Origin: Podospora anserina
Lineage: Eukaryota
Length of the DNA stretch: 64,000 bases
Reading direction: 5' to 3'
Assembly (NCBI GenBank): GCA_017654855.1
Contig: CM030333.1
Coordinates: 3,224,001 to 3,288,000, forward strand
Positions within the stretch are counted from its first letter, which is position 1. Every line of letters begins with the position of its first letter. Below the pieces are notes generated by a model, which was given only the letters and a program-made list of their open reading frames with translations, ran no database searches and was not told the DNA's origin. Of the stretch, positions 1-64,000 are shown piece after piece. Made by a program: the position numbers and the translations under genes.

Positions 1-625
1 ATCCACGGGTCCAATACTGATACTGCTGGGAGCCTGCAGCGCTTTGGTCATAGTCCACAGGCCCATAATTTGGCGCCTGCTGCAAGTCGATGTTATTCCC
101 ACCGGCAGGTTGCGACAGATTGCACGGGTAGAAGTTCCCATCAGCGATGTAGTACCGGTTCCCACCAGAGTCATAGACGGTCCCATCAGGGGCGGGGTAC
201 CAGGTCGTTCCATTAGCGTCAGTATAGGGGCTGAGCTTGGTTTGCTTCTCGGTCGATGCAGGCTGTGCGTGGCCCTTGTGGCGATATTGGAGAGGTCGGT
301 GTGACGGAGGTACCGACCAGCCCCAGCCTCGAGAGTGATCGCGGACATCGGTGGACACAGGTGTTGTGCCGTACTTCGAATCCGCGGTCTTTTTTCCATG
401 TGATCGAGAGCCAGAGGAGGAACCCCCCGCTGGCTGAGTGTCGGCTCTGGCTTTGCCCTTGCCCCTGTCAGAAGAAAGGTCTTCACTGTAATACCACTCC
501 GGCTGGGAGGGGACAGTTCTGTGGCGATCTCCATCTTCGTATAAGGATCTGTACGGGCTACACTCGTCGTAGAGGTCTTCTGCGCGGGTCACGCCGTAGC
601 CACCATCATCATCATAACGAGACAT
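1..625 (-). CDS. Orphan Y/D/S/G-rich protein, 3'-partial (runs off the window edge)
   Basis: CACC-ATG at 625 opens a stop-free frame to base 1 (MSRYDDDGGYGVTRAEDLYDECSPY...YTDANGTTWYPAPDGTVYDSGGNRYY). Absent from the ORF track because the stop lies outside the window. Confidence 0.6.
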   Translation of the reverse strand, partial: MSRYDDDGGYGVTRAEDLYDECSPYRSLYEDGDRHRTVPSQPEWYYSEDLSSDRGKGKARADTQPAGGSSSGSRSHGKKTADSKYGTTPVSTDVRDHSRGWGWSVPPSHRPLQYRHKGHAQPASTEKQTKLSPYTDANGTTWYPAPDGTVYDSGGNRYYIADGNFYPCNLSQPAGGNNIDLQQAPNYGPVDYDQSAAGSQQYQYWTRG

Positions 626-2002
626 GGTGAGGGGAAGGTCTTTGGATGCTTCGGGAGACGTATTGCCAATTTGCGAGTTTGCAGGATGCTGTTGTGCTGC
701 ACGAGATTCTGCACCGGTGTCAATGACAATCTGGTTGGAATGGTTGTGGGAAGGCTCTTCAAAGAGGACTGGAGGTCTTTAAGTACTTGGAACGCTCCAT
801 GATCACGGCGGCCGAGAAAGTGACCATTGAGGAGCTCAGTGTCCATCATGTCGTTCGACGACATGTTCAGCAGAGTACAAAATACCCAAACGGCTCAGGT
901 CTGAGCCCACTATTCCCGGCTTACTGGGAAAGAGCTACTCAGAGGGGGTGTGAGCCAGGAATAGAAGGCTCAACAGAAGAGAGGCTCCACTTACTAGCCA
1001 CTTAGGGGAAAATACCCTTTTATATTTCACTCAGGCAGGTACGAAAGGCTCACTTTTCGAGCCGCTCATCTTTTTAAGCCTGTAATTAATTCCTCAGACT
1101 AGGTACTTGAGCCAGTGGAAGAAGAAGGGCTTACCAGTACCGGCAGTCACCGAAATGGTTTGCGTAGCCAAGTTTCGTCTGTTGTCACGTACCCCAAGAT
1201 CGTGTCGAGTCTGCTTCATTTTCGTGCAGCTGGGCGATTCTGCCACAAAGCCCAAAGATTGTGATACCACGTCTTGCTTCACGGCACGAGCGATAGTGGG
1301 GGACGCGGGGTGTGTAACTCTCTCTGGTAGGGGTGAGATTATCTACCCACCTGGCTTAACGAGCATCTTCCAGGAGACACGCTTGTCGTGCAATCACTCT
1401 GTCCCCGTTTGGAGGTGACCTCGTCGTAAACACCGGCATCTCAATCTGGACTCTCGCATCATGCGCGTCAAATTCTCGATCATGGTGTCGCCGATCAAGT
1501 CCACGTTGGAAACCTGGGTTCAGTCCATGTCAGCCTCTTGACCCCCAGCTCCATCAAACATCTTTCATCTTTATTTCAACGATACACCCCACACCGCTGA
1601 TGCCGACCGGAGAACCGCAGAAGCTGCAATAACGCTATCGATCGTTTGAGAAGGACGCTGAAGTCTGGATGGTGCAGTTATCCTTGCCAACGAAAATGAC
1701 CTCCTCACGACCAAGGCCTGCCTGCTGATGGAGTGTAATCTGTCGTAGGGCAGATGATATTTTAACAGTGGCAAGAGGCACTTCCATTTAGCTCTCTGGA
1801 GATATATCTATATGGCACCGTATCACACCACCGGTCAATTTCCACTGGCGAACTAAACTATCATTGGCCCAAGACTTATTCCTTTATTTTTCGCCTTTTC
1901 ATTGCAGCATAGCCACCAGGCAAGGCCTCTCAGTCAGTCTCGCATTCCCCTCTCAGCGACCAAAGTCCCCCACATGTCTCGTCAACCGTTCTTTCGGTGA
2001 AG

Positions 2003-2548
2003 ATGGCAAAGAAAAAGAAAGCACAACACCCACCTCGCCAAGGTCAGGAGTACGCCCACGCCGAAGCTGGCCCTTCTTACAAACCCCGATCGTCCCACAT
2101 GTCAAGCAACCCCAACCCATCGTCTTCGAAGCCGAACAAGGGAAAGGAACGGCAGCCCGAACCCACACCAGGGGGCATAATCGATATGGGCTCTTGGAGC
2201 AACCCCAGAGATGGTCAGCCGATGATGGCAGGTGGGCAAGGTCCACCTGGCCAGTTTCCACTCCAATCACAAAAGAATATGCACCAACACTTCCCAAGCT
2301 GGCCGGAGCCTCTTGAAAACAAACAGCCCGAGGGCTTCTACCTCCAAGAAACATTTAAGAAACCCCATTTTGCCCAACAATATGAAGCCTGGTACGGCAA
2401 ACACATGATCTCTCCAGAGATATACGGCGCCCAGATCTTTGTGGGCCCTCCTGTTTTGAACCCTGATGAGCAAGAGCCTCAATACGACGTAGATCCACAC
2501 CGCGATCTTTATCAGTTACCTTCGTACGACTCTTCTGCAATTGATTAG
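2003..2548 (+). CDS. Hypothetical P/Q/S-rich protein
   Basis: ATG 2003 (MAKKKKAQHPPRQGQEY...) to TAG 2548; no recognisable domain. Confidence 0.5.
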   Translation: MAKKKKAQHPPRQGQEYAHAEAGPSYKPRSSHMSSNPNPSSSKPNKGKERQPEPTPGGIIDMGSWSNPRDGQPMMAGGQGPPGQFPLQSQKNMHQHFPSWPEPLENKQPEGFYLQETFKKPHFAQQYEAWYGKHMISPEIYGAQIFVGPPVLNPDEQEPQYDVDPHRDLYQLPSYDSSAID

Positions 2549-2764
2549 AATAACCCCCATGATATACAGTGGTAGTTATTGCGAGGCAGGAGGTTATGGG
2601 TTATTTGTGCCGGTTAGTGTAGGGATTGGGGCTCTGGTAGCTACATTATGCAATACAGCCACATGCTTTTATTTGAGAAATGTGTTCCATGGTGAAGGGA
2701 TAATGTGCCGTGATATTGATGACATGATGCTACCAGATGAGCATGTTGATGAATACGTATACAT

Positions 2765-3110
2765 AATTTACTACTATTTCAATCATCTGAGCCTTTTATT
2801 TCTTAATCCGACCCTTTTCTGTCCTACATCCGAGACTTTCTTCATCTTAACCAAAGCCTTTTATCTTCTTGACCACACATTTCTTGCTTTTAATCTGTGC
2901 TTCTAACCGTTGTTTTTTGACAGACATCCACGCTTTTTATCCTAATAGTCCGAACGTCCTCTCTATCTATTCCAAGTATTTTATTCTCCAAATGGAAACC
3001 TTTTATTACCACCTTTCTTCTGAAACATAAAAACTACAAGACTTTTATTCCAATAATTCTCACGTCTTTTTACATTCAACCCTAGCTTTTCTTTAATCGG
3101 TAAAGTAGAG
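2765..3110. repeat. Degenerate ~21-bp tandem repeat, AT-rich relic
   Basis: Periodic units such as ccttttatttcttaatccgac, ccttttatcttcttgaccacac; aligns by eye with the reverse complement of 13110-13260. Confidence 0.5.
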
Positions 3111-3835
3111 AATGAAATCTAAACCCACACTCCAATATTCAAAGTCTAAAATCTTGATTATATACACCTAGCTAGCTGCAGCGAAGAGTTGGCATGGTTG
3201 CCATGGGTGTGCACAAGGTAAAAGACCCACCAAAGCACTGAGCTTGGTGTCCAAGCGTAATAAAATGCCATGGCTTTGATCCCTCTTGCATTTCATATAG
3301 CGTACCATTCATCAAGGAATGAGTAGTCAGAACAAGTGAAAGGAATACGCTACAAAGCTGTACAAGTAGTAAAAGACTGTTGAACAAGTCGTGACCTATG
3401 TAACTGAACCTCTGCTACTACTAGAAAGTCAAAGACATGCCACTAGCAGCTGAGCCCTCTTCTAATGTGTTAGCTGTTTTAGCTCCATCCTCTGTCTTTT
3501 CTTTCCGCCGGCGATTCGTAAACCACTCCTTCGACTAACAACCAATAAGGAAGGCCGTGTATGCAATTACAATCAAACACGTCAAAGTAACCAAGAGAAA
3601 AGACAAGAAAACTGCAACAAAAAAAACCCAAATGCTACCTCCGATTGCCGTGTAGTTCCAGATGACATGCAGTGTGTGTATCCAGCCTCGATCCCTTTGC
3701 CGGGTGGTTATTCCCTGCCACTTGGTGACAAAAGTTCTCTATAAATTAACGAGAGTCTGGATAGGACCGCCGCATACTGTAGACGGTGTTTTGATCGGTA
3801 TGTCCAAACTGAGCTTTCTGAGGCGGATCCGTCGC

Positions 3836-4669
3836 TTATTCGCCCTCGTATGTTGTGGCAAAGGGTTCTTCAGGGTAAGCAGACACAGGGTAAGGTCCTT
3901 GGTTGTAGCCAGAGGTGTTCATGGCCACCGCCTGGGCGTCGTACTCGGGTTGAGCTTCATACCCGGCTCGGGCTTCATACGCACCTTGACCATAGGATAA
4001 TGCAGCAGGTGTGGTTGTGTAGTGTAATCCAGGAGTGGGCACCGGGGTCCGTAACAATGCTGATCCCGACGGTAGAGTGCGCCAGGGGAGAGCCCAGTCG
4101 GTCATATCTGAGGTTGTGTTCGCGCGATATTTGTCTTTCTTATATCCAATATGTTCCCTCTTTGGCGGTATCCTCTGTCCTGTAGAGTCCACGTCCCAAG
4201 TTTGGTCATCCGCCGTGTTGAATTTGTAATATGTGGCATATTGTTCCGCAGTTGGGTGGACGGGGCATTCAGTTCTTCCTCCTGTCATCATCGGCGCTCC
4301 CATTGTGGAAGTCTCCCAGGTTTGCTTGGGTGCCTCCTGGACTGGCTGTACTGATGAGGTGTCCCCAATCCTCTCGGGCGCCTGCAAGGCCGGCTGTGGC
4401 TTTGATAATGAGGTGCCATAGCTTTGCGGGGACATCTGCTGGACTCGCTGTGTTGATCTGACAGGCGTAGCATAGTGTCTCTGTCGCCTGGAGCTGTTTC
4501 CCGAGGTGAGATAAGAATACTCGTTGTAACCTTCGGTGCTGAAAGAGCCTGATCCGTAGCTGAGGGGAAAATGGTTATAGTCGTCGTCATAACTGTTACT
4601 TAGTTCCGCGCGCGTGAAGTCTTCGTCATCGTAGCGACTCGAACTCCCTTGACCGAGATATCCAGACAT
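3836..4669 (-). CDS. Orphan S/Y/Q-rich protein, 277 aa
   Basis: Single ORF MSGYLGQGSSSRYDDEDFTRAE...; no recognised domain. Confidence 0.6.
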   Translation of the reverse strand: MSGYLGQGSSSRYDDEDFTRAELSNSYDDDYNHFPLSYGSGSFSTEGYNEYSYLTSGNSSRRQRHYATPVRSTQRVQQMSPQSYGTSLSKPQPALQAPERIGDTSSVQPVQEAPKQTWETSTMGAPMMTGGRTECPVHPTAEQYATYYKFNTADDQTWDVDSTGQRIPPKREHIGYKKDKYRANTTSDMTDWALPWRTLPSGSALLRTPVPTPGLHYTTTPAALSYGQGAYEARAGYEAQPEYDAQAVAMNTSGYNQGPYPVSAYPEEPFATTYEGE

Positions 4670-5247
4670 GCTGACTACAAAGTGGAGAGCAGATAAATGG
4701 AGGATGTTGGGCTGTGCGATGTGGCCAGGGGTGTGATGGTGGTAGGGCGTGAGTAAGGTAGTTGGGTGGTAAGAGTTCCATGACGAATGTTGGGCTCTTC
4801 CTGCAATTTATAGGTATCCAGGAAGGAACAGGACGCTTCTCACATGCCACATCTGGGCCACGCCTCGAGACACTTCGCTGGTCCACTAAACTGCCGCAGA
4901 GGTGCTTTTCATGACCGTAGCTGAAGTATCTTGACACAGGTTCCAGAACGTCGTCGAACCACTCTTCAAGTGATACAGCTTGACGAAGGCGGGGCTCGGG
5001 GCTGGTGGATAGAGACGATGAGCTCAGAGATCCATTGAAACAGAATCATGATGAGTTGAAGGGCGGTTTGGTTATATATCTGATATTGTGACGCACAAAG
5101 TAACGCCCTATTGTTTTAGGTATGGACAGACCTGAAACATTTTCATGATCATGGGAAGCCTACTATCGGAGGACTGGACGTCGAGAATAGCGGCAAGGCG
5201 ATCGTGTTGCCACCCAGTTGCCCAACGCAGCCAGCTGCATCCCTTGG

Positions 5248-6228
5248 TCACCAGTCCACAAAATATCCGATGCCGTCCCCAATCGTACTCGAGGCCACCC
5301 CTGCGTGATCCTGGCCTACGTACTCCTTGAGGGTCACATCCCTCACCCTTCGGCTGGCCTGGATGCGGTAAAACAACTCCTGCGTCACCTCTGTCTGCTT
5401 GAACGACTGCCAGAGGGTCTTCCTCTCCTGGAATGCTTCCTCCGTCTCAGTGCGCCGCCGTGGGGGGAACTGTTCGGCCGACCCATAGGTGATAAACACA
5501 GCTGGCTTCTTTTCTATGGCCTCGGTTTCGTTCGCGCATGGCAACAGCACCGGTTGTTGGACACATCCTGTTCCCCAGCGCCGTGTGACTTCGTCGAGCA
5601 ACAATCCATTGTTCCAGATCATCGTCGGCGTCGCGGCAATGTACGTGTCGAACAAGCCCGGGTAGGCAATCAGCGCATACACGACAAATATGCCACCAAA
5701 GGAATGACCGTAGAGAGCGTCGCGTGTAAATGTGACAGATGGGAAGATGGTGTGCTGCACCCACGGGCGGAGGGTCCCGTTGATGAAGGCGATGAAATCG
5801 TCAGCACCCGACAACGGCGGATCGCTCGCGGGGTCATCAGGTAGTGGCGGACGCAGGTCGACAAAACGCCGGGTGAGATCGTAGACGTGGTTGCTGAGCG
5901 GGTAACCAATGGTCACGACGATACTGTCTGGCTGGGCTGAATCGACTCCTTTGCGCCGCTTGAAGTTCTCAACTGCGGTGAGGCCATGGGCATTCCCGTC
6001 GGTGACGTACATGGTGAGAGCAGTCTTGTTGGTGACATCCCGCGACTGCCATTCGAAAGGCCAGGACACGCCAATCTGATAGGTTAGGTTCTTGGATTCG
6101 TTGGTGGCATTCCAAACAGCATAGTTGGGAAGGAAGGTGGCAGGGAATGGCGGGAATGCCGTGAAGGACCAGCCGCTCAGAGAAACCATTTTTCTAGCAA
6201 GTACTGCAAGACTTAGAGATCTGAGCAT
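5248..6228 (-). CDS. IroE-like siderophore esterase (alpha/beta hydrolase)
   Basis: GHSFGG nucleophile elbow, YVTDGN, IVVTIGYP, GADDFIAFI, C-terminal GQDHA (catalytic His). Confidence 0.85.
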   Translation of the reverse strand: MLRSLSLAVLARKMVSLSGWSFTAFPPFPATFLPNYAVWNATNESKNLTYQIGVSWPFEWQSRDVTNKTALTMYVTDGNAHGLTAVENFKRRKGVDSAQPDSIVVTIGYPLSNHVYDLTRRFVDLRPPLPDDPASDPPLSGADDFIAFINGTLRPWVQHTIFPSVTFTRDALYGHSFGGIFVVYALIAYPGLFDTYIAATPTMIWNNGLLLDEVTRRWGTGCVQQPVLLPCANETEAIEKKPAVFITYGSAEQFPPRRRTETEEAFQERKTLWQSFKQTEVTQELFYRIQASRRVRDVTLKEYVGQDHAGVASSTIGDGIGYFVDW

Positions 6229-6765
6229 CCTGATTGCGTTTTAAGCAGCGGGCCACGGGACCTTTTGACCCAACAGTGTTTGTGCCTGCCGGGGCATTGC
6301 GGTCCCTTCACCAATCATGCCCTCGAGGTTCTGACGAATGGAAGTGCTGGTTGTTTGAAGGATTAATGACTTTCAGCTGAGGTTGTGCATATCAATATGC
6401 CACTTATGCACGTGCACTGCACTGTGTTCTGCATAATCACATGGAGTTCTGACCAGGATATAATGACGCCTATAACAGCGCATTGCTCCCATGTTGATCA
6501 CAGTCTTTTGCAGACTACCTATATAAGGGAATAAACACATTCGTATATTGCCCTGTGTGGCTTGGCAACCCGCAAGCCACCAGCTCAGCATAGCTCAGGT
6601 AGGTATCTATTCTGCCTGCAGACCGTTACACAAGCCTGATCAGAGATTGGGCCTGTACGATGCGACCTGCAGCTCACCGATTTACCAAACCCGTCCCACT
6701 AGTAACCATTTAACCCTTCGTGAGACCAATTTGCAACCGCTCACATCCTTTATCTGCAAACCTTG

Positions 6766-9700
6766 ATGTTTTTGGGTACCTGATCGGAGTCATCTTGAAC
6801 TTCACCACACCTGCGGACGATTTTGCCGGTGATGAGTTCTCAAACAACCTCTTCAGTGATCTCGCACCCCTGCTCACCCTTTTTGGCGAGCAGGTCACAA
6901 AACAGTTCCTCAGCCTGAGTCTGGGGTGGGCTGATAATTTCCTTCTTGCCATGGGTCCTCTGGGAATCAGGACTATCATCGTCAGTGCCATCCGTGTCGG
7001 TGGGGTTAAAAAGCTCAAGGCAGTTGTTGGCAGGTGTGTTCGCGTTGAATGTTCAGATTCACTTTTTATACTGACTTTCATAAGGGCCCGTGAGAGCCGG
7101 TCAACGGCCGAGCTGGAACTGCTCTCATCTACTTCGGCAGACGTTTGCGAGCTGTGGAGTGGCCAGGAGATTGTCCGCCTCATTGGGAACCCTCAGATGA
7201 AATGGCTCATTCTCGACAAGTCCAATGGCAAACTTCATGACTTACAGTCCGCCTCCGAGGAAAGATTAATTAGACACGATCAAATTCTCGGTTATTCCGA
7301 TGGTTCTGAAGTAACGTCCATTCTGAAAGACGCGGCACCGAACTTGGCTCTCAACGTCCGTCACGCCACAGCTTCCAGCAAAGAGTTGCGGTTTTGGGCA
7401 ATCGTCGGAATAGGTTTACAAGCGACAGCTATCGTCATCCCCGGTCTTGCAACATATCGCTGGGCCTGGCTAAAGGCTTGGGCGCCTGTTGCGGGGTATG
7501 GCTATCCTTGCTTTCTTGTCGGCACACTGCTAGTGATTGTAGGTATTTTGGGATGCGGGCATGTCATAGAAGGTATTACCACGGAATACAGCTTCGAGCC
7601 TGCCCACAACTCAGATCTTCAGCCATTGGTACTGCAAAGATCTGTCACAGTGGCTGACCAACACTTTTCTTCATATGCTATTTTCTTTCCGTCTAGGATT
7701 CGGACATCTACTCTGGCAAGTGATCCGAAGGAGAGCTACTTCAGGTATGTTGGAACTGGCACTTGTTGATTCCTTCTTCAAGGTAATAACTGACTATGAC
7801 CCCGGCATAGTGTACTTGCAGCTGCCTCAACTTTAACAGCACTAGTTGGGTTTGTCATTCAGTTTGTCGGCCTTCGCGCACTTCACTGGTCGGCCACTAT
7901 CCTTCAGCTTGGAATAACTTTAGTCATGACAGGAGTGCGTGCTTGGGCTCGACGAGGCCTTGCTTTTGATCCAACCGCCACAACGATATTGGACGGCCAC
8001 GAAAAGGCTTGGCTTGCTCTTCATCTTTGGGCAAAAAAGACCACGGGCGCTACCCAAAGCTCCACGACAGCATCGTATGTACGGACGTTCTTTGGAATTG
8101 AATTCAGACTGACTGAAGTACAGAGGCGAAGAAGTGGATATCACTCCGGCGGTTCAAGAGCAAGGTCCAGTTAAAGATGGATGGGATGAGGTTAGCAAGG
8201 TGACCAAACTATTCCACAACGAGTACCGCTCTTTCATATCACCCAGTGCCCGGCCAGACCTCCCAGAAGGCGAACAGACATTGCCTCAGTATGTTCCTCA
8301 TTTGTTTTATCAAAATTGGAGCGTTTCAAAAAGCAATTCAAGATGAAGCCTTTTGGGAGCCTTACACAGGGCTCAACGGAACCTTTCTCGAGCTGGTCAG
8401 GGTAATGATGTATCAGTATAGTGATCGGGGAGTCCCTCGACTTCAGCCAGGTTTCCGATCCAGTACCCCGTCTATCCTGCCTCAACAACTTTATACGGCC
8501 CAACATCTTTTTGGCCCAGTGCACCACAAAGGCCTTCCCCGCGTCTGGGTTCACGAAAGAAATTACTTTGAGAATGAGCCGACCGGAAATGAGGCAATGA
8601 GCGGATATGCAACGATTTCGAACCTGATGCCGACCGCTGACGATATTGTCCCTCGGGCTACCACTTTCACTAACTTGGCGGAGCGTATTCTGGGGTACCT
8701 TGCAACCTCCAACCACGTGCGATGGAAGGGGTTCGGTACCTCTTTCACCTGGAGTTTTACTGTATGTGTCGGTAAACTATCGCTTTACCGGCAAGCCAGC
8801 AACACCTCGCGGGTTGTTAGTTTCAGACTAGAGGCCGAGGTCGACAACACGCTCGGTTATGCAACTACGGCTCATACAGACAAATGGAGTTTTCAACAGC
8901 CCAATCTTGTTCAGGGTTTCATTGCGATATGGCTTTTCACGTTGGCTCGCAGAAGAGCGGCGATACGAGATGTCATCTCTAACCCGTGGATCAAAGAACT
9001 AATGTTCCGTCATGAATACATTGGGCCTCTTCGCGAGGCCATAGGGCCGGAGTCAGAGCTTCGGTACTTGAGAATCATTGGTACACCCGGTGCACAGACA
9101 GATGCTGTGGAAAGATGGATAGGCGTTACCACCACTGGGATTAAAACCCCCAACGGCGGAACAATAACCCAGCATGGTTCTTGTTCACCCATATTCGGGC
9201 TATATCTATCTTCGGTCTCGTATGCTTACCAATCCCTCCACCGCGTTGGCCTAGCTATAGTGACTGACCTTATTCTTACAGAAGCTGCAGAACAGAGGGA
9301 CCTCAGCCCCAGGCTGGTGAAGATGATAAAATACACCGTGGTTGGACTCCCGATGAGATTGGACGACACCTAGAACCTGAAGACGATGATATCGTCTTTG
9401 AACATCGCGCCGGTATTGATGTCTCCATGCGATGCGTGCAAGAATTAGTTTCACTATTCGTACTGGCCATTGCTTCAAATATTACGGTGGTCGGCGGGAC
9501 GACAAGGTTCGATCAAGAAGCCGCGGATATGGAGTTGGAATTGCGACGGCCGCAGCGATCTTGGACAAACATTGTGTTCACCACTATTGCCAACGAAATT
9601 GTCGATGCCGGAATTGCACGCGATCTCACGGAAGCTTTTGTTCTTGTCATTCCGGCTTTTGCTTACCATAACCTGCTACCGCGGGAGGAAGGGGTTGATG

Positions 9701-9795
9701 TCAGCTTTGACTCGGATACTGGCATTGATGGAGGTACTGGTTACCCAGGACATCCCAACGCGGGCACCTCGTCATCTGTGGTTGCGCTTGCTTGA
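6766..9795 (+). CDS. Multi-exon fungal multi-pass membrane protein (N-terminal domain typical of fungal membrane-ankyrin proteins); start appears frameshifted
   Basis: Family motifs FSNNLFSDLAPLLTLFGEQVTKQF, ELLSSTSADVCELW, QFVGLRALHWSATILQLG. Introns ~7034-7084, ~7745-7810, ~8076-8123, ~8289-8342, ~9220-9281 keep the frame to TGA 9795. Confidence 0.7.
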
Positions 9796-10312
9796 GAACC
9801 GGGAAGCTAGAGGTGTTTTAGTTCCTGTTTGGTTCTACCGCGCGTCAATGATTGAAGATTACGGTGTAAACTTTCTAACGACATCAATGTCGGTGTCTCT
9901 TCATAGGGACGAGACACAATTCTTTTAGATGGAGATCCCATGTCAGAAGTACCTTACCCTTGACTTGTGACCGACGAACTCCGAGCCTTGATATTGTGGT
10001 GTCACATATGCCTACTTCATGCAGCAGAAATGAGAAGACGGTGAGTCAATGACAATAATTATCTCCCGATGTGGCCAATCCAGTCCATTCTAATGCTGCA
10101 CACGAAGCGGGCTTATGCAGGTTGGACGCCGCGATATTGGCCAACTGCGGCTCTGAGAGGGGCAAGACCAGGCAGAACGAGCTCAGGTTACTCCATTGCG
10201 TGAATTCTGACCGCACATAAGTTGGTAGCTACCCCCCACTTTTGACTTGTAAAAGCACCTGATTCCACCTGGGTTCGGTCATTCAGAAACACAAGCCCGG
10301 CAAACCATCACG

Positions 10313-12740
10313 ATGGCCAGGTGTGCACCTTCTCGTGGCCAATCGAAGGCTGACGACTCGAACAGAGTCCAAGTCTTCCATTACGAGCCCGATACTTCTG
10401 ATTCCTATTCGGATTCCTCCGACTACGTTGAACAAAATGCTCGTTCCCCCTCCTTTCTGTCTCGCGTGTTCAAACCGAAGAAGAAGTGGCAAGATGCCGC
10501 AGTTCAGGTTTACAAGCGTCACCAGGGCGACAACCTCTACATCCACAAAGTCCGTCTGCAAAGCCCACAGCTTAAGAAAGCCTTGAAAGGCCTTCTTGAG
10601 CGATATGGGTTGGTATACCGTGATGACAGTGTCATGGTTGAATCCCTCGCCCCGCATCGCGCCCTCTTCTTTGTGCGCCATCACGTTGCCGAGATTGCAA
10701 AGATGTCCAAAGACGACGAGACCCGCGCCCATTGCTCTTTGCTTAGCGGCATCATCCAGGAAATCTTCAAGGACAAATTCGAAGAGATTGAGACTCTCAA
10801 CAAGGAGGAGAAGATCACTTTCGAACTCTTGTGGACTCTCTACCCAGAAGGGAGCATCTTCGGCACCCAGCTTGCCGATGAAGTCCCCCGTGCCTACAAG
10901 GTCAACAAGATCACTCTTACCAAGGAGAAGGTAGAGATCAAATGCGAGACAATCATGTTCAGCGGTTACTCTTTCCGACGATACTTTTGGAACGTCGGTA
11001 TCGAGAGGTTCGATGGCGAGATTGACCGACTTCAGATACCAATCATACCGTATATCGACCTGGAATGCAATAGGGGGTTGCGTGATAGGCTGATTCAGCG
11101 TGGAAGGAAGGCATTGGACTTCCAGGTCCCAAGGTACATGGAGTATGACCCGGAGGCTTGCCGTCACGATGTGGTGGCTAGCCCGTGGGTTTGGAAAGGA
11201 TCAGACCACAAACTGGTACGTCAATTGTTATGCTGGCACAACTCTTCTCTTTTACTAATTGTGCTTTTACAATGCAGGAGAAAGAAAAGGTTGTTGTTGA
11301 CTTTTTCCTGGTGCGGAAGCGTGTCCCCTACCGCTTCGCCCATGAACTTCTTCCTGGGTACAATACCGGGACTCGCATGGGAGCCAAAAACTTCCGCAGA
11401 GCAACACCTGAAGAGATGGACCACAGCAGACGCGTGGTGATGAAGTCTGCTGACAACCTCCTGATTATGTCTCCTTATGTTTCAGGCTTTTCTCTTTCCA
11501 AGAGAACCTATGGTACGTTGAACCAGCTCCTAATCATTCACCGCCATGACGTTTCTAACATCCCTAGCCGACTTCGAGCTCGATGCGCTCAAGCCGATTG
11601 AATGCGACCGGAATGCGATGGAGAAGGTTATTTTCGACGATACCAAGAAGGCCATTCTCAAAACCCTGGTTGAGAACCAGAGGCTGACGGCCCAGAATCA
11701 GGATGGTCGTAAGCCACAATCACCTCATAAGTCCTTGATTTGCGGCTAACACGAGGGGCAAAATGAAGGCAACCGGGCCCTCGTAATCTCGATTTCCGGA
11801 CCAAGCGGTACAGGCAAGACTCTGCTGGCTGAATCTGGTATGTATCCCTAGAACTGAGTTCTCCTCAATCGACCTAACCAGACCTCCGGGGCTAGTGGCG
11901 GCGTTTACTGGGCAGCCACTCTTGAAGGACTGGGACATTTTGAGAGATACATTTGAGGAGGCAAGAGATTGGGATGGCTGTATCTTAGTTGAGAAGCCAT
12001 CATTGGGCCCTTTGCCAGCTCAGCTTGATGCAAATGGTAAGCAGCCTTCGTCTCTCATCGCATTACCCAACTCGCTTCTCATGGAAAATCGAAAAACTGA
12101 TGGATTTGACCGGAACTTCAAGCCTTCGTCAAAGAGCTCGAAAATTTTAATGGTAAGTTTACCCAGCACCCCAAGCTTGGAAGCTCGTCAGATCTAACAT
12201 GACGATTTCAATTTTGTAGGTATTGTCATTGTAACATCGCCAGACAGGCCATTTGTGTCCCCCGCCATAGCCTCCCGTGCGCAGCTTCATATCAACCTTC
12301 GCTATCCCAGTTTCTTCGAGCGAAAGCGTCTCTGGGAACTCTTCAATGACCAGCTCCCTAACGACGTTGGGAAACTGACCTCAAGTGAACTTGAGCTGTT
12401 GGCAGCTCATCCAACGAACGGTCATGCCATCAAGAACCTCCTTGATGTCTCCGCGGCATGGTACAGGTCGCTACATCGACCCATCAGCCTTGATATGATT
12501 GTCAAGCTCAGGGAACATACTGTTACTCCTGGTGGCGGTGGGCCGCTTCCACCGCCGCCACTTCCCCCCGGCATAGCCTGGCCATCTAGAGGCCCGGCTG
12601 TGCCTTCAGGAATGGGGGGAAGAGTTCGTGGTCCCCCGCTTGGACCAATCGGGACTGTCGTTTACACATCCCCGTCCAGCGAGTCAAAGAAGAAGGTTCG
12701 CAAATGCATACATGTCTCTGATGATGACAATGACAGCTAG
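10313..12740 (+). CDS. Fungal AAA+ ATPase-like protein, degenerate ATPase module, multi-exon
   Basis: Family N-terminal motifs (LQSPQLKKAL, ITFELLWTLYPEG, RDRLIQRGRK), Walker A GPSGTGKT at ~11798-11821, lid ASRAQLHINLRYP..ERKRLW. Confidence 0.8.
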
Positions 12741-13104
12741 TCGGAACAGAGCATCAGCACTCTCAGCTCCGATGATGACGACAAGGGTCTAGAATCTGAC
12801 TCGGATACTTCGCGCGATTGAGCTGGGAAATACCAGCGCAGGTTTTGGGATTTTCTTGTCACGAATGAATGAACGGTCGGCTTGGTTTCTGCTGCGCTAC
12901 ACGAGGGTAGGTAACTTTACTCGAACCATTTTCGCAGCTTTCATATTCATGTTTCTATTTATGATGTAACGAAACACTCTCAGTAAGCTAGGTCAATTCA
13001 AGGAGTATGTGAGATTGGCTGTTCTATCGCAGTGAAGTAAATCATCTTGGTGGATTAAGAAGTGGTCTGACGATGTTCTGAAACCTGTGTCAAGATAGAG
13101 TACC

Positions 13105-13280
13105 TTAGTTTTAAAGCTGAGATTGAAGGTAAGAAGGGGTTGGATCAAGTTGATGAAAAACTTAGGGTAAAATACCAGGAAGCTTGGATAAGGGACACAA
13201 AAAGCTTAGATTAATAAAAGAAAAGGTTGAACGATTGAAAGAGTAATAATTTTCATATAATATAAGTAAAATATTAAGGG
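13105..13280. repeat. Degenerate ~21-bp repeat, AT-rich relic; inverted relative of 2765-2905
   Basis: Units ttggatcaagttgatgaaaaac, ttggataagggacacaaaaagc, ttagattaataaaagaaaagg; TpA-rich with in-frame stops. Confidence 0.5.
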
Positions 13281-13583
13281 GTTGTGATAGGTGCGGTCAC
13301 CGTGGCAGTCCAGAACAATGGGTGCAATGATGATAAATTCTGGTGGAAGATCTAGTGCAAAAAGAGAGCTATATGTATGCCTGCTTGCCAGTGCCGTGCC
13401 AGTACCCTGCCTCCAAGTGTCCTAACAGGTTGCTTTATACGTTATGATATTGAATCCGACTCCCGCCTTTGTCAAAGTATATCACTTACTTTCGCCCCTT
13501 CTGCCCCTGAATTGCATTTGCGAAGCGTGCTCAATCTACTATAATAAGTGTCATTTACCTGCGTGAACGTCAATCACATGACA

Positions 13584-13690
13584 GGGAGCTTGGCTCAGTT
13601 GGAAGAGCGCAGGTCTCATACAAATGTATGATCTGGATGTCTAACACCAGAGTTATCCTGAGGTCGTGAGTTCGAGCCTCACAGTTCCCA
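13584..13690 (+). tRNA. tRNA-Met(CAT), elongator type, with intron ~13621-13654
   Basis: Acceptor GGGAGCT/AGTTCCC-A, D arm GCTC..GAGC, anticodon stem CAGG/CCTG with CT-CAT-A loop, T arm GTGAG-TTCGAGC-CTCAC. Confidence 0.95.
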
Positions 13691-14077
13691 CTTACTTTTA
13701 CTGCCACTTGCCACAGCAAAGGTGTTTTGTTTTGCCTGCTACACCCCAAAAGGTTAAGAGTAATTTTTATTTCTTTGCTGTGCATGGTCTACACTTTGGA
13801 AACTCTCTATGTGACCCGACACAATCCGCAAGCAAGCAAGGAGTCACAGAACACCTAAGGAGCAAAGGCAACTGGAAAAATACACTTCATTTGCATAACG
13901 AAAGTCAGAATCTAAAACAGTGCAACGTCACCTCCTAAAAGAGCGACAATGAAGAAAGAAACAAGCTCAATCCTCCACCCCATCCCGGAAACCTTCCCTT
14001 ATCCAACCCTAACCTTCCATACCCCTATTTCCTCCCCCCTTTCCCTTCTCTCCATTTCCAAATCTACTCCACCCCAT

Positions 14078-14392
14078 CTACCTCTTAACACGATAGCTCC
14101 TAATCTTCCTCGCCGGAGTCAACCGGTGGTCTCCATTCCCATTGCGATAGCTCAACCCATCGCAGTTCTTGTTGACAAACAGCTCAAAGGTGTTGGGATC
14201 AGGGAGCAACGAAGTGTCCTTGTTGAACCTTGCCCTGTTGACGTTCAGGACAGGGGTAAAAGCAATATTCTTGCAGCCCGAGTTGGGATCACGGCCAGAG
14301 GCGGTCATCTTGCGGCCGTCGGAAGCAAAGAGCTCGAGTTTCCAGGCAGAAGCCAGGGAAAGGGGGGCGAGGATGAGGGTGGAGAGCTTCAT
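14078..14392 (-). CDS. Small secreted basic protein, 104 aa, beta/gamma-crystallin-like
   Basis: Signal peptide MKLSTLILAPLSLASA, two Cys, FELFVNKNCDG...IRSYRV pattern. Confidence 0.8.
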   Translation of the reverse strand: MKLSTLILAPLSLASAWKLELFASDGRKMTASGRDPNSGCKNIAFTPVLNVNRARFNKDTSLLPDPNTFELFVNKNCDGLSYRNGNGDHRLTPARKIRSYRVKR

Positions 14393-15820
14393 TGTGGTGG
14401 ATGTTTGGTATGGAAAGTGATTGTTCTTGTCTTTGGTGATAGAGAAGTGTAGTAGTGTGATTATGATGTGGCTGCTGAGGGTGAGGGGGAGGAAAGAAAA
14501 GACTCAGATACTCGAGGCCAACCTGATCCTTTATAGAACCTCATTCCTCCTCACTTTCAACCTGCTCTCAACTTCATCACTCCCCTCCCCTCGGCTTCTT
14601 CTCCCCGTTCTTACTCCCCTTCCTGTAATTGCCTCCCATACTAAATCACCCTAGCGGCCAATCCACCATCTCCTCGGTCAACGGTGGAATTCCGATGCCG
14701 TAATTCCTCTTCCAAAAACACACCACCAAGCAGAACCCGACATTCCAGTCCCCTCTCCTATCACCCAGAGCCTTGTCTCTAGCTCACCCCTTGCATAAGG
14801 CTGCACCAGCCGACCCCATTAATAGAAGTAAGATCTGGGGTCCTCGCCCCATTTCCCCGGACCAACGCCTGCCGATCCAAGATCTTGTCTTACCAGAACC
14901 TTTGACATCGTGGCTCAGCAACCCACACCCCAATAATGCACAAGCAAACATGTCATCGCGGCTAGATTAAACCACCATATTCCCCAGCCCTTACACCCTC
15001 GGCGTTTCAAACAAAACAAACTCCAACCAAAACAAGGACCATCCTCCTATGCAACACCCCCAACACCAGCTTGGTACCGACGAGACAATAATAAAAGGCC
15101 ACAGAAGGCCTAACTTTACGAGTAAGCGTAAACTCATTGGCCCCCAAGCCCCAGCATTCCAACCCTGCGCTAAATGCGAACCGACACACCACCATAATCA
15201 TCGGCCTGGTATTTGTCCGCCAAGCCTCCTCTCTCAAAACAACCAAACCCTTCCCGTAGATCCTATGCACATGAAAAGATTGCAACGGAGGAAAAAACCA
15301 ACTTCATAAGCAAATTATCTCTGACCATACTCAAAAAGACACAGCCATTCTTTCATCAACCATGGCACCATCACGTCTCTAGAACTGCATTGACACCTAG
15401 CTGAAGAAAACCAATCCACCCTTTCCCCTTTCAAACAACAAAGTTACACAAAACATCAAAATCATGGTCGAGAAACCCTGGCGATATACTGACCCGAAAA
15501 TAAAATCAGATTCAAGGAAACCATAACCTACTAGCTTTGGCACCACCCTGACCCCAAAGCAGATAGCACATTGACCCACCATTCCCATTCCAATCATCCC
15601 TCTCTAAAGGCAAGACCAAGTAATCCAACCCCCCAAAGACCCAACCCTCACTCTCCGGCATGTCTCGAAAAAAAGAAAAGGGAAAGCCGCAGGTAACTAG
15701 GAAACGAAAATAGTCGGGTAATGGCTTCCGCCTGTCTAGGCGACACCGCCAGCAAAGCTCACCAATCTCCGGCTTCCCAACACCCTGTTCGCTGCAGAGG
15801 GCCTTCTTGGTGATTCGTCC

Positions 15821-18282
15821 TTACTTGGCCAGTTGATTCGGTGCCGTACCAGTTTGTCCAGTCTTAGCTGGAGTACCAGCATGCTTAACGACAGCTGGAA
15901 CTTCGGGGACAGCCAGGGAACCACTGAGGGCTTTCTCAAGCATGCTCACCATGGAACCCGTCACTCTTGAGCTGCTCTTCCTACTCCACTCCCTCACCTT
16001 TGCCAGTATTGCTGGTTTCTGGAGCTGCAAGTGCTTCAAGGCAATGTAACCCCAGATTTGGCAATCGGCCGGGCTGGCAGTATTAGAGTATTGGGATGTA
16101 GAAGGGGAATTGCCCAGAGCCTGGAGCCAAGGCATGATGGCATGATAGACCGTATTGCATTCTATGTTGCGATCGTACGCTTCGCTGCCGGCGTGGTTGG
16201 GTACGATTTCGTAACCAGGTTCGTTATAGTATGGCCGCTCGACAAAGATCATGGCTGGTAGAATGAGCGGTTAGTTGGAGCTTGGTCGTCTAGGTTGAGC
16301 GGAATTACATACACTGTATAGAAACCAAAACCTGTAGGATTGTCGAAACGTTTGGCACCCATCCCTGTCCATTCCATGTCCCGATCAGTGACAGGCAAAC
16401 TAACCGATCATAGAAAACGTTAGCAGCTTACTGGCTGTAAAGCGCGTGGCTAAAACATACCTTTTCCGTTTGCATACAAGTTTGGGTTGAATCTGACCTT
16501 GCCACCGCCTGTCGTCAGAAACTGCACCTTTGGTGGCGCCGTGGGAAAGTCCGAGCCACAAAGAATGTCAAAGAGGAAGATGCCATGCTCATAAGGCGTG
16601 TTCTTAGGCCCGATGATTAACACTTTGAGCATGTCTGGTCGTGACTCGCCGTAGCGGACATAGATGCCGTCGGGAAGGTCCGCGTGTAGCGATGAGATCT
16701 GCGCAAACAGCTTTCTCATCCGCTGGCCATTGGAGTTCACGACTTGGTTTTGAAAACCCGTGTAAAAGTTGGCCAACAAAAGATCATCCTTGATTCCCAT
16801 CACACCATGTAACTTGTGGTAGTCGGTCATCTTAGCCGCTGCTGCCATCGATTCGAGTTCCTTGTTTTTGGACCGTGTGACGACAGTGCTCGTTGTAGAA
16901 GCTGACGCACGGGGACCCGAGCGAGCCTTGTCGTCTTCCGGTGCGGGTTTCAGATGATGAAGAACGTCTTGCAGGTCGCAGACTTGTCGCGCAATGCAGA
17001 TTGCTTCGTCACCGCCATCCGCAGACCCAAAGCTCTTGGAACCATCCATGAAGACTCGGCAAACTACAGATAGTTTCTCCACTACCGTATAAACAGATTG
17101 TGCAGTTTCGGGTTTAATTTGGTTGCTTGATATAGCCTGCCTGGAAGGAGGCATTGAAGCCATTGAAGCCATTAGTAACTGTTGCGAGGGTGGGAAGTGG
17201 ATCTGCTGGTGGAATATGCACGAGGCGGCGTCCCAGTTTCGCGCCAACCTGTGAACAAAGAGAAGGGCTGCCTTGATAATGCCAGCCCTCGCATCCATCT
17301 CGCCAATAGCAGCTGATCGCAAAATCTCGCAAGCGAGTCTCATCATGGGAGATGCATGGATCATGACCCGTAGGCCAGGTGTGGACTCAAACTCTTTCTT
17401 ATCCACGGATGGAAGCACTTCTGCAAGTGTCAAGAAATATGAAACTGCATCTGCGGACTCGGGCGTTGGCTTGGAATTGTGGAACTGCTGAGGCTGCCCT
17501 TTGAAAGGATTGAAACTGTACGAGTCGTGTCCATAGCCAGTGCCCCTTGCAAAAGCTGTCTGCTGTTGAGGGGGCTGTTGAGGGGGCTGTAGCTTTTGCT
17601 GTTGCTTTGGCTGTTCTTTCGATGTAGGCGTAGAAATCTTCGTGGCTGTAGGTCCCTCGTAACCGCATAGTAAAGAGAAAATCACAAAGGCGCGCCCCTC
17701 GGGGCAACACCAGGACGCTCTTATGGCATCAGTTACTCGGACCGCGTTGGCCCTCTGTCGGGCCAACGATGTACCTCGAGTACCACAGGCCGAACAACCT
17801 TCACAGCCACAGTATCTGCATTTTGTAAAAGGGTGGATCATCCCTACTAGAGTCGTCAGTGTACCGCATTTGAAGCGTCAAAGTCTTGAGTGACGAAACG
17901 ACTTGCCTGCTTTGAGCATGGACTTTGTCTTCTGAACAAGGACATCTGCTGTCATGTCATTGCTCTTGCCACATTGGCAGCACTTCCACCTGTGGTATTT
18001 CTCCCTGAACTCGGCCAGATGGCTCTGTGTCTCTTCCTCTGTCACAGGCGAGAAGATCTGGGGGCTCGACTCTGGCTGGTTTTTGTATTCGTGTTCCGCC
18101 TCTTGAAGAATGCGGGCTATGGCCTCGTCGTTCAAGACTTGACGCTGGTCGTCATCGTCGTATATCAGGCTGCTAGAGCTGCTGTCTGACTGGCTCGAGG
18201 AATTGCTGCGTAAAAACCGCGATGGAGGTGCGTCCAGGTCGATCGGATTGCCCCTCCTTGATCCTGGTGGGTCGGCCGACAT
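15821..18282 (-). CDS. Large ubiquitin-conjugating enzyme (BIRC6/UBE2Z-like UBC domain), multi-exon
   Basis: IIGPKNTPYEHGIFLFD, FPTAPPKVQF, RFNPNLYANGK|VCLSLIGTW (catalytic Cys), ERPYYNEPG; three introns. Start ATG 18282 is tentative. Confidence 0.88.
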
Positions 18283-19881
18283 GATGAAAGCTGTTAACCC
18301 GGTCAGTAACCAGAATGGTCGAAGATATCTTGAATCCCGGATCCGTTCCAAACGCCCCCTTAGCACAAACCACAATGTTTGCGATAACGTAACAATCAAG
18401 ACATTCATGATAATGCCACTGATATTGCAGGGGGGTGCATTACAAAGTGGTCCTGATGGGATATTCATGGCGGAGAGAGCAGGTTTGACTTACGCATGGT
18501 TGGGTAGGCGAGAGTATTGCTGACCCCGCTGGGAGACGTGCTAGGAAGCTCGTTTGCTTTCGAAGAGCCCGCTGGTGACGTCGACGGCGCTGACAGAGAG
18601 GGGGGATACTGTACGGCTTTCTTGGTGGGTCCTAGCATTGTCCGGAGCTGCTTCGGGGGTTGGCTTGATGCATCATCTTCTGCGATGCGTCTTTTTGATG
18701 GCCGGAAGATGCTCTGAACCTTCTGCATCCTCATGCCCAGTCTCTCCTTAAAAGGCGGCATGGCAGATGGTTGAGAGCTGCCCGCGTGTGGAAACGCAGT
18801 GTCGAGAGTGTGGGGATCTGGGCTACCTAGGTATCCAGTACCCAACATAGGGTGAAGTCAAATGTCAGGCGTTGAAGTGGGATCCGGCGGTGCTTTGGGG
18901 AGAACGCAAGCGAAGTCTAAAAAAGAAGTTCGACGGCGCTCTAGACTGATGATTTCGTTTCTGCCAGTGTGACCTTGTTCTCTTTTGTTGCCTGCTTAAG
19001 TGACTGTGACGATATCCAGTAAGCAGCAAGCTCAAATCCACCCAGACAGGCGGACGGTGAATTTGATGGCTTGCGAGTTGCTCCGTAAAGAAGCTAGCCA
19101 AGGGAATGTGAAACCCGTGTTGACGGATTGTGGGGCATCCAAATCTTGAGGGCTTGGGGTGAGTATATTGAGGCGTTTCAGGCGTTTGTCGGGTGTCAAT
19201 GAATGAAGGTGAGCTAGCTGCTATCACAATAGCTTGTTTTTATTCCCTCTGGAGAGCAGATGTTAATCACTTGTTGCGACGCTGCCGCCGGGGAAGTCGA
19301 CAATAGCCCCCAAATCCAGAGGAAGCAAACACCAAAGTTGCAAATAGTGAGCTCAGATGACGGCGACGTCGAGGTCCTGGGTGCAGCATCTGACCTGCCC
19401 GCTTTGCAGCCCGCAGTTTGCCCGAAGAGCCGTTGGCTTCCTATGGGTAGGCAACCTGTGTGACTGCACCTATCAAAGCTCCCAGCTGTGGCTGTCGGAG
19501 CCCGGGCCAACCGACAGGCAGCACCTGCCCGTGACTTGACTTCCGTTCCACCTCATTGACCAACCGATTAATGAAGGTGCCTTGTTGGCCTGAGCGGGTC
19601 AGGACAGCAAGCCAACGGCGGCATTGTATGAAAGAGCAGCCATCCAACATGGAAGGAACAATGCTAACACTCGTACGGCACGATGGCCTCATGCACTCGG
19701 CTCTTAGCTCCTTCCACAAAATGCAGCGGTGGCATTCTTCTCCCGTCTTTGCCGAGAGGATGAGTACATCCCCCCAAAGAACCTGGAACACACCATCACG
19801 AGTATCATGCTTTTGTTTGTACAAAGCAGCACTACCTCAACAGACCCGTACACAGCGCACACATTTTCTTTCGGCCCTGCC

Positions 19882-22265
19882 ATGAAGCGGTGGCTCGCAG
19901 CCCTCGCACCATCGGCTCTCGCAGCAGCCCAAGATATCACAACCCCCTCCATACGAATTGAAACTCGAGTTCCCTTAAACTCAAGGCTCTGCAATGTATA
20001 CGTCGAACACGTGCAACCTGTCAAAGGTGCTGTCGACTTCAGCTATGGCTCCTGCCAGCAGCTAACCCCACACGACTCCCACCACTTTATCGCGACCAGC
20101 ACAGATGCCTCTCAGGACCGACTCGTTTGGACGCTACCCGAGGACATCTTTTCTGGCGGATGCATTTCGGCATGGAGCACCACCACAAATGTCTTGCTGG
20201 GCAGAAGCGAGGTGCAACACCTGGATCTCCACACGATGGCCCGAAGACGACATGCCCGCCTTGCCCGCCGCAGCAATGACCCCAACAGCATTTTGATGGA
20301 CAATTCTACAGGTGTCAATGTTTGGGGACCATGGTTTGATGGTGTCGAGGTGCTCAAGAATGCCGAATGCAGCGCTATCGATTCAGCTGCAGCCAAGCAG
20401 AAAAGCATTGCCATTGTCGGCGCTGGCATGTCTGGTCTGATGGCGTACCTTTGCTTGACCCAACAGGGACTTACCAGTGTCAGCCTTATTGAGGGTGGAG
20501 ATCGTCTCGGTGGTCGGGTTCAAACGGTGTACCTGAGCGGTGGCCCTTTCGATTACAGCTACCAAGAGATGGGTCCCATGCGAGTTCCCATGACGCTTAC
20601 TGTTGCCAACCAGACGTACAACATGTCGGACCACCAACTCGTTTTCCAGCTGGTAGAGGAGATGAATATGCTCAATAAAGACGACGACGACCTTCATATT
20701 GACCTTATCGACTGGCTCGAGGCTGGTAGCCGTACACTTCCTCGTGATGGTGGATCAAACCGTGTGGGTGAGGTTGATGGGCAACAAGGGAGACCTGACA
20801 ACCAAGGCGCTGTGGGCCAGCTGGGGATGTCTGTGGAGGAAATCTTTGACAAGGTCAACAAAGCTTTGCCGTGCGAGGACTTTTGTGTGGAGATGGCCAA
20901 CAACATGTTTACTGCTCATCGCAAGTGGCTCGGTATGTCTCGTCTTTTTCATTTCCGTGGCTATTGTATTAATCAATGTTGCAGAAAAGGGACTGTTTGA
21001 CCTTGCCGGAAACCAATGGAGCGAGTTTGCCTTCACGGCTGAGTACCTCAACAACAATGTCAATAATACTCATTTCGGATACTGGGGTAAAGGGGCTTCG
21101 TCGTTCTGGGACAAGGTATACCGGTCAAAATCTTTGTAGCCTGATTAGCCTGCTGACCTGGTTTCAGCTTTGCGAGGATTTGTATTTGAATACAACGACT
21201 TGGAAGACCATCGATGGAGGTACGGACTCTGGTGATTGCAGAAGTTCTGAGTCCAATGCTGATATATTGGGCACTTGCAGGCATATCACGACTTCCACAA
21301 TCTTTCGGGCCTCTTGTTGAAGGCGCAATCACCATGAATCGGCGGATCGACCGGGTACAACCATCACTGGTCCAGCGCACGGTTACCTTGCAGTCCAAAA
21401 ACAATGGCACCGGAGACATTGACAGCACGACACATGACTACGTTCTCTTTGCCGTTCCTTTTTCGGCCATGAGACACTAGGAGATCTCGGAGCTCAGCGA
21501 AATCATGATGGAAGCCATCTCGACTCTTCCATACACATCTGCATGCAAGGTGGCGCTGGAGTTTGAAACTCGGTTCTGGGAACACCTCGACCAGCCGATC
21601 TACGGATCATGCTATATTGCGGGACCAGATTACCCCGGCATCGGGTCCGTCTGTTATCCATCCTACAATATCAACGGCACTGGCCCAGGCGCCCTCCTCG
21701 GGTCCTATATTTCGAATCCAGAATGGACTGAGAAGTGGATGGCGATGAATGAAAACGAGCATGTTCAGTATGTTCTGGATGCCATGGTTGGAATTCACGG
21801 CAGTGTTGCCCAAAAGCAATACACTGGCAGATCCAGTCGGGTTTGTCAAGCTTTGGACCCCCTTGAGGGTGCCAGCTGGGCGGATCCTACTGTTGGGCAG
21901 CATCAGCTTTACTTGCCTGAGTATTTCAAGACACACAACAATGTGAGATTCTAGTATGAGGCATGTTGATGGCCGTGTACTGATGAGATGGAACAGATGA
22001 TCTTCATTGGGGAGCACACCAGCTATACACATGCTTGGATTGCATCGGCTCTTGAGTCGGGTATTCGTGGGAGTGTTCAGCTTCTACTGGGTAAGTTGAT
22101 ATTGAGGAAGAGATGGCGGCGGCAGTTGACTAATTTTGTGACAGAGTTGGGGCTTGTCGACGAGGCAAAGGCTACTGTGGAAAAATGGATGGCGAGGTGG
22201 GTTGAAGTGGTGAGTGAAGTTTTGTATCGAGCAAATGTCGATTTGTGCTAACGCATGAATAGTAA
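19882..22265 (+). pseudogene. Secreted L-amino acid oxidase (flavin amine oxidase) with in-frame TAG at 21478
   Basis: Signal peptide, IAIVGAGMSGL, DRLGGRV, YQEMGPMR, ACKVALEFETRFWE, FIGEHTSYTHAWIASALESG; several introns; internal stop AMRH*EISEL. Confidence 0.8.
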
Positions 22266-24748
22266 GGAGTGTGTTGTGGATTACGGTATTGAAAAGAAAA
22301 GGAGGTGATTGTTACATAAGCAGTAGTTGTTGAATCTATAGGTGCAGCAGCTTCAAAAATCAGGGGAAACACATTCTTTTATTCAAATTTCTCAGCTGGG
22401 CCAATTTGTATTGATGCACACCAATGCAGTTAAGAGTTGGTTTAGATGCAAGTCTGACGCAGAGATGAGACTCCGTCGCCCTGCATAACAAGGAGATTTG
22501 AACGGTGCGGTACCTACAGTAGTGGTGTAGCATTGCTGCGTGTCAGAGAATCAAGCGTTGTTGTTCCACCCTAGCATGGAGCGGCTAGGGTAGGTATAAT
22601 AAATGTCCGAGATAAGGGGGTGTGATGAGGCGGGCATGGGGGTTAGCTTGGGGGAAAGTTTGGTGCGGGTGGCACGTTCTGGACAGGATAACTGGCACTG
22701 TGAAAGCAGGCAAATTATGCCTCAAAAGATAAATAGTCGATAGTCTTCAGATGGTAATCACTAGTCTTTTAAAGATAGTTGATGGGCCTTTAAAGATATT
22801 TGCAAGGCCTATTGACTTTCTTTCGTGGCATGGTTCCCCATGTAATAAGGGGCTAACTTACCTGGTAGTCTTGCTGTGCCAATCAATTGTGGTGAGGGTG
22901 TGGGCGGTTAGGTGCCGCTGGTGATGAGGGTGGTGTTGCATGGGTGGTGGGTTTCTAGAAGGGTTCTCTTGAGTTGGAGGTGGTGAAACTCATGTTTTGT
23001 GGGATGTTGCATTCATGGCGCGATGCGCATGATGTTGGCAAGGAAGACTACTGCAACTAAAAGATGACAGAGATCACGATGTTGGTTGCCGCTGTGGGCT
23101 ACTGCTGCTAGGCAACTGCGCTCTGAATGTATTTCAGGAGGTGGATGGTAGTTTGAATAAGGGGGTGGTTTTCATACAATGTGGAGATCATGATGAGGGT
23201 ATTGTCGAGGTATCGAATTTCATGTCTTGCGGCATCGAATTACTCGGGTTTATCAGTGCGGGAACAGGGAGCTGGGGATCGGCACGGGGGAGCTGGGTCT
23301 GGTTATTGTACGGTGTGGATGAGCGGAGTTAAATGGCGGTGGTTCTCATTTGAGTTGGTGATGAAGAGAGTCTCTTGGATATGGGACAAGATAATGTTGT
23401 GAGGGGTTGAAACTTTGCCGGGGTGAGAGACATCAGATGTGGGATGTGGCACCGCAGGCATATGAAGAAGTCACATCATCACACCCTCTCACACTGTGTT
23501 GGTTCTATCTCAAACCTGAGGAGGTATTGCATTGCGCGATGAGACACAAGGCCGCAGGAACGAAACGATCTATATGTATTTGGGAATATGCCTGTCTTAA
23601 GCCTTTTTCCTCTTCAAGACAGCCTCAGATCCTGGTCCCTGAGAACCGCAGTGTTGGAACCACCTTCCTCTTTGGGGGCTTCTTCTATGCAGCTTGGGGG
23701 ACGATAGATTAAATTTGACACGGTGCATGCTGAAGAATAGTCCCGACTCTATGGTTGAAGGCTACGGCTACGGGAGGAAATGGCACAGCAGCGGAGGTGA
23801 AGAGTCAAAGCACATGATCCCATATGGCTGGTGGATGGCTGATCAGGTTGGGAAAATCGTTATCAGTTCAAGTTGTCGTGTCTGGAGCCCCAGAAAATAA
23901 GCTTCTGCCAAGGCGGACAGAGTGGAGGACGCTAGGCTTTGCTGGGGACAGCCCTGTGGGGGTCTGGAGTGTGATCTCTTCTTGCCCAGAGAAAGCCGAG
24001 ACTGAACAAAGCAGGGAAGGGTATCCGGCAAGATAAGAAATTCTGTTCTGGGTGGTGGTTATAAAAAGAAGGATTCAACTTGCATATGAAGACCATCATC
24101 GAGTCTGGAGTGTGCTGCTCATGAAGTTGCCGCTCAACTGAGAGACACACTGGCCAAGCGGGGCAACAAGTGCACTGGCAGGTTACACAAGCAGGCTGTT
24201 CGTGATCCCGTCTTACCGCAGTTTTCCATCTGCTGGTGGACCTGTTGCCAAAAGTCGTCCAGCATTCGAAACGCATCTCTTCAGGCACTTCCAAAGTCCA
24301 CAAAACAACCTGTCAGATCAGGGCATGCTATCTCAGGAAGGAGTTGCGCCAAACCCGATAGGGCGGTTACCATCTTCTCAGCCAAGGCGGGCCTTTGAAG
24401 CAGGACATTTGCCAAGAGATAAGAAACTGGCCAATCACACAACACCGTTTCCCCGTGTAATCACGGGCTTGCTTGCTTCAACCCATCTTGCTCGCTAAAC
24501 CAGACCTCAGAGTGGTTGCATCGGTTGGGTTTTCATCCAGAATAAAGCACATGAATGACTTGTCGCCACGGATCCTCGGCTCCCAGGCACTGCTTCTATT
24601 GAAAGGCTGCAGGTCTTGGTTCTGTCTCTTTCTTGTTTGTCTGTCAGACGGGCAGAATATCGAGAGAGAATCCGCCTGCGGGGCGCCACGAGGGAGCCAA
24701 AGAAAGGCGGACGCATGGTTGATCATAGCGCTTGGTTCCTGGTGGAGC

Positions 24749-26066
24749 TGATAAGGATAAGCAAAGAGATGGCTGATTTCTGTTTCTCTTTCTAGTCGTG
24801 TGAAAATTCTTTTGTAATCCATATCAACACGGTCAAGATACACCGCTTTACGGGATGGGTTCAAAGGCCAATAGTTTAGCCTCTTATCTCTGGAATGGTT
24901 TTCTTGCTAAACAACAAACAAACGAGGTAAAGACAGCGCATCGGTCCATCCTCTATTCTCGATTTGTTCTAGAGGCCGGTACAAGTGATGTCGGAATGGC
25001 GGTTTCGGGCGTTTGTGGCGTCCAGTTTAGCCTCTGCCCTTACCCGTTGCCCGAGGAAGGCACATACATCACGGACTGCGCTCTCCGTTGGGCTGAGTTG
25101 GGTGAGGTTCACGGTAGAATATGTGTCTGGTACCAGTCCATGCACACGAAAATTGGCCTACACGATCGAGCCACTCAGTCGATCGAGTTGGCGAGAAATG
25201 TCACCTCCACGGTCGAATATACAGGGAAACACGCAGAGCCAGCCAGTCACTGCATGCAACCCTGCATCGGATCCACGCCTTGCAGTGACATGAGTGACTG
25301 CAGGCGGGAACGAGAGGCACAACCTGGGGAAGCGACCAATGATCAACAGGGTCCCAAAGACTGCCTGGCGTCCAAAAGTGTGGAATCCAATATCAAAATG
25401 GAAATTTGTAGACGCTCTCTTTCAGCTACATACACCTTCCCAAGAGAGGCCAAAAAATCATCATGGTAAAGATCAGCTGCAAAACGACAGCCTCACACCG
25501 AGTTTCATCAGGTGAGGTTGACGCTGTGAAACCCAAAATGGTGGAGTGAGAAGACATCATTGGCCCGTGTGTCCCAGCCCCACTCGATTTGGCAACCTCC
25601 TTCTTCCCCTCCATCAACCTTTCCGGCAAACCTGCCAGTGTCCGACCTCGCGATGCGGTAAACACCTTCACTTTCATGAGCCGAAAGAGACGAACCTAGC
25701 CCAACCACTTGGATTCATGCCATCATGATCGATAAGGTATACTAGTTTATTCTCGGTCTCTCCACCTTCGTACCGACTCCTCCACTTGACAGATCCGGCC
25801 TGACGATTTTGGGGGGGGGAAAGACACGATGCCAAGGCCCTACCCAGCGGGAAGCGTGCTGCTCGCCCGGATCAACACGGGACTCGGGAGTGGCAGGGAT
25901 GCAGAGGACAAGACAGACCCCCCACCAAACCGCTGAGAACGCCCAGCTCCTTATCAGTGAGACCCACCAATCCATTGAGCATGCAGCACCTTGGCGAGCA
26001 GAGCAGTCCTCCAGGAAGGGAATGGAGGCACTTCTGAGGGTGATAATGACGAGGATGGTCTTATCG
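24749..26066. promoter_or_regulatory. GATAA (AreA/NIT2-type) sites upstream of the ammonium transporter
   Basis: Tandem TGATAAGGATAAG 24749-24761; further GATAA/TTATC at ~24884, 25731, 25951, 26042, 26061. Confidence 0.45.
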
Positions 26067-26303
26067 CGGGACCTGCAAGGCTTCTTTGAGTCGGGAACCC
26101 CAGCTCGGCTCGGCTGTGATGGATGGGTGGTACCTACGACTCGAGAGTTGCAGTGTATTTTATTACCCTAGCCATCCCGCATGATCCAGGACTGAATCTT
26201 TCCTCTTCACTCTGCAGCCTGCCTTTCAACAAAGACCAGGAGCACCGGTCCTGGCCTCAGAGGGACAGACTCTCTACTTCGACTCCTCGACAAGTCTTTC
26301 ACC

Positions 26304-27850
26304 ATGTCGTCCTACAAAGTTTCCGAGTACGCCGGCCCAACGGAGATGGCCCACGAGGGCGTCAACCCCCTCTTGGAAGACATCAATGCCCCCTATTCGG
26401 CCGGTGATTTCGCCTGGATCATGACCTGCGCTGGTCTTGTACTGCTCATGGTCCCCGGTGTTGGTTTTTTCTACAGTGGTCTTGCCCGCCGCAAGTCTGC
26501 TCTGGCTTTGATTTGGCTGTCTTTGATGTCCATCGCCGTTGTGGGATTCCAATGGTTCTTCTGGGGTTACTCCCTGACCTTCACCCACAACACCGACGCC
26601 AGCCCCTTCATTGGCGATCTTTCCAACTTTGGTCTTATGAAGGTCCTCGGTCAGCCCAGTGTTGGCAGCTCCAAGATCCCCGATGTCCTGTTCTGCCTCT
26701 ACCAGGGCATGTTCGCTGCTATCACGTTCGTATCCTTCTTGGTCACCCTCCAGGTCCAGATCTTGCTAACTTGGTTTCCAGTCCGGCCCTCGCTATCGGT
26801 GCCGCTGCTGACCGTGGCCGCATGCTCCCGGCCATCGTCTTCATCTTTATCTGGGCCACCATCGTCTACGACCCGATTGCCTACTGGACCTGGAACCCCA
26901 ACGGCTGGTCCTTTGTCATGGGCGGTCTCGATTTCGCCGGTGGTACCCCCGTGCACATCAGCTCCGGCGCTGCCGCTCTCGCCTACTCTTTGATGCTCGG
27001 AAAGCGTACCGGCTACAACAAGGTCAACGGCCTCCCTTACCGCCCCCACAACGTCACCCACGTTGTTCTCGGCACAGTTTTCCTCTGGGTTGGCTGGTTC
27101 GGCTTCAACGGTGGTTCCGCCCTCGCTGCCAACACCCGCGCTGTCATGGCCTGCCTCGTCACTCAGATCTCTGCCTGCGTCGGTGGCTTCACCTGGTGCT
27201 TGCTTGATTACCGCCTCGAGAAGAAGTGGTCAACCGTTGGTTTCTGCTCTGGTGTCATTGCCGGTCTCGTCGCCATCACCCCCGCTGCTGGTTATGTTCC
27301 CCCCTGGTCGGCTGTCATCTTCGGTGTCTGCGGCGGTATCATCTGCAACTTTGCCACCAAGCTCAAGTTCCTGATCGGTATTGACGAGCCCCTTGATGTG
27401 TTCGCTGAGCACGGTGTTGGTGGTATTGTTGGCAACCTCCTCACTGGTATCTTTGCCGCGTAAGTCCCTTCCCCCGCTCCTCATTTTCAACATAAACTAA
27501 CGCCCCCCTCCAGTGACTACATCGCCGCTCTTGACGGCGCCACCGCCATTGACGGTGGCTGGGTCAACCAGAATTACATCCAGCTCGGCTACCAACTCGC
27601 CGATTCTGTCGCTGGTTTTGCCTACTCCTTTGTCATGACCTGCCTCATCTGCTTCGTCCTGAACCTCATCCCTGGCCTGTCTCTCCGTGTCAGCCCCGAG
27701 GTTGAGGAGATCGGTCTTGACGATGCTGAGCTGGGCGAGTTCGCGTATGATTATGTTGAGCTCAGCAGACACGTCAACGACGTTCTTGTTGGTGGCAGTG
27801 CCGCGGGCAGTGTCAAGGAGTCGAACGAGGCCCCTACCGAAAAGGTTTAA
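26304..27850 (+). CDS. Ammonium transporter, Amt/Mep family (MeaA-like N-terminus)
   Basis: PGVGFFYSGLARRKS, DFAGGTPVHI, LWVGWFGFNGGS, DVFAEHGVGG; introns ~26726-26782 and ~27460-27513. Confidence 0.97.
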
Positions 27851-28456
27851 GCGTTCTCGTGAGCAAAACCAAGTGTGACAAATTCAATAGACATTGGCAT
27901 GACTGGATCGTGCAACAAGGGGGTGTATAGTGGTGAGGTGGCGGCTCAATGGGAAGAGGGGCCTGTAATTTCATAGGGGATGGGCGAAGGATGTGATGGA
28001 TGGAATGATGATGAGGATGATGTGAAATATGGGATGTATTTTGGTTTGTTGGTGGGAAACTGTCCGAAACATGATACCTCTTTCTTTTGGATATACTCAG
28101 CGAGCGAAGGAGATACCAAGTTTATAATCTTTGAGATATATACCCGATACATATCACCATGCAGCGCGGCTTGACTTTCTCTTTGTGCATAATATCTCCA
28201 GGAGGAAAATATGGCTTTCTCTATGGTCCAGATGAACAACAAGCTCCATCTTGAAAGAGATATAACTAACAATGCCTGCCCTTTGACAGGCCGATCAGTA
28301 AGGAACACCTTAAATTTCTGTACACCTCCTACCAAGTCTCTCCCGATTGATTTTTTTAACCGCCGGCTTTCATGTACATGCCCAGATATATGAACAGCTT
28401 CCCCCCCTCATTGCACCTTCTAGTAAAATGATTCTACCATATGTTTTCAACCTCCT

Positions 28457-29308
28457 TTACAGAGCAGCAGCAACCCCAGCAGCAGCAACCACAACAGCAA
28501 CGACATACCCATTCTCCCTGGCAGCACCAGCAGTAGAAGCCGTCGTGCTAGTAACACCATCATCACCACCATCACCACCACCAGGCTGAACAGCCCCAAG
28601 TCCCAGACTAGTAACCTCCGCCCCCGAAGGCGCAGTCTTCAAACTATGCATCAACGAGAACCCCTCACTGCACTGTCGCTGATTGGTAGCCACAGCCAAA
28701 ACCGCCTGCCCCATCGCCCCGTTGTAAACGACAGTCTTGCACTCCTCCACCGCGGACTCCAGCGCACTGCCCGCATGTCGAGCCCACGAGGACCAGTTCA
28801 GCTTGTACGTTTCGTGATCGGCGGTTACAGAGGCAGGGACTGTCTGTCCGACCCAGCGGGATGTCTGCCATTGCGAGCAGAGGGTGACGATGTCGGCCGA
28901 GTTGATGGGGGTGTGCCCCGCGGCGGGGGAGGATGTGGCTAGGTTGGCGGTGACCCAGACGGAGAAGGAGGATTCAAAGTAGTCTCTCAGGGGCTGGCCG
29001 TAGGGAGGGGTGGGTTGGGCGTTGAGGATAGATTTGACTTCGTCGATGCAGGCGTCGCCCCAGGGGGCGTCAGAGAAATCGGGGGGAACCCAGGTGCTGG
29101 TGATGATGGCTATGGTGGAGTCGGCTACGCTGCTGGGGAGGGGAGTCCTGATGGGTGTTGGAGTGTCGGTTGTGGTGATGGGTTCTGTGGTGTCCTGGGC
29201 CAGGGCGAAAGGCGATGGCACCGACGAGGGGAAGAGCTTTGGTGAGATGTATTTTGGAGGTGAATGATCGTCAATCGAAGTGAAGATGTGTGAATGATGG
29301 TGATGCAA
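28457..29308 (-). CDS. GPI-anchored/cell-wall-type protein with disrupted signal peptide (possible pseudogene)
   Basis: T/P-rich N-region, 4-Cys core, S/T linker, TAGAAR plus hydrophobic C-terminus (VVAVVVAAAGVAAAL). Confidence 0.7.
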   Translation of the reverse strand: MHHHHSHIFTSIDDHSPPKYISPKLFPSSVPSPFALAQDTTEPITTTDTPTPIRTPLPSSVADSTIAIITSTWVPPDFSDAPWGDACIDEVKSILNAQPTPPYGQPLRDYFESSFSVWVTANLATSSPAAGHTPINSADIVTLCSQWQTSRWVGQTVPASVTADHETYKLNWSSWARHAGSALESAVEECKTVVYNGAMGQAVLAVATNQRQCSEGFSLMHSLKTAPSGAEVTSLGLGAVQPGGGDGGDDGVTSTTASTAGAARENGYVVAVVVAAAGVAAAL

Positions 29309-30339
29309 ATTGGCATGGCGCTCAAGGAAATTGGTTCTTTTGTATACGAGTCAACCCGTCACTGTCTTCTCCAAGTCTGTGGCTATGCACACATGCAGGG
29401 GCCAAGTGTAAGGAGAGACATGGTGTGAATGCCATAGTAACGGTAATGGGTTCAAATAAATTCGAAGGAATCCGTGGCAACATCCCATGGTTCCGTTCAG
29501 CTCCTCAGGCATCCTCAAAAATGCTTGTCCACCAGCTGGGGCCATAGTTGAGGAGTATGGTAAAAGGTAAGGTGCTTGGCTGCTCGTTCCTTCACAGTTG
29601 ACTGCTCCTTCCCTCATTATGAGTGGACCGCTCCTTCCTCTGACTTGAACCAGTGCCTGCCTGGGAAATTCAGGCCATGGGCCGCCCACTGACTGCTTAT
29701 TACCATTGGGAGTATTTAATATATAACACCAGTACGAGCCTCCTTTTACGATAATGACAAACCTTCTTGGGTATTCAGGACGTCCCATGTGACGTGATAT
29801 GATCTTTAGAAGCAGGAAAGAGCTCAAGTAACACAGAAGTATCGCCTCAATATGTGACTAACCCATTTATAGGCTATACTTTAGCTTTCATGGTTGCCAG
29901 TCAGGGAGCCAAATCCGAGATTTCTGATGCCGGGCAGACAGCAAAGTAGCAAAGTAAAGGAGGAAGATGGCTTGATCTTGTGTGCTGCTTGGGATGTGGC
30001 CCCCTATCTGTCGGAGGACTCATGTATAAGCCGACCAGAATAACAACTCATACCCTCACCCAACAAAGTATCTACCGAGAAACAGAGGAGGGCATCGAAC
30101 ACAGGAGAGCATTGTCAAGCCTTTATCATCAGCCTTCACACATGTCACCCTCGCCAGCCGCCTGAGCTCAAAGCCTACCCCCAACAGTCACCCGGACATC
30201 CGTTTAAACTTCCACCACATCACCACCGCACCGCCGCTACAACGCCATCACCCAGCACATTTCACCACAAACCCACCACAACCACACAATCCACCCCATA
30301 TAACCGCCCTTTCCGCAACAACCAGCACCCGAACCATTC

Positions 30340-30653
30340 ACTCATTCAACCCAGCCCAGTCAGGTTGGCCCCCTGTCTGGTCAGTTTGGATGAGGAGTAG
30401 GTTCAAGGGAGCTCGGTACACCCTCTCGGCTGGCCACCGAGAGACTGTGTGTTCGATCCCTCGAAGTAAAGAACCCCCTTTGAGGGGCTTTTCGTAGCCA
30501 GAATCACCTCCGCTCCCACCTCGTGGAGGCTTTCCCCCAGTGTGAGGCCTCCCACAGTCTCCCACAGTCTCTCGCAGTGTTCCAGTATGAGACCGGGTTG
30601 GAGTCTAAGCCCTCCGGGTTAGGAGGGTCGTGAGTTGACTGGTGAGCTTTTTT
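30340..30653 (+). ncRNA. Unassigned structured non-coding RNA candidate
   Basis: Closing stem CCAGTCA 30356 / TGACTGG 30636, several GC hairpins with G-U pairs on the + strand, TATAA 30299, B-box match GTTCGATCC 30451, T6 at 30648. Confidence 0.55.
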
Positions 30654-31493
30654 GACGTTTTTGTGGCCTGTGAGGTTCTTTTTGGTTCAGATTACAACGA
30701 AACCACTGAGCACGAGAGGGTTATGTAGAGTCTGGGGATGCTCTCACTTATCGAACCTAGTATTTGATCTTTATACCTGCAGAAATCTTATGCGGAACAC
30801 TTGCATTGAGATGACAGATGAAATGGCTGACAGAGACACATTGTTTTGCTGACTGCATACTAGTGTCAGTGGCACCTTTTTCCACTTGTCTAGACCGTTC
30901 ATCGTAGATCGTATGGATTTTACATGGTGCCTTGAACCAAGCAAGGCTTTTCAGCCCACGGTGCTGCCGCCATGCCTCCATCGTCCTCAATCTCACCACC
31001 AAGCATTACAACCAAGCAGGCAGAAACTTGCTTCCGAGGAAGACGCCATTCCTTTTCTTTTACGAGATGTTCTTATAAGCTTCACCATGTCACGAGAGGA
31101 AGTTAAATTGCATCTTCAAGACCCTCATCCCCGCTTTGCCATCCCCCTGGTGCAATAACTTGGCTCTCAAAACCCCGGGAGTTGGTAAGACTGTATTCTC
31201 AGTCAGCAGGAGGCCTGAAAGGCAAGAGGGCAGCAGTCGAATTAGAGATTACCACCACCTAGTTCAAAACTCGATCCCAGAAAGTCATCTCCAGTATTCA
31301 CTGTCATGCTCGTTTTAGTGGTGTATATCCCAAAATATGTTGGTCTAGAGATCCCATATCTACAAACCCACACCGATCCGCAACCCTTTTACTCTTGTGT
31401 GCACAAGTCATAGCCCAACGCCAATGCCCATGCAAATCCCTTTCCCCATTCCAATGCCCAGCACCAAACTCCTAAATATAACCATGCCTCAAA

Positions 31494-32910
31494 TCACAAC
31501 GCCCCACCAAACCTTCCAAAGGACGAATCCTCCTCCTTCTTCACCTTCGTCCCCCCAAAGGGCTCCTCCTTTTTCACCATCGGTCCCCCAAACGGATCCT
31601 CCTTTTTCACCATCGGTCCCCCAAACGGATCCTCCTCCTTCTTCACCGTCATCTTCCTCTTCTTGGCACTATGCCCCAAATCACCCCCAAAAATATCCCC
31701 ATCCTCCTCCTTCTTCACCTTCTTCCCACCCCCAAGATCATCTTCATCATCCGAGTCCATCTTCTTCGCCGCCTGTTCCCTCCTCACCCTCTGCAGCTCC
31801 ACCAAATTCCACCGTTCCGGGTCCTTGCACTTGAGAAGCTTCTTCCGCAGGGGCGTGATCTGAGTCTTGATGACTTGTTTCTATCACACAATGTTAGCAT
31901 TCCCTTCACAACAGAAGAAAGAAAAGAAGAAAAAAGAAACAAACATTAAGCCAGTGATCCTTCCTCTCAGGCAACTCCCTACTCAACATATCCCTACACC
32001 CCTCAATAGCCCCCAGCACCTTATCCCTAATCTGACTCCCAATCACCCTCGCCTTTTCCTCATTTCCCTTGTTGTTATCACCCCCTCCCCCCCCGGGGGT
32101 ATCATTCCCCTCCGCCGCCACAAAATGAAACGTCTCCTGAATCAACCTCTCCGCCAACCCCCTATCCGCCAAACTCAACGCAGCAAGCATAATCTGGCTC
32201 GGCGTGTAATGAAAGTACGCATCCGTCATCAACGGACTAAACTGCAGCACCTTCCTCGCCTTCGCCTCCGCCTCATCCAACCTCTTCAAGTCCTTCTGCA
32301 TATCCGGCAAACTCGCCAATTCCATCATCGCCCCCCGAAGCGCACGATAAGGGTGCTTAACATCAAACGCGAACCTCAACCCCTGACACAGAAGAAACTC
32401 CCCCGCGAGGATCTCCTCGGCGGATTTATTGAAGATTTTAGTATACTCCGCCAGATTGACATGTCCCGTGTCGACCTTGCACGCAAAAAACAGCGCGACA
32501 AAAAACATTTCCGCCGGCGGGTACGTCATGATGCTGTTTGTGATGTAGAACCTCTTTAGGAACATGGCGGCCGTGGCTTTGATCTCGTCCGCGTAGTGGA
32601 GGGCTTCCGACGCGCGGAGGATTTCCGAGGTGTAGTACCCCACCAGCGTGAGCTCCTCTGCTGGAGTCAAAAACTCCGGTAGGGCCGGTGTGCTGTTTCC
32701 GTCTGGGTCGGGGGTGTTGGCGTTGGAGGTTGGGGCCGAGAGGTCCTGCTTTGATGTCGAGACGGGGAGTGGGTGGGAAAGTAAACGCTCGGAAATCCTC
32801 GCGCGCGCGGCGGCGTTGGTCTTTTCGCGGAGGGCGCTGAGCTGGGTTGGGGAGAAGGACCAGAGACGGTATTGCGAGGAGTCACGGTAGCGCGCGTCTT
32901 CGGTTGCCAT
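31494..32910 (-). CDS. CCL1: Cyclin H (TFIIH/CAK cyclin)
   Basis: YRDSSQYRLWSF, FLTPAEEL, ATAAMFLKRFYITNS, EFLLCQGLRFAFDVKHPYRAL, TDAYFHYTPSQI; intron ~31945-31882. Confidence 0.93.
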
Positions 32911-33339
32911 GATGGGCAGTCAGAGCCGTCTTGACGGATCGCAAGCTCGTGGATATGTTCGACTGTTTTAGTGTTTGGTTGGTCGATCGCTCGATTCGGG
33001 ATTTTCAGGTGGGAAGTTGAAGCTTTCTGATTGCTTAGTAAAGCGCCATTTACAAACTCGCGAAACGTGGGAGACCGCTGCCACGACACAAAGGCGCGAA
33101 CGTTGTCGTTGACGTCCAGGTCGTTCCTGCTGCTGGCAAAAGTCAAGGTGAGCTTCGGTCCCCTTGGCGGTCAAATGCTCTGGCGGGGCGCTCACCTCGG
33201 TGAAAATGCCCCACATCAGATCTTGGCTTTGCAGGGGCCAACGCAACGCTGTGGCGGGTCTGGCCGTTACCCCTGTCCATTTCCAACCTCACTCCAACCT
33301 CTCCGATTTCATCACCCAAAAGCAACAACACAATCACCC

Positions 33340-33373
33340 ATGTCATCAGTGTCATCAGTGTCATCAATGTCAT
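33340..33373. repeat. 9-bp minisatellite (TGTCATCAG) x~3.5
   Basis: tgtcatcagtgtcatcagtgtcatcaatgtcat. Confidence 0.7.
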
Positions 33374-33684
33374 TTCATAGCTCTCTAACTATACTCTGAA
33401 GGCCCTTCAGGATTGTACCGAGCCTGCCTTTCTACAATAGCTTTTAGGATCCCTAAACTGATAACGCCTTCTCAACTTTGCGGATCCAGCCCACGAAAAG
33501 CCAACCAAGAAGAATGCGACACCAGACGCCAACCAGACTCGTTCCTTGACCGATATTTCCTGCCGCTATAAAATCCACATAACACGTATCCCACAATGCA
33601 TCATTAAGTTCCCGGGGCTGAGAGAGCCCATTTTCACCGCCTCATAACCACACGCATCATGTCGCGTCACCCTACCCGGAACAT

Positions 33685-35129
33685 CTAGTAACCAACCTCC
33701 CGTCTCGCTGGTACTGGAGGAGCAGGCTTCTTGGATCTGCTCGGAGGAGGCGGCGGTGGAGCCTTCTTCACGACAGGATAACTAGACGTGCGTGTAAGAC
33801 TCGCGCTCCCTACACTGGTGGCGGGACTTGAGCTACGGCCCCAATCCGGGCTTCCCGTATCGCTCGTGTCGTCATCCCGGTCACCAAACACATCGTCCTT
33901 GGTGGTCACGATCTTGTTAACAGGGCGCAACTGGCCACGCAAGTTGCTGACGTTGGGGATGTTTTGGTTGACGCCGTACACCGAGCTTGGAGTGCTGGCG
34001 CCGGATATCCGACCTCCGCCGATACGCTCCCGCTCCAGACTCGCACCGCCCTGGAAAGTACTAGCTCTGCTGATGGTGGGGCGAACCGTACCGTCTTGCT
34101 GATTTTGAGGTTGAACTGGAAGGCCGATACGTCCAGTACGAGACGCAGGCATGCGGACAGGTGGTGCGCTCGATTCGGTCTCGTCGGACTCGTAGATCTT
34201 CTGGCTGCTCACCCGAGGAGCACGCTCAGAGAAGCTCTGCGCCGTATTCGACCTGGCACGGCCGGTTGTTGGGCGCCGTTCGATACTGCCATATGTGCTC
34301 ATGCCTCCGGGTGCCGGTGCTCCTGGCCAGTTTTGGCGAACACGTCTGAGTTCCTCGGCACACCGCTCATGGTAGTCGAGCTCGGCGTCCAAGAACTGCG
34401 TCAAATCCCGTACGCTGTCGGCTTCAGCATCCCGAATGTCCTGCATACGGCGCCCAACGTCCTCGGAAGATTCCTCGTATTTGGCCTTGGCGGCGCGAAG
34501 CTCGTCGTCGATTCTGAAGTCATCTCGCTTGGCCTTCTGGGACTTGGAGATGCTGGCGTCATACGCAAGGCGGCGGTTCTCGAGCTTCTTGCGGGCAGCC
34601 TGTGCAAAAACAATTGGTTAGACACAGGTTCATGGGGAAGCAAGCGGTAGTTGTGTACGAACCTGATACTCCTTCATCATAGCCAGCGACCTCTCCAGCG
34701 ACTCCAGCCAGGTTGTTGTGGCCTCCCCAACATAAGCCTCCTGGATTGCGGAAACCCTCTCGTTGGCCCGACCCATCGTTATGAGGCAGTTGCCAAAGTC
34801 GGAGTCTGGTTGGAACTCCTCGCCGTGTGCAACCATTGTGCGGCCCAGATAGGCAGCTGGGAGTCCCTTCTCTCTGTCTTCCGCAGCCTCGACACGGCGG
34901 CCAACCCATTTGACGTATTGATTCATTGACCTTTGGAGGCGTTCCATGCCTGTGTCCTGTTAGTACGAGAAGCTCTCTTCGGAGTGTGATGGGAAACCTC
35001 ACCCTCAAAACGAAGAGCCATCTCCATTTCGAGCTGCTTGAAGTCATCAGACATGGTAGTCTTTGCTTCACTGCCCATCTTCTCGCCGGCCCATTGGAAG
35101 GCGCGGTCGAACTTCTTGCCAATATTCAT
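33685..35129 (-). CDS. Endophilin/Mug137-like BAR-domain protein with proline-rich tail, 3 exons
   Basis: FQWAGEKMGSEAKTTMSDDFKQLE, MKEYQAARKKLENRRLAYDAS, LTQFLDAELDYHERC; C-terminal PPPPPP. Confidence 0.88.
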
Positions 35130-38100
35130 GATGAGGGTCTGGTGTGTACGTTGTAGATGGCGGTATAGGTGAGTATGTGCAGATGAGGAAAAAGAGGAGA
35201 AATGTCCTATCAGCAGTGGGACAGATGGCGGATAGTGTCCTTATGGGTGTCTCCCGGTGGAAATTGCCAGCGCACAGCTCGGCTGCTCCAACCTCTTGAA
35301 TTAGTCGTGGTGGTTGGGTTGGGGTGTGGTATCGGTAATGAGTGACGTTTCTCCGTGTTACAATGACGGCAGCCGATTAAGAAAGGCAAAAGGTTGGGAA
35401 GCACTGCTTCGGGACGGGAACAGGGTCCTATGCAGTCGAGGAAGGCGAATAAAAGAGAGGCCAGAGGTATAGTCTGGAAAAAGAGAGTATGGGCTCTGAT
35501 ATATATTCAATGGCCGCGAGACAGATTTGTACCGTACCGTCCGTCCCTCTTGATTGCGAAACTCGTCAAAACGGGTGAATTGGAATCCTGTAGCTGGTCG
35601 CTAGGAACAGGGGTCCGCCGAACCCAAGCGGGCCAGGGGCCACTCACACCCTGAGCGGTGGCTGCAGAGCGCTAAACATGCAACTACAGGGGGGTCCCAT
35701 CATCCATGCCCACCAACAGCTGACCCGCGGACCTGGGGTATCAGTCTGTTATCAGCGGGTGCGGAATCTCTCAATCATGAATGATCGATGTTTCCCATTC
35801 TGCTGGTTGCCCAGACACGGCCACATCTCGGACAACTTTGTCGACGCAATATCGGATGAAAGTGGAAGCTGCAGCGTGAAATCACTCTCATGCCGCCTCG
35901 ATATGGAAGCTGCAATGGCTTTGCGGACCGTCGACAGCAGAAATCACCAGACACCTTCCACTTACCTCACCGTCCTTAAATTCTCACATGTAAATGGAAC
36001 CAGCATCTAGACGCGCGACTGGTGAGAAAGGCTTCTGTCCTAAAATATCAAGGCACCCGTTCCCTAGACTGATTCGCCCCATCGAAACGCTTGCTGGCAC
36101 GCTTGCTATGGTAGCACACGAGAGGCCCATTCCCCTGACCAGCTGTTGCTGCTGTGGGACTGTGGACTGTGGACACATTGAATGGAGACCTGTCACTTGT
36201 TGGATCTGGATGTCTTGGGATGTCTCCGAAGACATCTGCACGATTGACAGGGTTCCCCGTTGCTTTCTGGGCGTCTGGCTCCCAATCGACCAACCCACTT
36301 GTTGAGGCGCAGCAGTTTGTGCGTCGCGTTCAACTCTTCTTGCTTCCCCCATCTACCGGCCATCAATGAGTCGATTGCTGTTCACAAGCACATCCAGATA
36401 CGAGCTATTCGCACCGAATAAGAGCCGGACCCAGTGAATATACTTGAGATGATGATCCGGTACCATTTCCGCCAACACGCCAGTTCTGGTGCCACCCACA
36501 CCAGCATGCAACCTGTAGGTCGATATTGAGAGGAAGCTCTTCCTGCATCCGACACAAGAGCCACCTGCTTGGGCCAGAATAGCCTGAAATCGTTACAGCA
36601 TGCTATTCAGCGACCACCCACCATCACAATCAAGTCTAGGCCCTCACTACATTCCAACATGGTGGATGGTCGGCCCGAGCTCGGGCGTATTGGTGTGGTG
36701 CTGATAACAAGTCGCTGATGCTCTTGCCGTTGTTCCTCTACGCCTTCCGACTGCCGCCCCGAGGGGGTGTTTGCAGGTGATCATCGTCTTCTTCCAGAAA
36801 AAGAATCCTTTCACGATCGGAACCATTGGCCAGCAGAATGGCAGATCCGGGGCAATCGTAGCGCCAAAAACTAAACGCCGGAGAGATCCGCCATCCGCCG
36901 TCAATCATGGCCCAATTCATACCAAATCCTCAGAGCGCCTGGCCAGATCTGAAACAGCACTTGAAAGCCAGTTGCAAGGTCCCCGTCTCTTCAGCGCTGT
37001 TTCAGCCTTGCCTTGTCAATCTCCAATCGACTTTCATGCCTTCAGTTTGAAGCCTCAGTCTCTGAGAGCCAATTGAAGCTGTCTTTGATCCCTTTGACGC
37101 CCTGACGATCAGAAGCCAACCAATTACTCGGGGGGTTCCGATTGACTTGTGGTTGACTAACAGGGTTTATTTTTAGACCAAATGACACCACCTATGACAA
37201 TGACGCTTGCGAAACACCGTCACCGTGCTTGGACAGTCATGGAAGCTAGAGAAAACCAAATGCTCAGTGATGGAGTCATTGGACATGCGGCTGCAGTTTG
37301 GATTTGTCCTCCACCAATGCTCTTTGATTCACTTTCCCTCTTTGAAGTCCAACATTTTCCCAGTTTCCCAACTTCAAAACAACCCACACTTGGCGCCAAA
37401 CACAAGCCATTCAAACCTCCCCTTCCCATTTCGCTTCCGTCGATCTCACGTTCTCATCCAAACCGATGGGTCATCTGTCTTCAATGCGACAACTCCACAA
37501 AATACATGGTGACGTTTCAATGCACTTGGTGTCTTTGAAAAACAGTGGGAGCGGAAAAGCCAAGACGTCTCCGCCTCTCCGCCTCCGTTTCCCGTCCCAA
37601 AGTGTCAACCCCGTAACCATGTGACCCTCCTCTCCGACTCCGTACATACTTTTCGGATGCCGAGCCAAGCGTTCGGAGGACCCGTCAAATATACCCAGTG
37701 CCCAGTGATACTGATGTAGACAATGGCGAGGCCCCTTAAACCAAAATATAATACCCCCCTTTCCATACCTGGCCTAGCCATTGACGTTTAAGGGGCCATC
37801 TTCATCCATCGCTGACTGCTCTCAAATACACCACGTGAGTTGGTCGACAGCGCCTAGGGAACATCGCTCACTCGGGCACTATTTCCCAGGGCAAGAGATG
37901 CTGGCGAGCTACATGAAAGAAGCCATCGGTGTACTTTACATTCGGTTATGACCTCCAATACTTCCCAGCTACCACATGGCAAAACAAGTGGTAAAATTGG
38001 GAGTAATTTCAAGGCCGTGATGTGAACTTTGATGAAAACTTCCAGATAGCCGCCACACGCTGCAGGCCCAGGTATATAACATGGGTGGACATGACTATGA

Positions 38101-38381
38101 TGGCGATATAAGCATGCATAGGATTAAAAATGTCCAATAAGAAAAACCGCCTGCTTGTTCATGTCATCTAATCAGCCAGGGCAATACAGCAAACCTGCCA
38201 GGTCAAACTTCTAAAAGAAGACCTTACACCAAAAGAAGGCTAAATAGCATGCATAGGGTATGTAAGAATGCATACAGGCTCTGTTCCAACCGGCCAATGT
38301 CCCATCTCAAAACGCCAATTACAACAACATAAGAATTTCCAGTCCCATCCAAGTTTCCAGTAATCACCCTCTCAACCCCCT

Positions 38382-39582
38382 TTACACAGTCCCACTAATG
38401 CTCAGTTCTCTTATCTCCTGTAGCACCTGTTCGACTCTGCTATCCAAGTGGCCCTCGGCGTACTGATCTCTAGTGTCCGCATCTAGGTACTGCTGCACCT
38501 GAGCCATTCTGCTGTAAGCCTCTGCGCAAAACCGCAATTGGATCTTGACAAGTGCCTCGAATGATGGATCAAGGTAAGGAACGCGTAGATCGATGAGCTG
38601 TGGCAGCTCCGTGCACAATTGTTCGTTGAGCTGTTCGTATGCTGCCTTGGCCATGTCCATCTCCTTCTCCGCTCTTGGGAGCTTGGTAACGTCCTTGTCG
38701 GGCTTTTCGACCAGCTTCTTAACCTTGGCACGTAGTGCGTCGTAGTCGAGGAGTTTGTGGCTGCGCTTCTTGATACCTAAATTACCCGTGTCAGAGGGTC
38801 TCGGATCCGGGGGCAGGGAATAGGAACATACACTCATTCACATCGGGAAAGTAGGCGCAAAATCTCGAGATGGGCTCTAGCACTGTCGTCCGATATGGCC
38901 CGTCGAGCGCCTTGATCGTTTCGGCATCCAAATCCTCTACTGCTTGCTTGTAGCTCCTGCTCACGCCGTCCTTAGCGCCGGCTTCGCCGTAGAAGGCATC
39001 GATTGTCTCGGCAATACGCATTTGTGAGGCCGTCATCGCTGTTATCTGTTAGTACATTACCGCTTCGACCTGTTCCTTCTGGCACCGTGTGTCCTCATAC
39101 CTCGCAGAGAATCGAGGTATCCCTTTGCCTCCTTCTGCAACCGCAGCGATGCCGCCTCCATGGTTCGGAAACGTCTATCCAAAATATCAGTTTCCTGTTC
39201 CAGCCTCTTTCAACCAGCGCATGCGTGGCGCCGTATCCGTACCTTTCTTCAACTTCATAATCCCGGTCATTTGTCTTCTCGACATGGCCTGATCAAACCA
39301 AGAACAGTCAGCATTTTGGAAGCAGAAGGAATTTCGTCTTCGGGGCGGTAGATTATAGTGTAGTGGTTGGCATCGTTGGGGGCGAGGCCATGGAAGTGGG
39401 GTGGCGTTGATGTTGGTGCTCTCAGTGCATTAACGAAACGGACGAACCGGTCTTCATCATCACCTGCGTCGTAGCGCGGTTGACATTCTTCTTGAAGCCT
39501 GCAGTACAACAAAAAGGTCAGCGCAAAATGTCTCTGGTACATCCTCAAGTTATGGTGCGGTCTACGTACCCGCCCAAGACAT
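38382..39582 (-). CDS. RVS161: Amphiphysin-like N-BAR protein Rvs161/Hob3, multi-exon
   Basis: Spliced MSWAGFKKNVNRATTQVMMKTGHVEKTNDRDYEVEERR..., ELPQLIDLRVPYLDPSFEALVKIQLRF. Confidence 0.96.
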
Positions 39583-40434
39583 GATGGGCAACTGGTTGTT
39601 GACTGGTTGGTTCCTGGTCTATTGCGGCTCGAAATTCAGGGGTTTTCAGGGCGTCGCTCGTTCGTCCCCTGTTCGAATAGGGCAATGCGCAGTCGTCGGT
39701 TGTATTGGTCGTCGTTGTTGAATAAAGCGATATTCAAGGCAAAGCTAATTGACTGTCAACCGCAGGTAGTGTCGTGGTTCAAGGCTGGCTAGGATGCTCG
39801 TTGTGGCCGGGTTGAATCTGAACCGCTGAGATGGAAAGAGGTGACGAATGTTGAACTGTGGCTGAGCCCCGCTTGACTGCCTACCAAACCCGCGTGCGTG
39901 CCGTCGTCCCGCCCCGACGACGTCAGAGCCCAGGAACAGCCACAATCCCGGCACAGATCCCCCGCCAAGTGGGCCATCTCCGAGCTTCTGGGCTGCCGTC
40001 TGTTTGCCAGCTGACAAACCAAGCCTTCCATCCTCATCTCACTTCAAGCCATCTCACTCACTCAGAACAACGGCTTTGTGTTCCAAAGTTAGAATGCCTT
40101 TTGAGTCACTCGCCGCGGCGAGGAGGCTTACGGTTCATGTCAAAAATGTATACCATAGTTTTATTTATAAGATCTCGCAATAGACTCTCATGTTGCACCT
40201 TTCCTTCATTCACTCATTTTTGCATTCTATCCAAAGACAATTCCCCAGCCGGCTGTTCAAAGCCCATTTAAAAAGTTTCCACCCACAGCAAAGACACTTA
40301 GAAACAACACCAAAGTCTGCCAGAGGCAGCCAACCAGCATAACGACCAAACAAAAGTCCCGCCGGTCCAAACAAAAACCCGTTCAGGATCCAGAACCAGT
40401 ACCAGCAGCATCCATCGAGTCACAAACACCAGAA

Positions 40435-41031
40435 ATGTCTGTTCGGCGCATCCTCGTCGTCGGCCTCGGCAACCCCGGCGAAGCCTACCGCAACACCTAC
40501 CACTCAGCCGGCAACATCGTCCTCAACGCTCTACGAAACCAGATGGCTGATACGCAGCCTTCCTTCAAGGTAGCGCGGCATGGAAAGAAGAGCACAGAAG
40601 CCTCCATCGGGCCAAAATATTCGTTTTTGCAAAGTCCCTGCGTTATGAATGTGACTGGGACATGGTTCGCAAGGGCTTACAGGGAGCACCTTATTGACAA
40701 TGGGCTCAGTCCAGCTGAGTTGGGAGTTGTACTGGTCCATGATGACCTGGAGGAGGAGCTGGGTGTAGTGAAGATTAGGGACTGGGCGCGGAGTCATAGG
40801 GGGCATAACGGCATTAAGAGCGTGAACGCCTCGTTGAAGGCTGATCCAGAAGGGAAGTGGGCTAGGGTTTCGATCGGTATTGGGAGGCCGGTGGAGAGGG
40901 AGAGGGCGTCGGTTTCGGATTATGTGCTGAGCAAGATCCCAAGGCATGCTAGAGGGATCCTGGAGGAGAAGGGAGGTGCTGGGCTGTTGGCTGCGTTGAT
41001 GGATTTGGAGAGGAAATGGGAGGCTTCATGA
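40435..41031 (+). CDS. PTH1: Peptidyl-tRNA hydrolase (bacterial-type Pth1)
   Basis: LVVGLGNPG, MNVTG, VHDDLE, RGHNGIKS, IGIGRP, VSDYVL. Confidence 0.93.
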   Translation: MSVRRILVVGLGNPGEAYRNTYHSAGNIVLNALRNQMADTQPSFKVARHGKKSTEASIGPKYSFLQSPCVMNVTGTWFARAYREHLIDNGLSPAELGVVLVHDDLEEELGVVKIRDWARSHRGHNGIKSVNASLKADPEGKWARVSIGIGRPVERERASVSDYVLSKIPRHARGILEEKGGAGLLAALMDLERKWEAS

Positions 41032-41205
41032 GGTGCATTTAAAGGGTTGAAGGTGTGAGAGAATCTGTACCGATATATTTTGTGATACCCAATTTGGAGG
41101 CAGGAGTCTATATCCTGAGTTCCTCAGTTTCTTCCTCCATTACCCAAAACCATACCAATGAAGAATAACTGCATGTGTCTCCCCATCACGCCAACACCTG
41201 GCTGC

Positions 41206-44100
41206 CCCGTATACCCCTCTTATGGAGCGGCAGTAAACCCTTCTCGTCGTTTCGGTGTGCTGCTGCCTCTAAAAGACGCCCAACCGTAGGATCTGCACCG
41301 TTATCAAGAAGTAATTCCACTCCCCTCTCATTCTCAGCCCATACAGCGACAAGCAAAAGGCGTCACAACATCCACATCAAAACCATCTCCTATGAACCAA
41401 TCACGTACGGGAAACCCGATACCATCCTGGGGCGTCTGGAATATGTGATTTGGGTCAGGCGCCATACTCTAAAAGGATCCGGGCCGGGTCATTATGCGAC
41501 CAGTACAAAGCCCAGAACAGCGCTGTAGTGCCAAACTCGGCTTGAAGCTCGACATCGGGATCAACGCCATGTGTCAACAGCTCACGTAGAGCTCCATATT
41601 GGTCCCTGAGGGTAGCTTGCCGCAGGGAAATTGGTTCGGTCGACTTCAGGACAGGTCTCAAAGAGGGCGCGGAGGATCTGAGGTAGTTGGGTGTTAGTCA
41701 GAGTATCCGATAGCCAACCTCACCACCGTGGCTTGAACGTACCAACTCTAAACCCTTGTCTGCGGCTGCGTGTATGGGGTCTCTGACTGATCTAAAAATG
41801 GGAGCCTCCCCAGGGCCCCATCGGAAAAACAGCAAAGGATCGCACACATTCTTTGAGTTGTAATGTAGCTGCAGAACAAGGCTGTGGAGGTGCGGGTGGC
41901 TCATGTCTGCCAACCTATAATGGCCCCTCCAGTTGCTGGAAGCATACTGCACGAGTGGAAAAGTGGCGACTATGAGCTCGCCCTGTTGTTTGTCTTTCGG
42001 GCTAATAACAAATTGCTCGACCAACTCGGAGACTTATGGATCCGTCATATATGTCAAGCAGGTGCGAGCAACCTCTGTATTGGCAGCTCGTCTCTCGACG
42101 TGAAACTGTGATGCCAGTGAGCCTGTTATCCTATCTGACTCGAGATATTCCTGGACCGAATAGTGAGCAATCCTCACGTTGCTGTTTTTGTCGAACTCGA
42201 GGAGGCCAGGACAGATTTTGAGGATTTCGTCATCACCCTCCAGTATCCTGTCTTTGTTGAACTGGGGATTATCTCCGAGCTCCACTGCCGTGGCATGGAT
42301 GAGCTCGAGGGTTGTAAGCGGCCGTGCAGCGGTACAGAGCAGTGTCAAGACTCTCCTGGCATCTTCGGCTAAGGCTTTGTCGATATTCAGGAGTATTCGT
42401 TCGTAGGTGTCTTCCAGGTTCCGAGGGGGCGAGGCGAGCAAGCTGTTGAGATGGGTCTTGCTTATTGGACAAGACTGGAGGGCTTTGAACTGGCATTCGA
42501 CCCATCGAAAGCTGTGATGTATCAGTACACATCCACATGTTTTTGTTGACATCGAAGACGTCTCATGACCACCAAATAACCTGAAAAAACTCACACGCCA
42601 TTAGCACGAGATGCTAGAGCATCCTGAATTTCCTGTCAATAGTTTTTCCACCCTCGGAGGCGACGATTCGTTTGTAAACGAGCAGCAATGAAGGACACGA
42701 TATCCGAGTCAATGGAAGCGTTTTTCATTTTGATGTCTCCGTCTTCAGATGGTGATAGACACTCCCGAATATCTTGTTCGTCACGGCTGGAGACCAAAAG
42801 ATGTAACCGAGGTTCTGACCACTCTCGTATTACTTGTACCGCATCGAGCAAATCATCTCGGTGTCTGTCTTTTGGACTCTCATCTAAGGCGTCTACAATG
42901 ATGTAGACGTCCTCGAACTCCCGAATTATGGCGTTTAGAGTCTCCAAGAGTTCGTCATCGGGTGGCGTGGCGTCAACAAAACTATCCTCGAGGCGTTTGA
43001 GGTGCTCTTCCCCTGTCTTAATCTGACCAGCGAGCTGAAGGATTGCTGATCGAAGCATAGCGATAGCATCTTGCTTCGATTCGTCGTTGAAAGTGAAGTA
43101 GAAGTAAGCCAAGCCACTGGTGATCTTTCCGGGACGGGACTGCTGCTGCCGGTGTCTCTCTGCCAACTGGATAGCTGTTGAAGACAGGACCGACTTACCA
43201 CAGCCGGCAAACCCATTCAACCAGAGGAAGGAATTTGGTGTGAATAGCCAAGTGTTGAAGTCAGTTCCTTACACAAACCAGTGGCCAGTTCCTGAATGAC
43301 GCTTCTTACAGGCCTCATTGTAGTTGACTGACACATCTGGCGCTTTTAGGCCGGACCAGGATCGAAGTTCATGGGATACTTGAGTGTTTCGGATGCGGTT
43401 GAGTACCGCTTTCGTATCCTCTACATCATCCTCATTCTTCATTTGGCTGTCCCTCATGAGACTAACAGTGGCTTTTGTGTCTTTTATACCATCTTGAATA
43501 GTAATTTGACTACCTCTGATGAGATGAACCGCAAGTTTGGTGTCTTGTATATCATCCTGAATGGTCGTTGTGTCCTTTTGTTGGACCACTTGAAGAGCCA
43601 ACGTTAGGCCGGCGCGGATGTCGTCAATGGTTTCGTCAAGCTTCTGAAGCGTACCCTCTATTATTACATACACATATACGGTTAGTTAGTGGGAAATCGT
43701 GCAGGCTTAACTGCTACTTACGGTGGAAAGGGTAGGTGACCCGGCGAGCAGCAGTACGTGCGAAAGCCTCGATTTTGGACGAAGCAGTCCTCGTGAGTCG
43801 GTTTGGAGTAGGAGCTTCTGTGAGTATCTTGGACTCATTGCTCAATTCGTATATGTATTCCTCGCACTCTGGAATCGAATGTTGTATAGTCTTGAGAAGT
43901 GCTAGCTCAATAGGTTGGAACTTGCGGTTTCTAAAATTTGAGTCTAAAGAGTTGAGAATCAAAAGAAGGGAATTCAGCTTGCTGATGGTACGCGAAGTGT
44001 CGGTCTTCTGGTCCTTCACTGTTGTGTAATACTTGACGAGGCATTGGGTAGCTTGAATGCCCAGAGAAATAACCCCAAAAATGGCACCAGCAACCTCCAT
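41206..44100 (-). pseudogene. NLR-like gene: HeLo-like N-terminus + NACHT + ankyrin repeats, disrupted
   Basis: MEVAGAIFGVISLGIQ; Walker A GFAGCGKS; Walker B IIVDALDE; FRWVECQ; AHYSVQEYL; ankyrin fragments (LLEYGA, LLLDNGADP). Stops at 43269, 42636, 42034 and frameshifts in the ankyrins. Confidence 0.9.
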
Positions 44101-44322
44101 GATCGTGGCTATGAGATTGGGCAGCCAGATACTTCTTACTGAACAAAAATCACTATATGTTGTACAAAAGGGAGAGATGGAGGGAGCCAAATAGGCGCCC
44201 ATGTATGCCTCGCCTCAAACATCTCGCCAAGGATGCGGCCACAAACTTGACAGCGGCTAAGCGCGAGCGTAATGTCAAATATTTGTCAAGGTTCTGGGTA
44301 CAGAATGAAGGTAATCCGAGAT

Positions 44323-45845
44323 CTAGACCTTGTACTTCTTCGGCTCGAGCTCTGTAATGTCAGCGCTCTTTGCTTCACCATCCAGGATCAGTTCAGCCAT
44401 CAAACACCCAGTACCGGGACCGTTCTGAATCCCCCAACATGTATGCCCGGAAGCGATCCACAACCCCTTCACGTAAGACTGCCCGATGACTGGGTCACGC
44501 TCCGTGCCAAACCTCATATGCCTTGGCAGATAGCATGCCTGTTTCGCTTTGATGGGAGCACTCCCCAAGATAGGCGAAACGGTTCCCATATATGCAGTCA
44601 AGTCATCACATTGGTCTTCGTCGCACTGCACCAAGTCTGCAGTTTCTGGAAGAGGGATCGAAGGATCTGGTTCGCCTTTTTGGTTCAGTCATGTTAGCTT
44701 CATCTTTGTGGAAACATGACTAGAATAAACGACAGAAACTCGACCCAAGAAACCTACCACAAGCATATACCTCACCAAAAGGTCTAGCATACACCTCCGG
44801 ATCAACATTCCGCTTATGCTTCCTCTTCTGCCCCTTTCTCGCCCGATGCTCAGGCACAAAGTCTGTTGGCAGCATAATGTCGGTAAAGACAGCATACGGC
44901 GTCACATCTACCTCATAAACCACACTATGTGCCCTCAATCCTTCAATCTTGGTTCTAGGCAGGATCTTGCCTGTCCATGGCCCGGCAGAAACAACTACAT
45001 CTGTCACATTGTCCAGATCAACAACTTCGCCGCTGTTTCTGTCTTCGTACTGTAGCCCGATAACCTTTGTTTTCTCGCTGTTGTACTTGAGACGAGTGAC
45101 CTTTGCGCCTATTCGGAAATCAACTCCCTTTTGTTGAGCGAGGGCGGCAATTGAGGTAGTGAAATGAAAAGGATGAACTTGTGCTGTTTCGGTTGCTCCA
45201 GGTTGACCCATCTCTTGATAGTGTTGAACGACTGTAGAGTCGAACCAGTCGAGATCTTGCGGTAGAACAGAAGGCTTGAGCAGGGTATTGGCATCTTCGT
45301 CTTGCTTCGGGAGCTTTTGCCAGTCTGATTCTTTGTCGCCCTGGGCAGGGTCACCGGCCACTGAGCTCTGTATCGGAAGAGCATCATTGTTTTGACTGTT
45401 TGTAGCCACCCCATTTCCATTTTGCTCTCCTTTCACAGGTGACGAGGGTGTTAGGTTCGTCTTGGTTCTAGCGAGGAGGTCGTCTCGAGTAACAGTCGCT
45501 GTGATAGACCCACATCCTACTCGTCTATATCCCCAGCGCTCGGCGCCATTATGCTCCTCTGCCAACGCTTTGTGTAGTCGGTATGATAATGGAACCAGAG
45601 ATTGCGGGTAGGCCCATAGCGCCAGGAGCCCACCAGCTTTTCCGGATGCGCCAGCAGCAATCGCCGTTGCTTCGAGTAGAGTGATCGTGTGAAGGTTCGG
45701 ATTGAACTTGGGATGGCGTGTTAGGAAGTAGGCCGTCGTGCATCCGATAATACCGCCCCCTAATCTGTTTTAGCTTATAGAGCAAACATGGGAGAATGGA
45801 ATATATACCGATAATGACAATATTTCTTTTCTGTTGCTCCTCCAT
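44323..45845 (-). CDS. FAD-dependent oxidoreductase, DAO family (TDA3/Btn3-like)
   Basis: NIVII|GGGIIG, AAGASGKAGG, TAQVHPFHFT, AGPWT, KQACYLP, GHTCWGIQNGPGTG; two introns. Confidence 0.9.
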
Positions 45846-47283
45846 TTCGCTTGCTAGCTTCGAGTGTCCCAGGAGAAGGGGAAGAGCGGGGAGTATGCGC
45901 AGCGACCAGGATGATGAAATTCAAGAAGATAAAACAGTGGGAAGGAACAATTAATTGGATATGAACCGAAGATATCCGGAGTCGGTCTCTGTCTTCCGCC
46001 TCATCGATTGCGGCTCAAAAAGAGTTGCGGCTTGCAGCTCCAAGTCGCCTGGGGCCTGGGCTCGTCGTCATCAATTGGCGGTGGGCGGCCGGCACCTTTA
46101 AGCTTCCCATGTCCAACGCGGGGCAACAGCTTGGAGGGGCACCTTTGAGGTGCTGTCTCCGAGACATGATAAGGACAATACTGCACCACGGTTTGAGAAT
46201 CTTCAGTTAAAATATAGCTTTGGAAATCGAGTTGATATATATGTGAGCCCATCAGCTACCATCACCGCTTATAACACCAGCGAACTTCATCTCAACATTC
46301 TCTGTGCCCAGTGACGTACCAGCCAGCAGCCAACCCCGCATTGCTCTGCCCCACAAGTCACAGACTCTTGGTATCCTTCTTCAGGGACACCCGAGACACA
46401 AAACTCGACAGTTGACAATGCCGCTCTGCATGAACTTATCGCGTGGGTTCATTGTTTGCATTGCCATGGCGAACGGTAACATCAGATGAAGTTCGCTATA
46501 CCCTTAACCGAGATACACAGGGCTGCTCCGAACTATACCAGACAGACAGTTTGGTGCAAAACAGCGCTTCCAAATTCCGCTGATAATGCTATCCATAGAT
46601 GGACAAGAACCTGTAGCCCAAATCAGATGAAGTACAACACAGTCAGGCTGGCTACGACCCACAGGTTCAAACACAGCTCTCTGCGATGCTGAGAGTTGTT
46701 CATCAGCGGTGTCCACGGCCTCCGCTATTACAACACGGGAGTGGCCGTCAACGGTATTCTGCATCTTCGAATGTCGATCTTCCAATCAGTGGAGCCCACT
46801 CACCAATCGCATCACAGGACAAACATCTTGTTACCCTTCGAGCGCCGAGGCTTACAGTGGCTCATTTTCATCGAAAAAGTCCCAACATTGAGAAAAGTGC
46901 GCCTCTTTTCTGCCTGCTTAGAAACCCCTGGTTCATAACACGCCACAAGCAAAGGTAACAGACCAATAGACAACATCCGGGGTCACGGACTTTCCCAGGA
47001 CCCAGCTTAGGATTGCGTGAGTTGGTGAAACCGATTTGGAATCAGATAGCTCTTTCCCGACCCCACCTCCGAGGCACCTCCAACGGAGAATATATTTGTT
47101 TGGTCCCTCTCTCCATCAACTTCTCTCACGATGTTTCTTCTCACCTCACGTCGTACAACATCTCACATACCATCTCTATCGAGAGCTATAAAGCCTATTT
47201 TATCCGTTTCTCATCCGACTCATCGTTTACCTCTACCCTATCACCTGAACAGATCCGTTCAACCTAATAAACACTTCGGCAAA

Positions 47284-47843
47284 ATGGCTTCCGCAGCAAC
47301 CATCTATGACTTCAAGCCCTTGGACAGCATGTCTCCCCCCTCCCCCCCCCATCCCACATCCCCCAACTAACCCCCATTATAGGCAAGGGCCAAGAATACC
47401 CCCTCTCCAACCTCAAAGACAAAGTAATCCTCATTGTCAACGTCGCCTCCAAGTGCGGCTTCACCTCACAGTATGCCGGTCTTCAGGAGCTCTACAAAAA
47501 CATCACCGCCAAGCACCCAGACCAGTTCGTCATCCTTGGCTTCCCCTGCAACCAGTTCGGCGGCCAGGAACCCGACGCCGAGGCGGAAATCGTCACCTTT
47601 TGCGAGCGCAACTTTGGCGTCACCTTTCCCATTATGCAAAAGATTGAGGTGAATGGTGACAATGCCCACCCCTTGTTCGAGTGGCTCAAGGAGCAAAAGT
47701 CTGGCCTCCTCGGGCTCAAGAGGATCAAGTGGAACTTTGAGAAGTTTTTGATTGGCAAGGACGGCCAGGTTAAGGGGAGATGGGCTAGTGTGACGGGCCC
47801 GGCTTCTCTGGAGAAGGAGATCTTGGCTGAGTTGGAGAAGTAA
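47284..47843 (+). CDS. HYR1: Glutathione peroxidase-like peroxiredoxin (Gpx3/Hyr1), GC-AG intron 47327-47382
   Basis: VNVASKCGFT, LGFPCNQFGGQEP, IKWNFEKFLI. Confidence 0.93.
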
Positions 47844-48193
47844 ACAATGAGCGGTTTTGATGTTTTTTTTCTGTCAGGATCCAGGGGTATGTTGCTTTTT
47901 GGATAAGAGGGCTTTGGAGAGGGAACTGCGAGCTTGGATAAATTGATACACCCTACTTTTTGCAAGAGAAAATAAACATGAATAATGAGCACATGCGTTT
48001 TGCATTGGCCTATCGGGATTGCTGCCACCATCTTGCCCCCATAAACACAGTATTTTGAGTGTGAGGTTTATTACTTCCCGACACTGAGCCCATCTCGTTC
48101 ATCAGATGATGATCACTTCTTTCGAACTCATTCGATATTTCATCTCATCATTCATCAGCCTGTTCCAATCCCAACCCCACCCAACCCCTCCCA

Positions 48194-49177
48194 TCACAAC
48201 GACCTCTCAACCTCCATAACCTCCCTCACCCCCTCCTCAATAGCAGTAACCTTTACTTTATCCAACCTCTTCAGCGGCCTCCTCGGGTGCCCACCATACC
48301 CAAAATAACTCTGAATAGCCTGCTTCGTCCCCGCGATCGCCGCCTTGGTCAACACCCAGTCCCCCTTCGACAGCGTCTTCTGCAGCGCAATGGCCTCCTC
48401 CGTCTTCCCTTCCGCATACAAATTCCATACTTTTGTGCAAACCTTTGGCATGACGTTCGCGCCTCCAGCAATGATCCCGCTGCCCCCGCTTGCCAGAGTC
48501 TGCACTGTAAAGTCACACATTCCTCCAAACGCCATGTACCCTGACCCTTCCGCCCACGGTGTCTTTGCCTCCGTTGCCAGCGCCACTCTCGTCAGCTTTC
48601 CCGTGTTTCCACATGTGAATTTTGTCCCGACAATGTTTGGGTGCGCGGCCAACTTGATAAGAAGGTCCGAGTCCATGTCTATGCCAGCCACGGCGCCGGG
48701 GTAGTTGTACAATATCAATCCCAGCGGGCTCTCGTCGGCAACGCTCACGAAATAATCGTATATAGCCTGCTCATCCATCAAGAACCGAAAGTAGGATGGT
48801 GGGAGGAGCAGGGCGTAGTCAGCACCGACATCCTTGGCCAGTTTGCACAGCTCAATCGTTCCCCGGACGCTGCCCTCGGTGGCACCGATGATGATGGGGG
48901 TGTCTGTGAAGCCGGCCTCGTCGAGTGCCTCTCTCGTAGCCTTGGTCACTGCTAGCTTCTCTTCACGTGTGCAGTGGATGGCCTCCCCGTTGGATCCCAT
49001 TGTGACAAGGCCTACGAGGCCGTCCTTGACTAGTCTTTCGGCGTGCTTCTTGATGGTGGGGATGTCGAGGTCTTCGGTCTCGGCGTCGAAGAAGGTCATG
49101 GTGGGGGCGTAGATACCACATGGGAGTGGCCTCCGTGGGGAGGAGTGGCCATTGGTGGCACCATTGGTGGCAGTCAT
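48194..49177 (-). CDS. gaaC: L-threo-3-deoxy-hexylosonate aldolase (DHDPS family), D-galacturonate pathway
   Basis: GIYAPTMTFFD, MGSNGEA, LYNYPGAVAGIDMDSD, GTKFTC.NTGKLTRVA, YGGHPRRPL; divergent from a gaaA homologue. Confidence 0.9.
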   Translation of the reverse strand: MTATNGATNGHSSPRRPLPCGIYAPTMTFFDAETEDLDIPTIKKHAERLVKDGLVGLVTMGSNGEAIHCTREEKLAVTKATREALDEAGFTDTPIIIGATEGSVRGTIELCKLAKDVGADYALLLPPSYFRFLMDEQAIYDYFVSVADESPLGLILYNYPGAVAGIDMDSDLLIKLAAHPNIVGTKFTCGNTGKLTRVALATEAKTPWAEGSGYMAFGGMCDFTVQTLASGGSGIIAGGANVMPKVCTKVWNLYAEGKTEEAIALQKTLSKGDWVLTKAAIAGTKQAIQSYFGYGGHPRRPLKRLDKVKVTAIEEGVREVMEVERSL

Positions 49178-50564
49178 GGTCGAGTAAGAAGCCGAACGGT
49201 GATGAAGGATGTTTTGAGAGGAAGGGACCGTGAAAGCCAAATGACGCGTGGGGCTAGGAGTGTGGATTTGAGAGTGGGCACGTGGGGAGATGTTACAGTA
49301 TGAGATAGAAAAGACAGGGACGGCCAGGGCGGAAGGCCGGCTACTTAAGAAAACACATGAACCCCTGATGGGAGTTGACAGTCGCCCCATGACCTAATGT
49401 AAATAGGAACCAGTGGGGTTGTGCCCGTCAGCCACGCGCAAGAAGAAGATGTCTAGTCTGATCAGACATGGGTCTTCAGACGCTTCTTGTGTGGGATGTT
49501 GAACAAGAAGCGGGCCAGAACCTCCAACTCGGAGCCAAGTCCTCCAAATTCGATTGCAGGGACTGCGGGAAGGAAGGGAGCTAGGTCAGATGCAACAGCG
49601 ATGCCAGCACACTCATCGGCAAGGCGGCCGCTTGTGGCCATCGACAATGTCTCGCAGCTATATCGGGATAATATATAGAGCAATGGGGTCAGGAAATCAC
49701 GCACCCCAAAGCATCCATCGGCAACCAGATGTGAGTGTGTACATCATCTGGTCTCTTTCATACTAGAGACAATAGACCAAACCCATTCAACCAACCCAGG
49801 CAACCGGATTTTAGCCAAGCGATACTGACATCCCCCTATGCTGATCCCAGACACGTCTAATGCCTCAGATGTAACTGAGGGGAAGGTGAAGGCTGGTTCA
49901 GAGTAGTTGTCGAGATGTTCTTGGCTATTATTCTTGAACTAACGAGAGCCTTTACCAGTAATGGACTGGTCAGACTACCAACTCCGGCCCCATGATCCTC
50001 AGAGCTTTGCTGTTGAGACAGGAACTACCTGTGAACGAGGCCATTGGGGTCAAATCCAGTATGAACAGTGGATGGGGGTCATGTGAGCAGCTTGAAGCAA
50101 AGCTGGACAGCCACTTCAGTGCGAGAAATAACAGACGAGAGCGGTGACGTTGAGACCAGACGAGCGAACAATTGAAAAGCAAGGGGACTAATCCGGTAAC
50201 CCCACAAAAAGCGAACAATATGCCGGGAGAGCTGCAGGTTGATGTTGCGTCCTGGTTCTGTGGAGTAGCAATGTTTAAGCGGTTCATCCGGGAGGACGCA
50301 TGAAGGACTGGCCGGCTGACAGCGAGATGGTTTTGCTGAGAGACTGTCCTTCCAGTTGATGAGGATGATGGACGGTGTATCAGCAGATGATTGGTGATCC
50401 AGGTGGTTCTCAGCCCTCTGCCGACGTTGCTGCCGTGAGGTGTCGTCAGAGAAGGAAGCTGGGTGTTGCAAAGATGAATAAGAAAAACTGGAGACCGGCA
50501 CCTGTCACAAACTGCACCCACGCTTGTGTGTGATACTAACTATATGGCCGACGGAGAAACTATT

Positions 50565-50573
50565 TCCTCCAAT
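50565..50573 (+). promoter_or_regulatory. Galacturonate-responsive element TCCNCCAAT
   Basis: TCCTCCAAT in the gaaC-gaaA intergenic region. Confidence 0.65.
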
Positions 50574-51471
50574 CAACTTGAAGACTAGGTCAGCGGGTTT
50601 GGGGGGAGAAAAAGGATGCACAATTGGCTCTTTTGCTTGCTGAAGGGAAGAAAGCTTGACCGGCTTTGCGCGCCACCTCGAAGACGCTGGCGGGAGTTTG
50701 TGGTGAGGCGGAGCCGGTGAGGAGAGGCGAGCTGGAGGGTGTGATGCTGATATTTAGCCTGAGGAAAACAGGATCTCTTCAATCCACAGCGATGGGTGAC
50801 CTGCATGATGAACCGAGTGAAGGTCCAGGTCGCTGCTTTGGCCTCTGTTGTCGTTGTTGGAGCTCTCTCTCGGTGGTGGTTGCTTCCATCCGAGCTTCTA
50901 GCAGACGCGGGGCAGTGTGGGGGTGGGTCTCATGGTGGAGCTTCGGGTTATTTAGTTTGTTTCTCCACGATATCTTGACGATGAGAAGGAACAACCACCT
51001 CATGAACATCACAAGGTCGTTCTTTCCGGCCTGGATTATTTTTAAGTGGCGGAATCTTTGTTTTAGGAACCTGCAACACACCAATGGACCAAAACCGGGG
51101 AAGAATTGACACCTATCATACGCCATCACATGCGGACAACACATGCGATGTATGTTGCAATGAATTGGCCGGGTGAATGCTCTTCTCCAAATCGACCCCA
51201 ACTCGCAGTCTGTCGGCCCCTCTTCCAGAATTCTTCCGGATCGACTCGAACCACAACTTGAGAGGAATTGTTGTACGCCTTCAACATGTATCTCATATGC
51301 AAGGAACCGCCTGGCACGACACCAAGGCCGGAAAACGTGATTGATGCTCTGCCACTCATCGAACCCATATGTACTTAGACTTCCACCATCTCCAATCAAT
51401 CTCATTTCATTCAATTTTGGCCTTTCTTTCCTGCCTAACATTGACCCCTGGCCTTGGCTTTGACAGACAGA

Positions 51472-52832
51472 ATGGAGCCGCTCAATGTGTTGATGGTACG
51501 GACAATTCCTCACCTGTTAGCTATCGACCACTGCTGACCAAATGAACCAAGGTTGGTACCGGCGAGTACACCACAGGTTTCGTAGGGACCGGTGGCTCAG
51601 CATCGGACAAGAAGGTAGGCGTAGTCGGTCTCTCCATGTTTGACCTCAGACGAAGGGGCAAGGTCGGCAAACTTGGGATGGTGGGTGTGAATGGGACGAA
51701 ATACCCAGCAATCAGTGCGTACCTTAGAAATGTCCAACCCATTCAAACATCTGGCTAACACATCCAAGGGGAACACCTCCATAAAAACATCACCCTAGCC
51801 TACAATAACCTTGACACCTCATTCGAGTCCTTCCCCTCCGACGACACAAAAGATCCCGACGCCTACAAGACCGCCATCGACGCCCTCAAACCCGGCGATG
51901 CCATCACAATCTTCACCCCAGACACCACCCACTACCCCATTGCTCTCTATGCCATCGAGCGAGGAATCCACGTCATGATCACCAAACCTGCAGTCAAACT
52001 CCTCGAACACCACATCGCCCTCCTCGCCGCCGCCGAAAAACACGGCGTCTACGTCTATGTCGAACACCACAAACGCTACGACCCCGCCTATGCCGACGCA
52101 AAGTTCAGAGCCAAAAAGCTCGGTGACTTCAATTACTTTTACAGTTACATGTCCCAGCCCAAATTCCAACTCGAGACATTCAAGGCCTGGGCAGGGATTG
52201 ACTCGGATATCTCCTACTACTTGAACAGTCACCATGTGGATATCTGTGATTCCATGGTGTCCCAACTTGGCTACGTTCCTGTCAAGGTCTCCGCCTCAGC
52301 ATCAAAAGGAGTAGCCACCAGTCTCGGCTGTCACGAATCAACCGAGGACACCATCTCCCTACTCGTGCACTGGGAGAAGAAGGACGACCCTTCGAAGCAT
52401 GCCACGGGTGTATACACCGCTTCCTGGACAGCGCCCCAAAAAGCAGGAGTTCACTCCAACCAGTACTTCCACTACCTGGCTCGAGATGGCGAAATCACCA
52501 TCAACCAAGCCAAACGCGGGTATGACGTTGCAGAGGATGCAGCGGGTCAGTTGGTTTGGTATAACCCTTTTTACATGAGGTACGCGCCTGATGAGGATGG
52601 GAACTTCAACGGGCAGAGTGGGTATGGGTATGTGTCTATGGAGAAGTTCGTTGATGGCTGCCGGTCCGTTAATGCGGGAGAGTTGAAGCCGGCGGATTTG
52701 GACAAGAAGGGGCTTCCGACGCTGAGGAACACAATTGCTACGACAGCGATTTTGGAGGCGGGCAGGAGGAGTATCGATGAGGGGAGGGAGGTGAGGATTG
52801 AGCAGAGGGATGGGAACTGGAGCCTTCTTTGA
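51472..52832 (+). CDS. gaaA: D-galacturonate reductase (Gfo/Idh/MocA family), 3 exons
   Basis: [61 protein letters not shown]. Confidence 0.93.
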
Positions 52833-52961
52833 TCGGTTGTGTATTATTTCGCGCAATGGCACTATGTTGGTTATCCTCCTGAACGTCACGCCTTCCAACC
52901 CCAACAAAGGAAACAGATAGATCACCAGGCTCAGTAACTGCCAGCTACGAATCGGGGCCTG

Positions 52962-54537
52962 CTAAGCCTGAGACTGAGCGGGAACATTGCGAACCCAAAA
53001 ATTTGATGCCCTAAACTTCGCCTGAGCTAGATTTGCCGACTGCAGATATACCCTCACGGAACTGTGCACCAGCCTGACCCGGTTGTGCTCGATAACCACG
53101 AGCCCTGGGCAGCAGAGAAGGATTTCCTCTGCGCCAAGCCCCATCCTCAAGGTGCCATCAACTTCCGCAACAGTCAGCGGTCGCTCAGCAGAGCAGAGCA
53201 ATGTCAAGATGCTCCTTGCATCTTCGAGAAAGCCTTGTTCGACATCTAGAAGCATACGCTCATAGGTTTCACACAAGGGGTATGGCACAGAGGAAAACAA
53301 GCTCTTGACTCGTGCCTCTACCACCGGGCAGGATTCTAGGGCTGTGAGCATACACTCGACCCATCGGAATCTAGGAGAATGTGGTAGTATCTTGGGAACT
53401 TATGAATGGGTGCTTGGAAGGATATAAGACTTACGATCCCTCCGCTCTCGAGATAAGAGCACCCTGAATGAGGGGATGAAATTGTCTCACCCTTTGAAGG
53501 TTCCGGTTGTTCCGCAGGGTTCCAGTGACAAACGTCTCAATGTCCAAGTCGACATTGTTGATCTTGACCTCCTCGTGAGTGGCCAGGCGAAGATAGTCTC
53601 GGATATCTGGCTCATCGCGGCTAGACACGAGCAGATGCAGTCGAGAGTCTGACCAGCCCCGGATTTCCTCGATCGCCTTGAGCAGACACCCTCGGCCGGT
53701 CTTCCTGGGGCACTCGTCTAGTCCGTCCAAGATGATGTAGGTGTTGCTGAACTGCTTGACCGCGGTGCGAAGAACGCCCATCAAGCCCGACTCTGAAGGC
53801 GGTACATTGAAATGGTTGACACTTTGGCGTGCCAGGAGGAAAATACTGGACCCCTGATGAACCAGTTGCCAGTGCTTGAGTGTTGCTTGTTGATGGTGTC
53901 GTTGTGTTGGACGGATATATCAGATGCATTCAGCCATCGTTGCATATCTGCCATCAATCGATCGGCCCGCTCCATCCTCACCATCTCGTGGTTAGCTTGA
54001 ATGCCTTCTATGACATTCATGCTGCTTCCTAAATTCAACACTTGAAGACCCAATCTCAGATTGGAGCATAGCCCGTCAACCATCGCTGAGAGCTTCCGGA
54101 GTGTGGTGTCTATATCGTACTTTGGTAGCATCCTTGCAGGCGCCATACTTATCAAGTATCGAGAAGGGAAAACCACCACGTAAGGGATAGGCGAGCTGAC
54201 GGATGAATGTGCGCGGAAAGAAAGAACTTGAACCGCTACTGGTTGAAGAGCATTCTGAAAATTTCTGGGCTTCGTTGTGTAACTCCTGAATGTGGCCTTC
54301 ACACTCCCGAATCGATGACTCGAGCGAGTGAAGAAGATCTCTCTCATGGGGTTGGAACTTGCGGGTTCGAAAACAAATTTGCAACTCCTGGAGTATTGTG
54401 GCTAGCGCTTTGAGCTGTTGAATGATACTGGTGATGTTGGCTTTCGAACTCTTGACTGATGCGTAGTACTTGATAAGACATTCGGTGGCCTGTATTCCCA
54501 AGCCGATAATTCCGACGACGGCCCCGGCGAGCTCCAT
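52962..54537 (-). pseudogene. Truncated HeLo-like/NACHT NLR paralogue; Walker A region deleted, no C-terminal repeats
   Basis: MELAGAVVGIIGLGIQATECLIKYY parallels the gene at 44100; jumps from WFIRGPVFSSWH into another frame (VPPSESGLMGVL..IILDGLDECP); FRWVEC; VHSSVRVYL then stop. Confidence 0.85.
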
Positions 54538-54696
54538 AGTGAATGTGTAAGGCAATGAATAAGGGGTATGTAAGGAAGTGATGTGAGGAGTGTGTAACGC
54601 AATGATTAGAAACAACATGATGCTGGATTGTGAGAGGCAACATACATACTCATCTGTGATCATAGAACATGAACACCTAGACGCTGGACGTCTATC

Positions 54697-55119
54697 GGAC
54701 TCCCTTAGATGACTCGCCACCGGCCACACATACCACCCCTGCCCACACCCATCAATCAAATAAATAGCTAATCAACCTGCACGAATTACCCGGGCGCGCA
54801 CACATTAACAATCAATCAATTAAGACTCACCCGCACCACAAACTACTAAAATACATATAACCGTAATAGGCTTTTTCAATAAAAAGAAGGCCTAAATATA
54901 TACTACTTTTAAAATACCTATGTGGTGGTGTCGTACCTGTATCTTAAATATATATATTTGGTCGTGGACTTTAATGTTGAAGTTTAAAAATCTGGGTGTG
55001 GTGTCCAATTAGGCCTAGTGACGAGAACTAGCCTTATCCTAATCGGGCTGTCGTCAGGTGACCTAACTTACATAGCATGTGGGAAGCTGGTCCGAGTGGC
55101 CAGTCATTTAAGAGAGTCC
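54697..55119. mobile_element. MITE-like / internally deleted DNA transposon with ~30-bp imperfect terminal inverted repeats
   Basis: Left GGACTCCCTTAGATGACTCGCCAC-CGGCCA (54697-54726) vs reverse complement of 55088-55119 GGACTCTCTTAAATGACTGGCCACTCGGACCA; AT-rich non-coding interior. Confidence 0.65.
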
Positions 55120-56750
55120 CGTCTATCTAGAGTTGAGCATGTAGATCCATGATGGCCAGCGTCTCGATGATCACCATCGCGTTGTCCCCCGTGGTGTCCA
55201 GCGTCTAGATGCCCAGCGTCTAGCTGTTAGGCGCCCAACGTGAAGCGCCAGCAACGTAGCGAAGCGCGGATTACCACTCTGTGACCACGTTGCCAGGCCA
55301 AGTTTTGCACCTGTAGTAAAGTGTAAGCGCTAGAGAGCGTGATTAGAGCATCCTACGGCGGCAATATGAACTGAATGGTTTTCACGATGTCAAAATGCTT
55401 CAAACATGACACTTGGGTTCTGCCTTACGAGCATACAGCACAGTGTTGATTACAGACGCACTGTGAATGGATGCATGATCTTCGCCAGGCAGGCCTCGTC
55501 GAAACAATGTTGATACCCCTTGAAGGCCAGCGAAGCGCCGACCAAGCCTCACCTCGCCGGTTTCTGTGCTTCCTGGTTAAAGCCGAATATTAGTTATCGC
55601 AGGCCTGCTCTCAAAAAAGATATCGCGTTTGGATCCAGTTTTGCTCTGGTGACCGAGACTTCATTTGATCGATGGTGATGCTGCGGCTGGACAGTGTGCT
55701 CAGCTTTTCGGCGCACAAACCATTTCCACACAACTTCCAGTTTCTTGACCAAGATCCCAGGATGCGAGATTCAAAACTGTCGCCTGTTCGATCCAGTTCT
55801 GTTTGTTCATGCGGAATTCGCTGTCGAGAGCATGTCGATTCTCAGGCTCCCTTGTGGTGATACCAGACTGAAGAAAATATCAGGATAAAATAAATGAAAA
55901 GAAGGTTACAGCTTCTGCTGATCGGGCTGGTAACCCGTTTCTTGCTTCGTCTTGGACTTGGACCGAGTGTGGCGCCACAGCTGAGAGAGCATCTCAAAAT
56001 CTCGGAGCGTTGGTTGGTCGAAACCAGGCACAACTCGTGGCGTAGAGTCCCAAGAAGGAACACCAGCACCGGCACTTCGCGGTGATGGGGACTGGGAACG
56101 CGGCGACCGGAGCAGGAGTAGCGTCATTGTTGTGGCTTTGCAACAGGGCCAAGCCAGGCGCTGCGGCTGTGTTTGCAGCAGTTTGACAGCAACAAGCCGG
56201 AGGGATCCAGGGTTGAGGTGACAAACCTGCGACAGAGATATTGACATGCAACGTCAACTCCATCCTAAAGCTGACGACCACTTGTCGATTCTGCAAAATC
56301 TGATCTGTTTTGCAACTGAATATCCGTATCCGGTGGTTGTTTTGTTTTCGTCCTTTTTATCCTGTTTTTGTGGCCATCCCATCTCCACCAAACGAAATAC
56401 TTGACGTCGCACATACAGCCTCGTTCCCTGTTGGTAGTCGTCAGCTTTTGAGTGCGAGCCCCATCGAGTTCCCTGGGCAACCAAGCATAAGGCGAGAGAG
56501 AAGCCAAGGAAACCTCCAGCTTGCGCAACCTCAGCTCTTTGTATCTTCTGTGCAGTCGCAGCCCTATCGTCTTCAGCACAAACACAACAAACTCCCCTCC
56601 GAATTCCTTTTCGAAAAACCTTGGCCGGAAACCTTGATCTTCTGACAGGCGGGAGGGCGTGCGCAAGCGCATAGCAACATTAACACCAACCGACACCAGA
56701 CGAACCCAATCGAACCGAGCGCCGGACAGAGAGCCCCTCCAAAGAAAAAA

Positions 56751-57845
56751 ATGTGGGAAGACTTTGAGCTCGACGCCGAGCAAATTCCGGCCTTTAAGCT
56801 CGCATTCCACATAGCACAGATTGTCTTTGCGTTTGTACTATGGTGCCTCGAGATTGCTGTGTTCCGGGCCGAGAGCGCAAAGATTGTGGGCAACAACGGG
56901 TGGACGTTCGCAGTGGTATGTCTCAACCTTATCTGTATCCCCTCACTTTTTGGGATCACAAGATACTGACGTGGATATGGGATGGTAGTTCTTCTTGTCG
57001 TTACCAGCATGGATCTACCTCATCGGCGCCCCTCGTTTCCCACGAACCCGCAAGATCGCCAACCCGACGGTGATGGTCTTGGTCGACGTCATCTTCACCA
57101 TCATCTGGCTCTCTGCCTTTGCGACACAGGCGGCGTATAACTCTTCTGGTCTTTGCGGAGATGTTTGCGGTATCAGCAAGGCCATCGTCGCCATGGGCGT
57201 ATTCGTCTTGTATGTCCTACCCCTCCCCCACCATCTTCACATCTTGAATAACCCGTACTAACTATCCCCAGCCTCTTCTTCTGCGCCACCACCTTCCTAA
57301 GCATCTGGACCCTCAAATACTACCAATGGAACAACCGCCTCCCCGGCTACGACCGCGGCGATCGCGGCGCCGGCTCCGACAGCCAGAACATCGACCCCGA
57401 CAAAGCCGCCTTCTCCCTCGCCCCCCACGACGAGGAAGCCTACGCCCCGGTCAACATCCACGACGCCGACGACGACGACAGACCCGCTCCCTACGGCGGT
57501 GCCAGATCTGACTACTCCTCTGACCCCTACGGCGCCCCCAAGTCGGATTACTCGGACCCGTACGGCAGCGCTGTTGGCGGTGGAGCGGCCAACGCGAGCA
57601 CAATCGGCAGCTCATACCAGGACAACCCGTTCCGAAGGGGAGAGGTGAACGCGAACCCGTTTGATGACGATACCGAGTATAACTCTGGACGGGTGTCGGC
57701 TATGGGGATGGGGGGTGCGTCTACGCTGGGAGGGTCGATGAATAGTAGGTATCAGGCTCCGAGTGTGGGGACGTATGATGAGGAGGAGGATAGGACGGGG
57801 CCGGCGAGGTTTCCGCAGGCGAATTATGATCACCTTCATCGGTGA
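56751..57845 (+). CDS. MARVEL-like 4-TM membrane protein with acidic, NPF-containing tail
   Basis: Four hydrophobic segments, DVIFTIIWLSAFA, IDPDKAAFS, NPF motifs; introns ~56916-56988 and ~57210-57271. Confidence 0.8.
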
Positions 57846-58765
57846 TCGATGATGAATAGAACTGATGTTGAGTTACGAACGGGGGCTTGATGGTCAGGGG
57901 GGATATGAAAGCGAAACGTGCTTGGGAAGGTCATCTTCAGCAAAAGTGCAGCGAATGGCATGTCATGGCTTGATGGGTTAATTGGTGGGGAAGGGGTGTT
58001 TACTGTTTCTGAATGATTTTGTTTCCGGAGGGCGGAGTTTGTACATTGGAGGCATTTGGCTTTGCGTATGGTTTTATTATACAATGATCACGATATACAA
58101 ACCTCTCATGAAATGTCTTTAGGGTTCTGGCGTCAGGTGGAAGAGGGGGACTTGTTCACACGAAAAGGGAGGTATCATGTAGTTGAACATGAGGATGGTT
58201 TGTTGCATGTCCTGGTTCTGAATGTGCGAATGGTGGCTTTGGTGGCTTTGTTTGAGCACGAGGCATGGTTCCAGTTGTAGCCGTGATGAAAGGTTTAAGG
58301 CGTATAGAGGAGTTGCAGGGCATTTCTCAAATTGATATATTGAAGAATGGCAACGCAGAAGATGTGGTGTCTGTCCAAGATATCTCCAAACTTTGGTTGC
58401 CATCATCTCATAGGGTTTATGATGAATGTTAAACTAACAAGTGGTTGCCCAGGTGGCAGGACTTCCGAAAGTCTTGATAATCATCTAGTTCAAGTCCAGC
58501 AACCTGACCTAACGACCTGCTCAACCGCCTGTTCGACCGCCTTCGCTAATTTAGGCCCAAGTGCTCTAATCAAAACCACAGATTTTTCCATTTCCGCCAG
58601 ATCAGATGAAGACCAACTATAAACGCCAGAAAACGCCGGTATTATGAGTGACATGAACCTCTTCCCCATCTACAGCCGCCCTGTTTGAGAGCCACACTGT
58701 GAGGCTCAATTTACATCCTCAACAGAAGCCCCAATGTAGCAGAACCCTCTCAGCATTAAACGCCC

Positions 58766-59497
58766 CTAAATCAGCCCCGCCTTCTTCAACCTCCTCTTCA
58801 AATCCCCGGGCGTCTGCTGCATCGGATTTAACTTCATATCCCTCGCCATAGCACCCACATCCTCCCCATGCCTCTCCACCAACCTCTCCAACCACTCCCT
58901 CTCCCTATCACTCTGATACCTCGGTTTCGCCACCACTTCTCTTCCCGCCTCCCTTTCCAACGCCTTGAGAACTTCGCTCTTCTCATACGTCTCCCCCGCT
59001 AGCCCGCCCCATTCCTCGTACTCCTTCTTCTCTGTTGATTCACCCTCATCTCCAGACTCGAGGTCGTTTAGCGGGTCATTCAAAGGGTTGGTATCCTTGA
59101 TGATCCGGAGGATCTTTCCCGTCTCGGGGTCGCGCTCGACTTTTACCTCGCGGACGCGGAGGGAGCCAGAGTTGGAGTAAGACTGCACGGCGAGGGGGTC
59201 TTGGACGTCGGTGCGGAGTTTGGATTTGTCGTTGGGGGCGGTGCCGCCTGTTGTTTTGCCTAGCCTTGCGACGAGGCCGAAGCGGGTGTAGTTTTGGGAG
59301 AGGGTCTGTTTCTTGTCCCTGGTGACATGTAGAGTTAGTGAGTGAAATGGGAATATGTGGGAGAGAGAGGGGGAGACAAACCAGTTCTGGGCGATGATGC
59401 TGTTTCCTAGGGGGTTGAGAGCCTTCGTGCGGCGGTTGGGCATCTTCACTTTGGAGCGCGAGGAGCGCGCCTTGCGCTTTTGAAGTTCGCGACCCAT
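58766..59497 (-). CDS. NOP16: Nucleolar protein 16 (60S biogenesis)
   Basis: MGRELQKRK, NW|DKKQTLSQNY, QSDREREWLERLVERHGED..MARDMKLNPMQQT; one in-frame intron. Confidence 0.93.
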   Translation of the reverse strand: MGRELQKRKARSSRSKVKMPNRRTKALNPLGNSIIAQNWFVSPSLSHIFPFHSLTLHVTRDKKQTLSQNYTRFGLVARLGKTTGGTAPNDKSKLRTDVQDPLAVQSYSNSGSLRVREVKVERDPETGKILRIIKDTNPLNDPLNDLESGDEGESTEKKEYEEWGGLAGETYEKSEVLKALEREAGREVVAKPRYQSDREREWLERLVERHGEDVGAMARDMKLNPMQQTPGDLKRRLKKAGLI

Positions 59498-61246
59498 TTT
59501 GGATTGTGGTGGGGTGGTCTGAGGGAGGGGTTAAGGTTGGTGATGGTGTTAATTGGTGTGGTGGTTGGCTGTGGTCGATTGCGCTGCTGCTGTCGCTGCG
59601 CTTGCCGTACCATGGCGGCCAAAAATTCTGGAGTTGAGACGATAAGGGCGATAAGATAAGATCTTTTAGTGGGTTGGCTCCTTATCGATCGGGCTGGTTG
59701 CCTTCTTATCGCCGAATTCATAACGCCGATGACTCTCCTTCTCAGCCAGGGCAGCTGCCACACTTGCTGCCAACTGAAGAGACTGGCAACCGATTCCCCT
59801 CCATGATTCAGACATGCAGATGCAAGATTGGACAATGCAATGTTCCTGTCTTCGCGTCCGTGACAACTTGGAACCGTTTCTGTTGACGATCTTCTTTCGA
59901 AGAGACCGTCATGTCTCCGTCTGAAGCTATAACACAGCTCTATTAAGCCTTCTTCACCGTTTCTTTTATTGAATCCCAGCCTCGCGTGACTGTCACATGC
60001 AAGCCTTGACGTCTGAAGACCAAGGTCACCTCTCTTTTCTTGGCAGGATGAGCTTGGCCTCAACAGCATCAACCCCTCTCACAAATCGCCCGACTGGATG
60101 AGAAAATCCCGCTCCGTCTCGTAGGAAACGAAGTGATACCCAAAAGCATACCAATACCGAAGACCACACACACTCACGGTTCGGATCTGGTAGGTGTCTC
60201 TGTCCCTCAGAGCATCTCGGTGTCTAAACTTAGGTCGTCGAGCCGTTCGATGCTGCCCAACACCCATCGATATCTCGCAACCGCCCTCCCCCCACGCTCA
60301 CGTTCACAAGCTCGTGAGGTAAGCAGGGAGAGATTTCTCTTCAGTTTTATCTGCCCAACATCCGAGCTTCAGGACTTGTCTCCTCAGCGGTAGCCGATGA
60401 GCTCGTCCGTCCGAACACAGACCACCACGGCAATCACGTCTTCCGCCAGATCTTGAATTGCCTTCCTGTTGCGGTATGGCCCGGTGTGATCGCGGGATGC
60501 CAACACCCCCTCCCCTTCCTTCTACGGAGCAGATGTTAGTCGCGACGCTACGGGAGGGAAAGACAACCTGCTTCTTGCTTGCAGCTTGCAGGACATGCTT
60601 GCATATCCCGTCTTTTTTGCTTTGCTGACTGTCGTTGGAAGTACCTCCAAGGTCAACAGCCAGAAAACAGGGACGTTTTGTCCCCTCTCTCTCTCTCTCC
60701 ACCTCTTTTTCCCCAGATAAAGCAACCCAACCCTTCTCCCCCTCCCCTGTTGTTGGTCGTGTGTGCACACAGGAAAGGAAACATGACCCCTGACGGGTAC
60801 ATTGTGTGTTTCCAACATATCCCGCAAGCCAGGTCCAGGGCCAAAAGATAGTAAAAAATGTTCCTATCTCTATATCGATGACAGCGCATATCTGCTATGA
60901 TCCAGGTTCGGTTTAGCAAACCTGATGAGCTCACAATCAGTGGTGGTAGCGGTGATTGTGGGTGTGGTCGCGTGCAGCAAAGCAATGATGCAAGCCACCA
61001 AGCGGTAGCACACCACACCAAGTTTGTTCTTCTATCACGCCTCTTACCTTCTAGACGGGTTCTAGTCTTTCTAGAAGGTCGCTTCTATCAGATTTGGTTT
61101 TGCTGAGGTGGCCGATCAAATTCGATAGTGTTGTTGACCCCCCTCTTCCCCCCTCACCTTCACTTTTGTGGCTTGCTTGGTGTGTGCTAGGGTTCCCTTC
61201 TTCTTTTTTGTTCTGTGCAGCTTCTAGCGGGGTTTTTATGGAGGTT

Positions 61247-61273
61247 GGTGGTGGTGGTGGTGGTGGTGGTGGT
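61247..61273 (+). repeat. (GGT)9 microsatellite
   Basis: Nine perfect GGT units. Confidence 0.9.
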
Positions 61274-63158
61274 CTGGACAGATCAACAACATGATTTCTC
61301 TACTACTCTCACCGAATCAGTGGTGTTGAGGTAGGGTAGAGGAAGCGCGGTTAACCAACGGGGTTTGTGTTGATCTATGGAGTTTGGGGTTGGGGAGTTC
61401 TCCACCGCAGATGAGGACAAACCCATAGAGTCTATACGGATACGGGATACCGAAAGTTGTCGGCGATTTTTTTTCTTTCTTCCCTTCTTCTGTTTTGCCT
61501 CCTTCGTCCCCTCTCTCGTCTGGAACTGGGCCAGCCCCCCCCAGTTTGTGCTGGATGAAGGTGTGGCTTGACGCCTCCTCCTCTCCTCTTCATCGTTTCC
61601 CCTATCTCCATTATCCTCCCCGTCTTACAAACTTACATTGCCGCCAGCGAGCCGCCCCATGTACACAACACCCCTCTTGTGGTACAGTAGTTCCAAGTCC
61701 CTTCCCCCACGCAACTTTCCCCTTGAAGGTTAGAATCTCCGATTGGGCAGGTCCTTTGTGTATGTATGCACATTCTGACCCCTGACCTTGAGACGGCTAC
61801 ACGGCGAGCGGTCCTGTTCTCCTCCTCACCACTACCACCCAACAGTTCCACAGCTGGGTTTTGCCTCTTGCTACAACAGTGTACATCGAGAGAGCCACCA
61901 GTTGAGGGGGAAACAACACACACAGGCAAGGGGGAGGGGGTAAGCGAAGGCGGCATGGGGGGAAAAAAGAACACACTAACCGCGAAGCTTGTCGTTCCTT
62001 TGCGTTCCTTGTTGGCTACAACTTTGTTGATGGAGTCGATGGAGCCGTTTTGCATTTTTTGCAGTTACATCCAGATTGCGTGCTTTATCTCTCTGTCTCC
62101 ATTGCCAGTTCTCCACTTGTTTGTCATGTTCAAGAAGAGGTTATCGTGAGAGACACTGTAGCGACGGTCTGTTAAGCGCGGCTTTGTGCTCAAACCGGGT
62201 AAGCCACCTCGATTCACTCACCGAGACATTAACTTCGAGAAGGTCTGCAACGGTAGGTTGGCAAGGACTAGAACGCGGGTTGTAACCAGCTGGCAGTAGT
62301 GATGTGATAGAGATACATTAGACTTGACGGGGGCAGGGGAAAGGGAGGGGGAACGTCGATCGATTGAGGATGTACCTCTGAAGTATTCTTCTGGTGAGGT
62401 GGTAGATCTGATGTAACATGGGATACCCCGAATGTTTTGCTTACCCACCCGAGGAGGGGGTCAGCAAGCTGTGTGGATTGTGGGAGGGAGGAGAGGGAGA
62501 GTCCCGTCCGAGGCACAGACGAACCTGACACTTTCCAGGAAAGAACATATGCCGAGCTGAGACTGTGGGCGTCTCTGAAGGGCTACCCGAGATGGGGACA
62601 CACTCGCTCACACGGACAGTCATCCAGCTGAGAGAAGTGTGCATTGCCTACTGAGATGAGCATCTAATGCGGATATGGCACATGACACCTCGCGTACAGC
62701 ATGTATGAAGGCTCCTCACAAGACTCCATGTCCGTGCCATAGAGCTCTTCATAGGTAGTTGAACATTTGTCACCAGTGTTTTGCATGTGCTTATAGTTGG
62801 AAGAGTGTTGTGAATGTTTTGCAATGTTTTTGTAAAAGTTTCAACAATTGTATCTGATAAAACATGTACCCATAGCTTCCTCCTCTTCCCCCCCGCCATC
62901 AAGAACCTGCTCTTGTTCCCAAAACCCTGACAGGTAAAGGTATAACCACGGTAGCTAAATAAGTAGGTATATATAAAAAGTAAACCAAAAAAATGATATA
63001 ATAAACAAAGAGATGTCGGTATGTGTGTTGTGTGTCTGTGTGTGTGTAATGTGCAGGTCACCATCATTGATGTACCTCACTCACTGTTGCCATAAATCCA
63101 GGGCAACTAGGTAGGTACCCCCCCTTTCATATCATATCCGTCCCAATCCATATCAACA

Positions 63159-64000
63159 TCAAAACATAATCCACTCCACCTCCTGATTTCCCCCAATACA
63201 CTTGATCCAATTAAACGGCCCGCCCCTCTGCTGCTGCCCCGCCGTGCCCGGCCTCATCCTGTTGTACTCATCCTTGACTTGCACCCCCTCCCCAGCCCAG
63301 AGCCGCTCAAGCACTTCCAACGCGGCAAGGTTGTTCATGTACCCGCTCCGGTTCATAATCTCCCTGCACTTGGACCGGACAATATTCTGCTGCAGCTCAT
63401 TGACGCACTCGCTTCCCGCAACAAAAAGCGGCCAGAGCAGAAACTTCTCCGCGGAGGAACCCGCTTCGAGGCTGGTGGCGTAGTAGACCACCTGAGAAAC
63501 CAAGTTGCGGAAGTTGTTGTGGGTGGAGGGGGAGTGAGGGCTGGCAAGACGCTCGGTGTACAAGAGCGCGGCATACCGGAAGGCTTCGGAGAGGGAGTTG
63601 AGATCCCGGATCTGAGTCGCGGTCGGGGGTGGGGTGGTGCCATTGACACCAGCGCCAACTCCCATTCCTACTCCTGGGGATGTGGGAGAGGAAGAGAGGG
63701 ATGGAAGCGGGAGCGGCGGGCCGGTGAGCGAGGCCCGGACGCGGTTGGAGTCGAATTCCCAGGTTTGGAGGGCGATGCGGGCCTCTTTCCACTCGCGCCA
63801 GAAGGCGCTGCGGTGGTCATCGTAGGCGGAGGAGGGTGATTGCATCGAGTTGGCGCCGAGATGGTCATTGTCGTCGAGGGTGGAGCCAAACCCGTTGCCG
63901 TCGAAGCGGACGCTGCTGTTGATGGGGTGGGGAAGGCCGCCAAAGAGGCTGTGGTGGTGGTCGGGGCCGCTGAGGAGGGGAGATGACTTGAATGGCGCAC
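63159..64000 (-). CDS. Fungal C6-type transcription factor C-terminal domain (Fungal_trans_2-like), 5'-partial
   Basis: EAFRYAALLY, LLWPLFVAGSEC, GYMNNLAALEVLERLW; frame open to the window edge. Confidence 0.8.
   Translation of the reverse strand, partial: APFKSSPLLSGPDHHHSLFGGLPHPINSSVRFDGNGFGSTLDDNDHLGANSMQSPSSAYDDHRSAFWREWKEARIALQTWEFDSNRVRASLTGPPLPLPSLSSSPTSPGVGMGVGAGVNGTTPPPTATQIRDLNSLSEAFRYAALLYTERLASPHSPSTHNNFRNLVSQVVYYATSLEAGSSAEKFLLWPLFVAGSECVNELQQNIVRSKCREIMNRSGYMNNLAALEVLERLWAGEGVQVKDEYNRMRPGTAGQQQRGGPFNWIKCIGGNQEVEWIMF

Follow-up and report, generated by a model that had tools for sequence, protein, structure and literature searches.

Hairpin-rich non-coding DNA next to cyclin H in Podospora anserina shows a few traits of a small RNA gene

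Results

Gene context and coding potential

The window, that is, the whole 64,000-nt stretch of Podospora anserina DNA that was analysed (assembly GCA_017654855.1, contig CM030333.1, positions 3,224,001 to 3,288,000, forward strand), contains a gap in which an earlier sequence-only reading had placed a structured RNA gene with Pol III-like signals, at 30297–30655. On one side of the gap lies the cyclin H gene (31288–32910, minus strand; Cyclin_C_2 at 1.6e-31), whose 3′ end faces the candidate. On the far side is a 297-codon open frame (28457–29350, minus strand), which has no in-frame ATG near its start and shows a weak match to DUF7735 (E 0.03, below cut-off).

The gap had been described as gene-free, and this holds in the ORF, spliced-ORF and Pfam checks; the candidate has no coding potential. 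ATG-started ORFs of at least 25 aa within 29850–31300 have GC3 values of 0.38–0.64, compared with 0.72 for cyclin H; the longest of them, at 81 aa, has a GC3 of 0.44 and no Pfam match. No spliced ORF of note was found, the best being two minus-strand ones of 102 and 82 aa and a plus-strand one of 72 aa. A protein search for translated relatives of a 75-codon minus-strand ORF returned no match, the query itself included.

None of the 24 public runs listed over 30297–30700 was given as RNA. Four sequencing runs were compared over 26000–35000. Three of them (X5, X21 and X23) are low-depth DNA runs, and the fourth, X24, proved to be RNA, because its contigs skip two GT..AG introns in an ammonium-transporter gene. 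The X24 contigs fall on 26000–28104 and 31288–35000, covering 31288–31593 and 31945–33120 on the cyclin H side, and none falls on 28107–31287, which for one run available as contigs only is no evidence either way.

Sequence elements of the candidate

All motifs listed in the earlier reading were found where that reading had placed them. Going 5′ to 3′ on the plus strand, the first element of interest is TATAAG (30025–30030), which may act as a Pol II-type TATA element. It stands just 5′ of a C/A-rich, G-poor tract (30040–30350; A 32%, C 41%, G 12%, T 15%; GC skew −0.40 to −0.48) whose composition resembles that of a plus-strand 5′ leader or core promoter in fungi. The word TATAA follows at 30299–30303, 42 nt upstream of the base of the first hairpin; the plus strand of the 64-kb window contains this word 36 times.

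The first hairpin (30341–30394, plus strand) is built from an outer stem (30341–30347/30388–30394) and an inner stem (30356–30364/30372–30380), and the A-box-like word TGGTCAGTTTGG is read at 30378 on the same strand. Next comes a long imperfect hairpin (30406–30461), which folds more stably as minus-strand sequence, with the B-box word GTTCGATCC at 30451 (plus strand). The region 30459–30529 (plus strand), enclosed by the 12-nt pairing described below, can form inner hairpins at 30459–30485 and 30507–30529 and a weak one near 30486–30499, and the small hairpin proposed at 30475–30490 was also confirmed. Further downstream lies a G+C-rich hairpin (30609–30628, plus strand) with a 7-bp stem and a 6-nt loop. 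The proposed closing stem joins TGACTGG (30636–30642) to CCAGTCA (30356–30362), and the inner stem of the first hairpin occupies the same bases. Beyond it, at 30648–30683 on the plus strand, three T runs (T6 at 30648, T5 at 30658 and T5 at 30679) form a cluster that may serve as a terminator for Pol III or as a promoter tract of the poly(dA:dT) type.

A rare inverted repeat and a unique cluster of T runs

The candidate had been credited with a 10-bp triple repeat able to pair in two ways. The alternative pairing is real: 30438–30449 is perfectly complementary, over 12 nt, to 30563–30574, a right arm that is contained in the tandem repeat, and it also pairs over 9 nt one repeat unit earlier. 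The left arm has its alternative partner within the long hairpin. The repeat (30549–30578) does start at 30549, but only two of its copies are perfect and the third has diverged, Tandem Repeats Finder reporting 2.3 perfect copies at 30549–30571.

Perfect inverted repeats of at least 12 nt with a spacer of at most 150 nt occur twice in the 64 kb. One is the pairing just described; the other, at 37730/37786, likewise lies in non-coding DNA, where nothing else points to a gene. Considered as a repeated binding site, CCACAGTCTC is not enriched outside the repeat (10 matches with at most one mismatch against 5.45 expected, and 7 of 100 shuffles contained as many), and the window holds no second copy of the candidate.

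The T runs at 30648–30683 are also rare as a group. Among the 54 plus-strand and 68 minus-strand runs of at least five T in the 64-kb window, they are the sole set of three to fall within 45 nt, whichever strand is considered, and there is no run of at least five T inside 30333–30647. The inverted repeat and the cluster, each independently rare, are 75 nt apart. This proximity counts against an ordinary spacer; its chance comes to about 0.02 by our own rough arithmetic, which is not a tool output. We also weighed whether a 21-nt direct repeat at 30238/30693 (76% identity) could be a target-site duplication, but rejected it as low-complexity similarity, because several repeats like it occur in the C/A-rich tract.

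Folding energy and strand preference

The stretch had been called highly structured, with the proviso that a folding energy no better than that of dinucleotide-shuffled controls would speak against an RNA gene. As a whole it gives no global fold signal, and the description does not hold for the complete molecule: the 287-nt RNA 30356–30642 has a z score of −1.47, with 11 of 200 shuffles folding as well. Plus-strand folds with other bounds gave z −1.18 for 30350–30650 (14 of 100 shuffles as good) and −2.10 for 30333–30652 (3 of 100). The whole molecule (z −1.2 to −2.1) is thus close to the shuffled level, whereas parts of it beat the shuffles; an energy clearly below the dinucleotide shuffles on one strand was seen for sub-stretches only. 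The 7-bp closing stem depends on the bounds as well, being present in the fold of 30356–30642 but replaced in that of 30333–30652 by the hairpin 30356–30364/30372–30380.

There is no strand preference either. G-U pairs had been said to favour the plus strand; over 30350–30650, however, the minus strand folds at −117.4 kcal/mol versus −115.8 kcal/mol for the plus strand, and over 30333–30652 the two energies are −124.4 (minus) and −125.6 kcal/mol (plus). The minus-strand whole-stretch folds have z scores of −1.49 and −1.47. For the long hairpin (folded as 30404–30463) the plus strand gives −24.8 kcal/mol (z −2.43, 4 of 200 shuffles as good) and the minus strand −29.1 kcal/mol (z −3.55). Equal folding of the strands and the higher minus-strand stability of the long hairpin agree with an inverted repeat at the DNA level rather than with selection for an RNA from one strand.

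Three further sub-stretches folded better than nearly all of their shuffles. The segment 30607–30630, which contains the hairpin 30609–30628, reached −14.0 kcal/mol (z −3.47, none of 200 shuffles as good); 30504–30532 gave z −2.77 (3 of 200); and 30434–30580 gave z −4.28 (none of 200) for bounds picked after the repeat had been seen. In a scan of 150-nt windows along the plus strand, 30300–30449 alone stands out, at z −3.3. The other such windows within 30250–30500 range from −0.8 to −1.6 (−0.8 to −1.5 for those from 30350 to 30500), and those outside are near zero or positive, with positive values from 30550 on. A background scan of 296 windows had a mean of −0.01, a standard deviation of 1.18 and 1% of its values below −3; three windows fell under −3.3 (−5.4, −4.5 and −4.3) and gave z −5.5, −3.9 and −3.4 when re-folded against 200 shuffles.

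Possible Pol III signals

At the gathering level, Rfam finds a single RNA in the whole window, a tRNA at 13584–13690. Its gene has TATAATAA 44 nt upstream of the first base, close to the 42 nt that separate the candidate's TATAA from its first hairpin. The geometry from TATA word to T run also resembles that of this tRNA gene, an observation in favour of the earlier reading.

The TATAA, the A-box-like word, the B-box word and the T6 run are all present as had been noted, but the argument drawn from the two boxes is unsupported, their matches being at chance level. The word GTTCGATCC has a second plus-strand occurrence at 55786, where the context is not that of a tRNA, and the full 11-nt B-box pattern GGTTCGANNCC has no match in the 64-kb window. 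The candidate shares with tRNA and type-2 Pol III genes an upstream TATA word at similar spacing and T runs downstream. Unlike them, it lacks a cloverleaf, and its T-arm word cannot form a T stem. No tRNA was detected at the candidate, either by Rfam up to E 10 or by ARAGORN, which also missed the window's intron-bearing tRNA that Rfam found.

Comparison with known RNA classes

Rfam was searched at E up to 10 over 29900–31000 and 28900–31500. No model of Rfam 15 (SRP, RNase P/MRP, U1–U6, U3, snoRNAs, riboswitches and others) matched at its gathering score, and the strong Rfam hit that, in the earlier reading, would have taken away the novelty did not appear. The matches below that level were a mir-1420 match at the first hairpin (22.5 bits versus a gathering score of 70, at noise level), a mir-241 match (17.4 bits versus 63) that lies outside the candidate, and a truncated Afu_190 match in the narrower search that was gone in the wider one. 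By-eye comparison with consensus sequences gave no signature of H/ACA snoRNA, SRP, RNase P or MRP RNA, which we take as a lead only.

SRP RNA (7SL) is similar to the candidate in its length of about 300 nt and, for the 30333–30652 fold, in having a 5′ hairpin domain, a rod that closes distal hairpins and a 3′ U run. It differs in that the candidate has no match to the Rfam SRP models even at E 10 and no visible helix 8 signature, which is a GNRA loop with an AGCA motif. In filamentous fungi, the template of telomerase RNA is complementary to the TTAGGG repeat. Neither CCCTAA nor TTAGGG occurs in 27501–32000.

The candidate was also set against the Pol III-transcribed microRNA-like (milR) genes of Neurospora crassa. 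In the available text of PMC3547838, these genes are mostly intergenic and non-repetitive, milR-1 to milR-4 have in common a T stretch just downstream and TATA-like elements, and milR-1 is without an A or B box. The candidate is similarly intergenic, non-repetitive and hairpin-forming, and has a TATA-like element upstream and a T stretch after its structured part, the latter two present as words only; like milR-1, it has no convincing A or B box. Unlike the milR T stretch, which in the same text comes directly after the hairpin, its T run lies about 190–250 nt past two miRNA-like hairpins. A by-eye comparison of 30297–30700 with the milR-1 to milR-10 primers in that text revealed none of them. 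The milR genes are moreover marked by small RNAs of defined size from one hairpin arm, Argonaute association, Pol III occupancy and loss on Pol III inhibition, whereas the candidate is known from its sequence alone.

Comparison with fungal relatives

Twenty fungal metagenome loci, collected through cyclin H (P0001) at 49–62% protein identity, served as the comparative set. No look-alike of the candidate was found by blastn, nhmmer or a covariance model in these 20 loci and the rest of the window (256,070 bases). With the candidate and the whole gap as queries, blastn and nhmmer gave a single 19-nt chance match in the 20 loci (E 0.64), and a single-sequence covariance model of 30434–30580 (R1) matched only itself.

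Gene order on the candidate side of cyclin H is kept in none of the 20 loci, as synteny breaks directly after cyclin H. In L001 and L009 a convergent gene lies no more than about 600 nt from cyclin H, and L017 is rearranged there. When the 5 kb downstream of cyclin H from seven loci and the window were compared all against all, no block in common with the window appeared. Paired T or A runs were absent near cyclin H in the nine loci whose downstream DNA was inspected for them. Rfam detected three tRNAs, all far from cyclin H, in the seven long loci (105,538 bases). Because the loci are distant and non-syntenic on the candidate side, this comparative negative weighs little.

Discussion

The hairpin-rich non-coding stretch beside cyclin H presents a few of the features typical of a small RNA gene. 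Since nothing that was run shows it to be one, we prefer for now to regard 30297–30655 as ordinary non-coding spacer whose hairpins stem from a small tandem and inverted repeat, a reading that we hold tentatively and at somewhat below even likelihood. The spacer would separate the 3′ end of cyclin H from the region upstream of the next open frame on the minus strand, and its hairpins would mainly be by-products of DNA-level events. A 10-bp unit would have been duplicated in tandem, with an inverted copy of the unit 113 nt upstream, and the duplication and the inverted copy together would yield both the perfect 12-nt pairing and the 'two alternative folds'. On this reading the repeats would have originated by slippage or template switching, and no discrete, stable RNA would be made from the stretch. 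The other small hairpins may be the expected yield of G+C-rich (58%) DNA of such length, the T-run cluster and TATA-like words may be A+T-rich elements of the kind common in fungal promoter regions, and the C/A-rich tract 5′ of the stretch may be leader-like or core-promoter-like DNA.

That the strongest pairing includes the tandem repeat, a typical mutational product, counts for the spacer. Intergenic repeats generated by slippage or template switching would share with it the 10-bp tandem array with a nearby inverted copy and the equal folding of the strands, and the window's other 12-nt inverted repeat is also non-coding. What sets the candidate apart from such repeats is that it adjoins the only T-run cluster of the window, 3′ of a TATA word, and this the spacer reading leaves as a coincidence.

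The main alternative, possible but less likely, is a lineage-specific small RNA gene of about 320 nt, transcribed by Pol III from the upstream TATA across 30333–30652 on the plus strand. The transcript would begin near 30333 and terminate within the T6 run (30648–30653). The proposed RNA would comprise a 5′ hairpin (30333–30402) and a 3′ domain of three or four small hairpins closed off by a long helix that builds on the 12-nt pairing, and its 3′ U tail would pair with AAGGGAGCUC at 30404–30413. It could be a structured RNA or, by analogy with the Pol III-made precursors of Neurospora milRs, one that is cut into microRNA-like small RNAs. The spacing from TATA to start, which matches that of the window's tRNA gene, is consistent with such a gene, as are the rarity of the 12-nt pairing, the unique T-run cluster placed right after the last helix with no T run of at least five inside, and the folds of 30333–30652, 30300–30449 and 30434–30580 (the last with post hoc bounds). 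Against it stand the weak global fold without strand preference, the chance-level box matches, the lack of any relative in the searches above, and a start point that was set after the TATA word had been seen. In addition, hairpins alone are a poor predictor of milRNAs, because fewer than half of the 1727 published fungal milRNA loci meet basic standards, according to the available text of PMC9757828.

The earlier interpretation, an uncatalogued RNA that may be a Pol III transcript or milRNA precursor, draws some support from the TATA-to-T-run geometry and from the two rare features 75 nt apart. In the most far-reaching form of this alternative, which we consider doubtful, the stretch would encode an undescribed lineage-specific RNA of about 320 nt with a TATA-only Pol III promoter; its 5′ part would fold into a miRNA-like hairpin and its 3′ part into a domain of several hairpins in which GAGAGACUGUG can switch between two pairings. 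Such an RNA would be either a structured RNA of a new kind or a precursor of microRNA-like RNAs, made by Pol III and additional to the known Neurospora set.

Rather improbable, in our judgement, is a plus-strand Pol II transcript, either non-coding or a long leader with tiny ORFs, in which the hairpins would be incidental or regulatory and no discrete gene would exist. From a start after the TATAAG at 30025–30030 it would cross the C/A-rich tract and stop in the U-rich region past 30648. The TATAAG and, after it, a 310-nt tract with a plus-strand G content of 12% point in this direction, and comparable G-poor tracts lie directly 5′ of the ATGs at 13949 (plus strand) and 22032 (minus strand) in the window. 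Only short ORFs follow downstream, of 7, 35 and 11 codons, the 35-codon one alone passing the listing threshold of at least 25 codons. However, the G-poor tracts at 2751–3150 and 13051–13350 are not followed by a listed same-strand ORF of at least 120 aa, those at 31351–31800, 48101 and 58851 fall in opposite-strand coding sequence, and the gap offers no notable spliced ORF.

A relic of a small mobile element, either a tRNA-derived SINE or a miniature inverted-repeat element with the 12-nt arms as its ends, is highly improbable: the perfect, terminal-style inverted arms around 113 nt and the B-box-like word would suit it, but a second copy is absent from the 64 kb and from the 20 fungal loci, no target-site duplication is visible next to the arms, neither a cloverleaf nor a tRNA-related 5′ part with A and B boxes was found (Rfam tRNA up to E 10; ARAGORN), and a contig from the low-depth DNA run X5 (record 28) is unbroken over 29609–30834, which is weak evidence against a dispersed repeat.

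With the spacer as the preferred reading, the main value of the stretch is at present cautionary. In G+C-rich fungal spacers, chance can be expected to supply a chain of plausible hairpins, a TATA word and words that resemble boxes, and neither the whole-molecule fold, nor the strand comparison, nor the box frequencies separate this stretch from its background. Truly rare here are the 12-nt inverted repeat and the T-run cluster. If the Pol III-transcribed RNA were real, it would add a TATA-driven transcript without A or B boxes to a very short list in filamentous fungi, and it would represent a compact case of an RNA with two mutually exclusive folds.

Genomic setting and relatives

The candidate RNA gene (30297–30655) sits within a non-coding gap some 1.4–1.9 kb long. 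The DNA is fungal and nuclear, having spliced introns of the GT..AG type and a gene for cyclin H. The latter (Cyclin_C_2 match, 1.6e-31) is on the minus strand with its 3′ end facing the gap, and is covered by RNA contigs at 31288–31593 and 31945–33120 from X24, a single RNA run represented by contigs. The other side of the gap holds an open frame of 297 codons (28457–29350, minus) that matches DUF7735 weakly (E 0.03). An in-frame ATG is missing near its start, as is any obvious upstream splice donor; its first exon may have gone unrecognised, or it may be a pseudogene. Part of its product is rich in Ser/Thr/Pro, and the C-terminal tail is hydrophobic. An ammonium-transporter-like gene, so named by reading its translation, occupies 26304–27850 (plus), with introns at 26726–26781 and 27460–27513 confirmed by a spliced X24 contig.

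Neither the ORF listing nor a spliced-ORF search found coding potential in the gap. ATG-started ORFs of at least 25 aa in 29850–31300 have a GC3 of 0.38–0.64, as opposed to 0.72 for cyclin H; the longest is 81 aa (GC3 0.44), and the best spliced products, 102 and 82 aa (minus) and 72 aa (plus), are not convincing.

No Rfam family matches the candidate, so the novelty claimed for it is not removed by a strong match. At the gathering level the whole window returned one tRNA and nothing else. At E ≤10, the gap gave a score resembling mir-1420, an Rfam microRNA family, on the first hairpin (30341–30394; 22.5 bits vs 70), together with two further noise matches. A telomerase template is absent, and a tRNA-like fold was found by neither Rfam nor ARAGORN. 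The window’s tRNA gene (13584–13690, plus) bears an intron, scores 51.3 bits in Rfam, was missed by ARAGORN and has only T4 runs downstream.

Related DNA was sought by scanning metagenomes with cyclin H, yielding 20 loci (protein identity 49–62%). In none of the 20 did blastn or nhmmer detect anything resembling the candidate or the gap, and a single-sequence covariance model searched over 256,070 bases found no look-alike either. This absence is weak evidence, since the order of genes is conserved on cyclin H's far side and broken directly after it; the loci are non-syntenic on this side and offer no orthologous spacer to align. At two of them (L001 and L009) a convergent gene lies roughly 600 nt from cyclin H, and a third (L017) is rearranged there. 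L001 (2439–2830) and L009 (11790–12170) share a gap-free island of 78–92% identity between cyclin H and this convergent, Lys-rich gene on the other strand; the island is flanked by divergent, indel-rich DNA and probably represents shared 3′ UTR elements.

Pairing and folding energy

Every word and stem listed by the sequence-only reading was found in place when the sequence was checked. The 7-bp stem said to close the RNA (30356–30642) is present; however, a better local hairpin (30356–30364/30372–30380) competes with it, and displaces it when the fold includes the 5′ flank. The 10-bp repeat starting at 30549, described as triple, consists of two perfect copies and a third that has diverged. 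The alternative pairing proposed is real: 30438–30449 is perfectly complementary to 30563–30574, and over 9 nt also one repeat unit earlier. This 12-nt perfect inverted repeat is one of only two in 64 kb (spacer ≤150 nt), and its helix encloses three or four small hairpins; the module so closed scores z −4.28, with bounds chosen after the repeat was seen. The other repeat (37730–37797, arms at 37730 and 37786, including GTTTAA/TTAAAC) is in non-coding DNA.

The whole-molecule fold does not, or only barely, exceed chance. Thus, 30350–30650 gave −115.8 kcal/mol on the plus strand (z −1.18, 14/100 shuffles as good) and −117.4 on the minus (z −1.49, 5/100); 30356–30642 gave −113.4 on the plus strand (z −1.47, 11/200); and 30333–30652, from the TATA to the T6 run, gave −125.6 on the plus (z −2.10, 3/100) and −124.4 on the minus (z −1.47, 8/100). 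The argument that G–U pairs favour the plus strand fails, because it is the minus-strand version of the long hairpin (30406–30461) that is the stabler (−29.1 kcal/mol, z −3.55; plus strand −24.8, z −2.43).

Among plus-strand 150-nt windows, 30300–30449 alone stands out (z −3.3); the others lying between 30250 and 30500 range from −0.8 to −1.6, and beyond these limits the scores are near zero or positive. In a background of 296 windows from the first 29.5 kb (mean −0.01, sd 1.18, 1% below −3), three score lower than the candidate’s best (−5.4, −4.5 and −4.3; −5.5, −3.9 and −3.4 when re-folded with 200 shuffles). Of these three plus-strand segments, 12501–12650 is G+C-rich, very stable (−82.3 kcal/mol for 150 nt, z −5.49, 0/200 shuffles as good) and much more structured than the candidate, and includes a perfect 13-bp hairpin with arms of the GGTGGCGGTGG and CCACCGCCGCC type; 22701–22850 (z −3.90, 0/200) contains a long, nearly perfect A+T-rich hairpin; and 15001–15150 has z −3.40 (2/200).

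Transcription signals and competing explanations

A TATA-driven Pol III RNA of about 320 nt is a possible, though rather doubtful, explanation. TATAA (30299–30303) lies 42 nt upstream of the base of the first hairpin, and the window’s tRNA gene has TATAATAA 44 nt upstream of its first base. At 30648–30683, 75 nt from the 12-nt inverted repeat, lie T6, T5 and T5 runs; nowhere else on either strand do three of the 122 T≥5 runs fall within 45 nt, and 30333–30647 has none. The internal boxes proposed earlier fared poorly: the B-box word turns up again at 55786, outside any tRNA context, the 11-nt B-box pattern matches nowhere in the window, and the A-box-like match is loose. Among the Neurospora microRNA-like (milR) genes, milR-1 to milR-4 have in common TATA-like elements and a stretch of T immediately 3′, milR-1 relies on its TATA-like elements without an A or B box, and the genes are mostly intergenic and non-repetitive (PMC3547838). 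The candidate’s anatomy is compatible with theirs. Fewer than half of 1727 published fungal milRNA loci satisfy basic standards (PMC9757828), so that hairpins without small-RNA data are weak grounds.

A Pol II non-coding transcript running through the stretch is unlikely, but is kept in consideration by TATAAG (30025–30030, plus, by sequence reading) and the leader-like, C/A-rich plus-strand tract of 310 nt (12% G) that follows it just upstream of the candidate. Comparable G-poor tracts stand directly 5′ of the start codons at 13949 (plus) and 22032 (minus); against this, other such tracts of the window have no listed ORF after them. A mobile-element relic is highly improbable, given that no second copy exists within the 64-kb window and that one DNA contig of a low-depth data set is continuous over 29609–30834, which counts weakly against a dispersed repeat.

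We therefore rank first, at somewhat short of even odds, plain spacer in which a small tandem and inverted repeat gave rise to the hairpins. The fold as a whole, the comparison of strands and the frequencies of the box words do not rise above background, which also speaks against the Pol III RNA, and the strongest pairing involves the tandem repeat. What plain spacer explains incompletely, and what favours the Pol III RNA, is the coincidence of a rare inverted repeat, a unique T-run cluster and a TATA at tRNA-like spacing.
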